Source of the DNA: Candidatus Bathyarchaeota archaeon
GTDB lineage: Archaea > Thermoproteota > Bathyarchaeia > 40CM-2-53-6 > RBG-13-38-9
DNA: 43,254 nt
NCBI GenBank assembly: GCA_026394315.1
Contig: JAPKYM010000213.1
Coordinates: forward strand, 1 to 43,254
Direction: 5' to 3'
How positions within the stretch are numbered: position 1 is the first letter of the stretch; each line of letters opens with the position of its first letter. The notes under the pieces are model-generated. The model saw nothing but the letters and a program-made list of their open reading frames with translations, was not told the origin of the DNA and made no database searches. Shown here piece after piece: positions 1-43,254 of this stretch. Position numbers and translations under genes: made by a program.

Positions 1-395
1 TCAGCCGCATATACAGCTAGGGCAGCCTTCATTGTGCCATGTACTCTAGTTCTCAGAGTGAGCATCCTTGTGTCTACACCCTCAATCGCTGGGACATTGG
101 ACTCACGTAGAAACTGATCAAGGTTCTTCTGACTTCGCCAATTGCTTGGCGCTTTGCACAAATTCTTAACGACGAAACCTCTCACTTGTATTCTGTTGCT
201 CTCATAGTCCTCGCTGCATACCCCATAGTTACCGATGAGGGGATAAGTCATCATGAGTATTTGGCCGGCATAGCTAGGATCCGTAAGCGCTTCGACATAT
301 CCCGTCATCGATGTGTTGAAGACAAGTTCGCCTTGAACCAAACCCTCTGAGCCGAATCCTAAACCTTCGACAACGGTACCATCTTCCAATGCCAA
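1..395 (-). CDS. carA: carbamoyl-phosphate synthase small (glutaminase) subunit, N-terminal ~131 codons; the 3' part runs off the window start
   Basis: Not in the ORF track (truncated, no ATG). My minus-strand translation in the frame of codon 393-395 gives [59 protein letters not shown]...DTRMLT. This matches the conserved CarA N-domain (E. coli [35 protein letters not shown]...DTR.LT). There is an in-frame stop at 447-449. The only plausible start is TTG at 393-395. Confidence 0.8.
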
Positions 396-716
396 AGCGG
401 CCCTTAGTTGTTCACTCTGACTCCGTTCATTCTTTCCGAGGTTAATTCACTGCCACCTCTCTGACCAGGTTCATCCTATCTCCTCTTTGGGAGTTGGATG
501 AATTATTCTCTTGGAAAAGCTTAGCCATCACAGGTAATTTGTCGAAGAATTAAAAGGGTAACGGTCCAAGTCTTAGATACTCAAAGAACTCTGTCTGCTG
601 TAGACCGCCCCTTTTCAACACTAATACAATTCCAAGCCTTTGTTCCATCAAGATCTTCAAACTGGCCAAAAATACTGGAAAGCAATTGCCGTGAAGAGAC
701 ACGGCACGGGTCATCT

Positions 717-846
717 TGGCGCCGGGGGTGGGATTTGAACCCACGTGACCCGTAAGGGTCATCGGCTTTCTGCAGATCTTTAGCAAGCCGACGCCTTACC
801 TGGTTTCCCGATTCAGCGCGCGCTTGAATCTCTAGGCAACCCCGGC
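717..846 (-). tRNA. tRNA-Ser (anticodon GCU), class II long variable arm, two introns, CCA encoded
   Basis: The reverse complement folds by hand. Acceptor GCCGGGG/CCCCGGC, discriminator G, then CCA. D arm GCC-TAG[28-nt insert AGATTCAAGCGCGCGCTGAATCGGGAAA]CCAGGTAA-GGC. Anticodon stem TCGGC/GCCGA with loop TTGCTAA, interrupted by about 13 nt (AGATCTGCAGAAA) at or near position 37/38. Variable arm GACCC-TTAC-GGGTC. T arm GTGGG-TTCAAAT-CCCAC. The mature length would be about 86 nt plus CCA. Confidence 0.8.
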
Positions 847-969
847 ATCTGGCTTGATTAACGCAGAGACCTTTCCATTAAATGAGTCTTTCGTGCCTAC
901 AACTTCTGAATTGAAATCCGGTAGAAAAAGAACTTGCAATATAGGCTTGATAGGAACCTTGTCTACTGC

Positions 970-1407
970 CTAGCGTCGTGGCTTCTCTTTCTTTCCTGAA
1001 AGGAGCGCCTCGAGTGAAACATTGTTGACTTTAAAGACTATAAATCTAATGCCAGGGATATCCCCCATAGCTTTTCCTTGAGCGCCACCTATACCGCAGA
1101 CTTGAACCTCATCATGTTCGTCTATGAAGTTCAGGGCTCCGTCGCCAGGTGTGAATGCAGTTATTACTTTCCCATTCTTTATGAGCTGGACTCTTACGGC
1201 CTTTCTTACAGCACTGTTTGGTTGTCGGCATTCGATCCCCACCTTCTCCAGAACGATTCCTCTTGCCTGCGGTGCGCCCTGCAGAGGGTCAGCTTTGTAA
1301 TCCAGACCGAGCATTCTTCTCTTGTAAGATGCATATTTCCATCTCAGCCCCTTGCGTATTTGCTTGAGCTTTCGTCCAGCCAGAAGGCCCCTAGAAGTCT
1401 TTCCCAT
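970..1407 (-). CDS. rps12: 30S ribosomal protein uS12 (S12)
   Basis: 145-aa ORF containing ...[47 protein letters not shown]..., the universal S12 core. It lies downstream of the RNAP-L30e-NusA block, as in archaeal operons. Confidence 0.95.
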
Positions 1408-1458
1408 TTCTCAATCCCGGTTCTACTAGATGTCTTTGCAGCTCAATTCAAGTCTGGA

Positions 1459-1467
1459 TTATAAAAA
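1459..1467 (-). promoter_or_regulatory. TATA-like box (TTTTTATAA on the minus strand) about 55 nt upstream of the rps12 start
   Basis: AT-rich octamer in an otherwise mixed-composition spacer, at a position appropriate for an archaeal promoter. Pattern only. Confidence 0.35.
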
Positions 1468-1604
1468 CTGTTCTCCGAAGGCGGCCGGACAGATTTCTGG
1501 CGCGCGCTAGAAGGCTTCTGGTTTTGGATCGAAGAATCCAAATGGTATGAATTGCTTGGAATCTGAGGGATCGAGTTTGCGTGCGACTAGGTGTTCATAT
1601 TTGT

Positions 1605-2522
1605 TTATTTTGTCTTGCCTCTGATAGGTTTCTTCCGCTTGGAACGTATATGCAAAATCAGTATGACTCCGACGACTGCTGCTGAGACCAGAATTGCAGT
1701 CTGAATGATTAGAGTAGGATTTGTGTGATCCCCAACTTCAGGTGATTGCTTGGGACCGTCGTTAGCTGGAGGGGGGACCGTCGATGTGGGCTTTGGCGAT
1801 TGGGTGCTGGTCGAAGGCTCGGAAGTTGGGCTAGATGAAGCGGTTGGTGAAGCTGTGGTTATCGGCTTATACCAATCGACTCTTACTACGAGCTTAGGTT
1901 TCCGTTCGTCAGGCTGCAAAGCCTGTTTCGGATAGTATGAGGCAAGCTGATCTGACGCATTTATCTCGCTCTTGATCTTTATCATTGTGCCGTAGTTATT
2001 CGCGGTTCTCGAATGCCACATCTTCAAGTCACTGGTAATATCCCAACATACCCATGCCTCAATCGGCGTCGGCCTGATTATTGTCGTGGACGTCGGGGCC
2101 TTGACATAAGGTGGTTGTGTTCTCCAAGTCAGTTTGTGTTCATTCCAGTCGGACATAACCCTGTGGGTCTCAAACTCTTGGCTAGTCTTGGGTGGATCAT
2201 ACATGTAAAGACACATGTTTGCCGAGAGTATCTTTGCATCTTGTGGAATGGAGGTTATGTTGAACTTGATGTAAATTCTGGAGTTGCCGTAGAGCTTATA
2301 GGAGTCGTATTCAACGTACATGTTTCCCGCAAAGAGTGCCCATAGGTACCCGTGAGGTTCTTCGGGGTATTTTGTGTGTAGATACATACTATTGACAAAA
2401 GTATCTCCGACTGAAGGTTGAATCACAAGAGTTGATTCTAGAGCTCTGCAGTTAACTGTTTGAACAGTCAACAGAAGAATTCCTAGTATGATCAAGCTTG
2501 TATGTTGCGGTTTCAATTCCAA
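1605..2522 (-). CDS. secreted, C-terminally membrane-anchored surface protein with a DNRLRE-type domain
   Basis: N-terminal signal/TM segment (SLIILGILLLTV). The core carries ..ETHRVMSDWNEHKLTWRTQP.. and ..WDITSDLKMW..NNYG.., typical of DNRLRE-type (disaggregatase-related) domains. A Pro/Thr/Ser linker (TASPTASSSPTSEPSTSTQSPKPTS) follows, then a C-terminal TM helix and a KR-rich tail. Confidence 0.6.
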   Translation of the reverse strand: MELKPQHTSLIILGILLLTVQTVNCRALESTLVIQPSVGDTFVNSMYLHTKYPEEPHGYLWALFAGNMYVEYDSYKLYGNSRIYIKFNITSIPQDAKILSANMCLYMYDPPKTSQEFETHRVMSDWNEHKLTWRTQPPYVKAPTSTTIIRPTPIEAWVCWDITSDLKMWHSRTANNYGTMIKIKSEINASDQLASYYPKQALQPDERKPKLVVRVDWYKPITTASPTASSSPTSEPSTSTQSPKPTSTVPPPANDGPKQSPEVGDHTNPTLIIQTAILVSAAVVGVILILHIRSKRKKPIRGKTK

Positions 2523-2547
2523 TACCCAGATCCTAGGAATCGAACTC

Positions 2548-3459
2548 TCAGTGCATCTCTAACACTTTCTTGAGTGGGATTAGTATCTTGCCGAGCTTTC
2601 CACCATAGTTGCCGGCTGAGATCTTCTTTATTCCAGCAACTGTTGTTGCAGCTTCTATTCCAACTTTCATCGCTCTCTCAACTGACGTCAGGTTCAGTCC
2701 GTTAACGAAGACTTCATAGACACAGTTGACACCAGGAGGAATCTTGCTTTCTCCGACTCTTTCCTTGATTGATGGGCAGAAGGCGTCGTTTGTTGTTGCA
2801 ACGGCATTCTTGTACTTTTTTCCTCCAACCTTGGTTCCTGAGGCAGCTACACCCCCAGCACACGGATCGAATACATATGGCACCTCCCTAATTGCTTCGA
2901 CGGCAATTTCGGCAGCCATAAGTGCTGTTGCTTGCGACTCCCCTAAGATGAGGAAGTTGCCACCTGCGATGCCTCGTGCGACTCCGAACTTGGTCTCGAT
3001 ATAGCAGAAACCGTCCATTCTTGGGATCTTGTAGACAGCGCGCCCATCTCTCTCAACGATCTCTTCGTAGCCATCTCCAAAGATCTGTATAGGAGTATCT
3101 TTGACCTCAGCGTGGTATTGGGCCATCTCCTCGGGCATAGCATCGAAGGCAGATGCTGTAGGGGTTGGAAGCACTCCTTTTCTTATCCTAGCGATAAGCC
3201 AGTAGTTGAGTTCTTTCCTGTCTCTGTGTCCGGCGTCGAGAAGGTAGCCTGGTCTCTTGTCAGGTGATTCTTCAATGGAGATTTCACGCTCTATCCCGGC
3301 TTCCCCTGGTCCCAGCGTTGCTGAGACACCTAGACCCTTCGCTTCCAGTGCTGATGCAAGAGCCCACCTTCTTGTTGATGCTGTAATAATGAACCTTCCA
3401 ATATACATCGGAAAGGCTTCCGCAAAAGTATCTTCTATCTCAACATTGTTCAGCCTCAG
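2548..3459 (-). CDS. ftr: formylmethanofuran--tetrahydromethanopterin N-formyltransferase (Ftr); start probably a CTG upstream of the first ATG (3408)
   Basis: The 286-aa tracked ORF has the Ftr C-terminal signature ...KKISAGNYGGKLG. The conserved Ftr N-terminus (LNNVEIEDTFAEAF) is encoded in frame upstream of the tracked ATG, bounded by a stop at 3466-3468. The only start-like codons there are CTG 3457-3459 and CTG 3451-3453. Confidence 0.85.
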   Translation of the reverse strand: MRLNNVEIEDTFAEAFPMYIGRFIITASTRRWALASALEAKGLGVSATLGPGEAGIEREISIEESPDKRPGYLLDAGHRDRKELNYWLIARIRKGVLPTPTASAFDAMPEEMAQYHAEVKDTPIQIFGDGYEEIVERDGRAVYKIPRMDGFCYIETKFGVARGIAGGNFLILGESQATALMAAEIAVEAIREVPYVFDPCAGGVAASGTKVGGKKYKNAVATTNDAFCPSIKERVGESKIPPGVNCVYEVFVNGLNLTSVERAMKVGIEAATTVAGIKKISAGNYGGKLGKILIPLKKVLEMH

Positions 3460-3471
3460 ATCTTTTCACCT
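3457..3471 (-). promoter_or_regulatory. Shine-Dalgarno-like AGGTGA (3466-3471), 6-nt spacer, CTG candidate start (3457-3459) for ftr
   Basis: The minus strand reads ctaAGGTGAaaagatCTGaggctgaacaatgttgag. The spacing is ideal for translation initiation. Confidence 0.4.
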
Positions 3472-3539
3472 TAGGTTGGGCCCTCTTTGAGGGCACTGCT
3501 GTGAAGATATAATGGTTAGCTAAGAAAAAGACGATTCAT

Positions 3540-3977
3540 CTACGCTATTATTACATGGTCTATGTGGAAGTATCTCTTCGCGAGAAGTCTCGTCTTGTCT
3601 ATGGTCTTCCCGTTCTTTCCAATCGCGATGGCCTTATCTCGACTCTCCACCTCAACCACTGCAATCTTAGAGTCAGGTTTCTCAGTGATCCTCACGGTTC
3701 TAACCCGAGCTGGGGCCAATGAGTTGCGTATGAGCTGTTCAGGTTCATCAGCAGCCTCTACAACTTCAATCTGTCTACCAGTCATCCTCCTTAGAGTATC
3801 GATGTTTCTTCCAGCCTTGCCTATAGCTAGACCCATCTCTCCCTTTTTTGTGACGAGAATAACACGATCATTCTCTTCGTCTATCAAACAATCTTTTGAA
3901 GTTGCGCCTGTTATGCTCTCAAAGAGAGCTATGAGCCGCATCTCGTCCCCTTTGAGTCTAATCCTTTGTGACTGCAT
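3540..3977 (-). CDS. nusA: archaeal NusA-like transcription elongation/termination factor (two KH domains)
   Basis: 145 aa with ...LVTKKGEMGLAIGKAGRNIDTLRRMTGRQIEVV... and ...AIAIGKNGKTIDKTRLL... (GxxG KH motifs). It occupies the canonical position after rpl30e. Confidence 0.9.
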   Translation of the reverse strand: MQSQRIRLKGDEMRLIALFESITGATSKDCLIDEENDRVILVTKKGEMGLAIGKAGRNIDTLRRMTGRQIEVVEAADEPEQLIRNSLAPARVRTVRITEKPDSKIAVVEVESRDKAIAIGKNGKTIDKTRLLAKRYFHIDHVIIA

Positions 3978-4275
3978 CGTCCTTTTCAGCCAGTCTCAGT
4001 ATCTCTGAGTCCCCAGTTTCTCTAACTGTAATTGCGGCAACTATAAAGGGTTTCCCGCACAAAGTGCCGAGTTCCATACTCGTTCCCTCATAGATGTAGG
4101 TTGGCACTCCAGAGTTCTGAGCGTCCTTCACTATTTGCTCCTTGTCTGGGCAATTAGAAGCCAAGATTATCAGCCCGGCCCTTCCAAGCTTTGCAGCCGC
4201 AGATGCGTTTCGACTTCCAAGGTCTGTCTTTCCAGTCTTCAAGGTTATGGCGATCTGTTTACTGAAGTCTATCAT
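3958..4275 (-). CDS. rpl30e: 50S ribosomal protein eL30 (L30e)
   Basis: 105 aa with ...LKTGKTDLGSRN...LIILASNCP...ELGTLCGKPFIVAAITV..., matching the archaeal L30e pattern. Its ATG overlaps the rpoA stop (ATGA). Confidence 0.9.
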   Translation of the reverse strand: MIDFSKQIAITLKTGKTDLGSRNASAAAKLGRAGLIILASNCPDKEQIVKDAQNSGVPTYIYEGTSMELGTLCGKPFIVAAITVRETGDSEILRLAEKDDAVTKD

Positions 4276-7200
4276 TTGCTCGCCTCCTCCTCAGGCATGG
4301 ACATGTAGACATCTATTAGGCCAGTCCCCATTGGTATCTGGCGGCCCACTATGACGTTCTCAGCCACGCCTCTGAGCATATCTTTCGTGCCCTTGACCGA
4401 AGCGTCAACTATTGTCGGTATGGTTATCTCGAAGGCTGCCTTAGCCAGTGTAGAAGTTTTCTCTCCACTGATTCCATGCCTTCCAACTTGGAGTACCACG
4501 CCTGAGTTTGTCATCATATCAGCCACTAACATCACGTGCCTTATGTCAACATCGAGACCTTGCTCCTCCAATACTCCAATCGCCTCCTTCATTATTACAT
4601 TCCTTGCTGCCTCGATTCCCAAGACCCCTGCAACCTCATGGACATTATTAGAGACAGTTCTGGTTCTGTCGACCTTCGGTATCTCAAGAGCGTAACCTAG
4701 ACCAGAACCTTCAGTCCTTATGATCCATTCGCCCTTGTCCTCCAAGACCAATGCCTTTCTTACAGATGGGGCACCTTTGATTCTGAATTGTCTAAGACGT
4801 GTTGTGAACCTCTTGAACTGTGGTATCTCCATCTCCTTTGAGGTCACTTCAACATCATACCGGTCTATCTTGACTTGGCAGTTAGGTGGTTTAAGCGCGT
4901 CACGAACTTCTTGGAGAGTTATTCCTCTAATCTTCATAGTATTTGCGTTTAGTTTGGCCATGACCTTCATTCTACCCATGTCTGAAACTACGCTCTCACA
5001 GATATCCTCCAATGTGGTGTACGTAATGGCGTTGGCAACATCCTCTGCATATTCCCTCTTTGTGCGGTGTTTCTTGTCAAGGTATACAGTCATCGTAGGT
5101 GTTGAGGGGATCTTGCGAGCGTCAACTATCTCGATGAGTCTTGGAAGGCCTAATGTTACATTCTGTTCTTTGACCCCTGCGAAGTGGAATGTTCTCAAAG
5201 TCATTTGCGTTCCTGGTTCGCCTATCGATTGTGCTGATACTATTCCGGCGGCCTCTCCTGGTTCGATGAGTGCTCTGACATAACCCTCTATCGTTAGGTC
5301 TATGGCTTGATCCACGGCCTTACGTGTGAGCTTGGCTTCGCTGAGATGTCGCCTCAATTCGGCAACGAGACTTGGGTTGAGTTTGTCTGCAATTGAATTC
5401 ATCTTGGATTCGACGTACTTCTTGCTGGCAGGGGTGCCTTTCTCCGAGAACAATCTAACCCTGTCCACAAGACGCTCAGTGTTCACGGCTTTTCCGTGGT
5501 CGCTCTTGGCTGTATCGACACCATCCTCACCATACCTGAACTGGATTATGTTTCCAGTTGAGTCCCTTACAGTTCCATCATACTCAACCCTAAGGTGTTC
5601 CAACGCGTTGACCAAGCGTCTCTGCATGTAACCGCTTTGTTGAGTCCTGACGGCTGTGTCGACTAGCCCTTCCCTTCCACCGATAGCATGGAAGAAGAAT
5701 TCTATCGGGTTTAGGCCGTCTCTGTATGAAGAGTAAACGAAACCACGTGCCTCTGCTCCCGCGTCGTTAGGCTCAAAGAATGGGAGGGTTCTGTCACGAT
5801 AACCACGAAGAATCCTCTTGCCTCTAATCGATTGCTGACCAAGACAGGCGGTCATTTGACCAATATTCAACATCGACCCCCTAGCACCAGCCCTTGCCAT
5901 TATTATCCCGTTGTTATCTGCCGGGAAGTATTTGTCAGCGTACTCACCAGCGAGGTCTCTAACCTTTGAGAGTTCATTCATTATGTATATCTCCAGACTC
6001 TCATCGAGGGTCTGACCGGCCAGCCTATCAAGGGTTCCCTTCTTGTAGCTCTCAATGAGCTCATCGACTCTTTCCTCCGCCTTCTCTGTCGCTTTCCTAA
6101 TCTTATCCTTGACCTCTTCTGAGACTGCGAGTTCGTCAAAGCCATAGGTGAATCCTTTCAGCATTATGAATCGGTCAAGTAGCTTGGCTATGGAATTCAG
6201 GAATCCTCTTGCCGTTGTTGGTCCATAATCCTTTATTATCGTGTGGAAGAGGCTTTCTGATTTCTCAGCCCCTATTGAATTCTTGTCCACGACTCCCTGC
6301 TTCAACACACCGTCTTTGATCACGATGTAGGAGTCGTGCGGGCACTTCTCCTTCTTACAGACGGGACATTTGAAGACATTACACAGATTAGACTTCGAGG
6401 TGAAGTTCATACCCGCCGGTATGAAGAGGCTGAACACAGCCTTACCGGACCAGAGGGGATTGCTGCCTTTTACATCTGGAGGTGGAAGCTCCCCGGAGTA
6501 ACCTGCTGCAGTGACAAGTCTCCCAACCTGCTCTCTGGTAAGATAAGTTCCTTTGGCTGTCAGGAGAAAAGCTGAGCTTAGAAGATCTCTTATCGCTCCT
6601 ATTATCGGCCCTCCGTACCTTGGGGAGAGTATTTGGTCTTGAACCTGCATTAGTAACCTAGCTTCTGTCCGTGCCTCTTCACCCTGCGGTACGTGTAAGT
6701 TCATTTCATCTCCATCAAAGTCAGCGTTGTATGGCGGACAGACACAGGGATTGAGCCTGAATGTCTTGTGGGGTAGGACTCTGACTGAATGAGCCATAAT
6801 CGACATTCTGTGAAGTGAGGGTTGCCTGTTGAAGAGTACGATGTCACCATCTCTGATGTGTCTTTCAACAACGAAGGTGGGCTGTAAGCCTTCTGCGATG
6901 CTTTCCCTCTCAGGAACGAATTCGAGTCTTATTCTTCTACCGTCAGTCCGTACGATATACAGTGCTCCAGGATATTGATCTGGACCGTTCCTTATGAGCT
7001 GTCTCATCTCTTCAAGATTCCACTCAGTGACTTTCTCGGGGATGGTAAGTCGAGAAGCGAGCTCGATTGGGACTCCAACCTCGTTTATGTCCAAGTTCAG
7101 GTCTGGAGATATCACCGTCCTGGCTGAGAAATCAACGCGTTTACCAGAGAGATTCCCTCTGAACCTTCCTTCTTTGCCTTTTAGTCTTTGACATATTGTC

Positions 7201-8102
7201 TTGAGGGCTCTTCCGGATCTGTGTCTTGCAGGCGGTAAACCTGACACTTCGTTATCAAAATAGGTTGTGACATGATACTGCAGGAGCTCATGGAGCTCTT
7301 GAATTATGTTTATGGGCACACCGGACTCTAGAGCCTCGCCCAGCTTCTGATTTATTCTTATTATGTCAACGAGTTTGTGTGTCAAGTCGTCTTCGGATCT
7401 AATTCCTGACTCAAGGGTTATTGACGGTCTTACACTAACTGGTGGTACTGGGAGCACTTGGAGGATCATCCATTCCGGCCTTGCAGCTTGGGAATCTATC
7501 CCTAACAGTTTGAGGTCATCGTCAGAAATCCGCTCCAATCGTTCCCTTATTGCGCTCGGAGGGATCTTGGGCGCTCCACCCTCTACGGCCTCATGGAATG
7601 ACGTTGGCTTGACAAGTTCTATTGGGTACTGTTGAGTGCCACAATGAGGACATTCCATCGTCTTCTTTGCATGTTTGAGTATCTTCTTGTAGAGCGATTC
7701 TGGCACTGTGTTCAGTCGAGTCTTGACATCTTTTATCGTCTCTTCGTATTCCTTGATCTTGTCGTCTGAAAGCAAGATCCTGCCACAGTTTCTGCATATA
7801 ACCGATAGTAGACGATGAAGTAGCTTCACAAATGATACATGAATGACGGGTTCCGCAAGTTCTATGTGGCCGAAGTGTCCTGGACATGACATAGCGGTGT
7901 TGCCGCAGGTTCTGCACTTCTGTCTAGGCTCAAGAGTGCCTAACCGTCCGTCCATGAGGCCTGCTACTATTGGCACTCCATCTTCATCGTAAGTGTCCGC
8001 TGTCTGTATTTCTACTGTTGAGAGCTTCCTTATCTCATTAGGCGAGAGTAGGGAGAACTTTATACTGTCTACGATCTTATAGGTCTCTTCAGCGGCAGCC
8101 AT
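4272..8102 (-). CDS. rpoA: DNA-directed RNA polymerase subunit A, unsplit (A' and A'' parts in one 1276-codon ORF)
   Basis: The start is placed at ATG 8100-8102 (MAAAEETYKIVDSIKFSLLSPNEIRKLS), 3 nt after the rpoB stop. The tracked extension to 8231 overlaps rpoB. Contains the zinc motifs (CRTCGN..CPGHFGH), NADFDGDEMN, and the A'' hallmark EPGEAAGIVSAQSIGEPGTQMTLRTFHFAGV. No stop occurs at the usual A'/A'' junction (around 5400-5470). Confidence 0.95.
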   Translation of the reverse strand: MAAAEETYKIVDSIKFSLLSPNEIRKLSTVEIQTADTYDEDGVPIVAGLMDGRLGTLEPRQKCRTCGNTAMSCPGHFGHIELAEPVIHVSFVKLLHRLLSVICRNCGRILLSDDKIKEYEETIKDVKTRLNTVPESLYKKILKHAKKTMECPHCGTQQYPIELVKPTSFHEAVEGGAPKIPPSAIRERLERISDDDLKLLGIDSQAARPEWMILQVLPVPPVSVRPSITLESGIRSEDDLTHKLVDIIRINQKLGEALESGVPINIIQELHELLQYHVTTYFDNEVSGLPPARHRSGRALKTICQRLKGKEGRFRGNLSGKRVDFSARTVISPDLNLDINEVGVPIELASRLTIPEKVTEWNLEEMRQLIRNGPDQYPGALYIVRTDGRRIRLEFVPERESIAEGLQPTFVVERHIRDGDIVLFNRQPSLHRMSIMAHSVRVLPHKTFRLNPCVCPPYNADFDGDEMNLHVPQGEEARTEARLLMQVQDQILSPRYGGPIIGAIRDLLSSAFLLTAKGTYLTREQVGRLVTAAGYSGELPPPDVKGSNPLWSGKAVFSLFIPAGMNFTSKSNLCNVFKCPVCKKEKCPHDSYIVIKDGVLKQGVVDKNSIGAEKSESLFHTIIKDYGPTTARGFLNSIAKLLDRFIMLKGFTYGFDELAVSEEVKDKIRKATEKAEERVDELIESYKKGTLDRLAGQTLDESLEIYIMNELSKVRDLAGEYADKYFPADNNGIIMARAGARGSMLNIGQMTACLGQQSIRGKRILRGYRDRTLPFFEPNDAGAEARGFVYSSYRDGLNPIEFFFHAIGGREGLVDTAVRTQQSGYMQRRLVNALEHLRVEYDGTVRDSTGNIIQFRYGEDGVDTAKSDHGKAVNTERLVDRVRLFSEKGTPASKKYVESKMNSIADKLNPSLVAELRRHLSEAKLTRKAVDQAIDLTIEGYVRALIEPGEAAGIVSAQSIGEPGTQMTLRTFHFAGVKEQNVTLGLPRLIEIVDARKIPSTPTMTVYLDKKHRTKREYAEDVANAITYTTLEDICESVVSDMGRMKVMAKLNANTMKIRGITLQEVRDALKPPNCQVKIDRYDVEVTSKEMEIPQFKRFTTRLRQFRIKGAPSVRKALVLEDKGEWIIRTEGSGLGYALEIPKVDRTRTVSNNVHEVAGVLGIEAARNVIMKEAIGVLEEQGLDVDIRHVMLVADMMTNSGVVLQVGRHGISGEKTSTLAKAAFEITIPTIVDASVKGTKDMLRGVAENVIVGRQIPMGTGLIDVYMSMPEEEASK

Positions 8103-8104
8103 CC

Positions 8105-11100
8105 TTAAGCACGCTCCTCTACAAGTAGCCTTGGAGCGATTCCTAGTGACATAAGCTCCTGTATCAGGAGTTTGAACGCATATGAGATGGATACAGGTGA
8201 GATCGTTGTCTTCTCGCCACAGACCCTGCATACGTACTTGTTCTGACGTGAATCATAGTACGCCATTAGGCCACATTTTTCACACACCGTTGCGGTATAA
8301 CGATCAGATTCATCAAGCAACCTGTCCCTGAGAAGGGCAGACGCACCGTGGCCAATCAGACAGTCCCTTTCCATCTCGCCGAACCTTAGACCACCGCCTC
8401 TGGCTCTGCCTTCCGTTGGTTGCCTAGTCAGCATCTGGACCTGGCCCCTGGCTCGGGCATGCATCTTGTCGGCGACCATATGGTGCAGTTTCTGATAATA
8501 GACTAGCCCAGTGTATATATCTGCTTCAAGCTTCTTACCGCTCATTCCATTGTAGAAGACCTCTCGGCCATTGTACTCTAACCCTAGCTTCACCAAAGCC
8601 TCTTGGAGGGTTGAGGGTTCATCGTTGCTGAAAGGGGTCCCGTCGATTGGAAATCCCATCATAGCTCCCACTTTGCCGGCTATTGACTCCACAAATTGCC
8701 CTACTGTCATTCTTGAGGGGATGGCGTGAGGATTTATTACAACATCGGGTACGATCCCAGATTCCGAAAAAGGCATGTCCTCCTTCGGAACCAGTAATCC
8801 TATTACCCCTTTCTGTCCATGTCTGGAAGCGAATTTATCGCCCAATTCTGGGATCCTTTGATTTCGAACCTTCACTTTTACCAGTTTGTTTCCCTCGATG
8901 GATTCTGTCAGGAATACTTGGTCAACAATTCCTGATTCTGAAGGTCGCATACAAACTGATGAATCTCTTTTGGTTGGTCCTCTTACCTCGAAGTCTTTGT
9001 ATTCTTCCAGAAATCTCGGTGGGCTGACTCTGCCGATAAGAACCATATTACCTGAGACCGGTGCCTCTGCGGAGATTAGTCCGTCCTCCTCAAGAAGCCT
9101 GTAGAATCGATCGCCTCTATAACCTCTTGTTCCGCCTTCCGGGATCTCGAATTTGTCCCTTAGGCCTCCTAGATACTGACGACTGTCAGCTTCGTAGACT
9201 TTGAAGAAGCTTGATCTAAGCAGTCCAAGATCTACTGAGGAGCGGTTTATGATTATGGCATCCTCCATATTGTAGCCTTGAAGTGATAGGACTGCTACAA
9301 CACAGTTTTGTCCTGAGGGTCGTCTCTCAAAATTTATACACTCCATAGGCTTTGTTCTTACCAAAGGAACTTGTGGGTAGTGCAGAATATGGGATCTTGA
9401 ATCTACCCTCGTTGAGAAGTTCGTGGCGAATACTCCTAAAGCCTGCTTCCCCATTGCTGACTCGTATGCATTTCTTGGCGACTGATTGTGCTCGGCATAG
9501 GGTATCAGTGAGGAGCAGATACCCATGATAGTGTAGGGAGCAAGCTCAAGATGCGTGGTACTGTTAGTGATTTTAGATACTTCAATAGCTACAAGTGTAT
9601 CTTCTTCCTCGTCAGCGTCCAGGTACTCAACTATTCCTTGCTTGATAAGGTCTGACCAACTTGTTTCTCCGCTGTTCATCCTTTCAGCGATCTCGTCTGT
9701 AAGTTTGGACTTTCCATTCTGAACTACTATCAGCGGTCTTCTAACCCTTCCAGAGTCACAGTTCACATAGATCTCAGTGTTGGCTTTCTCATGTCTGAGC
9801 TGAGTGTAGGCCACATTAACTTCTGAGCTCAGCTCACCCTTCCTTCTCATGTCACGAATATTCTCAACAAAGGCCTTCGGATCCATTACGTAGCCAGCGA
9901 TTATACCATCAACGGTGACCTTAGCACCGCTCTTCCTCACTTTACGATCTGCTTTTTCCAGAGGCAGAAGATCTAGATTTGTAAGTGTTCTAACAACTTC
10001 CCGTGGATCAATTCCAACAGAGATTATTGCCGAGAGTGCCAGATTCTTGACCAGACCACAATTGGATCCTTCAGGAGTCTCGTTCGGGCAAAGCCTTCCC
10101 CAATGGGTTGGATGCAGATCTCTTGCTTGGAGGTTAGGTTGGCTTCTGCTCAATGGCGACTGAAGTCTTCTTAAATGACTAAGAGTTGCCGGATAATTTG
10201 TCCTATCAAGAAGCTGTGTGACGCCTATCCTGCCTCTGACCCAGTTCCCGGTTGCCATGGCATGTTGAATTCTCTCAGTGATTATTCCAGGCCTGATCGC
10301 GTTGGCTATAGAGAGTTCTACTGATCTTCTAATCGTTATCCTCTCGAGCTGGTACTTGAGGTCTCTGGCCAGATTCCTGAATGTTATTCTGAACAATTCT
10401 GCAAGAAGAGGCCCTGCAAGTTTCAGTCTCTTGTTAGAGTAGTGATCCTTGTCGTCAGGTTGCCTCCTACCAAGTTTCAACTCAACTATCTTAGCAATTA
10501 TCTCAGACAAGAAGTAGGATTTCTCTAGCCTGTTTTCAGGCATTCTACCTAAGTGTGGAAGGAAGTTTCTGTCTACTACGGTTTCAGCCTTCTTGGTTCT
10601 ATATTCAGCTATCTGTCCGGGAGCAAGTCTGTTACCTATGAACAGGAAGGCATCTTTACTAGACGTCACGTCCAGAGCTTTCTCGAAAGATCCCTCGAGT
10701 TCATTCTGAACCTCTTCATCAACTGACACTAATTCTGCTATCTTGACGTCTGCTTCAATTCCGAGAGCCTTCATGATGACAACGAAGGGTATATCCGCTG
10801 GCATCCCTGGCATTAAGACATAGATTGCGCCGTCGGTCTTCATAGTAACCTCAATTCGGGCTCTGAACCCAACTGTTGTTGAGAAGATCTTGGCCTTATA
10901 ATTCGGATTCAAACCCACCTTCTCAACATCAGCCAGAACACGGTTTGGAGCCAGATCTTCAAGTGCGACTACTACCCTTTCAGACCCGTTAATAAGGAAG
11001 TAGCCACCTGGGTCTAGAGGATCTTCACCGACTGAAACGAGCTCATCAGGAGTTAGTCTTGAAAGTGGACATATTGCGGACTTTAGCATTACAGGCAGAT

Positions 11101-11458
11101 CACCGATATATACAAGCTCTGTTGCACCCTCCTTCTCCCCTATGATCGGTGTCATCTCAAGATGCAGAGGTGCGGCATAGGTTAGATTTCTTATCCGCGC
11201 TTCAGCTGGATAGACTCGCCTCTCTGAGCCGTCTACCTCCATCACCCTCGGAGTTCCGATCTCGATCTTTCCAAGTTTTATTGTGAAGGGATTCTCCTCG
11301 ACCTCTATGGGGGTCTCTGCCACCTCATCAATTATGGATTGGAGGCCGGATTCGATGAACTCGGTATAGGAGTCTATGTGCTGTCTTACTAAGCCTGTCT
11401 CCTTGATGAATCCCTTCATTATGTTCCAAAGGGTTGATTCTGATCTGGATTCCTGCAA
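8105..11458 (-). CDS. rpoB: DNA-directed RNA polymerase subunit B, unsplit
   Basis: 1117 aa. Contains ...GRHGQKG..., GLRFGEMERDCLIGHGA, and the C-terminal CxxC..CxxC zinc ribbon (CEKCG...CRVCG). Confidence 0.97.
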   Translation of the reverse strand: MQESRSESTLWNIMKGFIKETGLVRQHIDSYTEFIESGLQSIIDEVAETPIEVEENPFTIKLGKIEIGTPRVMEVDGSERRVYPAEARIRNLTYAAPLHLEMTPIIGEKEGATELVYIGDLPVMLKSAICPLSRLTPDELVSVGEDPLDPGGYFLINGSERVVVALEDLAPNRVLADVEKVGLNPNYKAKIFSTTVGFRARIEVTMKTDGAIYVLMPGMPADIPFVVIMKALGIEADVKIAELVSVDEEVQNELEGSFEKALDVTSSKDAFLFIGNRLAPGQIAEYRTKKAETVVDRNFLPHLGRMPENRLEKSYFLSEIIAKIVELKLGRRQPDDKDHYSNKRLKLAGPLLAELFRITFRNLARDLKYQLERITIRRSVELSIANAIRPGIITERIQHAMATGNWVRGRIGVTQLLDRTNYPATLSHLRRLQSPLSRSQPNLQARDLHPTHWGRLCPNETPEGSNCGLVKNLALSAIISVGIDPREVVRTLTNLDLLPLEKADRKVRKSGAKVTVDGIIAGYVMDPKAFVENIRDMRRKGELSSEVNVAYTQLRHEKANTEIYVNCDSGRVRRPLIVVQNGKSKLTDEIAERMNSGETSWSDLIKQGIVEYLDADEEEDTLVAIEVSKITNSTTHLELAPYTIMGICSSLIPYAEHNQSPRNAYESAMGKQALGVFATNFSTRVDSRSHILHYPQVPLVRTKPMECINFERRPSGQNCVVAVLSLQGYNMEDAIIINRSSVDLGLLRSSFFKVYEADSRQYLGGLRDKFEIPEGGTRGYRGDRFYRLLEEDGLISAEAPVSGNMVLIGRVSPPRFLEEYKDFEVRGPTKRDSSVCMRPSESGIVDQVFLTESIEGNKLVKVKVRNQRIPELGDKFASRHGQKGVIGLLVPKEDMPFSESGIVPDVVINPHAIPSRMTVGQFVESIAGKVGAMMGFPIDGTPFSNDEPSTLQEALVKLGLEYNGREVFYNGMSGKKLEADIYTGLVYYQKLHHMVADKMHARARGQVQMLTRQPTEGRARGGGLRFGEMERDCLIGHGASALLRDRLLDESDRYTATVCEKCGLMAYYDSRQNKYVCRVCGEKTTISPVSISYAFKLLIQELMSLGIAPRLLVEERA

Positions 11459-11477
11459 GAACTAATCATACCTCATT

Positions 11478-11732
11478 TCAATCTTCAACAACATTACGGT
11501 AAATCACTACTTCTCCAGCCGTCGAGCTCCTCCGAACTATCTTGAGGACATCTCCAGGCTTTGCGTCTATAGCCAATACGGCCGGATCTGAGGCACGTAT
11601 TGATGGGAGTTGGTAGGACTTTATTCGGTGCCTGGCCAAGAGTTCCTCTAGCTCTTTCTTTGAAAGGATCGTATGCTGCGGAACCAGTTCATGTTCGAAG
11701 GTGAAGTCTCTCTTCTTTATTTCCTTAGTCAA
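11478..11732 (-). CDS. rpoH: DNA-directed RNA polymerase subunit H (Rpb5-like)
   Basis: 84 aa with [39 protein letters not shown]...[20 protein letters not shown], the typical RpoH pattern. TTG start. First gene of the RNAP block. Confidence 0.9.
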
Positions 11733-11825
11733 TCAGGACAACTGCTCCTAGCCGGAGAAAAAGCTCCTCACCATGAGCTTGGAGGACTCTGATATGGAGC
11801 TTGCTATTAGCAAAAATGATCATTC

Positions 11826-11835
11826 TAATAAATAT
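11826..11835 (-). promoter_or_regulatory. TATA-like box (ATATTTATTA on the minus strand) upstream of rpoH
   Basis: The only strong A/T box between rpoH and the inserted element. It lies about 95 nt upstream of the TTG start. Pattern only. Confidence 0.35.
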
Positions 11836-11837
11836 TG

Positions 11838-11846
11838 TGCGAGCAT
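11838..11846. repeat. target-site duplication, left copy (TGCGAGCAT)
   Basis: Identical 9-mer in direct orientation at 14194-14202. Each copy abuts the outer end of a terminal inverted repeat. Confidence 0.85.
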
Positions 11847-11916
11847 GGTTCTGGCAAGTCTTCGGTTGATCCAGCCGACTGTAAAAAGTCGGTTGATCGG
11901 TTGGTTCTGGTAACTT
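11847..11916. repeat. left terminal inverted repeat (70 bp) with internal subrepeats
   Basis: Sequence ggttctggcaagtcttcggttgatccagccgactgtaaaaagtcggttgatcggttggttctggtaactt. Contains GGTTCTGG twice, TCGGTTGATC twice, and a CCGACT/AGTCGG hairpin. Confidence 0.9.
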
Positions 11917-12032
11917 GACGGGTGGTTTAATGGAATTCTTCCGCCTGTTAAGTTTCGGGGGACTTTTCGAGTACATGGCAATTGGGGTAACTAATATTCA
12001 TTTCGCTAACAGTTCTCGCTTGGCGGAAATTA

Positions 12033-12767
12033 TTGCATCCACTTGAAAGAGCAGGATGGACATGCGGCTTCATTATGCTAATAATCATGATAATCACTTG
12101 GCTGGTAGGCGACATTCCTTTCCAGTGGAAAGCATTGTTTTCAGTCATATCCATTGTCATTATTGGAATTACTGCTTTCTGGAGAAGGATCAGAGGCTTC
12201 AAGCCGCCTAAACTGCTCGTCAAGCGAGCAGAGTTGAGTCCAGAGGAAGAAACGAGGGAAATTCGTGTCCGATTTCGTAATGGTCAAGAGAAGTTACATG
12301 AAGCTCGGTTTTACTTCGTTACAGTTGAGAATGTTGAAGGTAAAAGAATCAAAGGATTGCGACCATGTATTTACCTCCATTATAATATGTTGATCGTGTC
12401 GCCGTACGGCAAGCCCTTAATCAACGTGGATTATCAGGGGCCTCTATGGGAGTTTGAGCAAAAAGGGCTACAAGCTTACCTTGATGCCCTCATGAATGAC
12501 GGAAAGAAAGTAAAGGAGAGCGTTAGCTTTCCTCCAGATAAGAGAGCGTCCGTAACATTTGCCCTTTTCCTCACTTTGAAGGATTTTCCGTGGTTGGATA
12601 TTCCCGCAGACAAAAAACGCTATCACCCTATCCCATCTAAGTTCCGCATCAAGTTAGCCTTTAGGACGGAGGACTTGCTTCCTTACCATGTGGCAACATA
12701 CGAGATAAATGCCCAACAAACGTGGGATAAGATTGGTGTCGAAGAAGTTCAAGTTAAAGAAACTTAG
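12033..12767 (+). CDS. hypothetical membrane protein (two N-terminal TM helices plus a soluble domain); passenger gene
   Basis: 244-aa ORF (TTG start; alternative ATG at 12075). Has hydrophobic segments GFIMLIIMIITWLV and LFSVISIVIIGITAFW. I recognise no family. Confidence 0.55.
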   Translation: MHPLERAGWTCGFIMLIIMIITWLVGDIPFQWKALFSVISIVIIGITAFWRRIRGFKPPKLLVKRAELSPEEETREIRVRFRNGQEKLHEARFYFVTVENVEGKRIKGLRPCIYLHYNMLIVSPYGKPLINVDYQGPLWEFEQKGLQAYLDALMNDGKKVKESVSFPPDKRASVTFALFLTLKDFPWLDIPADKKRYHPIPSKFRIKLAFRTEDLLPYHVATYEINAQQTWDKIGVEEVQVKET

Positions 12768-12974
12768 GTTCTCTCAAATTTCAAGAGTTGTCTTAGCAAT
12801 TCCAAGTCGCGTTCGCACCCTTCAATGATCGATTTCAATCCCAATCTCCGTATGCGTGTAAGCAGAGTCGTGTAACCTTTGAGGCGTTTGCCTTCTAGAT
12901 AGGCTTCACGTCATAACCAACGACAGAAACCTAAATAAAGAAATTTATGCTCAAGTTCTGATTCCTAGTAGCCA

Positions 12975-13193
12975 TTGGCTTGCACTATTATCACTTCAAA
13001 ACACGCTTTTGAAAGGCAGGAAGAGAGAGGCATAAGTCCAGATGAGGTTCGCAATGCCATGATGAGAGGTTCGAAACATAAGAATTCAGATGGGACTATG
13101 ACTGCCAAGTATGGATCATGTGAAGTGGTTTATAAGAGTCCACGACAATGGAGACAGTTCGTGATAACTGTCAAAATCGTCTCTGGTGAATGA
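12975..13193 (+). CDS. DUF4258-like small toxin candidate; passenger gene
   Basis: 72 aa, TTG start. The N-terminus ITSKHAFERQEERGISPDEVRNAM fits the DUF4258 pattern (..HA..R..eR.Is..ev...). Its end overlaps the next ORF by 8 nt, a toxin-antitoxin-like arrangement. Confidence 0.55.
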   Translation: MACTIITSKHAFERQEERGISPDEVRNAMMRGSKHKNSDGTMTAKYGSCEVVYKSPRQWRQFVITVKIVSGE

Positions 13194-13563
13194 ACGATAT
13201 GGAAGAGTGCCTATTTGCTCAGGCCGCCTAAAAGAAGCGAAGGTGACCGTGGAGATTTCGGGAGCAAAACTCGGAAGTTTCGATGGTCTACAATGTGAGA
13301 GATGTGGCGAAGAGTTTCTTTTGCCAAAGTCAACGAATGTTGCACATGCGACAGCACTGAGCAAGAATCTTTTTGGTAAGTTGAAGGAACCCGAATCAAT
13401 GTCTACTCTACCACATGAATCACTAGCTTACGAAATTCGATCCGTAGGTACAGTAGTGACTCCCCTAACATCTACGAATGAAATAAGCTTGGCTAATTAT
13501 GAAGTTGAGATATCAACAAGCCTAACGGGTTCCTCTGTTGAGATAACTGCTAAATGCGAGTGA
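13186..13563 (+). CDS. zinc-ribbon (YgiT/MqsA-N-like) antitoxin candidate; passenger gene
   Basis: 125 aa, GTG start. ..PICSGRLKEAKVTVEISGAKLGSFDGLQCERCGEEF.. resembles the YgiT-type zinc-finger layout. The first CxxC is degenerate. Confidence 0.45.
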   Translation: MNERYGRVPICSGRLKEAKVTVEISGAKLGSFDGLQCERCGEEFLLPKSTNVAHATALSKNLFGKLKEPESMSTLPHESLAYEIRSVGTVVTPLTSTNEISLANYEVEISTSLTGSSVEITAKCE

Positions 13564-13578
13564 TGGCCTTTGGCTTCA

Positions 13579-14061
13579 ATGCCGAAAGGCACCGTATCCA
13601 AGGAACGTTTCGTAGATGTTGATTTTGAAGTTGTTAAGGAACCTTGGAACAAGTATCAATTAGATGATAATGCTATTCTCAAAGTCAAACTTGTTCTAAC
13701 TCTACTTCGTAGAAAAGAACTGTTACGACCTGATGGAAGTGTCGAGAAGATTGTCGGCTTTAGTTTTGACAGTCAAAATGTCACCACCGTACAGAGCGTC
13801 CCTGAATCCTTGAAGGGGTCTCCTTCTACAGAGTCCTACGATCCAAAACAACTTGAATCTTCCATAGTCCAAGATGACATTGGCTATACCACACTTGCCG
13901 AGGAATGGAATGAATATCTCGATGAAACTGGAGAAAAAGTTCGAATGAAAACAACTGTAGGCAGAGTGGCAAGAACAAGTAAATTTGACAAGCATGGAAA
14001 TCCTGTGTATCTTGTTTCATCGCATGGAATAGCTGACATAAAGGTTCGAAAACCATCCTAG
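13579..14061 (+). CDS. hypothetical protein; passenger gene
   Basis: ORF tracked from TTG 13570; the in-frame ATG at 13579 is preferred. About 160 aa, soluble, no family recognised. Confidence 0.5.
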   Translation: MPKGTVSKERFVDVDFEVVKEPWNKYQLDDNAILKVKLVLTLLRRKELLRPDGSVEKIVGFSFDSQNVTTVQSVPESLKGSPSTESYDPKQLESSIVQDDIGYTTLAEEWNEYLDETGEKVRMKTTVGRVARTSKFDKHGNPVYLVSSHGIADIKVRKPS

Positions 14062-14123
14062 ATTGGTGCCTTTTGACCACCCAGAAGTTAACAGGCCGAA
14101 AAAATCTGTTAGACTACCCACTT

Positions 14124-14193
14124 AAGTTACCAGAACCAACCGATCAACCGACTTTTTACAGTCGGCTGGATCAATCGAAGACTTGCCAGAACC
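14124..14193. repeat. right terminal inverted repeat (70 bp)
   Basis: Reverse complement of 11847-11916, except 14175 (T) against the complement of 11865. Confidence 0.9.
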
Positions 14194-14202
14194 TGCGAGC
14201 AT
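14194..14202. repeat. target-site duplication, right copy (TGCGAGCAT)
   Basis: Direct repeat of 11838-11846, immediately outside the right TIR. Confidence 0.85.
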
Positions 14203-14272
14203 CGGCTTCAGAAACATCTTGTGGCCGATAGTATGGGCTGGCCGGCTAGCGCCAGCACGCGCCGTTTCGCAT

Positions 14273-15055
14273 TCATCCTATTAATCTTGCTGATGTTTGG
14301 CCATCAGGGCCAAATTCGAAATCCAAATCAGTAGTCATCTGATGCATGACCAAGTTGGTATGGGCTTGGAGAATCTGAATTCTCAAGTCAATCCTAACCT
14401 TCACGTTTTCCTTGGGATTGGCAAGGACTATTCCCTGTCTTTGGAATGCCAAACTTCTGAGGCCGATCCAGAAAGTCACTTGGGGAACATCCGTGCCTAA
14501 CACCTTCGACTTCTCATCCCAAAGCGGGCTTTCCGAGTTTGTCTGAACATTTGACACCTTTGCAAAGTCTACCAATTTGTACATTCGTCCACTGAGGTTT
14601 ACTGTAGACTCTGCTGTATCCACAATACTGGACTCATAATACACAGGAAATCTGGATGGGGATGATATATTCATAGTGAGTTTGGTAGCTAGCAGAGCTT
14701 CACCATTGAGGTATTGTATTTGGGGTTTCTGCTCAATACTCATCGAAGTGATGTTGGCTATTCCGTGATTTCTAACCTCGCTCAACAACACCTCGGTCTC
14801 CCTCAGGATACTCTTAGCTTCCTCCATTTTTCTGGAGGCGTCAGCGAATACCCTGTTAGCTGCATCTAGTCTTGAAGTCGCCTCGTTGACGAGCACATCC
14901 ATCTCTCTCATATCTTGAGATACCTCAGCCAGCTGCACGTTTGAGTCTTGGGATAGCCTGTAGGCTTGAGAGTATAGATAGCCTGACCATATTGAGATGC
15001 TTAAGGTAACAATAATCGCGAGGGTGACAAAACGTTGTTGGGTCTGAGTTGACAT
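14273..15055 (-). CDS. hypothetical N-terminally membrane-anchored protein with a coiled-coil segment
   Basis: 260 aa. Has a TM segment (FVTLAIIVTLSISIWSGYL), then a heptad-like region (..EVSQDMREMDVLVNEATSRLDAANRVFADASRKMEEAKSILRETEVLLSE..). No family recognised. Confidence 0.55.
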   Translation of the reverse strand: MSTQTQQRFVTLAIIVTLSISIWSGYLYSQAYRLSQDSNVQLAEVSQDMREMDVLVNEATSRLDAANRVFADASRKMEEAKSILRETEVLLSEVRNHGIANITSMSIEQKPQIQYLNGEALLATKLTMNISSPSRFPVYYESSIVDTAESTVNLSGRMYKLVDFAKVSNVQTNSESPLWDEKSKVLGTDVPQVTFWIGLRSLAFQRQGIVLANPKENVKVRIDLRIQILQAHTNLVMHQMTTDLDFEFGPDGQTSARLIG

Positions 15056-15268
15056 TTTGCGCTCTATTAACGTTAGGCTACCTATAATTTATCTTAATAT
15101 ATCGGAACAAGTTACGCGTTTCCATAGACATCTGAGGTCTCATCTGCGAATACAATTATGAAAATTGATTAGCAGATCTCGTTGGGATTGGACGTGCTTT
15201 TGTTGCAGAACAGAACTGCTCTATGAGGGCCATCGTAACTCTAAGAGAACCGAGATCTGAGGAACCGA

Positions 15269-15799
15269 CTAGTCTTTTCTTCTCAGATACAACTTGATAC
15301 CGTGGGACCTTAAGACTTCGACTATCATTGGTTTTGAGATCGCTCTCAGAAGCAGGTGTCCCAATAATCCTATGGCTATTACGCTTCCAACAAGGACTAA
15401 GAGCAATCCAGTTGCTAGGGGTACATTGAATATGTAGCTTAGGTAGCTTCCCACCACAAGGGTAACCGTTAAGATTTCGACCGCCGTGGCGTAAAGCCAG
15501 CTGCCTTTCAGCCTTGTACACCCAATCTTCCAGCCTAGAAGTGTTGCTGTGAAATTTGCTATTGCTCCTCCCAGAATATCGATGATTCCTAACCCACCGA
15601 AGAAATTGGATATGACGGCTCCAAGAGTTACACCCATGATTGCGGGCCATCCGAAGAGTATCGCAAGGGGTAACATAGCGTCGGCGACTCTTACTTGAAA
15701 TATGTTGAAACTTATTGACGTGAGGGAGATTACTGCTGCAGCATACAATGCTGTAAAAGCTGTTGTCAGAGAGAGTTCCTTCATTTTCTCCGAATTCAA
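15269..15799 (-). CDS. queT: QueT-family (queuosine-precursor/ECF S-component-like) membrane transporter
   Basis: 176 aa, polytopic. ..ISFNIFQVRVADAMLPLAILFGWPAIMGVTLGAVISNFFGGLGIIDILGGAIANF.. matches the QueT pattern (..QFRiSEaL....G...N..sp.G..D...G). The overlapping 282-aa ORF at 15156-16004 is judged spurious. Confidence 0.65.
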   Translation of the reverse strand: MNSEKMKELSLTTAFTALYAAAVISLTSISFNIFQVRVADAMLPLAILFGWPAIMGVTLGAVISNFFGGLGIIDILGGAIANFTATLLGWKIGCTRLKGSWLYATAVEILTVTLVVGSYLSYIFNVPLATGLLLVLVGSVIAIGLLGHLLLRAISKPMIVEVLRSHGIKLYLRRKD

Positions 15800-15925
15800 A
15801 GTTGCACTCCGACTCCGTGGTTTCTAGATTGGAACGGGCTGGAAAAACCAGCCGCCACATCTTCGCAGGATTATTGCAAGTTAGATAAGGCTTCTTTTCT
15901 TTGATCCAACCTAATCTTGGATTGT

Positions 15926-16471
15926 TCACTTCTCTTTGAGTTGCTTCACGATACTTTTGAGCTGCCTTTCCCAATCTACAGGCGTCACATTTGGAAATGA
16001 CCAATTGGCGTGGGGTTGATGATATCTCCCGAGGGATATGGTCTTAAGATGAGGCGCGAAGTGTTTGAATCCTGAAAGAGTAACCCATTCCAAATAGTAT
16101 TGGAACCCAATAAGTAAGACAAGATCATACCGTCCTTGGCCGTCAAGCCCTTGCCAGTTAGGATCTCTGAGTCGATTCGAAATATCCATAATAGGCATCC
16201 AAGATGCTCTGTTGAAACCTCGCTGTGTGAATTCACCGATCACATGTGCAGTAGCTACGATCTGAGCTCCTGTCAGTTCTGCTATTTGAATTACGTAGTC
16301 TATAGGCTTTCCCTGTTCCAGATCCACACTGGCAGCTTCATGCCCTACTATTAGTATTGGCCGTTTAGATTTCTTGATCGCCGCAACCACAACTTCAGGC
16401 TTAATGACTGGGAGGGCTCTGGTTAATCCGGAGACCTCTGCAGTCTGCCAAGGCTCAGCTCTCGCTATCAT
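15926..16471 (-). CDS. cdhB: CO dehydrogenase/acetyl-CoA synthase complex, epsilon subunit
   Basis: 181 aa. ..IKPEVVVAAIKKSKRPILIVG.. and the overall size fit CdhB. Its start overlaps the cdhA stop by 4 nt. Confidence 0.8.
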   Translation of the reverse strand: MIARAEPWQTAEVSGLTRALPVIKPEVVVAAIKKSKRPILIVGHEAASVDLEQGKPIDYVIQIAELTGAQIVATAHVIGEFTQRGFNRASWMPIMDISNRLRDPNWQGLDGQGRYDLVLLIGFQYYLEWVTLSGFKHFAPHLKTISLGRYHQPHANWSFPNVTPVDWERQLKSIVKQLKEK

Positions 16472-18822
16472 CTTGATTTCCTCGTCCCGATCATCCTAGG
16501 GAGAAGGGTCGGATCGGGGATGGTGCTTTCTTTCCAGCCTTTATTCTCTAAGATCTTGACTATCTCTTCCTTCATTGTGATCGGGATATCGGTCTCTCTG
16601 CGTACGAGTTGGTGAAGATCATCAGGCATGACTCCGTAGAATTTCTTTTGCATGTCTATGTAATTGGTGAGCTTTATCATACGTCCTTTGCTCGTGTCAT
16701 TGGGTCTCAAACATAGCTTAGCCATCATGACCATTGCCTCTTGCTTTGTCTCTGCCACACAGAATAGATGTTCAGGTGTAGGTCCGACGTTAACTAGACC
16801 GCCGGTACGGGCATCGTAGACGTTCCAGTCATCCTTGATGTCGCTTCTTCCCAGAAGCATTCGCCGATACTTGGATCCATGTGGCCCTACAACAACTGGA
16901 ACCCCTAAACGCCAGAAACCGCTCGCTATGGCTGCTGCTTTTTGTGTTATGGCGCCCCAAGCTAAACCTACAGCACCTACACGGTTGTGAATGTAGTCTG
17001 CTATCTCTTCGTAGTTTGCTCTCAGGGGTCTCTTTGCAAAAATGTTAGCTATCTTAATGGCAGCTCCCGCAATGTGAGCGTTGGAAACGCATGAACCGAC
17101 ATTGACCAAACCTCCAGCTTCAAATGCACCTGGGTAGAGCTCGTATGGAGACTTACCTTCTTCATTCTTCGTCATGGCTATTGACATGGCAGAGCATCCG
17201 GAGGACACCACGATGTATCGGCGTCTTGTGAACTCAGCAGCCATCTCAGCAACTTCCGCTCCTCCATTGGGATAGTTTGCACATCCGACCAGCGCGATCA
17301 CTCCTGGGATTTCACCGAGCACTATGGGAGCGCCGACATTTCGTATTTCTATGTCCTGTATTGCACCTCTTCCAACTCTAATCTTGTATTTCTCTTCCTT
17401 AATCTTCTTCTCAGCTGCTCCTGTAATGAGACTGTGTACACGTATGTGATTCTTGCATGCGCTCTCGCACCGGTCGCAACCGATGCAGACCTCATACAGG
17501 TCTGCAAGTTTGTTTGTGTTGCCGGTGGCTGCCTTGCTAACCGCTTCAGGGATTTGGAGATCGTTGGGACAGGCGCGTCTGCAATCGCTACATTGAGTGC
17601 ATCTCTTTGCCTCTTTCACTATCTCAGCAATACTTGGAAGAACTTTGAATTTGGCTCTCTTTGGAGCTAATTCAACTGCAACTCTGGCGGCAACTTCTCC
17701 GACTTTCTCTGGGTCGAGTATAACTGCTCCCTTTGTACTGCCGCTGACTAGGTCGGCAACAATCTCAGTAGCTGGATCCAAGGTTCTGTTCTTAAGTCCG
17801 AGACAATTCTTTTCTGAGGAAGCGATAACTGGGGTTTTGACTTTCTGAGCTTCTGCCAGTACGTCAGCTCGAATGCATTGCTCGTCGACGACTATGACAT
17901 CTGGTACGCCGCTTCTTATGTATCTCAGTTGCCAAGATATTGGTCCTATGATCTTTGCCTTTGGATTGTACCTAATGAGGTCGTGGGCAGTGCAACAGAT
18001 ACCTGTTATCTCAACCTTGTCGTAGAGGCTTTTCTTGTCAAGGTAGTCCATAATTTCAGCTGCAGGTGGAACGTTATGCCCAATCACCAAGATGACTGGC
18101 TTTGATACGTCAACGGTTCCTAGACCTATTTCGGCCAATGGTGCCTCAGGATCGGCTTTAGGATAACCTAAAGCCGAGAGCTGTGCAATGTCAGCAACTT
18201 CCATACCAACTTGATCGATCATTCCTGCGTGAAATGCTTTGGATTCGAAGTCTAGCTCGTTACCCTCTTGCCCTGTGTGGGTCGCTGCCAAGAGTTGAGT
18301 GATCTGAGTTTCAAGATAGCACAGAACATCTTCCAAATCTCCCAGTGTCCTCGGCCTGATCCCACAGACTAACCTTGTGACTGGCGCCTCAACTTCTATG
18401 CCCACGGATTTCCCCACGTCTATCGGAAGAGTTGAACCGTACTTCTGTATCAGGTGTTCAATTAAGTGCCTGGCGTGGCCCGTGTGTGTCGCAGCACCTA
18501 TGCAGCAGGCCAGCAAGACTATTCTTGATTGCTGAGCAGCCATGTCCAGCCCGCATGCGCCTCTCTTTCCTTGGGTCAAGTCGCATTTGCCCATGGTGCA
18601 CAGGCAGCAAGAATCACAGTAGGGGAGATACATCGGCTTGTACTTGCTGAGGAGTTTCATATCCCATTCTCTGAGCGTCGTCACACTAGGATATGGAGTT
18701 GGGCCCATAGGTTCGGCCCACCCTTCCTCAATGATCTTGCCTATAGATAACTCCAAGCCTTTGACTTCAGTGAGCCCACTCTTGAGCTCTTCCAGTTTCA
18801 GATGAATATCCTTCTTAGGCAT
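16468..18822 (-). CDS. cdhA: CO dehydrogenase/acetyl-CoA synthase complex, alpha subunit (Ni-Fe CODH catalytic subunit)
   Basis: 784 aa. The N-terminal Cys cluster (YLPYCDSCCLCTMGKCDL..GACGLD) and the inserted 2x[4Fe-4S] ferredoxin motifs (CTQCSDCRRACP, CIGCDRCESAC) are characteristic of archaeal CdhA. Confidence 0.9.
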   Translation of the reverse strand: MPKKDIHLKLEELKSGLTEVKGLELSIGKIIEEGWAEPMGPTPYPSVTTLREWDMKLLSKYKPMYLPYCDSCCLCTMGKCDLTQGKRGACGLDMAAQQSRIVLLACCIGAATHTGHARHLIEHLIQKYGSTLPIDVGKSVGIEVEAPVTRLVCGIRPRTLGDLEDVLCYLETQITQLLAATHTGQEGNELDFESKAFHAGMIDQVGMEVADIAQLSALGYPKADPEAPLAEIGLGTVDVSKPVILVIGHNVPPAAEIMDYLDKKSLYDKVEITGICCTAHDLIRYNPKAKIIGPISWQLRYIRSGVPDVIVVDEQCIRADVLAEAQKVKTPVIASSEKNCLGLKNRTLDPATEIVADLVSGSTKGAVILDPEKVGEVAARVAVELAPKRAKFKVLPSIAEIVKEAKRCTQCSDCRRACPNDLQIPEAVSKAATGNTNKLADLYEVCIGCDRCESACKNHIRVHSLITGAAEKKIKEEKYKIRVGRGAIQDIEIRNVGAPIVLGEIPGVIALVGCANYPNGGAEVAEMAAEFTRRRYIVVSSGCSAMSIAMTKNEEGKSPYELYPGAFEAGGLVNVGSCVSNAHIAGAAIKIANIFAKRPLRANYEEIADYIHNRVGAVGLAWGAITQKAAAIASGFWRLGVPVVVGPHGSKYRRMLLGRSDIKDDWNVYDARTGGLVNVGPTPEHLFCVAETKQEAMVMMAKLCLRPNDTSKGRMIKLTNYIDMQKKFYGVMPDDLHQLVRRETDIPITMKEEIVKILENKGWKESTIPDPTLLPRMIGTRKSR

Positions 18823-19635
18823 AATATTGGCCCACTTTACATCTTTTCATTTCGGGAACGCAAGGTATATGCAGCCCAACAAATCATCAGTTCAGCCTTG
18901 AATTTTTGCTCAGATAAGTTGAGCTGACTAAGACTTAAACTGTTCTTAGCAGTCCAATAGTTGCAGACTATCACTCGAACATCTGCTTGTCCCTAAGCCT
19001 GAAAAGTACTCGAAGAAGGCTGCCTACAGGCAACCTGCTTCACAAGATTGATAAGATATGGAACGCATATCTTACTGTGACAGGATAAAGCTACACTGGG
19101 AGGAGAAGTAATGGGCAAACCAAAACAAGTGAAGAAACTCAAGAAGAAGAAGTAGCTTACATGATCCTGTCTGTAGGCCAATCAAAGCGGATGATTATCC
19201 TGAAGGCTCGAAAAGCTGTTTCTAGCTGCTCACATGCCTCTGGAGGCGCACGCTCCCAATTCACTTGCTAACGACTAAATGTCCTGTGTAGTGATTCTTG
19301 CCTAGCTCTTTGAGCGGGTAACTGTCTCTCGTTTCCTCTTTCCAAGCGTCCGTTCAAACTCCTGCATCAAATCCCAAGTTATCTGGTCAAATAGCTCCTT
19401 GCACAATGGGCACATGTCCTGGCTTCTATTGATTATGTTGGTCAATATATCCAACTGTTCCCGTCCCATAGTATTGATCCCTCTTCTCCTAGTCAGATGT
19501 CTGATCTAGCCATATCATCTCAACTATTTAATGGAATTGTCTGCTCAAGCGCGAGTATTGGCATCTCGTTGCATAGTTTATCATGAGGAATAGCTGAGGG
19601 AAAGATTCAAAATATTATTCGAGATCATAATATTG

Positions 19636-20046
19636 ATGAAACGTAGATTTCTGACAGTTATTTGTATCATAACTTGGAATGATCTTATACTTCTTCTGAA
19701 ACGCAGTAGTAAAGTCAACGTTAACCGTGGACTCTGGTGTGGAGTAGCTGGTAGAATAGAAGAGGGCATGAGTCCTCAAGACACCGCTTATAGAGAGATC
19801 TTGGAGGAAACTAGACTTCGAAGAACGGAGATAGAGCTTCTGGGGTCGGCGTCACCTATACTACTTCAAATTGACATACAAAATCAGGAGTTAGTATATC
19901 CGTTCCTTTTCAAGACATACAATCCTGACATAAAGCTTGACTGGGAACATACCGAATACAAGTGGATAAAACCAGAAATGCTATATGAGTTCGAAACAGT
20001 TCCGCAGTTAGGAGATATCATAAGGGCTTTGTCACGGTTCATGTAG
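19636..20046 (+). CDS. NUDIX-family hydrolase (Nudix box partly degenerate)
   Basis: AGRIEEGMSPQDTAYREILEETRL aligns to GGxvExGEsxxeAaxRElxEEtGl. It keeps REILEE but has M and R at two consensus positions. ATG 19636 is preferred over TTG 19633. An A/T box (aaaatattatt) about 20 nt upstream suggests a near-leaderless mRNA. Confidence 0.75.
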   Translation: MKRRFLTVICIITWNDLILLLKRSSKVNVNRGLWCGVAGRIEEGMSPQDTAYREILEETRLRRTEIELLGSASPILLQIDIQNQELVYPFLFKTYNPDIKLDWEHTEYKWIKPEMLYEFETVPQLGDIIRALSRFM

Positions 20047-20182
20047 AGAGTTGATATTGCTATTGTTCTGCATTCACAATTACCCCTCACGAACGTAACG
20101 GAGGGAACAATTCTAGAACTGATAATATATACCTAGCATGTCAAATAGAAGTGAATAGTCTTTTCGCTCTTTCTAATAGCCC

Positions 20183-21103
20183 ATGGTTGTGATCAAAGTG
20201 GCACGTATTCACATCAGGAACGTCAAGTTGAGACATCCATCAAAGACGGGACGAAAACGGAGAACTCTAAGAAAGAAATATAAGAGTCAAACCGAGAACG
20301 CGAAGATTCTTTCCAGACTCGAGACTTTGGCCTTGGAAGTGCAGAGTCTCAAAAGTGAGATCGCTGTTTTGCAATCTAGTTCGAAAGAACTGTTCGATAT
20401 TGATCAGTCCTTTGGAGCACATCTCGCTGACGTTAGAGACTACTTTGAGAGGAAGATCCGAGACGTTACGGACAATGCTGAAGACCTTTGCTCAAAAATC
20501 GAAGAAATGCAAACGACTCTTGACAGACTGGCAAGAGACCTTGACAAGTTGTTTGAAAGCCCTATTCCAGTAAGAAAGATCGCAATGCTTCCACCAATCA
20601 CTTCTCAATTGACTATCTACAGAGGTGAAGAAAACCTATCATTTCAGGTGGGAGTAATCCCTGGAATCATTGAGACGGTTATGGAACGTGCAAGAGCGTG
20701 TGTAGGCCAGAAGGATAAGCATGATGAAGAGATTGTTGGGGTATTGACTGGTCGAGTCACAGGTAACACAGTGATCATTGAAGAAGCTGTTCCAGGAAGA
20801 GCATCATATTCAGGAATGACCGAGGTAGCCCTAGACCCCAACAATCTAGCAGAAATAGTCGATAATATTATCAGGAACGACAAGAATCAGCGGATCGTTG
20901 GATGGTACCACTCACATCTAGGTTTGGGCGTCTTTCTCTCAGATATTGACGTCAAGACACAGTTGACTTTGCAGCAATTCTCATATGTTATCGCACTAGT
21001 TGTAGATCCGATAAAAAATGAGCATTCCTTCTTCTATGTCGATAAGGAAGTGAAGGAGCCTGATGGAAGACCGAAGACTATCAAATTTGTCAAATCAGAA
21101 TAA
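20183..21103 (+). CDS. JAB1/MPN/Mov34 (JAMM) metalloprotease with a ~130-aa basic and coiled-coil N-terminal extension
   Basis: Complete JAMM motif: EEIVGVLTG ... WYHSHLGLGVFLSDID (E, HxH-x7-S-x2-D). The N-terminus is Lys/Arg-rich, followed by heptad-like LSRLETLALEVQSLKSEIAVLQ. Confidence 0.8.
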   Translation: MVVIKVARIHIRNVKLRHPSKTGRKRRTLRKKYKSQTENAKILSRLETLALEVQSLKSEIAVLQSSSKELFDIDQSFGAHLADVRDYFERKIRDVTDNAEDLCSKIEEMQTTLDRLARDLDKLFESPIPVRKIAMLPPITSQLTIYRGEENLSFQVGVIPGIIETVMERARACVGQKDKHDEEIVGVLTGRVTGNTVIIEEAVPGRASYSGMTEVALDPNNLAEIVDNIIRNDKNQRIVGWYHSHLGLGVFLSDIDVKTQLTLQQFSYVIALVVDPIKNEHSFFYVDKEVKEPDGRPKTIKFVKSE

Positions 21104-21178
21104 ATTAGGCTAGAGCTTGACAAATGGTCTCAATAACTAGGAATATTCCGGGCGTTTACACATATAGTTGAGCCTTAG

Positions 21179-21619
21179 TTGTCAGAGATGTTTCATACAA
21201 ACCGTCAGTCTTTTGCAAGGGCTGCTGTAGCGATCGTATATTTATCATGCCTGGTCTTGTTCGCGATCTACACCGCAATACCATGGCTGCTCCCTTTTGG
21301 ATCTGGAGCCAAAGCCACAAGTCTGCGATTAGTTGCGGCCAAGTCGCATGCAACCTTAGGCGAGAACATACAGATAACCATAGTATCAGTCAGTGATGAT
21401 GGTAAACTGGATACAGAAAGAGATGATCTCGTTGAGCTATCCACTAACTCCGATAGCAGAGCACGATTAAGCCATAGCAGAATAACTCTTGCAAGAGGGA
21501 AGGCGGAGATAACGCTAGTAGATAATTTTGAGGAACCTGTTGTAGTGACTGTAAGGTGGGTAAGTGGGAAAACGATCTTGCGCGGTGACTCGGTTCTTAT
21601 AAGGATCTCAGGAAGGTAA
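21179..21619 (+). CDS. hypothetical membrane-anchored protein with an Ig-like (Big-type) beta domain
   Basis: 146 aa. Has a TM segment (AVAIVYLSCLVLFAIYTAIPWLL), then a ..GENIQITIVSVSDDGKLD...GKAEITLVDNFEEPVVVTV.. pattern reminiscent of bacterial Ig-like domains. Weak call. Confidence 0.45.
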   Translation: MSEMFHTNRQSFARAAVAIVYLSCLVLFAIYTAIPWLLPFGSGAKATSLRLVAAKSHATLGENIQITIVSVSDDGKLDTERDDLVELSTNSDSRARLSHSRITLARGKAEITLVDNFEEPVVVTVRWVSGKTILRGDSVLIRISGR

Positions 21620-21628
21620 AACTAGCCG

Positions 21629-22827
21629 TTGGTCCAGAGAAGATTCACTTCCTTTCACTTGGCCATAGGCGTGGCAATTGGTATTTTTGTATTCTGCATT
21701 TACTCTCGTCCCTACTTGATGTTAGGGTTGATCTTCGGAGCGGGACTAGGGATCTCAAGTTATACGTTGTTGGGGACTTGGAAGATCCATAAGTTCAGGA
21801 CGCGACTAATTACAGCTCTAACGTTTGTCACTTGGATTGGAGCCTTCAGTCTGCTTATTCAGATGAATCCAGACTCATTCATGAGGTATTTGACAAGTCA
21901 TTTGAACGCTTACGAGTTGAGGATGTTCTCTTCTGAGTTTGTGCATGTCCCCTTCGTCAGACAGCTTCCCAATACCCTAGGTTCAACTATTCTGATGCAG
22001 CTATCTCTTCCATGGGCTGAAATCACAGTTCCGCACCCAGTTGAGCGACTTCTCTTTCTGATGGTACCTTTCCATTATCCTCCTATAACCCTAGGGATGT
22101 TCATCTTTGTCCTTCTTCCCCACTTGGTTTTGGTTCTTTTGTTTGGCAGAGATGGTGTGGCTGGGTTTGTTACTTCGGCAACCAGACTGAAGCTATTGCC
22201 ACAAGGGGAAAAGATCGGTGGAGGCTTCAGAGATTCAGAGACAAGTTTAGAACAAATGATGGAAGAATTCTCATTGATGGTGTTAAGAAAGAAGTCAGGT
22301 ACATCAAATATCTATTCATGGTGTTGCTTCTTCTTCCAAGTTTTCTTCTTGGGATAAACACAATCTGCACATTAGGCTTCATTTTTAGATTTCAATACCC
22401 CTTTAGTGCGCTACTCATATTCCTGATGTTGTTTTTCACAGGCATAGTCCTGCCGCTGAAAACTCGTAAGAGGTGGTGGTGTCTTCTCTGTCCAGCTGGT
22501 GCAGGAATTGCTCTTGTGGAATCAATAACACCTTTCAAGATCAGTGTAGACGCATCCAACTGCGACAGATGTTATTCCTGTTCTAACGTATGTCCAATGC
22601 ATGCAATCTCGCCCCAGACGTTCAGCATGAAAAGGGAACCTAACCTAGATTGTGTCAAGTGTTTCCGATGTATAGAGGCTTGTCCACAGGGCGCTGTTGA
22701 TGTGTATATAAGAGGAACAAGAAGACGCGTCCGCGGACTATTCACATCACTCATGGTGGCAGCTACAGCGTCATGGTATGTCTGGTTTGCAGTCTCTTCT
22801 ATTGAGTTGTTCAAGATTGTCTTCTGA
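21629..22827 (+). pseudogene. NapH/MauN-like polytopic 4Fe-4S-binding membrane protein, interrupted by a frameshift near 22151
   Basis: ORF 21629-22357 reads ...LVLVLLFGR, then drifts out of frame. The frame of ORF 22318-22827 is open from 22045 with no start codon. It reads WCGWVCYFG right after the FGR codons, then RKRWWCLLCPAGAG, then two ferredoxin motifs (CDRCYSCSNVCP, CVKCFRCIEACP). This is the repeated R-x-WC-x2-CP-x-G plus 2x[4Fe-4S] architecture of COG0348-type proteins. Confidence 0.7.
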
Positions 22828-22924
22828 TATTTTACTGATTGACTTGGGAGTACTCACGAGCTACTCATTACCGAGTATGGACTTTTATGTTGCGAAATAG
22901 GCTAGTCATTAGCGGTGATTTCCA

Positions 22925-23410
22925 TTGATAGACTGGATTAGGAACCCGATGATTGCCGCCATCCTAATAGCAGCAGTAAATTCGATCAGTTTCATCCTTA
23001 TCGCACCCTATGCACCTTCTGCTACAGCTGGGGTTGCGCTATTACTTCCCGTATTCATTTTTTCGGACATCTCAAGGCTAAGTCCAATTCTCTATGGTTA
23101 TCTCACAGGATCCGCTTGGAAGGTGTTCCTGATCTCAGGGATGTGGGGCCTTGGGACAGTAGTTGGGTCTTTAGTATCTTCCCTAGCAAGTGGAAGTTTC
23201 AGGATAAGGAAACCCCGCCGGATTGATGTCGCTAGATCTTTCTTTGGTGGACTCCTCATGGGTGTAGGTGTCTCATTAGCTCATGGCTGCAACTTACTTC
23301 ATTCACTCGGCGGTACTCCCTTGTTGGTACCTGCAAGTATTCTAGTGACAATCTCCATTCTGATAGGCGCCTACGTTTGTTTGAAGCTGATACTGAAGTT
23401 TGGAGTTTAA
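22925..23410 (+). CDS. YeeE/YedE-family sulfur-compound transport protein (half-size)
   Basis: 161 aa, polytopic, with the family motif ..FFGGLLMGVGVSLAHGCN... Start is TTG 22925 or ATG 22949. Confidence 0.7.
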   Translation: MIDWIRNPMIAAILIAAVNSISFILIAPYAPSATAGVALLLPVFIFSDISRLSPILYGYLTGSAWKVFLISGMWGLGTVVGSLVSSLASGSFRIRKPRRIDVARSFFGGLLMGVGVSLAHGCNLLHSLGGTPLLVPASILVTISILIGAYVCLKLILKFGV

Positions 23411-23428
23411 GCTTAGAGTTGGTGTCTG

Positions 23429-24496
23429 ATGGACTTCACGATTGTGCTTCTGATCGCTTTTGTTACAGGGGTGATTCTTGGTTTCCTCTTTCAAAAGGGC
23501 CAGTTCTGCATGACTTTGATGCTCACTGAGTCTGTAATCTTCAAGAACCATAAGAGAATAGCCGGGTTTGTAGGCGCAATCTTGGTCTCTGTGGTCCTTT
23601 TCAATGTTGCAGCCTTTCTTGGAGTCACTGACAACTTCAATCTACTAAGACAAGTTGGAGTCAATCCGAAGTTCTTTCAGGCACCTCTAGCCATTGATAG
23701 AAGCTTGATTGGAGGCCTAATCTTCGGTTTTGGAATGATTCTTGCAGGTGGTTGTGTTGCCGGAGTACTGTTCAGAATAGGTGAGGGACAGTTAAGTTCC
23801 GTGATCGCTTTCTTCGGCATCATGGCTGGCTTTGCTACTGCAATCGCCCTCGAGATTGTAGGTGTTATCGGCCTCGAAGCAAGCCTGTATCCGCCAGGAG
23901 TTCTGCTCTCACAGATACTACAGGTTCCAGTCATTCCTCTGGTGACTTTGACTGCAGTATTTCTCCTGGCTCTGTTGCTGGCTCTACTTAGGAATGCGCG
24001 TTCAAGAGTCTTCCTTGCTATTCTATTGATTTTCTTCCTCGCAATAGTACTCTTGTACCACTCTGAACGACAGTCAATACAATCAATAGCTCCGCCAGTT
24101 GAACTAAACGAAAAGCAAGTCGAAATAAATCGATTCATAAGCTCGTTCCATGTTGCCGTCAGCAATCGCTCGACCGCGAAAATTGTCCCATTCTTTACCG
24201 ACGACGCTTTAATGGTTCTTCCAGACGGCAGGCTAATCAGGAATGTCACCATGATCAAGAGCTATTATGAGAAAGAAATTGTGCTATACCACCAGTATAT
24301 CATCTACGGTAAGGTTTCTAGCATAGAGGTAGCGGATAACAAAGCCACAGCGGTTTACAATTCAGGTCTAAGGTCATGGTCGCTTGGTGCTACCCAACCT
24401 CCTTACATTCCTTACCGCGAGACTTTTACTTTGATTCGTATTGCTGATGCGTGGAAAATAGAAAGCCTAGTGTTAAATGCCAGAAGGTCAGAATAG
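23429..24496 (+). CDS. YeeE/YedE-family sulfur-compound transport protein fused to a C-terminal soluble (NTF2/SnoaL-like?) domain
   Basis: 355 aa. Contains ..LIGGLIFGFGMILAGGCVAGVLFRIGEG.. plus several TM helices. The last ~120 aa are soluble (..FHVAVSNRSTAKIVPFFTDDALMVLPDG...AWKIESLVL), with an NTF2-like alternating pattern by eye only. Confidence 0.65.
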   Translation: MDFTIVLLIAFVTGVILGFLFQKGQFCMTLMLTESVIFKNHKRIAGFVGAILVSVVLFNVAAFLGVTDNFNLLRQVGVNPKFFQAPLAIDRSLIGGLIFGFGMILAGGCVAGVLFRIGEGQLSSVIAFFGIMAGFATAIALEIVGVIGLEASLYPPGVLLSQILQVPVIPLVTLTAVFLLALLLALLRNARSRVFLAILLIFFLAIVLLYHSERQSIQSIAPPVELNEKQVEINRFISSFHVAVSNRSTAKIVPFFTDDALMVLPDGRLIRNVTMIKSYYEKEIVLYHQYIIYGKVSSIEVADNKATAVYNSGLRSWSLGATQPPYIPYRETFTLIRIADAWKIESLVLNARRSE

Positions 24497-24509
24497 AGAG
24501 GGTCAATCG

Positions 24510-24908
24510 ATGCCCAGGAGAATGCTAGTTTGGGGACTGCTTGCTGCACTTCTTGTTACAGTGGGCGTCTCCTTGGCAGTACTTGCTCCACCTAAGATTG
24601 AGCCGCGACGGACTGAGCAAGCTGAGGTGAAGTTCCTCTTCTCTGGTGACTCTGGAAAAATTACACAACCATTTCACATACCAACAAACAAATGGCGAAT
24701 CTCTTACGCCGTCCAAGCCTCAGACAACTCTTTCTTCAAATTCGTTGTCTACCACAATGGATCTGGTCTTCCACTGACTGAGATTCCAGATCTATATACT
24801 ACTGAGAGCAGTTATGTCGATGTTAACAGCGGACCTGGAGATTACTATCTCGTCATAACATCCTCACTAGCGCGATGGGAAATCACGGTAACTTCGATAT
24901 CTGATTAA
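24510..24908 (+). CDS. hypothetical membrane-anchored/secreted beta-rich protein
   Basis: The ATG at 24510 is preceded by gagaggg. Has a signal/anchor segment MLVWGLLAALLVTVGVSLAVLA. No family recognised. Confidence 0.5.
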   Translation: MPRRMLVWGLLAALLVTVGVSLAVLAPPKIEPRRTEQAEVKFLFSGDSGKITQPFHIPTNKWRISYAVQASDNSFFKFVVYHNGSGLPLTEIPDLYTTESSYVDVNSGPGDYYLVITSSLARWEITVTSISD

Positions 24909-24923
24909 AGGAGTAAGACAATC

Positions 24924-25205
24924 TTGAAAGAGCCCGCCACCAGAGGACACTCGTTGGACGTCAAAGGTACATGCTGCCCCTATCCACAACTCAAAACGAA
25001 AGTTACTCTTGACAAGATGAATCCTGGTGAGATATTAGAAGTACTAACTGACGATCGAACAACTGCAGACAACATCTGTCTGGCTGTGAAGCAACTCGGA
25101 GACATCGTTCTAGATGTTAAGGAGAGAGAAAGAGAATTTGTTGTTTCCATTGAGAGATCGGTACGTGGCCATATATCCGCCTTGAAAATGGACCTTGCCA
25201 AATAA
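24924..25205 (+). CDS. tusA: TusA/YeeD/SirA-family sulfurtransferase
   Basis: 93 aa. LDVKGTCCPYPQLKTKVTLDKMNPGEILEVLTDD matches the TusA motif (lD..G..CP.P.l......l..G..l.v..dd). TTG start, preceded by AAGGAG. Confidence 0.75.
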   Translation: MKEPATRGHSLDVKGTCCPYPQLKTKVTLDKMNPGEILEVLTDDRTTADNICLAVKQLGDIVLDVKEREREFVVSIERSVRGHISALKMDLAK

Positions 25206-25454
25206 GCCCCAAATGACAAGCCATCTCGAATTTCCTAAGGCGCGCCCTGAAGTAGTATAACTAAACATATCGTATTAGACGAGCTCCTTTACCAAACCAC
25301 TGTGGGAAGTCTTTGGGATGATTGAGAGAAAACACAAATTCGAGACTTTGAGCGCGCGCTACCTTGGCCTCATGTTCCTCTCACTCATTTTTGGTATCCG
25401 AGGAGTCTTCTGAATCACGTTATATATACTACATAACAAAGTAGTACTATTATT

Positions 25455-26510
25455 GTGGTGAACACCGTGACAAGGCCAGGACCAATAGCAAACATTGAGG
25501 ATCAAGATCTGCAGGTGCTTTCACATCTAGGGAAAGAGAAAGGTATTGGCTTCAACGAACTCTGGCGAAGACTCAAGTCTGACGGTCACGGGGTAAGCTA
25601 CTCAACCCTCTCAAATACTCTCAAGAGACTTCGATCCAGAGCTTTCGTAGACATTACTGTTGAACAAGCTAATAGAAAGATCCCGCAGCACACCTACTCA
25701 ATAACTGACCAAGGACAAGAGTATGAACTGCATCTAAGTGACAAATTCAAACTCTCACTGGTGGAAACCAAGAAGATTGTGAAAGCCAGAAAGGGAGAAA
25801 TTAGATACAATCAAGTTATTTTAGGTGAGATGCCTTACACTTGCGAGATCGAGCTGTCCTCGCCCAGTCTAACAAAGGAAAAAGAAGAGGAAATAACTCA
25901 ATTCGCAGGTACCGTCGGAGACACAGTAACATCAAATATCGCAGAAAGCTTGAACCAAGCCTACTCAGGATTTATTGCTCTCTTGGGTGGTGGCAAGAAA
26001 AAAGAGGCTTTCGATTATCTGAAAAAGGCGCTCGCGTTCAAACTCAAACTCACAATAGCATTCGATGGGAGCAGAGCAAACGTAGACGAGGCTTGGCAAC
26101 AGACACTCAAAGACGACGAAGAGATATCAACGGCCATTCAGGCAATCAATACCCCATCACATGCAGAGCTGCTCAGCTGCTGGATATTCAGCCTCCTCAA
26201 CATAGTATTTCCACATGAGAGACTGAAATATGATCTTTCGAAGATCGATGGTTGGGCACAACTTGTAACAGACCGATCTAATAAGATTCGGGCTGAGAAG
26301 AAGCTCCCCTTGCTCGATGAGAAACAGGTACAACTTTACCTAAGGGAACAAATTGGAAAAGGTGCGATTTCCTTGACACCAGTGCACGTGGACACAGGAA
26401 TAATGCAGTTTCACGACAAGGTACCGGAAACTGAACCTGACGACTCTTACTCATTTCTGCTTGGTCTCACATCAACCCTTAAGACGATGTTTGAAAGCAG
26501 AAGCCAGTAG
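25455..26510 (+). CDS. winged-helix DNA-binding protein with a large uncharacterised C-terminal domain
   Basis: 351 aa. The N-terminus ..GFNELWRRLKSDGHGVSYSTLSNTLKRLRSRAFVD.. looks like a wHTH. An A/T box (gttatatatac) lies about 25-30 nt upstream of the GTG start. Confidence 0.55.
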   Translation: MVNTVTRPGPIANIEDQDLQVLSHLGKEKGIGFNELWRRLKSDGHGVSYSTLSNTLKRLRSRAFVDITVEQANRKIPQHTYSITDQGQEYELHLSDKFKLSLVETKKIVKARKGEIRYNQVILGEMPYTCEIELSSPSLTKEKEEEITQFAGTVGDTVTSNIAESLNQAYSGFIALLGGGKKKEAFDYLKKALAFKLKLTIAFDGSRANVDEAWQQTLKDDEEISTAIQAINTPSHAELLSCWIFSLLNIVFPHERLKYDLSKIDGWAQLVTDRSNKIRAEKKLPLLDEKQVQLYLREQIGKGAISLTPVHVDTGIMQFHDKVPETEPDDSYSFLLGLTSTLKTMFESRSQ

Positions 26511-26628
26511 TTCACACATTAGTTCAAAGAGCCCGCGTTAATAGCCCTAAGACTGTTCATACAACAGCGAAACAATTACTAAATGGTAGCACGTTCAGAA
26601 TTCTCAGTAGCTTGACTTCAGTTCATTA

Positions 26629-27045
26629 ATGTTAATGCCAAACCTTAAAGGGAGTACTGTGCACTCTTCAGATGGGAAATTCACCTTGTCTTGGCCATAC
26701 CAGAAGCCTAAGAAATGCTGGAAATGCGGTGGATACAAAATCTATGTACCAGAATTCGGCAAGTGGAGATGCCCTCAATGTGACAAAACTCGTACAGCAT
26801 ATCCTCCCCAACAATATCCTGCCCCGTCGTATCCCCAGTACGGTTATGGTCAACGTCAGCATCCAATCTATCGTGGACCACCAACTCCTGCCTATAGACA
26901 ACAATATACTCCCACCTACCAAGTAGCCCAGTCATACGCCAGTACGATGCTTGCCGGCAGCAAGCTTTGTATCTATTGCGGTGCTTCAATGAGAGAAGAT
27001 GAATTGATCTGTCCTAAGTGTATGCAAAGAGCGGTCACGGTATAG
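26629..27045 (+). CDS. double zinc-ribbon protein with a Pro/Tyr/Gln-rich low-complexity linker
   Basis: 138 aa. CWKCGG..x..CPQC at the N-terminus and CIYCG..x..CPKC at the C-terminus. The linker is AYPPQQYPAPSYPQYGYGQRQHPIYRGPPTPAYRQQYTPTYQ. Confidence 0.55.
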   Translation: MLMPNLKGSTVHSSDGKFTLSWPYQKPKKCWKCGGYKIYVPEFGKWRCPQCDKTRTAYPPQQYPAPSYPQYGYGQRQHPIYRGPPTPAYRQQYTPTYQVAQSYASTMLAGSKLCIYCGASMREDELICPKCMQRAVTV

Positions 27046-27596
27046 GACAGTAAGCGGGTTATTTCTATTAGATCTATTGTTTGGGTGACCTACTCGAACG
27101 ACCCCCTCTCTCTGGAGACAGATTTCAATTCTCAGCCCCAATAGCGCGCGCTGACTTGCCAAGCCTGACATGACCTGACTCGAACTCATTAAACGATCAC
27201 TATCACACATGAATAGGTCTAGAACACCAACAACAAGAGCCTAAACCCCTACCCCCTGACAAGCGATAATATGCTAAGTCTGCAAGCACAAGCACACGCC
27301 GAGACAGTGCCAATGAGCCCATGCCCAGAGAGCACGCACACGGCGCACCCCTACCCAAACAAGTCGCACCTACACGCTCAGTCTTTTCTTGAGCCTCATT
27401 CACGAGATCCGCGTTTGTAGCGCGTGCTATACACCGTCTGACTAGATCGACTGGCCCCAGAATTTGGACTTCCACAAACGACTTCGATTGTTTTAGCGCA
27501 CGGTCTCTAGTTCTTGACCATTTGATCCAAGTAGACTCTTATGGCCCACATTTTTATTCTCAGAGCAAGAGAGATAGAACTGAGAAGTGCCAAGCA

Positions 27597-28412
27597 ATGA
27601 TCGATGACGTTAGCGTTTGCATAGTCGGAGCCGGTAAAATGGGTGAGGCTCTAATACATGGTCTAATCTCAAAGAAGGCAATCGCACCAAGCAGACTTTT
27701 TGCGGTTGACACGCTATTAGATCGATGTGAATATGTCTCAAAGAAATATGGAATAGTATGCGATACTGATGTAACCAAGCTAGCTCTCAACTCCAACGTA
27801 ATTATTATTGCTGTGAAACCGAATGATGTAGAAAGAGTTGCCGACAAGCTCAGAACACTCTTAACGTCAAAACAGCTTGTCATCACAATAGTTGCAAGGA
27901 TCTCTTCAGAATTTCTATCCAAGATTCTTGGCGGTGAAATTCCTGTGATTCGGGCTATGCCAAACATAGCTGTACTTGTAGGTGAGGGCATGATAGCCAT
28001 TTCACGAGGCCCAAATAGCTCAACCGAACACATCGCCTTGGCCGAAGAGATTTTCAGTTCAACTGGCAAAGTCGCCATCGTAGATGAGAAAGATCTAGAC
28101 GCGGTCACAGCGCTTAGTGCAAGCGGTCCGGCTTACATCTTCATGATAATAGAGGCCTTAAGCGACGGTGGAGTTACAGTTGGATTGGAAAGAGACATCT
28201 CGACTCTTTTGGCGACTCAGACAACCCTGGGAGCCGCCAAGATGATTCTTGAAACGAGGGAACATCCAGCTAAACTAAGAGATATGGTTACTACTCCTGG
28301 CGGCACTACCGTTGAAGGTTTACTAGAGCTCGAGAAGAAAAAGGTGCGTGCAGCTCTTATTGAAGCCGTAATCAAGGCGACTGAGAAGTCTCGGGGGCAA
28401 CTAACGAAATAG
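27597..28412 (+). CDS. proC: pyrroline-5-carboxylate reductase family protein
   Basis: Rossmann N-terminus VCIVGAGKMGEAL. Also ..IRAMPNIAVLVGEG.., ..GPAYIFMIIEALSDGGV.. and ..TTPGGTTVEGL... The ATG at 27597 is preferred because an A/T box (tttttatt, 27551-27558) lies about 40 nt upstream. The tracked TTG/ATG at 27522 would precede that box. Confidence 0.85.
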   Translation: MIDDVSVCIVGAGKMGEALIHGLISKKAIAPSRLFAVDTLLDRCEYVSKKYGIVCDTDVTKLALNSNVIIIAVKPNDVERVADKLRTLLTSKQLVITIVARISSEFLSKILGGEIPVIRAMPNIAVLVGEGMIAISRGPNSSTEHIALAEEIFSSTGKVAIVDEKDLDAVTALSASGPAYIFMIIEALSDGGVTVGLERDISTLLATQTTLGAAKMILETREHPAKLRDMVTTPGGTTVEGLLELEKKKVRAALIEAVIKATEKSRGQLTK

Positions 28413-28431
28413 AAGATAGAACTGAAAAGAA

Positions 28432-29859
28432 ATGGAAAAGATTGGCATACTAGTGGTCAGTTACGGATCAAGGGACTCAGCAATTATCGATGCTCTAGCT
28501 CGAAGTGAAGAATACGTACCAGAGCTCTATATTGCTGATAAACAGAATAATCCTTTCAACCTCGAGAAAGCGAGTTGCGGCGGGGCGCACGCTGTTATCC
28601 CAGAACTCTCAATTGAGAAAATCTGCGACTTCGCCGAAAGGCATAGGAACAGAATTCGCTTTGGCATAGTCGGCTCCGAAGGCCCGATAATCCAAGGGAT
28701 TAGAGACCTGATTGAAAAAAGGATAAAAATACCAATTATCTGCCCCACAAAGCGGTATGCTATTGAAGGAAGTAAAGTCCGTCAACGTAACATGCTTCAA
28801 CTGTGCTCCCCCAAATCAAATCCCCTTTTCAAGGTCTTTGATCCGGTTGACTTAGGGCCCGACCCAAAGACTCAGTTCAAAGATTGGTTGCTCGAACTCG
28901 GGGGCCCAGAAAATGCAGTCATAAAACCGGATAGACCTGGCTTCGGCAAAGGTGTCGGCGTTGGTGGTGAACACTTCAATTCAGTTGAGGAGGCGTACAA
29001 CCACTTCTGGTCAATCTACGGAGGCAATTCTGAGAGAGTCGTAATTGAACAGAAGATAGAAGGCGAGGAATCGAGCTACCAAGCTTTCTGTGATGGAAAA
29101 CATCTGATCACTCTTCCCGAAACACGTGACTACAAGAGGGCTTTCCAAGATGACTACGGACCTAACACAGGCGGAATGGGTTCCTATAAGGGCGAAAATG
29201 AGCTCCTTCCTTTCATGAAACCCTCAGACAGAGAAGAAGAAATCAAGATAGTCAACAACATCTTTAGACATCTTGCTGAGGGCGGAAATAATCCTGAGTT
29301 GAGAGGAATTCCTTTCTATGTAGCATTCATGCACTCTGCTAACGGACCCAAGATCCTAGAGATAAACAGTCGACCTGGAGATCCAGAGATAATAAACATC
29401 CTGCCAATAATTAACCAAGATTTTGTCGAACTCTGCTTGAACATGATTGATCAAGAGCTTTATTCAGTGAAATTCAAGCCCGTATCAAGCGTCGTGACCT
29501 ATAAGGTTCCTCCAGCCTACGGCGGATATGCACAGCAGTTCCCCAGTGAGGTGAGTAGAGAAGAAGTTGGGGCACCTCTTAACCTACAAGACGGATATGA
29601 ATTTGCACATAGGAATTCTGACAATTTAAGACTCTATCCAGGCTCCATGGAACTTAGGTCTGATGGCAAGATCTACTCGCTCTCATCCAGAACCATCTGC
29701 TCAGTTGGAATAGCAGGGACAACAGATGAAGCTAGGAAATTCTCACTATTGGGCATAGAAAAGATACATGGAGGAGGACTATGGTACCGAAGCGACATAG
29801 CCTCGAGGAAACACATCAACAGAAGTATTGAGCACATGAATCGGTTGAGGTCTAAGTGA
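28432..29859 (+). CDS. divergent PurD (phosphoribosylamine--glycine ligase) family ATP-grasp ligase
   Basis: 475 aa. Keeps ..IVGSEGPIIQGIRD.., ..AIEGSKV.., ..GKGVGV.., ..DDYGPNTGGMGSY.. and ..LEINSRPGDPE... The N-terminal loop is SYGSRDSA where PurD has GSGGREHA. The protein is about 40 aa longer than typical PurD. Confidence 0.7.
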   Translation: MEKIGILVVSYGSRDSAIIDALARSEEYVPELYIADKQNNPFNLEKASCGGAHAVIPELSIEKICDFAERHRNRIRFGIVGSEGPIIQGIRDLIEKRIKIPIICPTKRYAIEGSKVRQRNMLQLCSPKSNPLFKVFDPVDLGPDPKTQFKDWLLELGGPENAVIKPDRPGFGKGVGVGGEHFNSVEEAYNHFWSIYGGNSERVVIEQKIEGEESSYQAFCDGKHLITLPETRDYKRAFQDDYGPNTGGMGSYKGENELLPFMKPSDREEEIKIVNNIFRHLAEGGNNPELRGIPFYVAFMHSANGPKILEINSRPGDPEIINILPIINQDFVELCLNMIDQELYSVKFKPVSSVVTYKVPPAYGGYAQQFPSEVSREEVGAPLNLQDGYEFAHRNSDNLRLYPGSMELRSDGKIYSLSSRTICSVGIAGTTDEARKFSLLGIEKIHGGGLWYRSDIASRKHINRSIEHMNRLRSK

Positions 29860-30935
29860 GCAGGATCTTCATAACGGACTGTGAAGGCCCAATCTCAAAA
29901 AACGACAACGCATTTGAACTATTGGAGAGACTGATCCCAGATGGAGCTAGGCTTTTCTCACTAATCAGCAAATATGACGATATTCAAGTCGAAATCGTGA
30001 GGAGGCAGCACTATAAACCTGGAGATACGTTAAGACTCATACTTCCATTCCTCAAAGCATACGGCGCAACAGATGCGCTCTTCAGGAGTATCTCAGAAGA
30101 GACCCTTAGGCTTGTTCCAGGGGCGCGAGAGACCTTAGGCTTGGTCAGCAAAGTTATGCCTTCTTTCATAGTGAGCACTAGCTACGAGCATTACATTGAA
30201 TCCTTATGCCAACTCATAGGATTTCCCAAGAGTAATACTTACTCGACGAAGCTTAATCTAGATTCCTTCAAGATTCCAGACTGGGAAATTGAAAGAGTCA
30301 AAACGTGGGCTGACAAGCTAACCAAGCTCTCGCCGCCAAGAATACCTCCCAAAGCACGTTCTATTCAGGACTTTGACAAACAAGATCGAGAAAACATAGA
30401 ATTCCTCGATCAGATCATCTGGCACGAAATACATGGAATGACCATTGGCAGAATCATTACAATCGTTAAACCTGTTGGCGGAGCAGAGAAAGTTGAAGCA
30501 GTTAAGGACATACTCCGAAGACACAACAGTGATCTTAAACAGACAGTCTACTTCGGCGATAGTATAACTGACTCTGAACCACTCAAGTACGTTAGAGAGG
30601 GTGAAGGCCTCGCCGTATCCTTCAACGGCAACGAATACGCAATAAGGCAAGCTGAGCTGGCAATTCTGTCAGGTGATACCCTGGCTACAACTATTATTGC
30701 TTTGATCTTCAACAAAGGAGGAAAAGAAGCTGTGAGGCAACTTGTTGCCAGTTGGGATTACGACCAAATTGAGAAGACTTTGGGAACACAGCTTAGAATA
30801 AAGGCAGAAGAGGTCTACCACGCAGGTCTACCACAAGTCGAAATAGTTGCGGAGAACAACATAGAAAGATTGACAAAAGAGAGTTCCCTTTTCAGAAAGC
30901 AAGTTAGAGGAGAGGCTATAGGCAGTCTTGGATAA
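29856..30935 (+). CDS. HAD-superfamily-like protein of unknown function (resembles proteins annotated EhaR in methanogens, from memory)
   Basis: 359 aa. HAD motif I-like FITDCEGP (second Asp replaced by Glu) and motif IV-like YFGDSITDSEP. The GTG start overlaps the preceding stop (GTGA). Confidence 0.55.
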   Translation: MSRIFITDCEGPISKNDNAFELLERLIPDGARLFSLISKYDDIQVEIVRRQHYKPGDTLRLILPFLKAYGATDALFRSISEETLRLVPGARETLGLVSKVMPSFIVSTSYEHYIESLCQLIGFPKSNTYSTKLNLDSFKIPDWEIERVKTWADKLTKLSPPRIPPKARSIQDFDKQDRENIEFLDQIIWHEIHGMTIGRIITIVKPVGGAEKVEAVKDILRRHNSDLKQTVYFGDSITDSEPLKYVREGEGLAVSFNGNEYAIRQAELAILSGDTLATTIIALIFNKGGKEAVRQLVASWDYDQIEKTLGTQLRIKAEEVYHAGLPQVEIVAENNIERLTKESSLFRKQVRGEAIGSLG

Positions 30936-30958
30936 TTGAGCAATATGGTGGCAATATC

Positions 30959-31867
30959 ATGGGAATTGAGAAAGTAGAAGGTACTTATGCAGAAGCCTTT
31001 GAGGGCATCTTTGCCAGGCTAATTATCACTTCTGATGATGAAGAGACTCTGAAGGCTGCTGCTGAGGACTCAACAAGTACGCCATCTATTGTAATCGGCA
31101 GAGTCGAGGGAGGTTATGAGAAGCGAATCAAGCATAGTGAGACTCCTGATGGCCGCAATGGTGTGATCGTTCAGTTTTGGGGCGGCATAGACTCGTCAAA
31201 GCCGCTACAGGATTCCGTCAAAAGGTTCGAGATCGAGCTTTCTTACAGAATAAGGCAGGACATACTTGTAAAACCCTTCACAGCAGTATACAATGCCCTC
31301 AACGGCGCGGTAGGACAGATCGATACCATGGAAAGGATCGGCCATTGTGGTGATGGCTTCGAATGGGAGGAGGACCTCAAAGGTAGAAGAATCATAAACG
31401 TCCCAATAATGGTGCCTGACTTCCGCATTGAAAGATATCTCGGCTATGGCTTGGGCGTTATGGGAGGCAACTTCTGGTACATGTGCAAAACCAAGAAAGC
31501 TGTCTTTGAAGCCGGAAGAAGAGCCTTAGAGGCAATTCACCAAATAGATGGTGCGGTAACACCATTCGATATTTGCTCAGCAGGTTCCAAACCAGAGACA
31601 AAGTTCCCATGGATTGGCCCCACAACCAATGAAGCATATTGCCCCTCACTTAGGGATAAGCTCGGAACACGCTCAAAGATCCCTGAAGGAGTCGAATACA
31701 TTCCAGAAATCGTCATAAACGGCGTCTCACTCGCAGTAGTATCTGAAGCCATGAGAGCAGGCATAGAGAGCATATGGGATCTACCTGAAGTTTCTTGGAT
31801 ATCTGCTGGAAACTACGGTGGAAAACTCGGTAGATACCGAGTGCGTCTAAAGGAGCTATTTGGTTGA
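30959..31867 (+). CDS. Ftr-family paralog (formylmethanofuran:H4MPT formyltransferase-like, second copy in the window)
   Basis: 302 aa. N-terminus VEGTYAEAFEGIFARLIITS, and C-terminus ..AYCPSLRDKLG..SKIPEGVEYIPEIVINGVSL...ISAGNYGGKLG. Both parallel the Ftr at 2548-3459, but the middle is clearly divergent. Confidence 0.8.
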   Translation: MGIEKVEGTYAEAFEGIFARLIITSDDEETLKAAAEDSTSTPSIVIGRVEGGYEKRIKHSETPDGRNGVIVQFWGGIDSSKPLQDSVKRFEIELSYRIRQDILVKPFTAVYNALNGAVGQIDTMERIGHCGDGFEWEEDLKGRRIINVPIMVPDFRIERYLGYGLGVMGGNFWYMCKTKKAVFEAGRRALEAIHQIDGAVTPFDICSAGSKPETKFPWIGPTTNEAYCPSLRDKLGTRSKIPEGVEYIPEIVINGVSLAVVSEAMRAGIESIWDLPEVSWISAGNYGGKLGRYRVRLKELFG

Positions 31868-32766
31868 GACCAGACATTGTAGGTTTCGGAGCGCTTAATC
31901 TTGACAAACTCTACAGAGTAAGTAGGATAGCTGAAGCTGGGGACGAAACTTTCGTAAAAGGCTTAACCATCTCACCTGGAGGTTCAGCTGCAAACACAGT
32001 AGTGGGTTTGTCTCGTCTAGGAGTGCGAACAGGATACATCGGCAAGTTGGCCAGAGATATCGAAGGAGACTACCTTCTAAAGGATCTTCAGAGAGAAAAA
32101 GTGGAAATAAGCGGGATCAAACACTCTAAGCATGGAAGGACCGGTGTTTGCATAGGTTTCATAGACGACCTCGGCGAAAGAGTACTCTACATCGACCCCG
32201 GCGTCAACGACTCCTTGAAATTTGACGAGATAAGGCTTGAATATGCAGACTCATCAAAATTCCTTCATCTTACATCCTTTGTTGGTGGGGCTCCCTTTGA
32301 CGCACAGAAGCGATTGGTCAGGAATCTACGAAGAGCAGAAATTTGCTTAGATCCTGGTGAACTGTATTCAAAGAAAGGAATCAGCGTTCTTAGTCCTCTC
32401 CTGAAAAGGACACTAGCCATCTTGCCAAATGAAAAAGAGATCAGAGCGCTTACAAAGAGGGGGTACAAAGAAGGTTCACGAACTCTTCTTTCCCTGGGAG
32501 TAGAACTCGTCGCAGTAAAACTGGGCAAAAGAGGATGCTACGTTACTGATGCAAAAGAGAGCCACTTGATTCCGGCGTCCAAAATTGCACCAAAGGACAC
32601 GACAGGAGCCGGTGACGCATTCTGTGCTGGATTCATCTACGGATTACTACATGGTAAGGATCTCTACGCTTGCGGAAAGCTGGGAAATCTTGTAGCCTCA
32701 CGATGTATAGAAGAGTACGGAGCCAGAACAGGATTACCATTATTGGCCGATCTACCGCGAATCTGA
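31864..32766 (+). CDS. PfkB-family carbohydrate/ribokinase-like kinase
   Basis: 300 aa. ..GGSAANTVVGLSRLG.. and the PfkB signature ..DTTGAGDAFCAGF... The TTG start overlaps the preceding stop (TTGA). Confidence 0.85.
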   Translation: MRPDIVGFGALNLDKLYRVSRIAEAGDETFVKGLTISPGGSAANTVVGLSRLGVRTGYIGKLARDIEGDYLLKDLQREKVEISGIKHSKHGRTGVCIGFIDDLGERVLYIDPGVNDSLKFDEIRLEYADSSKFLHLTSFVGGAPFDAQKRLVRNLRRAEICLDPGELYSKKGISVLSPLLKRTLAILPNEKEIRALTKRGYKEGSRTLLSLGVELVAVKLGKRGCYVTDAKESHLIPASKIAPKDTTGAGDAFCAGFIYGLLHGKDLYACGKLGNLVASRCIEEYGARTGLPLLADLPRI

Positions 32767-32855
32767 GCGAGTCCATAACACCCAGATTTAGAGACCAGCA
32801 ATCATTGATAGAGAAGAATTGGCAGATATTGATTACTCATATGTTCTGAGAAAAC

Positions 32856-33725
32856 CTAGATCATCTCATCCTCATTCTTGCGGAAATTTCTTCTGGTGAT
32901 TCTTATCCTGACATAAAGCAGGATTACAGCAGAAACGATTATCAAAGCAAGTACTATTGGCACTAGATTCCTTATTATGAGGGACTCTTTCCAGCTTGTT
33001 CTTTCAGCCTCATTTTGTGTTACTTCCTCAAAGAGAATCGTCAGTGTGCTATTGCCATTGATCGTAAGGGTCAGAAGTCTGTCTTGTCTCATATATTGGG
33101 TGCTATTCCCATCCAAACTGGATAAGATCAAACCCTTTCTCACGAATTGTCTCGTACCGATTCTTGACTCACTTGTATAGGCTTCTAATGTGTGCTTACC
33201 TACGCGAGTCTGTAGTGTGAGAGGCTTACCTTCTATTTTATACTTGGTGTTGTCAAAGAAGATGACAGTTGGAACCTCCAATGGTGACGTCTGTATCGTT
33301 AGCCTCGTGAAATCTGAAACTATTATGCAAATTGAAATTGCGTCCGAGTACGATCCTCCCCTCGCTGTAATGACTATTGACTGCTCACCCGTGGATGCTG
33401 CCGATGTTGCTCGCACGGTTACAGGGCAATAAGTCCCACCGTCTGTGGAATTCAAAAATATAGGTGAACGCAACTCGACCGTAACCTCTCCGGGAACAAC
33501 AGTGTCGAAGTCCACTCGTCCTCTGTAGCCAAGAGACCTTATCGAGAACAGAAACTTGGAATCGTACCCGGCTCCCACACTGAAACAATGCGTTGGCCCC
33601 GTTAGGTAAAAACCCTCAGTTGACCTACCTGACGCCTCATGACTAGACTGTACGCTCTGAAAGGTAAACATCAGAAACCATAGTACAAGAAGCCCAGTCT
33701 TGTTTGTGCTCAAATCTGTTCGCAT
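32856..33725 (-). CDS. hypothetical secreted protein with a C-terminal membrane anchor
   Basis: 289 aa. Has a signal peptide (GLLVLWFLMFTFQSVQS), a beta-rich body with several N-x-S/T sites, and a C-terminal TM (LVPIVLALIIVSAVILLYV) plus a basic tail. Confidence 0.55.
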   Translation of the reverse strand: MRTDLSTNKTGLLVLWFLMFTFQSVQSSHEASGRSTEGFYLTGPTHCFSVGAGYDSKFLFSIRSLGYRGRVDFDTVVPGEVTVELRSPIFLNSTDGGTYCPVTVRATSAASTGEQSIVITARGGSYSDAISICIIVSDFTRLTIQTSPLEVPTVIFFDNTKYKIEGKPLTLQTRVGKHTLEAYTSESRIGTRQFVRKGLILSSLDGNSTQYMRQDRLLTLTINGNSTLTILFEEVTQNEAERTSWKESLIIRNLVPIVLALIIVSAVILLYVRIRITRRNFRKNEDEMI

Positions 33726-34018
33726 CCTGTTACTATACAGTCTTCAGTCACTGTAACCCACTCATTCCTTCACTCATAGGACGCAAAAGCCAAGGTTGCT
33801 ACATCACCCAACAGTTGAGTCCCCTGTAATTCCAGAGATCATCCGATTCAGTAAAGTCTCGAATTACGACTGAAATCAAATGACTATTAATTGTATTGGT
33901 TCATCCGTCCAACCGCATCTTCGGTTCGATTTTTCCGAAATTGAAGTTTGTTACCCGCAGAAATTATAGAAACCGTAGACCGAACGTCTGCGAGTATTTC
34001 TAGGAAGACTTCAAAGCG

Positions 34019-34029
34019 TTTATTAAAAA
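34019..34029 (+). promoter_or_regulatory. TATA-like box (TTTATTAAAAA) upstream of the SOD gene
   Basis: About 50 nt upstream of ATG 34076. Pattern only. Confidence 0.4.
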
Positions 34030-34075
34030 GGCAAGAGATAGAGACACTAGATAGCGCACGACTTGACCTGAGGAG

Positions 34076-34696
34076 ATGCAGAGTTTAGTTATGAAAATAA
34101 CACCAAAAGATCAAATCAAACCTAAAGGATTGAAAGGAATATCAGACCAGCAACTTGAGTATCATTTTGAAACACATTACAAAGGATATGTCAACAAGAT
34201 CAATGAGATATGGGACAAGCAACAGACAACCGATCGTAGCAAGGCAAACCAGAACTTTAGTGATTTTAGGGAACTGAAGGTTGAAGAAAGCTTCAACTGG
34301 ATGGGGGCAGTCCTTCATGAACTATACTTTGAAAATATAAAGGATGGCCAAGGGACACAACGTGGAACAAAGCTAAATCAAATGATCGAGGAGAGCTTCG
34401 GTTCTTTCGAGAAGTGGAAGGAAGATTTCAAAGCATGTGGAGTGGCCCTTAGGGGTTGGGCGATTCTCGTATACGATCTATCAAGTAATAGGCTCATGAA
34501 CAATGGTCTAGATGCCCACAATTCCTACGGATTCTTGAATGCAATTCCGTTGCTTGTCTTAGACGTTTATGAGCATGCCTACTACACAGATTACGGACCA
34601 AAGCGGGCATCATATATTGATGCATTCTTTGAAAACATCAACTGGAACGTGGTGAATGGTAGATTAGTCACTACCCTAAAATCTGCCTCTCCCTGA
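34076..34696 (+). CDS. sod: Fe/Mn-family superoxide dismutase
   Basis: 206 aa. ..LEYHFETHYKGYVNKIN.. (the HxxxH metal ligands region) and ..LVLDVYEHAYYTDYGPKRASYIDAFFENINWNVV.. (the D-x-W/Y-E-H-A-Y-Y signature). The start could also be ATG 34091. Confidence 0.9.
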   Translation: MQSLVMKITPKDQIKPKGLKGISDQQLEYHFETHYKGYVNKINEIWDKQQTTDRSKANQNFSDFRELKVEESFNWMGAVLHELYFENIKDGQGTQRGTKLNQMIEESFGSFEKWKEDFKACGVALRGWAILVYDLSSNRLMNNGLDAHNSYGFLNAIPLLVLDVYEHAYYTDYGPKRASYIDAFFENINWNVVNGRLVTTLKSASP

Positions 34697-34849
34697 GACA
34701 CTCAACATAACGACCAGCTGGTATCTTGACCCCCATCTCATAGCACACCCGTATCCTTCAATACTTATCTGCCGTATAGAAGAGTACCCTACGGATCATT
34801 ATGGGCTGGTCCATACATAGTCTTGAAGGTGGATGGAGACGTAGCCTTT

Positions 34850-35188
34850 TCAATTACTTGGTTTTTCTTGTCCTATCTTTATCTCGACACCAACCGTTTT
34901 CTTAACCAAGTCAGCAAGCTGGTCTGCTTGGGGTTCCTTGCCTTGCTTCCCGGCGATAGACACTATTAGTGGATACTCTCTTCCTCTCCGAACTCTAATG
35001 AGGGTAGGTTTCAGCCATTCGCTTACCTCCTCTGTGATGAATATTATTGATGTCTCCTGATTCCGAAGTAGTTCGATTAGTCTTTCCTCTGCCTCCTTTA
35101 CATTGTCCGCTGGGTAACTGTTGCAAATTCCTGTTATCTTGAAATATGTGGCTGTTTCTCTGTCAGCTATGACTCCTATAGTAGCCAT
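34850..35188 (-). CDS. atpF: A/V-type ATP synthase subunit F
   Basis: 112 aa. MATIGVIADRETATYFKITGI...SIIFITEEVSEWL...YPLIVSIAGKQG...LVKKTVGVEIKI follows the AtpF pattern (iaViGD.dt..gF.l.Gi....iI.iTE.....P.iv.IP...G......lv..aiGvdi). No other ATPase genes are in the window. Confidence 0.75.
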   Translation of the reverse strand: MATIGVIADRETATYFKITGICNSYPADNVKEAEERLIELLRNQETSIIFITEEVSEWLKPTLIRVRRGREYPLIVSIAGKQGKEPQADQLADLVKKTVGVEIKIGQEKPSN

Positions 35189-35283
35189 TTTCCCCTACCA
35201 ACTCGTGCCTCTCACGACAAGAAAGAGCGAACCAATATGTCTCTTGTCCTACTAATTCTTCTTTCACCTTACAGGAGTGTAAT

Positions 35284-35757
35284 CTAGAATTGCTTGAGTA
35301 TATCCTTTTTCTCCATGGTTCGATTGCAGTAATGGCAACGGAGACGTATGGGTTCCACTTCTTGAACGTGAAAGAGTGAACTTACAGGCTCTTTGGAGTT
35401 TGATATACAAACGGGATTCCCACACTTGATTATTCCGGTAATATCTCTGGGCAGGCTGACCTTTTTCTTTTCCACAACATCATACTCATGAATTATGTTT
35501 ATTGTTGCCTTAGGCGATATTAGAGCAATCTTGTCTACATCTTCGGGCTTGAGTTCCCCACCCTCAATCTTCACTATGTCTTTCTTTCCAATGTGTTTGC
35601 TCGGGACATTTATGACTACGCCTACAGTATTGGTTTCTTTACCGGTTACGTTGAGTATTTTCAGTACGTCCAAGGCGTATCCAGCCGATATGTGATCTAT
35701 CACAGTCCCGTTTCTGATCTTTTTGACGTATAGTTCAGCCTTACCGACTTGTGACAT
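35284..35757 (-). CDS. pyrI: aspartate carbamoyltransferase regulatory subunit
   Basis: 157 aa. ..LYVKKIRNGTVIDHI..G.ALDVLKIL.. and the C-terminal zinc domain C..NPVCISN...LRCHYCNR. Confidence 0.9.
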   Translation of the reverse strand: MSQVGKAELYVKKIRNGTVIDHISAGYALDVLKILNVTGKETNTVGVVINVPSKHIGKKDIVKIEGGELKPEDVDKIALISPKATINIIHEYDVVEKKKVSLPRDITGIIKCGNPVCISNSKEPVSSLFHVQEVEPIRLRCHYCNRTMEKKDILKQF

Positions 35758-35828
35758 AGATCCTCACTGATAGAATTCGGTGGAGAACATATTTGACAAT
35801 AACTCATTAGATTAGTCTGCTGGATAAT

Positions 35829-37007
35829 CTAGCTCGTTGGCTGGTTCTCATCTTGATACCTTTCCAGCTTGTCCCTGCCACGGGCGTGGGAGAGATAATA
35901 TGATATTATTTGGGTCATTTTCTCTCCTTCAACAAGAAAAGCGTCGTGACCATAGGTTGAGGGTAACTCGTAGTAAACCACGTCTTTGTTTGCCCCCCGC
36001 AGAGCGTTCACCAGCTCTTCAGACTCTAATGGTGGATACAACCAGTCTGAACTGAAGGAGATCACTAGAAACTTCCCCTTTGTTACTGTCAATGCTTCTT
36101 CAAGTGAGCTATATCCATTCGTTATGTCAAAATAGTCAATTGCTTTAGAAATGTAGAGGTAGGAATTTGCGTCAAACCTTTTTGTGAACGTTTCGCCTTT
36201 GTAATGGATGTAACTTTCAACCTGAAACTCAGGTTTGAGACTGAAACTAAGCCTATCTCTTTCCTGCAACCTCCGGCCGAATCTTATCCGAAGGGTTTTG
36301 TCACTTAGATATGTTATGTGACCGATCATTCTAGCTACAGATAAGCCATCAGTGGGAGGCGCCCTACTTCCATAGTAGTTACCGCGTTGCCACTTGGGAT
36401 CGCTCATGATTGCCCTCCGACCTACTTCATTCAAAGCGATGTTCTGAGGTGACTGCCGAGCTGCTGTAGCGATAGGTATACAGAGAGCCGCCCGCTCAGG
36501 ATATGTAACTGTCCATTGAAGAGCTTGCATTCCAGCCATAGATCCTCCAACTACTGCAAGCAACTGATCTATTCCAAGATAATCGATCAGTTCTCTCTGA
36601 GCCTTCACCATGTCCTTTAAGGTAACCATCGGGAAGCCTAGGGCGTATGGTTTCCCAGTCTTCGGGTTAGTTGAACTAGGTCCTGTAGAGCCTCTGCACC
36701 CACCTATAACATTAGAACAAATTACAAAGTACCTGTCGGTATCGAAGGCTTTCCCAGGACCAATCATATTGTCCCACCATCCAGGTTTGGGATCATTCTT
36801 GTGGTGTTTACCAGCAACATGAGCGTCTCCGGAAAGGGCGTGGAAGACTAGTATGGCGTTGCGTCTGTCTGAGTCGAGTTTTCCATAGGTTTCATACGCC
36901 AAGGTTATGGGGCCGAGCTTTCTTCCACTATCAAGCAGCATTTTGTTTGGTGAATTCGCAAAAGTGAAAGTTTGAGTCTTGACTATTCCTACTGATCCTG
37001 CTTCCAT
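35829..37007 (-). CDS. metX: homoserine O-acetyltransferase
   Basis: 392 aa. ..[11 protein letters not shown]...[17 protein letters not shown]...[35 protein letters not shown]...[14 protein letters not shown].., the classic MetX alpha/beta-hydrolase pattern. Confidence 0.9.
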
Positions 37008-37216
37008 TTAGTGTACCACAATCTCTGACTTTGATCTAGGTTATTGGTGTTCTCTATCGACACTCCCCAATTGAAATCCAGACCTTAGTAGCTTCTCACT
37101 ATGATATTCCTGTGTTAAACTACTTCTGTGAACAGTATTCCGATTGGAATCTCTTTTATTGCTTTCCACCCCTCAAGTTATCTATGGAACCTTAGGAATT
37201 AGATGTGGGGCTTTGC

Positions 37217-38140
37217 ATGAGTCTTGCTGGAAGGGATATAATTTCAATACGCGACTTCACGAGATTTGACATTGATCATATGCTCTCAGCTGCAGATCAA
37301 ATGGAGCTACAAGCCAAAAGTGGTTCTGACATTCTCAGAGGCAAGATTATGGCTACTCTCTTTTTCGAACCCAGCACCAGAACCAAACTAAGCTTCGAGT
37401 CTGCAATGTATCGGCTTGGTGGATCATGCATAGGATTTGCTGAACCTAGCACCGCATCTGTACAAAAAGGAGAGAACCTATCAGATACTGTACGGGTCGT
37501 GGAGAACTATGCTGACGTCTTAGTTATTAGGCATCCTCTTGAGGGAGCTTCGCGGTTAGCGGGTGAAGTTACCGATGTTCCTGTAGTGAATGCAGGCTCA
37601 GGCTCTGAGGAGCATCCTACCCAAGCAATACTTGACATATACACTATGAAGCGGGAGTTCGGCCACATAGATGGTTTAAAAGTCGCCATGGTGGGTGACC
37701 TTCGCTATGGCAGGACTGTGCATTCTCTTGCATACGCCCTCTCTCTTTACAAAGATGTCAAATTGTGCCTGATCTCTCCTGACCTACTGCGAATGCGGCA
37801 CGAAGTTCTTGAGGACATTGGACGTAATATAGACTTTGAGGAAGGCAAAGACCTCGGGAAGATTCTAGGCGAGGTCGATGTCATATATATGACACGAATA
37901 CAGAAGGAACGATTCGCTGACCTTGCTGAATATGAAGCTATTAAGGGTTCATATAGACTCACTCAAGCTGACCTTAAACATTGTAAGAAAGGCGCGATAG
38001 TTATGCATCCTTTACCTAGGGTTGATGAGATCGATGCCGATGTTGATGGCACCATATATGCTAGATATTTCAGACAGGTCTGGTACGGGGTGCTTTCGCG
38101 GATGGGTTTGTTGGCTCTTATTCTTGGAGCGATCACGTGA
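37217..38140 (+). CDS. pyrB: aspartate carbamoyltransferase catalytic subunit
   Basis: ..LFFEPSTRTKLSFESA.., ..HPTQAILD.. and ..HPLPRVDEI... ATG 37217 (MSLAGRDIISIRDF) is preferred over the tracked GTG at 37205. Confidence 0.92.
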   Translation: MSLAGRDIISIRDFTRFDIDHMLSAADQMELQAKSGSDILRGKIMATLFFEPSTRTKLSFESAMYRLGGSCIGFAEPSTASVQKGENLSDTVRVVENYADVLVIRHPLEGASRLAGEVTDVPVVNAGSGSEEHPTQAILDIYTMKREFGHIDGLKVAMVGDLRYGRTVHSLAYALSLYKDVKLCLISPDLLRMRHEVLEDIGRNIDFEEGKDLGKILGEVDVIYMTRIQKERFADLAEYEAIKGSYRLTQADLKHCKKGAIVMHPLPRVDEIDADVDGTIYARYFRQVWYGVLSRMGLLALILGAIT

Positions 38141-38158
38141 TTTTGCGCATGAGTCAGT

Positions 38159-40429
38159 CTAGGATAACGAGTACATAGTTCTACTCTCTATATCCCTTCT
38201 CTTTGATTCAGCCCACAACGTCAGTGGTGTATATGTTGCTGAAGATCTGCCGAATGTGATCAAGTTTGTCGCGCCGCACGATGGACACTTTGAAGCTATG
38301 CCAAGGGAAGTTTTGTTGCACCTCCGGCAGTAGGAGAAGTTGGTGGTGTAGGTGAAGAATCTCAGATGGTTCTGGCATGCTTGCTCTGTAAGATGTAGTA
38401 GCTCCTTCGGATCTTGCTCTTTCGGAGCCAAATAGATAGGTGTTAAGTGTCCTCCCAAGGACTGTTCTTGGAATTTGCTTTCTAGGGCAATTCTCTGATG
38501 AAGATCTATCTTGGCTGCTAATGGAACCACAAAGAGATCTGTATAGTAGGGATAGTCCCTAATCCCTTCAGTTGCCACTTGCCCAGGACCATATCTCGCC
38601 ATATCAAGCTTTGCGAGCCGGGATGAAGCCTCATCTTGAGGCCTTTGTGCAACAACTAGACGCATTCCCAGCTTCTTGGAAGCGGACTCTGCAAAGTCGT
38701 TTATTTCTTTCAGTATCTTTAGAGCAAATTCCATGGCTCTTTCGTTCTCATTTAGAGAGGCCCCTATGAATGCCTTTACAGCTTCATATAGCCCTACGAA
38801 ACTAATTGCATAAGTCGCGTTCTTTTCAATGAAATAGGCACTCTCAGCACCTCCCGACAGAAGCGGGAGTAATGACTGCTGGAGCCTCTCTTTGAGAACC
38901 TCGCTCTTCCTCTGGAAAGCTGCAGCCACAAGATTGAGATTCGTCTCAAGTATGTTCTGAAATCTGTCTATCTTTCTGTGCGATTCGTAGGCAATCCTCG
39001 GCAGGTTTAAGAAGATTGTGTCGGCATTGCCCGTCCTCATGCAGTCGTCTTCCCAGTTACCTGTCCAGGAATTATCAATTCTTAAGCCAGTTGCAGTATA
39101 GACTGCCTTTTCTTCGCTTCCGAGATTTGCAAAGTATGGCAGGAAGGATGTTGCCGCGAATTGATGTATCTTCATCAGTAAATCATGCACTCTCTTGTTA
39201 CTTTCATTTGGACCCCTGATCTTGAAGATGAGTCTAGGATTAAGGAGAGGTTTCTCTTTTGACGCCTCGATAGCGGCGTCAACTGCTGCTTCTAGCAGAT
39301 CGTTCGCAGACTCTGTATAATCGCCATATTTCCCAAGGTTGTTACCTTCAGGTCCATTGACTTTGATACTATTGAGGAATTGTGGGATACTAAGTTCAAA
39401 ACCAAGAGAGAGGCTGCTACCAATATCCTGTGAGTAGACATCATGACGAATGTTCGTAAAGAATTGATAGAGTGAATCTCTCAGCTGGTCTTTGGAAACC
39501 TTGGATACGTATGGTGCTAGGAATATGTTGAACATGTCAAAACACTGTTCACCAGACACTTCGTTTCTTGCTAGCTCGTATACCTGTTGTGCAGCAAGCA
39601 GAGCAGTCTGAAATGTCTTTGGAGGCTTTTTTGTTGGTAACCCGTTCTTGAGAAAGAATCTTAGGTCCTGCATGACCTCGCTCGGTTTGAGTATCCATTC
39701 TCCTAGATTATCAATATGCAAGACTCCAGAAAGGTGAGCGTCGGCAATGCTTCTCGGTAGGAAATTCAGGAGTACGTATTCCTCGATAACGGCATTTCCA
39801 GCTGCATAAGTCACAGCCTGAGCATTAAGCATCCTTTCACTGGAATATTTGAGTAGCTCTGAAACATCATGAACAGGCATCCCGAGTCTTGTTAGTTTGT
39901 GACGATAATCTTCAAGGCGTTTCTCAATCAGTATGGCGTTAATGAACTCTCTTATCAGAGGCGCTGTCAGGTAACTTGTCCGTAGCCTGAGAAGTCGCTC
40001 TTCAGCTTCTGCCGCTATTTCTTGGGCCAATTCATAAGGAACACCAGCCTCATTGATCAGTGAGTTCGCTATTTTCTCTCTCTCAAACTCCTCTAGAGAG
40101 AGCTTAGATGTTCTGACATACAACTTCCCTTTCTTTGCAGCTACGTACTCCTCCAAATCCCTCTCGAAGGTTACCACGATTTCTCCGAGCTCGGTTATTC
40201 CATATTTCTTTGTGTTCTTGTCCAGCGTGACCAGACGTGTTCCAGTTACGCTCTTAAGGTGATAGACAAACTTACCTGCGTCACGTATCGGATCGAGACC
40301 TAATGCGGACATCACTTCGGTGTAAGGAAGTGGCCCCTTAGACTTCAGTAGCTTTAGGATTCGAAGCCTTACTGGCGAGGAGGCTGCGTTTAGTATGTCG
40401 ACTCCAGATTTTTCGAATGACATTGACAT
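38159..40429 (-). CDS. wHTH (ArsR-like) + ATP-cone + class III ribonucleotide reductase (NrdD)-like fusion protein; radical-site residues apparently not conserved
   Basis: 756 aa. N-terminus SSPVRLRILKLLKSKGPLPYTEVMSAL. ATP-cone-like LYVRTSKLSLEEFEREKIANSL.... NrdD-like blocks HLSGVLHIDNLGEW, PPKTFQTALL, LNPRLIFKIRG, TIFLNLPRIAYE, YPYYTDLF. C-terminal zinc ribbon CRRC-x11-CPSC. RSSATY sits where NrdD has RVCGY. Confidence 0.75.
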   Translation of the reverse strand: MSMSFEKSGVDILNAASSPVRLRILKLLKSKGPLPYTEVMSALGLDPIRDAGKFVYHLKSVTGTRLVTLDKNTKKYGITELGEIVVTFERDLEEYVAAKKGKLYVRTSKLSLEEFEREKIANSLINEAGVPYELAQEIAAEAEERLLRLRTSYLTAPLIREFINAILIEKRLEDYRHKLTRLGMPVHDVSELLKYSSERMLNAQAVTYAAGNAVIEEYVLLNFLPRSIADAHLSGVLHIDNLGEWILKPSEVMQDLRFFLKNGLPTKKPPKTFQTALLAAQQVYELARNEVSGEQCFDMFNIFLAPYVSKVSKDQLRDSLYQFFTNIRHDVYSQDIGSSLSLGFELSIPQFLNSIKVNGPEGNNLGKYGDYTESANDLLEAAVDAAIEASKEKPLLNPRLIFKIRGPNESNKRVHDLLMKIHQFAATSFLPYFANLGSEEKAVYTATGLRIDNSWTGNWEDDCMRTGNADTIFLNLPRIAYESHRKIDRFQNILETNLNLVAAAFQRKSEVLKERLQQSLLPLLSGGAESAYFIEKNATYAISFVGLYEAVKAFIGASLNENERAMEFALKILKEINDFAESASKKLGMRLVVAQRPQDEASSRLAKLDMARYGPGQVATEGIRDYPYYTDLFVVPLAAKIDLHQRIALESKFQEQSLGGHLTPIYLAPKEQDPKELLHLTEQACQNHLRFFTYTTNFSYCRRCNKTSLGIASKCPSCGATNLITFGRSSATYTPLTLWAESKRRDIESRTMYSLS

Positions 40430-40932
40430 TACTACTGCCTCTGTTTGGGATATCTGGAGAGTGATCTTTGTTTAAAAGAATAGACAATTCATTCGAGTAT
40501 AGTACACTTTCTTTGAGTTGGTGTTCTTGACAGGGTTAATGCATGCTAGGTGGGTGTTAAACTGGTTCGACTACATAGAGTGTAATTGTGTAACACATAG
40601 GAACATTTATACGGGTGACTCGTATATCCTATGGGTTGAGGATGAGCGAGATGAAAAACGCTGGCGTCTTATGCGCGCTCTTTAGCTCACCACAGAGCAA
40701 ACTCATACTACAACAAGAAGAACGAGAACAACCTCTATACTTTCTGAAGATACCCGGGCAAATCAAGCCGTAATCTTCTCCCTCCTCTTTTTTCTTTTCT
40801 CCTATTGGGGCCCTCACGGGCCCAATAATAAAACCAGACCACGTCATCGACCAATATTCATTAGGCTCAAATATGGCGCTACGTAACTTCGTTGTGGAGT
40901 AAGGCTCCAGGTGCTGTCAAACGGTTCCAGAT

Positions 40933-41294
40933 GTGGAACTAGACGATTCTAACACTACTTTTGCGACTGTAAAGAGTTTGATCGAGAAGTTCATCCAAGA
41001 TAGAGATTGGAAAAGATTCCATACGCCAAGAAACCTCGCTGAATCTATCAGTATAGAGTCCGCGGAGCTGCTGGAAATATTTCAATGGATCACCACAGAC
41101 GAAGCCCATCTTATGAAGAATGCTGCCAATTTTGAAAGATTACAAGAAGAACTTGCAGACATCTGATCTATTGCATAAGCATGTTTAATGCGATAGGAAC
41201 AGACATCGTGAAGGCGCTTGTAGATAAGATTCAGAAGAATGAGACGAAGTATCCCTCTGAAGTTTCCAAAGGAACTTACTCAAAAATGGGCTGA
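40933..41294 (+). pseudogene. MazG-like nucleoside triphosphate pyrophosphohydrolase (small all-alpha type), interrupted by a frameshift at about 41161-41163
   Basis: The tracked ORF ends ...FERLQEELADI*. One base further, the next frame continues LIYCISMFNAIGTDIVKALVDKIQKNETKYPSEV...*, ending at TGA 41292-41294. Joined, this reproduces the MazG-family core EELADvLIYc...lgiD...al..Ki.kNe.KYP. Confidence 0.7.
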
Positions 41295-41657
41295 AGTGGG
41301 CATGATATCTGGCGAGATAAATAGGAATCATGTACTATCGGCACTAGATGAAATAAAGAAAAGTGGAGCGCGCGCTCTCTAGCCGGTAGACGATTTAAAT
41401 ACCTAGAACCCCACCGACACCTCAAAGAAAAGCGAGAAACGAAAAAGCCTATTTCAAGCCTGAACCAGAGAAACAGTAACATATTTGAGACCCCTGGCGG
41501 GGGTTTCAATCGCTCTATGGTAGAATTGATCATCACCGAATCAATCATAAAATGACTGCCACGTGAAACCCTAAACCTCTAAACCAAACAGCCACAAGGC
41601 AGTTCCACGTACCCAAACCCAAAACACGTGGAACCCAAAAAACAACCACTATGTAAT

Positions 41658-41749
41658 ATCCCCCCTAGCTGGTGAGAGCACCCTAATTTGAACCGTTAAG
41701 ACAGGTTATTTTTGTGTGTGTGTGTGTGCTCACCAGCTAGGGTGGGGAT
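41658..41749. repeat. long imperfect palindrome/hairpin: ATCCCCCCTAGCTGGTGAG ... CTCACCAGCTAGGGTGGGGAT, with a 52-nt loop
   Basis: The 14-bp perfect core CCCTAGCTGGTGAG (41663-41676) pairs with CTCACCAGCTAGGG (41729-41742). The stem is extended by ATCCCC/GGGGAT across a 2-nt bulge. Confidence 0.85.
41713..41728. repeat. (TG)8 dinucleotide microsatellite inside the palindrome loop
   Basis: Reads tgtgtgtgtgtgtgtg directly, preceded by ttattttt. Confidence 0.95.
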
Positions 41750-42104
41750 GTAGATAACTGGCTGTTTGGTGTGGCCACGTGGATACGGGTTTTCCGACGT
41801 GGACATCCACGTGTAACTCCAAACCCTTTCTTCAATTTCCCATATCTTGATGAAAGCATCAGAGCACGCTATCTGCGAATATCAAGAAAAAAATGGGTGT
41901 TTGAAAGCTGTCCGGTGATTAGGGTGCAGTCCAGACAGCAATAGCAGTGGCTACCCCATATTCACTCCAGACGCATAGTGAATACCATCCCTATCTAACA
42001 CTCTCGGCATAGTACTCTCCTTGGCGAGCCGCAGGTGGGCCTGACAGGTTTGTTTGAGCCATAGCTAGTGAGCAAACAATAGACTGTGAGGAAGCCGCAG
42101 CTAA

Positions 42105-43254
42105 CTAATATAGTTCATTCCTTTTTGAGATGTGGTTGAGTCGTCTCTTGTAAGCAGCCCTGAGTGTCAGTAGCGGCATTACGGCATAGATTGTTGTCGA
42201 TGAAACCGCGGCAAATAGAAATGCGGCAACAGATGCAAACGTCGAGTTGATAGGTGACGACATTGTGTATGTGTATGCGGTAAGATGGATTGTTCCAACA
42301 AGCGGTAACAAGAGAACTCTGAAGAGTGGTTTGGTAACATCGTGAGCATGAATAAACTCTGCGATTGGTGGCGACCACAAGTAATAGAAAGTATTCCACC
42401 CGTTTACCAGTAGTCTTCCAACTTCATTTGAACCTATCATCCCGTCTCTAACGTGTTGCATATAGGCGATTTCAGGAGCCAATTCACTTCCATAAGCGGC
42501 GGTAGCTATGACACAACCGTAATGCGGCTTCGACGTAGGCGTTGACGTAGGTTCAGGTGTGGCAGTTGGTGTAGAGTTCGTCGTAGGTGTCGGTGTCAGG
42601 GAGGGCATAGGTGTACTTGTTGGCTCAGAGACAGGTTCGTAGGTTATGCTGACGTCATCCCAGAATGCCCCCATTGGAACAGATGTGAGTCTCTGAAATG
42701 TCACTGCCAGTAATGTTATTGATACTCTCTCAACTGAGGCGACTGTAATGTTCGGGTAGGTCTGCTTGAGATCCGCATCAATGTTGCGTTTAACATGATT
42801 CCATTTATCGGATGCTAAATCAGAGAGCAGGATGTTCTTGACATTCTCTGAGGTCATCTTTGGCAATGGATAATCTCTGTAGACAGCGATGTTTTCTGTC
42901 CACGCGACGTAGTACACTATGGTCTTCTTGGTCTGTGTTGTCCAGAAATCAACGATTAATGCAATATCAACCCATGCGTTTACTTGAGATGTACCGAATA
43001 AGTAGACGTTGAATTGAAGCGTCAAATTAGATCTTCGATTCAATTGGATCTCTTGAGTGGCGCCCCCTCCAACGCCATAACAGTGCTCTCCTCCAGTACC
43101 GCTGAGTGTGTAGAGAGAATACCTTCCAGAATATGCGCGATAGTCTGTGGCTGCTCCTTCCCGAGGAAGCTGGTTACAATAGCTGAAGCCGCTCCATCCA
43201 TTCATCCCATTCTCAAAGCCACCATTCGCTACAAGCTCAACGACTTCACATCTT
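42105..43254 (-). CDS. surface protein, partial (N-terminus beyond the window end): CBM-like domain, Pro/Thr linker, CVIATAAYGS motif and C-terminal membrane domain
   Basis: The frame stays open upstream of the tracked ATG (43205) to the window edge (..VELVANGGFENGMNGWSGF.., an NGGFE..W start typical of carbohydrate-binding-module-like domains). Has a linker EPTSTPMPSLTPTPTTNSTPTATPEPTSTPTS, then GCVIATAAYGSELAPEI (CFI-box-like, from memory) and several TM helices. Confidence 0.6.
   Translation of the reverse strand, partial: RCEVVELVANGGFENGMNGWSGFSYCNQLPREGAATDYRAYSGRYSLYTLSGTGGEHCYGVGGGATQEIQLNRRSNLTLQFNVYLFGTSQVNAWVDIALIVDFWTTQTKKTIVYYVAWTENIAVYRDYPLPKMTSENVKNILLSDLASDKWNHVKRNIDADLKQTYPNITVASVERVSITLLAVTFQRLTSVPMGAFWDDVSITYEPVSEPTSTPMPSLTPTPTTNSTPTATPEPTSTPTSKPHYGCVIATAAYGSELAPEIAYMQHVRDGMIGSNEVGRLLVNGWNTFYYLWSPPIAEFIHAHDVTKPLFRVLLLPLVGTIHLTAYTYTMSSPINSTFASVAAFLFAAVSSTTIYAVMPLLTLRAAYKRRLNHISKRNELY

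Follow-up and report, generated by a model that had tools for sequence, protein, structure and literature searches.

The window analysed here is a 43,254-nt stretch of contig JAPKYM010000213.1 from a Candidatus Bathyarchaeota archaeon. It carries a cassette of 2,347 bp (11847-14193) with four ORFs, located about 105 nt upstream of rpoH and ahead of the RNA polymerase operon. The original prediction had described the cassette as bounded by an inverted repeat and a direct 9-mer, and both are found. The repeat search gave an inverted repeat of 70 nt with one mismatch (11847-11916 against 14124-14193; 99% complementary). A weaker 40-nt extension with 75% match (11920-11959 and 14080-14119) is also present, which brings the full arm length to about 113-121 nt. 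The 9-mer TGCGAGCAT abuts both arms in direct orientation, at 11838-11846 on the left and 14194-14202 on the right, and has only these two occurrences in the 43-kb window. A 34-nt piece of the arm has no further match elsewhere in the window, where the chance expectation is 0. The predicted internal sub-repeats lie where they had been placed, with GGTTCTGG at 11847 and 11903, TCGGTTGATC at 11862 and 11889, and a CCGACT/AGTCGG hairpin.

The 70-bp terminal repeat is a composite, made up of a 56-nt outer unit and 14 nt that already belong to a separate inner arm, which begins at the second GGTTCTGG. The outer left unit (11847-11902, forward strand) consists of the tip GGTTCTGG, two TCGGTTGATC boxes and the hairpin, and shows no variation across strains. 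It is the functional end of the insertion event in the window, the boundary at 11846/11847 being defined by the empty sites described below. In the inner left arm (11903-11961, forward strand) the same tip is followed by two boxes, TAACTTGACGGGTGGT (box 1) and TGTTAAGTTTCGGGGG (box 2), with a spacer between them. Complete elements of the family discussed below have left ends of this type, and the arm could be aligned with 26 family arms of other loci; invariant columns include G1, T3-A11 and T13. On the other side, the inner right arm (14077-14137, reverse strand) is of the right-end type of the complete elements and fits the family pattern, and the outer right unit (14138-14193, reverse strand) varies within the population at two patches. 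Only the 8-nt tip is common to the outer and inner units, whose internal boxes differ. Inspection of the sequence showed no 8-bp duplication belonging to the inner arms inside the outer units.

The first passenger gene (12033-12767, forward strand) encodes a 244-aa protein with 2-3 transmembrane helices and a C-terminal domain of about 180 aa without assigned function. It gave no family match, and an exact look-up returned no record. The protein has 104 remote relatives, of which two are fusions with TIR domains. Two homologues, P0014 (84%) and P0015 (32%), likewise lie just inside a family arm, and the gene family adjoins the left arm in three independent elements. Relative to a 285-aa homologue in L034, whose model (pLDDT 57) was too poor for structure search, the 244-aa protein has probably lost N-terminal sequence through a frameshift. 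Of 11 strain contigs, 5 have the ORF in split form; position 12613, inside the ORF, sets the window apart from the other contigs. Homology of the 244-aa family to the proteins in the passenger slot of L039 and L068 was ruled out (hhalign probability 2.7%); on this comparison, what the two have in common is position and not ancestry. Next to it, tblastn located a relic of a small gene (12767-12907, reverse strand), covering residues 16-62 of a 64-aa gene. The relic is 66-71% identical to small ORFs of L039, L053 and L068 (E 3e-18 to 7e-17) and has a stop codon upstream; the intact 64-aa gene adjoins the transposase gene in complete copies.

The remaining three ORFs form a module on the forward strand. 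A 72-aa DUF4258-like protein, the putative toxin (12975-13193), matches Pfam PF14076 with E 6e-5 and 23.7 bits, just under the cut-off of 25, and its orthologue in L029 (70% identical) is over the cut-off with 33.4 bits. The putative antitoxin is a 125-aa zinc-ribbon protein of MqsA/YgiT type (13186-13563; YgiT_finger, E 0.012) whose first CxxC pair lacks its leading Cys (VPICSG). Its L029 orthologue reads CPICSG…CEKCG and has a weak match to the MqsA-family N-terminus (E 0.0065). The module ends with a 163-aa protein (13570-14061) that carries an (E)PWNxY motif twice. The AF2 model predicts with confidence (pLDDT 88) an all-beta fold of two repeats, for which no significant PDB or BFVD match was obtained. 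We found 12 homologues of this protein and no more. The complete element L053 has a homologue of it among its passengers (173 aa; hhalign probability 99.5%). The protein occurs in toxin-antitoxin-like triads without arms in L029-L033, and its ORF is truncated in one strain. The lost zinc-finger Cys, the frameshifted or split 244-aa ORF and the truncated 163-aa ORF may mean that the cargo is decaying. The cassette may now be an immobile relic; a toxin-antitoxin-like cargo may also help the element to persist.

None of the four ORFs had been taken for a transposase in the original prediction, and our searches agree. Profile searches of Pfam, NCBIfam, PHROGs and PADLOC gave no transposase or integrase match, the family transposase had no tblastn match in the window, and the predicted structure of the 163-aa protein, being all-beta, is not an RNase H fold. 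A recombinase gene is also absent from the cassette.

That the terminal repeats and the duplicated 9-mer are the footprint of transposition is borne out by empty sites, so the cassette is an insertion. Contigs drawn from the members of 90% clusters include four from sister strains (L071-L074) in which the cassette is absent, TGCGAGCAT is present once and the gene for a 260-aa protein adjoins rpoH directly. The predicted empty site aataaatattgTGCGAGCATcggcttcagaaac occurs verbatim in L072-L074, which represent a sister population, and with a private 1-nt deletion in L071 (NCBI GCA_022868305.1). Flank identity is 98.4-98.8% for L071 and 96.6-97.4% for the other three. In BLAST comparison with the empty sites, the breakpoints are exactly 11846 and 14194, and the two matches overlap by 9 nt. 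As three empty sites equal the exact reconstruction, the 9-bp duplication is genuine; a reading of 8 bp was ruled out because the empty sites show all nine bases to be duplicated. The occupied site has identical junctions in 17 contigs from separate samples and assemblies (ENA, JGI, Logan and NCBI), and therefore the cassette is not the assembly chimera that had been named as a possible refutation. With the 260-aa neighbour as query, no relatives were found in the GTDB genomes for the orthologous locus, and the cassette is known from this one insertion site only.

The near-perfect 70-nt repeat is restricted to the window strain. Most other assemblies of the species have a right arm that departs from that of the window in two patches, namely patch 1 (14137-14142), with an 8-nt insertion and 4 substitutions, and patch 2 (14162-14170), with 7 substitutions. 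In these diverged strains the right arm has neither the hairpin nor the second TCGGTTGATC. Variation is concentrated here, with 184 variable columns per kb in the outer right unit and 0-38 per kb in every other segment compared. All four combinations of the two patches were found among strains that are more than 99.5% identical, and each patch occurs in two states, of which one has the sequence of the invariant left arm. These combinations suggest short-tract gene conversion between the arms as the explanation of the patchy right arm, and parsimony points to a direction from the left arm to the right. Because the polymorphism is patchy, the near-perfect repeat need not mean a recent insertion. 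A reading as an old insertion with decayed arms was ruled out since the empty-site strains have diverged by only 1.2-3.4% and it is a family trait for the left and right inner arms to differ. It may be noted that the sub-repeats and the hairpin had been proposed as transposase-binding subsites. Their coordinates hold, but they belong to the outer unit and lack conservation in the right arms of most strains; the conserved elements are the two boxes of the inner arm.

The ends had not been recognised as those of any named IS family, and here the original prediction has to be revised. The tip GGTTCTG and the inner arm are, by sequence, those of an archaeal IS6-like group. The inner arm (GGTTCTGGTAACTTGA…TGTTAACTTG…GGGG, ~60 nt) matches ends at about 30 other metagenomic sites. 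Its pattern was found in 35 metagenome stretches, with flanks that are different in nearly all of them; one match, L052, is the same locus as the window. A total of 28 arms, both window inner arms included, align with an invariant tip. In several family arms we also observed a stem with a T-rich loop between the two boxes. A conserved hairpin at this place was dropped as a candidate, with 45% pairing, no better than slid controls. Complete members encode a transposase of 317-411 aa with a DDE domain of IS6 type, to which the full-length proteins (393 and 411 aa) add N-terminal SWIM-like and CxxC zinc fingers. The transposases match Pfam PF13610 (DDE_Tnp_IS240) with E 1e-15 to 7e-21, and NCBIfam transpos_IS6 (NF033587) gives 140 bits for a cut-off of 125. 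Among 2,134 homologues of the transposase, one is named 'IS6 family transposase [Candidatus Bathyarchaeia archaeon]'. Perfect 8-bp duplications flank L039, L045, L053, L062 and L068, and L055 matches at 7 of 8 positions. In 5 of 11 distinct paired relatives no duplication is detectable and in one more it is imperfect (7 of 8); the missing duplications are compatible with cointegrate transposition without being diagnostic of it. Autonomous copies were seen in the same kind of samples, and the IS6-like group is common in such Bathyarchaeota-rich sediments.

Gene order also links the cassette to this group. Complete members, which are 2.4-4.9 kb long with several passengers, have the order left arm, variable passenger slot, 64-aa gene on the opposite strand, transposase, more passengers and right arm. 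The window is collinear with L070 and L053 except for its truncated small gene and missing transposase. The pair of DUF4258 and zinc-finger genes occupies the transposase position, followed by the gene for the 163-aa protein, and the homologue of the latter in L053 sits at the same relative position. L070 has a homologue of the 244-aa protein plus the start of a transposase gene. Other relatives without transposase carry a GNAT acetyltransferase (L036/L059), a winged-helix protein (L040), a DUF3303 protein (L058), a 244-aa homologue (L055) or two small ORFs (L057). The suggested search for more copies and for an autonomous partner was thus successful for the inner ends, which led to the IS6 transposase. 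For the outer ends it was not, as neither a second copy nor a transposase specific to them was found in GTDB representatives, JGI or IMG/VR. The outer tip GGTTCTGGCAAGTCTTCGRTTGA had 0 matches in GTDB representative genomes and, after exclusion of the known flanks, 0 matches in JGI metagenomes in a scan that covered 56% of the possible flanks. In IMG/VR the outer tip, the internal pattern of the outer unit and the inner-arm pattern all had 0 matches.

We consider it probable that the cassette is a non-autonomous, passenger-carrying derivative of an IS6-like insertion sequence. An alternative that would refine this explanation and not replace it is that the outer 56-nt units delimit a distinct MITE-like element, belonging to an IS group that makes 9-bp duplications, with the IS6-type cassette carried passively inside. 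The confinement of the similarity between outer and inner units to the 8-nt tip, with different boxes, would be expected of two elements, and so would the position of the insertion boundaries at the outer tips. The duplication is 9 bp as against 8 bp in five relatives with inner-type ends, and TGCGAGCAT has no C-run of the kind seen in family duplications. Yet neither a free MITE copy nor a parent IS came out of the GTDB representatives, JGI or IMG/VR, the inner arms have no 8-bp duplication around them within the outer units, and the identical GGTTCTGG tips point to a closely related enzyme instead of another family. On balance, we hold the nested arrangement to be plausible and somewhat less probable than its absence.

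Two further explanations fare much worse than the IS6-like derivative. The cassette would be an autonomous novel IS if one of its proteins were an unrecognised transposase, for which one could cite the 244-aa family beside the left arm in three independent elements and the confident 163-aa fold that has no known relatives in structure searches. But the 244-aa product is a predicted membrane protein with relatives of its C-terminal domain fused to TIR domains, and the all-beta 163-aa protein also occurs in triads that have no arms. Canonical IS6 transposases are encoded by elements with these arms, L070 contains both the start of a transposase gene and a homologue of the 244-aa protein, and the window keeps the relic of the gene that neighbours the transposase. 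These points make an autonomous IS very improbable. An assembly artefact, or an inverted repeat not due to transposition (an invertible segment or a recombination site), is hardly credible at all. It could be argued from the fact that a right arm identical to the left in both patches is seen in the window only, and from contigs L008 and L018, which break within arms. Against it, the junctions are the same in 17 contigs of four data sources, each patch state of the window is seen independently (L027, L016, L008), the exact empty sites have a single 9-mer, and there is no recombinase gene. Also, the patch switch points, at about 5 nt, are too short for a mosaic made by a k-mer assembler.

Mobile insertion cassettes (MICs) have IS-type inverted repeats around passenger genes without a transposase and are 0.7-3 kb long (MIC231 of Bacillus cereus; Chen et al. 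1999, De Palmenaer et al. 2004; summarised in PMC6199540). The likeness to MICs that had been predicted is upheld, as the cassette has four of their features, namely two inverted repeats derived from an IS, coding passengers, no transposase, and a target duplication together with an empty site. Its 2,347 bp fall within the size range; also, the region beside the left repeat is common to the cassette and the parental IS, and relatives carry other passengers. Unlike MIC231, the parent is IS6-like and not IS231 (IS4 family), the host is archaeal, the long arms have two tiers, and mobilisation in trans is a prediction. IS6 elements begin at their ends with GG, carry G as the seventh base and generate 8-bp repeats (PMC7986276, PMC6807381); canonical members are about 800 bp long with 14-20-bp repeats and one gene (PMC7986276). 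In the GGTTCTG of both its outer and inner tips, the cassette resembles IS26, IS257 and the archaeal ISC774 and ISPfu1. The complete relatives pass the NCBIfam IS6 cut-off, match DDE_Tnp_IS240 and make 8-bp duplications as IS6 elements do. They differ in their two-box arms of ~60 nt, their length, their several passengers and their extended transposases. The window element differs further in being transposase-free, with an extra outer unit that makes its arms about 113-121 nt long, and in its 9-bp duplication. The complete relatives L053, L062 and L068, with a transposase and unrelated genes within inverted repeats, are passenger-carrying insertion sequences (tIS), unlike the window element with no transposase. 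With a MITE the cassette shares non-autonomy, inverted repeats with a duplication, and the need for a transposase in trans, and the outer units alone would give a MITE of about 112-120 bp. A MITE is, however, non-coding and under ~0.5 kb, whereas the cassette has 2.35 kb and four ORFs. In place of the two complete flanking IS copies of a compound or pseudo-compound transposon, there are only arms.

The small-gene relic beside the missing transposase marks the cassette as a transposase-deletion derivative, and an ancestor similar to L053 would have lost its transposase through deletion or replacement. A DDE transposase acting in trans would then have made its cuts at the outer GGTTCTGG tips and transferred these to a staggered break of 9 bp, at a site about 105 nt ahead of rpoH. 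An IS6-type route would probably involve a replicative cointegrate followed by host homologous recombination. As one possible route, the cassette was perhaps nested inside a short MITE-like element, a step against which the lack of a separate duplication around the inner arms, within the outer units, has to be set. We favour mobilisation by a sister transposase specific for the outer ends, because their internal boxes differ and the duplication is 9 bp and not 8 bp. After insertion, short-patch gene conversion from left to right would have yielded the near-perfect repeat.

In the 2021 review of the IS6 family, two MITEs and one passenger-carrying member are given for the whole family (PMC7986276). 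The present elements indicate IS6-like passenger carriage and repeated transposase loss in an uncultured archaeal lineage, which extends the MIC concept to archaea and to the IS6 group. The right-arm patches would be a clear example of gene conversion over short tracts that links two inverted repeats. Strains with occupied and empty sites just upstream of the RNA polymerase operon provide a natural before-and-after pair for the activity of the element and its effects on a core promoter. The triad of DUF4258, zinc-finger and 163-aa proteins and the TIR-fused domain are candidates for toxin-antitoxin or defence functions. A wider and rather doubtful proposal is that Bathyarchaeota host a large, hitherto undescribed IS6-like branch that carries conflict genes and readily sheds its transposase (archaeal 'MICs'), of which this copy is end-swapped and nested, with arms matched by gene conversion. 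If this is true, toxin-antitoxin triads, GNAT, Fic and TIR-linked domains would be the modular cargo of that branch, and the whole cassette would have been moved by the transposase of a second element, one that leaves a 9-bp duplication.

The segments 11847-11916 and 14124-14193 form an inverted repeat of 70 nt with 99% complementarity in a repeat search of the window, which continues inwards as a weaker 40-nt extension (11920-11959/14080-14119, 75%), and a 34-nt arm probe matched only the two arms in the window (0 matches expected by chance). The 9-mer TGCGAGCAT occurs exactly twice in the 43 kb, in direct orientation, immediately outside each arm. The inverted repeat, the sub-repeats within its arms and the flanking 9-mer of the original prediction, which was made from the sequence alone, are thus all found where they were predicted. 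It may be noted that two spurious ORFs (11725-11976, minus strand and 14073-14231, plus strand) both encode …LPEPTDQPTFYSRLDQ… because both read through the arms. To the left of the cassette lie rpoH (11478-11732) and rpoB with fused rpoA, all on the minus strand, and to the right a gene for a 260-aa membrane protein, QueT and CO dehydrogenase/acetyl-CoA synthase subunits; these surroundings are archaeal, and the NCBI names of clustered proteins give Candidatus Bathyarchaeota as the host. RNA polymerase A′ and A″, normally two genes in archaea, appear fused here, since one 1,319-aa ORF (4272-8231, minus strand) carries Rpb1 domains 1-5, and the gene calls of related contigs likewise give one product (1,276 aa). 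An AT-rich stretch, TAATAAATATT (11826-11846), adjoins the insertion point, some 95-105 nt upstream of where rpoH starts; a candidate for the TATA/BRE region of the RNA polymerase operon, it was kept intact by the 9-bp duplication.

Occupied sites were found through exact matches to three proteins: the cargo protein of 163 aa, RpoH and the 260-aa neighbour. In 17 contigs, drawn from separate samples or assemblies of ENA, JGI, Logan and NCBI, the identical cassette was present at the identical place, and therefore an assembly chimera at the junctions, the danger recognized in the original prediction, is excluded. For empty sites, the 90%-identity clusters to which the flanking proteins belong were searched for further members, and in four contigs the 260-aa gene was adjacent to rpoH: one from NCBI (L071, GCA_022868305.1), whose flanks share 98.4-98.8% identity with the window, and three from ENA, JGI and Logan (L072-L074), 96.6-97.4% identical. 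The latter three match exactly the empty site that had been reconstructed from the window, AATAAATATTGTGCGAGCATCGGCTTCAGAAAC, and L071 differs from it by a private 1-nt deletion. When the empty-site contigs are aligned with the window by BLAST, the breakpoints are 11846 and 14194 and the two matches overlap by 9 nt. Therefore, the 2,347-bp unit (11847-14193) entered as one piece via its outermost GGTTCTGG tips, duplicating nine bases. As the occupied strains are >99.5% identical to one another, the insertion took place on the branch that leads to this tight clade.

The outer tip gave no match in the GTDB representative genomes, IMG/VR or the JGI metagenomes, the last scanned with the known flanks excluded and 56% of possible flanks covered. 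Only 3 homologues of the 244-aa cargo protein (12033-12767, plus strand) were found in a large protein database. One of them (84% identity), on a JGI contig of 88.9 kb (L034), has a quite different setting, namely a defence island, and on either side of it lie the arms of a 42-nt, 93% inverted repeat that corresponds to the inner part of the window arm, from the second GGTTCTGG. The defence-island-like surroundings of this small element (L034:11495-20858) comprise DUF499, DUF1156, SNF2 helicase, DUF7680 and Fic. A degenerate inner-arm pattern matched 35 metagenome stretches with different flanks in nearly all, and the common architecture of the arms is GGTTCTGGTAACTTGA(G/C)GGGTGGT, a spacer of ~20 nt and (T/G)GT(T/A)AACT…GGGGGG. 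The tip is invariant across 28 aligned arms, both inner arms of the window (11903-11961 and 14077-14137) included, and these two show the same asymmetry as complete elements, where the left version of box 1 is slightly unlike the right. Both ends were found at 12 loci, counted as 11 distinct elements since L036 and L059 are one, with a spacing of 964 to 4,890 bp; perfect 8-bp duplications are present in five and a 7/8 duplication in one. Flanks and duplications were examined for the arms of L037, L042, L051, L053, L056, L063, L064, L066 and L068. The duplications of the family end in C-runs (CGAAACCC, GGGTACCC, ATACACCC, AACCCCCC), and many flanks read CCCCCC-N-GGGGGG(T)GGGGGG, similar to box 2 of the arms; these elements may land beside or within one another.

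A protein of 317-411 aa is encoded by the longer elements (L039, L041, L045, L053, L062, L065 and L068). In its versions of 393 and 411 aa, the N-terminus carries a SWIM-like motif along with CxxC zinc fingers, and the 317-aa call in L039 retains the CxxC pair only. Its DDE domain matches Pfam DDE_Tnp_IS240 (E 1e-15 to 7e-21), the protein scores 140 bits against NCBIfam transpos_IS6 (curated cut-off 125), and one of its 2,134 homologues at E ≤ 1e-10 is named 'IS6 family transposase [Candidatus Bathyarchaeia archaeon]'. Tips that begin with GG, a G as the seventh base and duplications of 8 bp are hallmarks of IS6 (PMC7986276, PMC6807381); the present group differs from canonical IS6 in its long arms with two boxes, its longer transposase and its additional genes. 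Complete copies have the order left arm, variable passenger slot, 64-aa gene on the opposite strand, transposase, more passengers and right arm. An autonomous partner had been anticipated, and it is found for the inner ends in these elements with an IS6-type transposase, but not for the outer tip, of which no second copy was found. The original prediction recognized no named IS family in the ends; the inner arms are now assigned to this archaeal IS6-like group. Short relatives without transposase carry a GNAT acetyltransferase and a membrane protein (L036/L059), a winged-helix protein (L040), two small ORFs (L057), a DUF3303 protein (L058) or a homologue of the 244-aa protein (L055). To the right of the L040 element lies the sequence (CATTGCTC…) that flanks the L046 element on its left, the right arm and cargo being common to both, and L046 also has a C-terminal transposase fragment; the pattern looks like recombination or deletion between copies.

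Of the 64-aa small protein, residues 16-62 are encoded in the window at 12767-12907 (minus strand; 66-71% identity, lowest E 3e-18), with a stop codon upstream, and a search with the family transposase detected no transposase remnant. The intact order of arm, 32%-identical homologue of the 244-aa protein, small gene and start of the transposase gene is seen in L070. The complete element L053 encodes a 173-aa homologue of the window 163-aa protein (hhalign probability 99.5%), and its gene is the last before the right arm, the place of the 163-aa gene (13570-14061, plus strand) in the window. The simplest reading is that the window element would have arisen from an L053-like passenger-carrying IS by loss of the 5′ end of the small gene and the entire transposase gene. 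The DUF4258/zinc-finger pair (12975-13193 and 13186-13563, plus strand) sits where the transposase gene would be. Together with the 163-aa gene it also forms an arm-less three-gene module elsewhere, which adjoins a tyrosine-recombinase-like gene on contig L029 (70% nucleotide identity) and in which a Fic toxin replaces DUF4258 on L030-L033; therefore, the last two genes of the module pair with different toxins. On L030-L033 the Fic-domain protein comes first, then a protein of 98 aa and one of 147 aa that is homologous (43%) to the 163-aa protein. In L029:1-7342 the neighbouring ORF, of 353 aa, shows tyrosine-recombinase-like motifs (HxxR…Y); the locus, which also encodes a 538-aa protein rich in Ala, Thr and Ser, resembles an integrated virus or plasmid.

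None of the four cargo proteins resembles a transposase or recombinase, in agreement with the original prediction. The DUF4258-like ORF scores 23.7 bits, slightly below the Pfam cut-off, and its L029 orthologue 33.4 bits, over it. The zinc-ribbon ORF overlaps it, as toxin-antitoxin pairs do, and its product, whose first Cys is lost in the window copy, has a weak likeness to the N-terminus of MqsA/YgiT antitoxins. The model of the 163-aa protein is an all-beta two-repeat fold (pLDDT 88) with no structural match in PDB or BFVD. The 244-aa protein has transmembrane helices and a ~180-aa C-terminal domain with 104 remote relatives, in two of which (P0213 and P0234) it is fused to TIR domains; there are hints of an anti-virus defence role for this domain. 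Frameshifts are found in the 244-aa and 163-aa genes in several strains, so the cargo may be decaying. A 1-nt homopolymer deletion splits the 244-aa ORF in 5 of the 11 strain contigs, and elsewhere among the strains there is a 3-nt deletion or a frameshifted zinc-finger gene (variant positions 12465, 13247 and 12714-12716); these indels are either real decay or homopolymer errors.

Each arm of the window element consists of two tiers, an outer 56-nt unit (11847-11902 and 14138-14193) and, inwards of it, the inner family arm. Besides the tip GGTTCTGG, the outer unit contains a hairpin and two copies of the box TCGGTTGATC, and only the tip is common to both tiers. The window insertion used the outer tips with a 9-bp duplication, and relatives using inner-type tips have 8-bp duplications at targets ending in C-runs; no duplication flanks the inner arms of the window element. 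One route to such ends would be nesting of the cassette within a short MITE-like element, of which no free copy or parent was found. We favour a sister transposase with specificity for the outer boxes, which would have moved the window element. On comparing strains, the left arm is invariant, and variable columns number 184 per kb in the right arm as opposed to 0-38 per kb in every other compared segment. This variation is limited to two patches with all four combinations present: both are identical to the left arm in the window, the first only in L027, the second only in L016 and neither in the majority of strains. The window state of the first patch is supported independently by L008. Clustered multi-base changes in near-identical strains need a template, of which the left arm is the obvious source, and on this ground short-patch gene conversion between the arms is the best explanation. 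The near-perfect 70-bp repeat of the window is a derived, strain-specific state.

The MIC231 type of mobile insertion cassette has inverted repeats, passengers and a duplication, no transposase, and a left-repeat region shared with the parent IS (PMC6199540). The window element resembles it in all of these, including the region near the left repeat common with its parent, and by this analogy can be regarded as a mobile insertion cassette in function and structure, the likeness that the original prediction had drawn, except that its source is the archaeal IS6-like group and not IS231. Taken alone, it departs from IS6 in having no transposase, a 9-bp duplication and long arms; therefore, it is filed as an IS6-like derivative and not as an IS6 member. 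The original interpretation is supported as a whole, with mobilisation in trans, and a cointegrate mechanism, being what knowledge of the family would lead one to expect. To it are now added a family assignment, a probable origin by transposase deletion, two-tier ends and putative gene conversion between the arms.

Follow-up and report, generated by a model that had tools for sequence, protein, structure and literature searches.

On balance, we favour the reading that Ftr2, a formyltransferase paralog encoded on a 43-kb stretch of Candidatus Bathyarchaeota DNA, acts together with its neighbours EhaR and PfkB to formylate GAR from methanofuran- or H4MPT-bound formyl, and that the four-gene unit they form with a PurD-like protein belongs to de novo purine biosynthesis. 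We infer the Ftr2 step from gene context, from the replacement of Ftr2 by a PurN-like protein in other lineages, and from published phyletic patterns. If true, the module supplies a purine formylation step whose enzyme was already listed as missing from several archaeal groups by 2011; we found no published proposal of GAR formylation by Ftr2 with EhaR and PfkB. An earlier sequence-only reading had suggested GAR-synthetase-type ligation followed by MFR/H4MPT-type formyl transfer in place of PurN or PurT, and this core idea is supported. Its protein identities, gene coupling, EhaR/S/T homology and hydrogenase independence are also supported; the separate pathway, the participation of proC and the reduction step are not.

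Gene order and upstream region in the window

The window (the whole stretch of 43,254 nucleotides) contains five co-directional plus-strand ORFs where five coupled genes had been read before, and all ORFs, gaps and overlaps could be reproduced from the sequence. proC (27597-28412) ends with TAG at 28410-28412, 19 nt ahead of the ATG at 28432 that opens the PurD-like gene (28432-29859). The TGA stop of the latter overlaps the GTG start of the EhaR-like gene (29856-30935) in the GTGA at 29856-29859, and the EhaR-like TAA (30933-30935) is followed after 23 nt by the ATG of Ftr2 (30959-31867). The TTG start of PfkB (31864-32766) overlaps the Ftr2 TGA stop in the TTGA at 31864-31867, and the kinase is translationally coupled to Ftr2. 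Profile searches upheld the family assignments of all five proteins, and the motifs quoted earlier (SYGSRDSA, DDYGPNTGGMGSY, EINSRPGDPE, FITDCEGP, YFGDSITDSEP, DTTGAGDAF and ISAGNYGGKLG) were all found in the translations.

The start of proC is ambiguous: its ORF opens with TTG at 27522, and a plausible start is the ATG at 27597, which is preceded by an A/T-rich box, ATTTTTATT, on the plus strand at 27550-27558, 39-47 nt 5’ of it. This box, a possible archaeal TATA element of the transcription unit judging from its sequence, ends a stretch of ~550 nt that has no credible ORF and in which no Rfam family matched. The product of proC, a pyrroline-5-carboxylate reductase with P5CR_dimer and F420_oxidored domains, passes the curated cutoff of TIGR00112 (271.4 versus 196.75 bits). 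Upstream of the PurD-like gene, however, proC is found in just 6/65 reference loci as compared to 40/65 for purF, and these six belong to close relatives of the window only. The closest relatives, L005-L011 and L169/L170, do carry it. We conclude that proC is probably an ordinary proline-synthesis gene, placed upstream by chance of lineage and functionally outside the core. Its proposed membership in the module and the proposed reduction step are without support.

Canonical Ftr1 (2548-3459, minus strand), CdhA and CdhB are all encoded in the window; the host has the H4MPT-type Wood-Ljungdahl machinery that would make the formyl donor, a point in favour of GAR formylation by Ftr2. No hydrogenase or Eha membrane-subunit genes were detected in the 43 kb, bearing out the earlier description of the set as free of hydrogenase genes, and hydrogenase genes were likewise absent from the reference-probe hits in 80 Bathyarchaeia loci and 80 PurN-like loci. 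These results bear on the view that EhaR/S/T-like proteins are accessory subunits of energy-converting hydrogenase, as was concluded for Methanothermobacter. There, the Ftr-like EhaS and the ribokinase-like EhaT are co-transcribed with ehaA-R in M. thermautotrophicus (PMC3087415), and the name EhaR is used in KEGG and JGI, the latter calling homologs “energy-converting hydrogenase A subunit R” by KO-based annotation. The Ftr-like and ribokinase-like genes that the sequence-only reading placed at the eha operon are thus recovered as EhaS and EhaT, and EhaR through the JGI names. For the window's lineage, a hydrogenase-subunit role is contradicted by the absence of hydrogenase genes from the window and these probe hits and by the intact catalytic motifs of these soluble enzyme families, and we regard it as barely credible.

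The four-gene core and its purine context

Over the reference species (80, with denominators varying by locus pair), the conserved core consists of PurD-like, EhaR, Ftr2 and PfkB. Because the loci come almost all from one class, the Bathyarchaeia, their counts are not independent events: EhaR directly follows the PurD-like gene in 66/71 loci and has Ftr2 downstream in 60/74, and PfkB comes immediately 3’ of Ftr2 in 53/68. Start/stop overlaps of 4 nt join PurD-like to EhaR at 56 of 67 loci and Ftr2 to PfkB at 55 of 56, and the core order is kept over species with proteins just 45-70% identical. Such a four-gene arrangement, recurring with the same 4-nt overlaps in dozens of species, is far beyond chance, and conserved co-occurrence, which the sequence-only reading had named as a test, is strongly borne out.

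The usual flanks of the core are purF on one side and purQ-purL-purS-purM(-purP) on the other, with purF directly upstream of the PurD-like gene in 40/65 loci and purL downstream in 28/56. A 2.23-Mb metagenomic contig carries purF, PurD-like, EhaR, two inserted genes, Ftr2 and PfkB, followed by a convergent purQ-purL-purS-purM and then by FMN reductase and purP. Carriers of the module include the complete genomes CP070754.1, CP070749.1 and CP070791.1 and the contig Ga0315312_1000001. No second PurD was seen within the relatives' purine clusters, and a search for PurN within +/-10 kb of the reference core loci revealed no PurN-type genes.

The PurD-like protein is a divergent PurD (phosphoribosylamine-glycine ligase, GAR synthetase) with GARS_N, GARS_A and GARS_C domains, which scores 222.6 bits over its full length against TIGR00877, below the cutoff of 288. 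Aligned with solved PurDs over the N, A and C domains, it keeps EGSK, GKGV, GPNTGGMG.Y, N.R.GDPE and YR.DI, whereas its N-terminal loop is SYGSRDSA (SYG[SA]R[ED]xA throughout the subfamily) in place of the canonical GxGGREHA. The same subfamily stands alone in Altiarchaeota, a pattern expected of a housekeeping purD. Given that the core is embedded in the purine cluster and that all PurD motifs are kept, this protein is, by family, motifs and purF synteny, most likely the lineage's real PurD. The case named earlier as refuting, a real purD beside unrelated genes, would then apply in its first half only, as the core genes travel with the purine cluster.

The same data weigh against the proposal that the module is an independent pathway merely mimicking purine steps. 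Such a pathway might lead to a cofactor precursor or to some N-formyl-glycyl-ribosyl compound, with the PurD-like protein acting on a substrate other than PRA and with canonical purD and purT or purN located elsewhere in the genome. The sub-cutoff score and the subfamily-wide loop would fit this idea, as would the facts that the textbook pathway needs no phosphatase or kinase, that fusions of EhaR-like domains with an unrelated ATP-grasp ligase are found outside purine contexts, and that the PurN-like/EhaR/PfkB modules discussed below do not adjoin purine genes. We nevertheless consider a non-purine product unlikely: in relatives, purF and purQLS-purM enclose the core and the cluster contains no further PurD, the three domains and every catalytic motif are preserved, the subfamily occurs by itself in Altiarchaeota, and the step from PurD to PurL is precisely the one without an assigned enzyme.

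Ftr2, EhaR and PfkB in the proposed formylation step

Ftr2 is an EhaS-like paralog of formylmethanofuran:H4MPT formyltransferase with FTR and FTR_C domains, scoring above the cutoff of NF002554 (328 versus 297 bits) and below that of TIGR03119 (230 versus 292.6 bits). It had been described as sharing only its termini with Ftr1, but the two align end to end (32% identity, E 3e-43), and identity to solved Ftr/FhcD proteins is 33-41%. Ftr2 keeps the catalytic glutamate (E250; Glu252 in FhcD, PMC6926001) and 72 other family-conserved positions, while 25 positions differ between Ftr2 and Ftr1/FhcD, each conserved within its own group. In the loci examined, Ftr2 never adjoins C1-pathway genes, its constant company being EhaR and PfkB, and shared gene order and published trees suggest orthology to methanogen EhaS. 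We regard Ftr2 as a candidate GAR formyltransferase.

Lineages near Methanomassiliicoccales carry a divergent PurN-like formyltransferase in the place of Ftr2 beside EhaR and PfkB. Among curated families it matches PurN best (32-68 bits), it retains the catalytic Asn-x-His and Asp, EhaR follows it in 46/57 loci, and the two are fused in P0315. PfkB is present in all 14 loci with the catalytic Asp of EhaR motif I intact and in none of 18 with a degenerate motif I, a pattern that represents about three clades. We count this non-orthologous displacement and the PfkB pattern in favour of GAR formylation by Ftr2; the location of the PurN-like modules, which have no purine genes nearby, counts against it.

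The EhaR-like protein is a HAD-superfamily member with a subfamily IB-like fold, assigned from homolog naming, motifs and an AlphaFold2 model; profiles detect its C-terminal HAD motifs only. Of the 82 main-group sequences, all carry motif I (DxEGP) and 80 carry GDSITD. The C-terminal tail (...VRGEAIGSLG) is invariant yet disordered (model pLDDT 92.5; residues 354-359 below 50). Foldseek ranks AF1437/1y8a first (TM 0.79/0.90), followed by SerB, ThrH and 5’-nucleotidase III. EhaR probably works as a phosphatase or phosphotransferase in partnership with the formyltransferase. PfkB, an EhaT-like, ribokinase-like kinase (PF00294, 163 bits), has ribokinase and ribose-1-phosphate kinases as its best specific models, every one below cutoff, and generic sugar kinases and ribokinases as its nearest solved relatives.

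In the proposed route, the PurD-like protein would act as GAR synthetase, converting PRA, glycine and ATP to GAR, and Ftr2 would formylate the glycinamide amine to yield FGAR, the PurL substrate, using formylmethanofuran or N5-formyl-H4MPT. Ftr2 would thereby stand in for PurN or PurT in archaea that carry C1 units on H4MPT and not on folate. EhaR and PfkB may form a coupled phosphatase/kinase pair of this step, with EhaR possibly doubling as physical partner of the formyltransferase. A tentative and rather doubtful version, put forward because it is the simplest match to gene order, would have EhaR dephosphorylate GAR, the riboside be formylated, and PfkB spend one ATP to re-phosphorylate the product to FGAR. 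As a point against GAR formylation, a GAR formyltransferase as such has no need of a phosphatase or a kinase, and the conserved trio thus hints that the true acceptor may be something other than GAR.

The same families could instead form a loose association of ordinary enzymes kept near purine genes for co-regulation, with an unrelated enzyme formylating GAR: Ftr2 as a second Wood-Ljungdahl isoenzyme, PfkB as a ribokinase or ribose-1-phosphate kinase for PRPP supply, and EhaR as a generic sugar-phosphate or phosphoserine phosphatase. The NCBIfam score and catalytic glutamate of Ftr2, the best PfkB matches, the fold of EhaR (nearest to phosphoserine phosphatases among characterised enzymes) and the bearing of ribose-phosphate supply on purine synthesis all agree with this. 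It is nonetheless distinctly unlikely in view of the near-constant Ftr2/PfkB overlap, an order that outlasts sequence divergence, the PurN-like protein that replaces Ftr2 beside the same two partners and is fused to one of them, and the 25 differently fixed positions. In addition, where ANME transcriptomes exist, transcription of Ftr1 is reported to be the higher of the two (PMC9012536).

Phyletic patterns and known systems

The GAR formyltransferase is unidentified in two Archaeoglobi, four Methanobacteria and M. kandleri (PMC3261824) and also in ANME-1, whereas Ftr2 occurs in ANME-1, Archaeoglobales, M. kandleri and Methanothermobacter (PMC9012536). Published surveys thus place Ftr2 in archaea without PurN and PurT, although this complementarity is one-sided because ANME-2a/2b carry both Ftr2 and PurN (PMC9012536). 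Against GAR formylation by Ftr2 we count the donor doubts of Brown et al. (PMC3261824), who noted that methanopterin-bound formyl had not been believed to serve as formyl donor for purines and that labelling data from Methanobacteria are inconsistent. Taken together, we still favour GAR formylation by Ftr2.

Formate supply offers a different role, in which formyl-MFR or formyl-H4MPT would be broken down by Ftr2 and EhaR to provide formate or formyl phosphate to the formate/ATP-dependent ligases PurP and a PurT-like enzyme, analogous to the methylotroph FhcD/FhcA formyltransferase/hydrolase. HAD enzymes often hydrolyse acyl phosphates, and purP is present in several clusters. Further, the Ftr homolog FhcD works in a formate-releasing complex (PMC6926001), and archaea that rely on PurT/PurP have no PurU to supply them with formate (Brown et al., PMC3261824). 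This role is very unlikely, however: it leaves the GAR formyltransferase missing and the kinase unexplained, the module has no FhcA-like amidohydrolase, and the PurN-like replacement is not accounted for, since enzymes of the PurN type put formyl onto an amine.

Lie and colleagues reportedly found in 2012 that Eha provides the reduced ferredoxin used to make formyl-MFR anaplerotically; this would account for the linkage of EhaR/S/T to Eha in Methanothermobacter. There, EhaR, EhaS and EhaT are the last genes of the eha operon (Tersteegen & Hedderich 1999; Kaster et al. 2011, PMC3087415) and represent the same three families in the same order as in the window; in the published view they are hydrogenase subunits with no role assigned. 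In contrast, the window and at least 60 Bathyarchaeia species have the trio without hydrogenase genes, following PurD and located in purine clusters.

Among solved structures, canonical PurD (E. coli 1GSO, A. aeolicus 2YW2, G. kaustophilus 2YRW) shares the three-domain ATP-grasp architecture and hallmark motifs of the PurD-like protein, which differs in its loop, its sub-cutoff equivalog score and its translational coupling to EhaR. Ftr (PDB 1FTR, 2FHJ, 1M5H, 1M5S) and FhcD (6S6Y) have the catalytic Glu, the N-terminal T.AEAF motif and the C-terminal AGNYGGKLG motif in common with Ftr2, whose paralog clade stands apart from theirs (named “Ftr2” by Chadwick et al. 2022). For the EhaR model, the nearest solved structure is the Archaeoglobus fulgidus protein AF1437 (PDB 1Y8A; 26% identity, phmmer E 1.6e-30), a structural-genomics entry without assigned function. 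Finally, Ftr2 would catalyze the same reaction, GAR to FGAR, as folate-dependent PurN (EC 2.1.2.2) and formate/ATP-dependent PurT (EC 6.3.1.21) and would occupy the same cluster slot between PurD and PurL. Its fold is unrelated to theirs, its formyl group would come from methanofuran or H4MPT, and whereas PurN and PurT act alone, the Ftr2 module retains a HAD protein and a kinase.

Organisation of the module and its surroundings

Five plus-strand ORFs lie where the sequence-only reading had placed them: proC (27597-28412, with an alternative start at 27522), the gene of a PurD-like protein (28432-29859), the gene of the HAD-like protein EhaR (29856-30935), the gene of the Ftr paralog Ftr2 (30959-31867) and a pfkB gene (31864-32766). 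Their junctions, read from the sequence, are in order a 19-nt gap, a GTGA overlap (29856-29859), a 23-nt gap and a TTGA overlap (31864-31867). The window is a segment of an archaeal chromosome, which also encodes RpoB, RpoA, L30e, NusA, Ftr1, S12, the alpha and epsilon subunits of CODH/ACS, a ferredoxin, a sulfur-transport protein, TusA, SOD, ATP synthase subunit F, PyrB/PyrI and NrdD. Neither a hydrogenase gene nor a gene for an Eha membrane subunit is present anywhere in the window, and the module was thus rightly described as lying apart from such genes.

When one genome from each GTDB species was scanned with an EhaR alignment (A2), at least 549 relatives emerged. The best 80 of these loci, nearly all from Bathyarchaeia so that a single class dominates the counts, were annotated by tblastn using the window proteins and the purine enzymes of locus L002 as queries. 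Counting only loci with room for the respective neighbour, the PurD-like gene is found immediately upstream of ehaR in 66 of 71 loci, ftr2 downstream of it in 60 of 74 (53 adjacent, 7 near) and pfkB directly after ftr2 in 53 of 68. Four-nucleotide start/stop overlaps recur at the PurD-like/EhaR junction (56/67 loci) and at the Ftr2/PfkB junction (55/56). From these neighbour counts and overlaps, the conserved unit is four genes, encoding the PurD-like protein, EhaR, Ftr2 and PfkB; the co-occurrence on which the original proposal hinged is therefore conserved. ProC, which had been counted as a fifth member, is probably not part of the module, given that its gene is located upstream of ehaR in only 6 of 65 loci with room, whereas purF is found there in 40 of 65. 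ProC itself scores above the curated equivalog cutoff in profile searches (TIGR00112, 271.4 versus 196.75 bits), and the nearest relatives of the window (loci L005-L011 and L169/L170) carry the proC version of the cluster and share further upstream synteny. proC is hence a lineage-specific neighbour in the slot that purF fills elsewhere.

Purine genes flank the unit on its other side as well: purL lies downstream of ehaR in 28 of 56 loci with room. A 2.23-Mb metagenomic contig carries purF, the PurD-like gene, ehaR, two intervening genes, ftr2 and pfkB in this order, followed by convergent purQ-purL-purS-purM, an FMN reductase gene and purP. No Ftr1-type or PurN-type gene, the two formyltransferase types probed besides Ftr2, was detected in the 80 EhaR loci, and probe hits at these loci and at the PurN-like loci examined contained no hydrogenase genes. 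While the gene identities and the co-occurrence proposed from the sequence stand, the suggestion of a separate pathway is not supported, as purF and purQLS-purM adjoin the core in relatives. In our preferred reading, the module belongs to purine biosynthesis itself.

Several other features of the region deserve mention. In the window, searches for tRNA genes and Rfam families gave no matches, and scans for tandem repeats and bacterial promoters or terminators revealed nothing relevant. Upstream of proC, ~550 nt (27046-27596) are devoid of a credible ORF, Rfam match or repeats, and an A/T-rich ATTTTTATT box (27550-27558) closes this stretch. Between nrdD and an unannotated gene of 366 aa, 1.7 kb (40430-42104) contain no ORF of 100 aa or more, and Rfam, tRNA and tandem-repeat searches of this interval gave no hits. 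ORFs of 125-366 aa without a Pfam match are located at 12033-12767, 13186-13563, 13570-14061, 14273-15055, 15156-16004 and 42105-43205, two of which directly adjoin the genes for CODH/ACS epsilon and alpha (15926-18822). In archaea, two genes (A' and A'') usually encode the largest RNA polymerase subunit; here, a single minus-strand ORF of 1319 aa (4272-8231) carries Rpb1 domains 1-5 and may therefore represent a fused rpoA. Finally, a gene of the 5-formyltetrahydrofolate cyclo-ligase family (PF01812) is encoded ~3.5 kb downstream of the module in L169/L170 (17819-18565, minus strand), the closest relative of the window, and is absent from the equivalent place in the window. This gene could provide another connection to formyl-C1 metabolism.

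The proteins of the conserved unit

The PurD-like protein contains the three GARS domains in order: GARS_N (40.5 bits, cutoff 29.5) and GARS_A (112 bits, cutoff 27) exceed their thresholds, and GARS_C (26.9 bits, cutoff 34.8) falls below, its alignment covering model positions 28-92. The equivalog model TIGR00877 is covered almost entirely (positions 3-423 of 425) at 222.6 bits, below its cutoff of 288. The protein aligns to solved PurDs across the N, A and C domains and retains EGSK, GKGV, EE..GEE.S, D.KR, GPNTGGMG.Y, N.R.GDPE and the C-terminal YR.DI. At the PurD signature PS00184, R-[LF]-G-D-P-E-x-[EQIM] with a conserved Asp (as quoted in Brown et al., 2011; PMC3261824), it reads R-P-G-D-P-E-I-I: the Asp is present, five of the six fixed positions agree, and Pro stands where the signature has Leu/Phe; NSRPGDPE is found in 69 of 73 family members. 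The N-terminal loop is SYGSRDSA versus canonical G-x-G-G-R-E-H-A, with Arg and Ala retained, and the entire subfamily, a stand-alone gene from Altiarchaeota among them, shares SYG[SA]R[ED]xA. Linkage to purine genes is seen not in the window itself but in its relatives, where purF is directly upstream in 40 of 65 loci and purQLS-purM lie downstream. Because of this position beside purF, the most economical reading of the protein is that it would serve as the GAR synthetase of these organisms.

Homologs of EhaR with 50-97% identity to the window protein are named 'energy-converting hydrogenase A subunit R' by JGI, and clustering at 50% identity divides the family into 626 clusters within a collection of 1.8 billion proteins. 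Both the EhaR and the PurD-like family have many members and are well conserved, with 50-70% identity to proteins of Bathyarchaeia, Ca. Njordarchaeum and Altiarchaeota. One homolog (P0142, 55% identity), from a 10.9-kb contig, is labelled '[Eubacterium] cellulosolvens' at NCBI; this contig is probably archaeal and mis-assigned to a bacterial assembly. Profile searches of the window protein detect the C-terminal HAD motifs only. The complete set of HAD motifs I-IV comprises D8-x-E10, an S/T motif (107-109), K212 and GDSITD (234-239), all invariant in alignments A2 and A4, with Glu replacing the usual second Asp of motif I. Across the main group, DxEGP is found in 82/82 and GDSITD in 80/82 sequences, next to an invariant Lys. 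An AlphaFold2 model (pLDDT 92.5) has AF1437 (1Y8A) as its closest solved structure, followed by phosphoserine phosphatases (SerB), ThrH and cytosolic 5'-nucleotidase III (cN-III), in keeping with the Rossmannoid fold of subfamily IB-like HAD phosphatases. Given that disorder is predicted for the last six residues of the invariant C-terminal tail, the model suggests that this tail could be a partner-binding element. Matches of residues 145-220 to TAL-effector structures in the PDB, with E values down to 1e-13, were rejected: no single stretch is significant, and the E values arise because weak matches are summed over many repeats, with VKPVGGAEKVEAV resembling the TAL repeat core.

Ftr2 matches the FTR (140.5 bits) and FTR_C (183 bits) domains and passes the subfamily cutoff of NF002554 (328.3 versus 297 bits). 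With 230.4 bits for TIGR03119 (cutoff 292.6), it lies outside the characterised Ftr1/FhcD clade at the equivalog level, and its identity to solved Ftr/FhcD is only 33-41%. The canonical Ftr1 is separately encoded in the window (2548-3459). The two were initially thought to resemble each other at their termini only; in fact, they align from end to end with 32% identity (E 3e-43). E250 of Ftr2 (YIPEIVINGV) aligns with the Glu of VYEIVINGL, corresponding to the catalytic glutamate of M. kandleri Ftr (Glu245) and to Glu252 of FhcD. This position is conserved in all 63 Ftr2 and all five Ftr1/FhcD sequences. Glu252 is the catalytic glutamate of FhcD (PMC6926001). Beyond this residue, 72 positions are conserved in both groups, while 25 differ between them, each being conserved within the 63 Ftr2 and within the five Ftr1/FhcD sequences. 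The fourth protein belongs to the PfkB family (PF00294, 162.9 bits) and carries the catalytic/anion-hole motif GAGD as DTTGAGDAF; all 25 listed models, for ribokinase and other defined kinases, score below their cutoffs, the best being TIGR02152 (144 bits, cutoff 299.65).

Exchange of the formyltransferase and loss of EhaR motif I

EhaR is again located beside PfkB in two Methanomassiliicoccales genomes. At one such locus (L064), a 274-aa Formyl_trans_N protein sits between PfkB and EhaR; this PurN-like protein retains the catalytic Asn-x-His and Asp of PurN and is orthologous to the N-terminal domain of P0315, a natural fusion with EhaR. A metagenome scan with the L064 protein returned at least 553 relatives. 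Of 57 loci with room, 46 have ehaR directly after the PurN-like gene, and pfkB often lies upstream or downstream. PurN is the best curated match for all members tested, with scores of 32-68 bits (cutoff 150); by these profile scores, the PurN-like proteins form a separate subfamily. Two unrelated formyltransferase folds thus alternate in one slot beside EhaR and PfkB, which is the pattern expected of non-orthologous displacement in one functional module. Recurring neighbours of the PurN-like modules were dismissed as housekeeping genes reflecting lineage synteny.

A distant EhaR subgroup (proteins P0332-P0384 at loci L095-L124 and L151) lacks the Asp nucleophile of HAD enzymes. It originates from gut, rumen, termite and fermenter metagenomes, on contigs that resemble gut, rumen and fermenter Methanomassiliicoccales and are named Methanoplasma or Methanomassiliicoccaceae. 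Here, motif I reads GCRGF, SCWGF, NCHGF, SDVGF and similar; the gene is still located downstream of the PurN-like gene, with no pfkB nearby. Such proteins may represent pseudo-enzymes that persist because of a structural role. When PurN-like loci with at least 1.2 kb on both sides are compared, PfkB accompanies 14/14 EhaR with intact motif I versus 0/18 with degenerate motif I, although these loci stem from about three clades and cannot be counted as independent. Adjacency of the formyltransferase and EhaR is kept in both groups. Together, the counts and the persistent adjacency indicate, at the level of sequence, that catalytic competence of EhaR goes together with the PfkB kinase and that EhaR has an additional role that would not require catalysis.

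EhaR-like domains also occur elsewhere. Two fusions of an ATP-grasp ligase with EhaR (P0298 and P0313) were considered as 'PurT-like plus EhaR' proteins. This assignment was rejected: similarity to PurT amounts to 33 bits over ~35 residues, and the fusions belong to a separate cassette rather than to purine clusters. This cassette consists of a winged-helix protein (wHTH, ~105 aa), a ~150-aa protein, an ATP-grasp ligase (~560 aa) and an EhaR-like domain (L085 9209-12913; L086 3313-7017; L087 9215-12895; L088 7141-10787), the latter two being fused into proteins of 900-970 aa on several contigs. It is found amid restriction-modification, DNA methylase, SIR2, UvrD and ThiF/ubiquitin-like genes, and PADLOC reported no matching defence system. 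Given that EhaR-like domains are fused to an unrelated ligase in this different setting, the EhaR family is not exclusively linked to purines.

A candidate for the missing step of archaeal purine synthesis

That purine biosynthesis lacks a known GAR formyltransferase in some archaea has been recognised since 2011 or earlier, initially for Methanobacteria, Archaeoglobi and Methanopyrus and later for ANME-1. Neither purN nor purT was identified in M. kandleri, four Methanobacteria and two Archaeoglobi, the purine pathways of which are otherwise complete, and M. thermautotrophicus is a proven purine prototroph (Brown et al., 2011; PMC3261824). A GAR-formylating enzyme must therefore exist. ANME-1 likewise lack PurN and PurT, and an uncharacterised 'Ftr2' clade has independently been reported from ANME-1, ANME-2a/b, Archaeoglobales, M. 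kandleri and Methanothermobacter (Chadwick et al., 2022; PMC9012536). Ftr2 is therefore present in every PurN/PurT-less group named in these two studies. The complementarity is not reciprocal, as ANME-2a/b carry PurN in addition to Ftr2. On the basis of sequence and gene context, EhaR, Ftr2 and PfkB are our leading candidates for the missing GAR-formylation step. In the literature outside subscription journals, we found no paper linking Ftr2/EhaS to GAR formylation, nor one assigning a function to EhaR/S/T.

Our sequence data establish gene content and conserved motifs as well as synteny, translational coupling, displacement and fusion; on this basis, we propose the following scheme. [quoted passage not shown] These donors are energetically plausible, as hydrolysis of formyl-MYFR yields -22.9 kJ/mol and transfer from formyl-H4MPT to MYFR +4.4 kJ/mol (PMC6926001). 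Given that formyl-MFR and FGAR are both N-alkyl formamides, we infer that the transfer would be near equilibrium, with PurL pulling it forward. EhaR and PfkB might form a phosphatase/kinase couple that works on the ribose phosphate of intermediates: GAR would be dephosphorylated, the riboside formylated and the product re-phosphorylated to FGAR, which fits the order PurD, EhaR, Ftr2, PfkB. We consider this sub-model tentative and rather doubtful. In its broadest form, the proposal is a modular three-protein machine for GAR formylation, widespread in archaea and acting at the riboside level (GAR, glycinamide riboside, formylglycinamide riboside, FGAR). Its formyltransferase would be either Ftr2, using MFR- or H4MPT-bound formyl, or the divergent PurN-like protein of unrelated fold, using folate-bound formyl, and either would cooperate with the dedicated HAD phosphatase EhaR and the PfkB kinase. 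We regard this version as unlikely; if true, the riboside route would be a new dephosphorylation/re-phosphorylation detour within a universal pathway, and the machine would account for the co-transcription of ehaR/S/T with the anaplerotic Eha hydrogenase in methanogens.

Lie et al. reportedly established in 2012 that the reduced ferredoxin required for anaplerotic synthesis of formyl-MFR comes from Eha. If this holds, the joint transcription of ehaR/S/T and eha would tie the drain on formyl-MFR to its replenishment. Since 1999, EhaR, EhaS and EhaT have been listed as 'hydrogenase subunits' whose presence is unexplained, and a single hypothesis, naming concrete proteins and substrates, would cover both this puzzle and the missing GAR formyltransferase. 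If correct, it would add a third, non-homologous solution to a universal metabolic step, connect the withdrawal of C1 units for anabolism directly with formyl-methanofuran or H4MPT, provide a rationale for the Eha linkage and call for re-annotation of hundreds to thousands of archaeal genes now listed as Ftr, ribokinase, HAD hydrolase or EhaR.

The likeness to the end of the eha operon that the sequence-only reading proposed is borne out for three of the genes: ehaS, encoding an Ftr-like protein, and ehaT, encoding a ribokinase-like one, are co-transcribed with ehaA-R (Kaster et al.; PMC3087415), and this description together with the JGI name of the HAD-like family identifies the HAD/Ftr/PfkB trio as the EhaR/S/T trio. 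Methanogen EhaS and the Ftr2 of the window are matched by shared gene order and published trees. In contrast to its counterpart in the eha operon, the EhaR of the window is not encoded within a hydrogenase operon. Compared to the known GAR formyltransferases, Ftr2 matches FTR families only, and neither Formyl_trans_N, as in PurN, nor the ATP-grasp family of PurT; our claim, drawn by analogy, is that Ftr2 would work like PurN or PurT while being a member of neither family.

Follow-up and report, generated by a model that had tools for sequence, protein, structure and literature searches.

The 43,254-nt window (the whole stretch of DNA that was analysed, part of a Candidatus Bathyarchaeota genome) carries on its reverse strand a gene whose product joins an N-terminal ArsR-like wHTH and an ATP-cone-like domain to a class III RNR (NrdD-like) body that appears to be catalytically dead, and which is referred to below as the dead gene (Table 1). 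A single copy of a promoter element that recurs across the family lies upstream of the start codon, pyrB (encoding aspartate carbamoyltransferase) lies immediately downstream in convergent orientation, and a MazG-like ORF is transcribed divergently. The 43-kb window has no gene for NrdG, NrdH or another RNR.

Table 1 Position of the dead gene, of the features of its product and of neighbouring elements in the window
Feature	Residues	Position	Strand	Basis
wHTH + ATP-cone-like domain + catalytically dead NrdD-like body, ATG start	756 aa	38159..40429	-	ORF call, Pfam/NCBIfam, model
N-terminal ArsR-like wHTH (DUF7347)	13-87	40169..40393	-	PF24038
Presumed DNA-recognition helix region, RDAGKFVYHLKSVTG	49-63	40241..40285	-	Role inferred from wHTH topology
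ATP-cone-like domain	104-177	39899..40120	-	PF03477, model topology
Degenerate 'NxN flap' region	193-212	39794..39853	-	Alignment
NrdD-type alpha/beta barrel core, catalytically decayed	205-695	38345..39817	-	PF13597, Foldseek
Glu at position of beta-A strand catalytic Cys (E. coli C175)	251	39677..39679	-	Alignment
Finger loop T-A-T-G-L-R	445-450	39080..39097	-	Alignment
Alternative thiyl candidate, rejected	Cys463	39041..39043	-	Alignment
Cys4 zinc ribbon, retained	C701, C704, C715, C718	38276..38329	-	Alignment
Degenerate glycyl-radical loop G-R-S-S-A-T-Y-T-P	727-735	38225..38251	-	Alignment
Promoter element ATTGTCTATTCTTTTAAAC, ~50 nt before ATG		40470..40488	-	PWM, 19.7 bits
pyrB (aspartate carbamoyltransferase), convergent neighbour		37205..38140	+	Pfam

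A sequence-only reading of this locus had divided the protein into ArsR/wHTH-like, ATP-cone-like and class III RNR segments, and domain searches match all three, the ATP-cone falling just short of its threshold. The wHTH is recognised by PF24038 at 30.5 bits (cut-off 27.6), with weak matches of the N-terminus to HTH_20, ArsR and NmtR, and in an AlphaFold2 model of the protein (pLDDT 85.7) its elements run in the order helix-helix-helix-helix-hairpin-helix, the typical topology of a wHTH, from which residues 49-63 can be predicted to form the recognition helix. The most conserved 10-mer of the family is RDAGKFVYHL, with a mean top-residue frequency of 0.99; the same peptide was chosen by the locus finder as the family signature. 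PF03477 covers residues 104-175 at 24.3 bits, slightly below its cut-off of 25.8, which relatives exceed (L088, for example, at 31.6 bits). The domain reads VRTS(K/R) where V-x-KRDG is usual, a KR to TS change that is also seen in active archaeal paralogs, and is modelled as a beta-hairpin plus helices, which fits ATP-cone topology.

The remainder of the protein is recognisably NrdD. The Pfam NRDD model PF13597 is matched over its whole length by residues 205-753 (E 1.8e-83, 281 bits), and the NrdD fold, with its 10-stranded barrel and C-terminal domain, is present in the AlphaFold2 model, which Foldseek matches to the NrdDs of P. copri, T. maritima and T4 (E 2e-29, TM 0.74-0.77), bearing out in structure the RNR body recognised earlier from motifs. 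Those motifs are all present in the protein, the one correction being to the spacing of the zinc ribbon, which is CRRC-x10-CPSC rather than x11. The ribbon is invariant among close relatives and gone in 38 of the 111 distant cluster representatives. Against the NCBIfam NrdD equivalog TIGR02487 the protein reaches 296 bits, short of the 326.35 cut-off, and it lies far under the cut-offs of the remaining NrdD equivalog models.

The residues on which catalysis depends were examined in an alignment of 122 family members, 116 canonical archaeal NrdDs and the NrdD proteins of E. coli and a Methanobacterium virus. The sequence-only reading had set leucine against the thiyl-radical cysteine, and this register is upheld in the larger alignment: S-Q-C-C-R (M-G-C-R in E. 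coli) aligns with A-T447-G448-L449-R450, placing Leu449 at the thiyl-radical cysteine and Gly448 at its partner, and within the family G448 is invariant and L449 predominant. An initial MAFFT register, in which the thiyl cysteine fell on T447 or D452, was superseded once the 116 canonical archaeal proteins had been included. At the beta-A position, where all canonical NrdDs have cysteine, all but one of the 120 closest relatives have glutamate; cysteine occurs in none of the 122 aligned members and in one of the 111 distant representatives (P0455), which has neither the thiyl cysteine nor the radical glycine. The glycyl-radical motif had also been described as lacking its glycine, and R-I-T-G-Y-Y indeed aligns with R728-S-S-A731-T-Y, the column of residue 731 containing alanine (52), serine (35) or tyrosine (26) in the 120 closest relatives and glycine in none; the loop is missing entirely from 34 of the 111 distant representatives. 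In one soil subclade, cysteine and glycine are retained at the canonical columns; elsewhere the thiyl cysteine and the glycine are sporadic, and they are absent from the clade to which the window protein belongs.

The earlier caveat that the cysteine in WEDDCMRTGN might be the true thiyl residue under another alignment does not survive. This residue, Cys463, lies 14 residues beyond the finger-loop position and aligns to a variable lysine of canonical NrdD, and its column is itself variable, with cysteine in 112 and serine in eight close relatives and serine, threonine, isoleucine or methionine in more distant members.

The contacts to substrate have fared no better. The NxN flap and the HxHD motif contact the substrate in NrdD (motif definitions as in PMC11226230). 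The block G-x-ENANLQ-x-NPETIHKL is invariant in the 116 canonical proteins, and all 17 of its conserved columns have been lost from the family; in the window protein ENAN is replaced by Y-S-S-E, the HxHD triphosphate motif by H238-I-D-N and the TPAES loop by RPQDE, and the s-site beta-hairpin carries a 9-residue deletion. By alignment, then, the protein has kept no residue required for radical chemistry or substrate binding.

Comparison with a 97%-identical homolog gives a dN/dS of 0.146 overall and of 0.044 for the wHTH, indicative of purifying selection, and conservation within the family is highest in the recognition helix (0.92), followed by the ATP-cone (0.83) and the core (0.56). Among canonical NrdD columns with a conservation of 90% or more, retention amounts to 19 of 23 in the ATP-cone and linker and to 55 of 175 in the core. 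This persistence of selection alongside family-wide loss of the triad, the NxN flap, HxHD, TPAES and the s-site hairpin fits the radical-dead pseudoenzyme that had been proposed from the sequence. A survey of the wHTH-fused form places it in a monophyletic Bathyarchaeia family found in more than 100 species genomes, with the catalytic triad kept by none of its 111 cluster representatives. In the tree, the family forms a long-branch clade that is sister to the archaeal QCCR-type NrdDs, and the gene is most simply seen as a non-catalytic paralog of this type of class III RNR, presumably descended from a duplication of nrdD. When residues 1-200 were used in a word-indexed search, every match was a fragment from this family and no stand-alone wHTH-ATP-cone protein was recovered; an exhaustive phmmer search agrees. 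Our literature searches found no description of a dead wHTH-NrdD family.

The promoter element in the window, ATTGTCTATTCTTTTAAAC, is the local version of a family-wide 17-nt sequence, ACTACANNNTTTTAWAC, which forms one half of what we term the RNR box; it is the sole match to the PWM across the 43 kb. The 17-nt element is found in the gene's own promoter at 64 of 80 species loci containing an orthologue, and of the occurrences of its 10-mer TTTTTTAAAC in 1.34 Mb, 47 lie upstream of the target gene and seven elsewhere. In the form ACTACA-N3-TTTTA(A/T)AC it is shared by the promoters of the dead gene and those of RNR genes and is essentially absent elsewhere. A PWM built from dead-gene promoters only gives RNR promoters much higher scores than 1055 control upstream regions (Mann-Whitney p 1.4e-8), with no control reaching 14 bits, and a 44-nt RNR-box PWM finds 17 matches in 1.39 Mb, all of them RNR promoters and five of them out of sample. 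Scanning metagenomes with the exact pattern identified 30 nrdD promoters; 23 of these are preceded by 300 nt or more of sequence, and 22 of the 23 have the dead gene directly upstream. About half of all exact metagenome matches fall on unrelated AT-rich contigs and resemble chance or other repeat families. The box was absent from the nrdD promoters of three non-Bathyarchaeia archaea (three loci only).

Several more ordinary explanations of the box were considered. That it is a generic Bathyarchaeia promoter was rejected because the frequency of TTTTTTAAAC elsewhere is close to chance expectation; that it is the terminator of an upstream gene, because it also precedes nrdD (L087) and nrdJ (L069, L073) where there is no dead gene upstream on the same strand; and that it is a known RNA element, by the lack of any Rfam match. 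A sigma-70 promoter scan was uninformative, the host being archaeal. Similarity between the dead-gene and nrdD promoters could be partly inherited from the duplication, but since nrdJ promoters also carry the box, inheritance is unlikely to be the whole story.

The box is differently placed in the two kinds of promoter. In RNR promoters it is followed by TTxTCTAAAA and a second, TATA-like box, lying just upstream of the latter, so that a protein bound there could either repress or activate; in the dead gene's own promoter it and the likely TATA box overlap, an arrangement suggestive of autorepression.

In many Bathyarchaeia the dead gene directly precedes a genuine nrdD (frequently as nrdH-nrdD) or a class II RNR gene. 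It is in tandem with nrdD at L005, L017, L019, L029, L041, L054, L061, L088 and L089, and adjoins a class II RNR at L080, L084, L066, L069 and L073; a P-type ATPase was excluded from the NrdD neighbour cluster as a spurious single-linkage join. The window and most species-representative loci lack an adjacent RNR gene, which counts against a role in RNR regulation. The sequence-only reading had noted that no NrdG activase gene is nearby, and searches seeded with the E. coli, T4 and archaeal (L092) proteins extend this, with no match in the window or at any of 82 related loci. The convergent pyrB lies directly downstream at 51 of the 82 loci, with pyrI next in 34. As no box is present at pyrB or pyrI promoters, pyrB is probably not a regulatory target, and we regard it as a conserved synteny partner. 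No other conserved regulator gene is found in these neighbourhoods.

Taken together, the coupling to nrdD and nrdJ genes and the highly specific promoter element that they share with the dead gene favour the (d)NTP-sensing, NrdR-like regulator that the sequence-only reading had put forward as one possibility, although the assignment is a putative one. We estimate a probability of roughly 0.6 that the gene product is an autoregulated, ATP/dATP-sensing transcription factor for RNR genes, one that would resemble NrdR in its working whilst standing outside the NrdR family. The broader proposal, that in Bathyarchaeia all RNR genes (nrdD/nrdH and nrdJ) are under the control of this decayed RNR, with the ATP-cone sensing dATP/ATP and the wHTH binding the RNR box and regulating its own gene, seems to us a little better than an even bet. 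In such a scheme the NrdD body would serve as a dimer scaffold, the ATP-cone would read the ATP/dATP state, and that state would reposition or expose the two winged helices, which would then bind the box and so repress or activate the RNR genes. In the lineage represented by the window, the regulator gene would have become separated from its targets, which would lie elsewhere in the genome. Sequence-specific DNA binding is suggested by the coincidence of a conserved helix with a conserved box, and that it is the wHTH itself that binds the element is likewise a prediction. Counting against the scheme, the box shows no clear dyad symmetry, contrary to what would be expected for a dimeric wHTH, and the ATP-cone is non-canonical with a sub-threshold Pfam score, which weakens the case for its predicted binding of ATP and dATP, although active paralogs have the same variant.

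A shared element is evidence of common regulation and is silent on the binder, so the dead paralog might be no more than a member of the RNR regulon, with another factor occupying the box and the wHTH serving some other DNA target or role. Its promoter may have been inherited through nrdD duplication, and the box overlaps an A/T-rich, TATA-like sequence. We think this rather unlikely, because the family's most conserved peptide is a wHTH helix, paralleled by a box that is itself very highly conserved; the dead gene is the constant neighbour of box-bearing nrdD promoters (22/23); the neighbourhoods contain no rival conserved regulator; and the box was not found in the three archaeal lineages outside the family's clade. 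A distinctly unlikely alternative is that the protein acts not on DNA but post-translationally, as a non-catalytic partner subunit that forms a heterodimer with active NrdD or serves as a scaffold for the activase. NrdD is a dimeric enzyme (PMC11226230), the two genes are in tandem in many lineages, and the NrdD fold, zinc ribbon and ATP-cone have been kept; against this, other lineages pair the gene with a class II RNR of different dimer architecture, it stands alone in many genomes, a third of representatives dispense with the C-terminal Gly domain and zinc site, and the strongly conserved wHTH would be left unexplained.

The frequency of pyrB and pyrI downstream, together with the MazG-like ORF in the window, might instead point to a regulator of pyrimidine or general nucleotide metabolism (pyrBI, for example). 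This is very unlikely given that the convergent orientation leaves no common promoter and that no box or PWM match occurs at pyrB or pyrI promoters or elsewhere in the window, the box being found at nrdD and nrdJ promoters instead. That the protein is a genuine class III RNR using unconventional residues such as Cys463, with a DNA-binding domain as an extra, is effectively refuted by the sequence: the full-length NrdD fold and zinc ribbon, the conservation of Cys463 in close relatives and the cysteine and glycine of the soil subclade are outweighed by the absence of the beta-A cysteine from all 122 aligned members and of the thiyl cysteine and glycine from the window's clade, by the loss of the NxN flap, HxHD and s-site hairpin, by the replacement of Cys463 in many members, by a triad kept in 0/111 and a glycyl loop missing in 34/111 representatives, by the score below the NCBIfam equivalog cut-off and by the genuine RNR genes that adjoin the dead gene.

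Whilst control of RNR transcription in bacteria is well understood through NrdR, almost nothing is known of its archaeal equivalent, for which the dead NrdD family supplies a testable candidate regulator, operator sequence and set of target genes. The dead NrdD is most likely a nucleotide-sensing switch for the genuine RNR genes, a kind of regulator for which archaea offer no earlier description. If the regulator reading is correct, archaea would gain their first defined native RNR regulon and regulator, and the protein would be both the first glycyl-radical-enzyme pseudoenzyme to serve in transcription control and a counterpart of bacterial NrdR that arose by convergence; it would also illustrate a new route to a transcription factor, in which a duplicated, allosterically regulated enzyme is stripped of its chemistry and substrate site, retains its allosteric sensor and acquires a DNA-binding domain. 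There is a practical consequence too: these proteins are labelled 'anaerobic ribonucleoside-triphosphate reductase' in databases, so metabolic reconstructions of Bathyarchaeia would wrongly gain an anaerobic RNR for genomes like the one studied here.

NrdR, the bacterial RNR repressor, consists of a Zn-ribbon and an ATP-cone (PMC9110341, PMC12176259), and its boxes in RNR promoters are paired palindromic 16-bp sequences with a 15-16 bp linker (PMC13584703, PMC9110341). The two systems resemble one another in that the gene often immediately precedes an RNR gene (as in nrdRJ of Streptomyces), in having a conserved box in RNR promoters and in the regulator's own promoter and, in the logic proposed here, in the control of DNA binding by adenine-nucleotide state. 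This resemblance is functional only, as homology to NrdR is confined to the ATP-cone. The dead NrdD is found in an archaeal host, begins with an ArsR-like wHTH instead of a Zn-ribbon, has as its sole zinc ribbon the C-terminal one of NrdD type and carries a dead NrdD body of ~550 aa; ACTACA-N3-TTTTAWAC, unlike the NrdR boxes, is non-palindromic and in RNR promoters is followed by TTxTCTAAAA and the TATA-like box.

The closest relatives are the canonical archaeal QCCR-type (NrdD3-like) NrdDs, the sister clade that is frequently encoded next to the dead gene. They have (as in L005, 12573-14708) the same fold and the same zinc ribbon, are ~30% identical in sequence to the dead protein, and share with it the variant ATP-cone VRTSR ... 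LTAPLIRE ... EEYRHxLTRLG. They differ in possessing the beta-A cysteine, the QCCR loop, RITGYY, the NxN flap, HxHE and the s-site hairpin, in lacking the wHTH and in matching PF13597 at 546 bits rather than the 281 of the window protein.

There is precedent for the repurposing of a dead RNR in the betaherpesvirus M45/UL45 proteins, homologs of the RNR large subunit that have lost its catalytic residues. These are derived from class I R1, whereas the dead NrdD is derived from class III, and they are viral and eukaryote-associated, acting in cell-death and innate-immunity signalling with no known role in DNA binding or RNR regulation. The 'trigger enzymes' BirA, PutA and NadR likewise join a DNA-binding domain to an enzyme fold through which a ligand is sensed, but they retain catalysis, whereas the enzyme body of the dead NrdD is predicted to be inactive and only the allosteric ATP-cone looks to have been preserved.

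The gene's placement in the sequence-only reading was exact (see table). In Pfam, residues 205-753 of the protein match the full-length NRDD domain (E 1.8e-83) and residues 13-87 the DUF7347 winged helix, with a score over threshold; matches to ArsR/HTH_20 are weak and the ATP-cone match at residues 104-175 lies slightly below threshold. On the NCBIfam NrdD equivalog model the protein falls below the cut-off (296 bits vs 326). Structure prediction, proposed earlier as a check, recovers the NrdD fold: an AlphaFold2 model built from 83 relatives (mean pLDDT 85.7) has as its top Foldseek matches the solved NrdDs of P. copri, T. maritima, S. thermophilus and phage T4 (E down to 2e-29, target-normalised TM 0.73-0.77), with class I RNRs and other glycyl-radical enzymes matching far more weakly.

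Coordinates of features in the window
Feature	Position	Strand	Remark
FTR (formylmethanofuran:H4MPT formyltransferase) paralog	2548-3408	-	
ORF	12033-15055		One of several without family match
CODH/ACS alpha-like and epsilon subunits	15926-18822		
ORF	21179-22357		One of several without family match
FTR paralog	30959-31867	+	
Region with MetX-like insertion	35284-38140		
MetX-like alpha/beta hydrolase	35829-37007		Between pyrB and pyrI
wHTH + ATP-cone-like + NrdD-like gene	38159..40429	-	ORF, 756 aa
Promoter element, ATTGTCTATTCTTTTAAAC	40470-40488		Sole PWM match in 43 kb
77-aa ORF	40933-41166	+	Divergent from the NrdD-like gene
366-aa protein	42105-43205	-	Pro/Thr-rich linker, hydrophobic C-terminal half; no Pfam match

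The protein was aligned with 122 sequences from its family, with 116 canonical NrdDs from archaea and with the NrdDs of E. coli (L001) and a Methanobacterium virus (L002). A-T447-G448-L449-R450 aligns with the canonical finger loop S-Q-C-C-R (M-G-C-R in E. coli) and R-S-S-A731-T-Y with canonical R-I-T-G-Y-Y; the thiyl cysteine is therefore Leu449 and the radical glycine Ala731, both losses having been recognised by the sequence-only reading. The conserved tyrosine following the glycine is threonine, and Glu251 occupies the position of the beta-A cysteine (E. coli C175). Structures of P. copri NrdD define further substrate contacts (PMC11226230). The canonical ENANLQ of the NxN flap is Y-S-S-E-R-M (0 of 17 conserved flap columns kept), the HxHD triphosphate motif has changed to H-I-D-N and the TPAES loop to RPQDE, and the s-site beta-hairpin is deleted. 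Catalytic loss is thus wider than was first seen. The caveat that Cys463 might be the true thiyl cysteine falls away, since this residue aligns with a variable lysine of canonical NrdD and other family members have Ser, Thr, Ile or Met there. The protein is an NrdD homologue that lacks every catalytic feature by which NrdD is defined, and activity as an RNR is effectively excluded.

The wHTH-fused form, whose distribution had been flagged for survey, proves to be a Bathyarchaeia family. A word-indexed protein search listed 120 close relatives, all of ~750 amino acids with DUF7347 and NRDD, mostly from Bathyarchaeia MAGs and annotated as anaerobic RNR; scanning species-representative genomes gave 101 loci (80 fetched), almost all from Bathyarchaeia, Hecatellales included, at 38-77% identity; and an exhaustive phmmer search with residues 1-200 against 1.84 billion cluster representatives gave 125 matches <1e-30. 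None of the 111 full-length phmmer matches combines beta-A cysteine, thiyl cysteine and glycine; the Gly loop is wholly absent in 34 and a complete zinc site in 38. Some members (such as L088 5577-7685) stop just past the zinc ribbon or have none, so whatever the family does now does not require the glycyl-radical domain. Neighbour-joining resolves the family as a monophyletic clade with a long stem, whose sister is archaeal QCCR-type NrdD. One subclade from soil Bathyarchaeota 'BA_' MAGs (L062, L064, L067, L070, L072, L074, L075, L082, L083) has the thiyl-column cysteine (VSSDGCMF) and the radical-column glycine (AKYAGRL) without the beta-A cysteine; both residues are gone in sister lineages, a pattern that looks like relaxed decay and may represent an intermediate state.

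Measured against a 97%-identical homologue (L090), dN/dS is 0.146 for the whole protein, 0.044 for the wHTH and 0.144 for the barrel core. Across family members the top residue has a mean frequency of 0.92 in the wHTH helix region (aa 49-60), 0.83 in the ATP-cone, 0.56 in the core and 0.53 in the Zn/Gly domain, the single most conserved peptide being RDAGKFVYHL. Conserved columns of canonical NrdD are kept at 19/23 in the ATP-cone and linker vs 55/175 in the core. Selection therefore preserves the allosteric and DNA-binding modules, and the protein is a selected family member, not the product of a broken gene.

Alignment of regions upstream of dead-family genes revealed an element, A-[CG]-T-[AC]-[CT]-A-N-TTTTTTAAAC, present in 64 of 80 loci at 25-62 nt ahead of the start codon, mostly at 32-62. 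The 10-mer TTTTTTAAAC has 47 copies upstream of these genes and seven elsewhere (1.34 Mb, both strands), which is about chance expectation and rules out a generic promoter. Beyond dead-gene promoters, the best PWM matches precede adjacent nrdJ (class II) or nrdD (class III) genes. At the common spacing the box reads ACTACA-N3-TTTTA(A/T)AC; in RNR promoters it runs on as A-N3-TT-N-TCTAAAA, with a TATA-like box after it. Three tests back the link to RNR genes, the last of them a metagenome scan. With a PWM trained on dead-gene promoters alone, upstreams of 14 RNR genes have medians of 7-10 bits vs -8.6 for 1055 other ORFs, none of which reaches 14 bits (Mann-Whitney p 1.4e-8). A 44-nt PWM built from 11 RNR promoters gives 17 matches in 1.39 Mb, all at RNR promoters and five outside the training set. 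In three archaea outside Bathyarchaeia, nrdD promoters lack the box.

Public metagenome contigs, scanned for the exact pattern, gave 81 matches, 30 directly upstream of nrdD, often via a 102-aa glutaredoxin-like ORF; where at least 300 nt upstream was available, a dead-NrdD gene on the same strand ends right before the box in 22 of 23. Of the 81, those not upstream of nrdD fall in AT-rich unrelated contigs or precede apparently inserted genes. Several contigs (L123 at 3684, -; L107; L102/L124/L166) have a perfect box of the type found in locus L005, then a 499-aa primase/helicase-like protein, an Mrr-like restriction protein or a 106-aa ORF and no nrdD, which suggests mobile-element insertion between box and nrdD. 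A separate conserved ~50-nt sequence, CAAAATTACACAATTTTAWACATAWACYTCTAAAAGTTTTGCATTGTTTG, in at least seven unrelated low-GC, AT-rich metagenome contigs (L096, L104, L106, L111, L141, L148, L156), fits the search pattern by coincidence. The 102-aa glutaredoxin/NrdH-like ORF (C-x-x-C motif; L061 12493-12804, L118, L125, L159) is the first gene past the box in many nrdD loci and fits a thiol-dependent reductant for these QCC-type NrdDs. A Parvarchaeota contig (L093 3001-8352) holds a compact cluster for dNTP supply that lacks the box: two tandem canonical NrdD genes (ENAN, QCCR and RITGY are intact in the second), then a thioredoxin-like gene, dCTP deaminase/dUTPase and dCMP deaminase.

The window itself is archaeal chromosome, encoding RNA polymerase A and B, CODH/ACS subunits, two FTR paralogs, purD, pyrI, a MetX-like hydrolase and pyrB. 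No NrdG (as the sequence-only reading had reported), NrdH or other RNR is encoded within its 43 kb. The ORF divergent from the dead gene matches only positions 2-41 of 85 of a MazG-like model and is possibly a nucleotide pyrophosphohydrolase gene that has been truncated or frameshifted. In related loci, canonical NrdD is the next same-strand gene in nine (L005, L017, L019, L029, L041, L054, L061, L088, L089), carrying the beta-A cysteine, QCCR and RITGYY as well as the variant ATP-cone that the dead protein has, and a class II-type RNR (Ribonuc_red_lgN/lgC and TSCPD domains, TNPCGEQ motif) is adjacent or one gene away in five (L080, L084, L066, L069, L073). The order pyrB-pyrI-atpF beside the dead gene is deeply conserved apart from the MetX-like insertion of the window's clade (L008-L010, L014, L039, L090); elsewhere pyrB and pyrI are adjacent and divergent.

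Taken together, these results show an NrdD paralog, dead in catalysis but under selection, that has gained a winged helix and kept its ATP-cone and that genome context and regulation tie to real RNR genes. The genomic and shared-promoter link supports the idea of an RNR regulator. In the proposed mechanism the winged helix would read the box, the ATP-cone would sense ATP/dATP and the barrel would serve as a dimer scaffold. The main rival, in which another factor binds the box and the dead NrdD is merely co-regulated, shares the promoter evidence and seems unlikely to us. That the protein is a partner subunit is less probable again. In 51 of the 82 related loci pyrB lies directly downstream in convergent orientation, a stable synteny; a role in the pyrimidine pathway is nonetheless the least probable of these readings.

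We found no description of the dead-NrdD family, DUF7347 or an archaeal RNR box in the full-text literature searched, subscription journals lying outside it. A regulator of this kind would surprise RNR specialists; a systematic misannotation, the anaerobic RNR label of the relatives, is corrected, and archaeal RNR regulation becomes a directly testable problem. RNR-specific regulators built on an ATP-cone and pseudoenzyme regulators derived from enzymes are both known kinds, of which the dead NrdD would be a variant. The logic proposed is that of bacterial NrdR (PMC9110341), but with another DNA-binding domain, another operator and another evolutionary origin: the dead NrdD would be NrdR-like in its working whilst standing outside the NrdR family.
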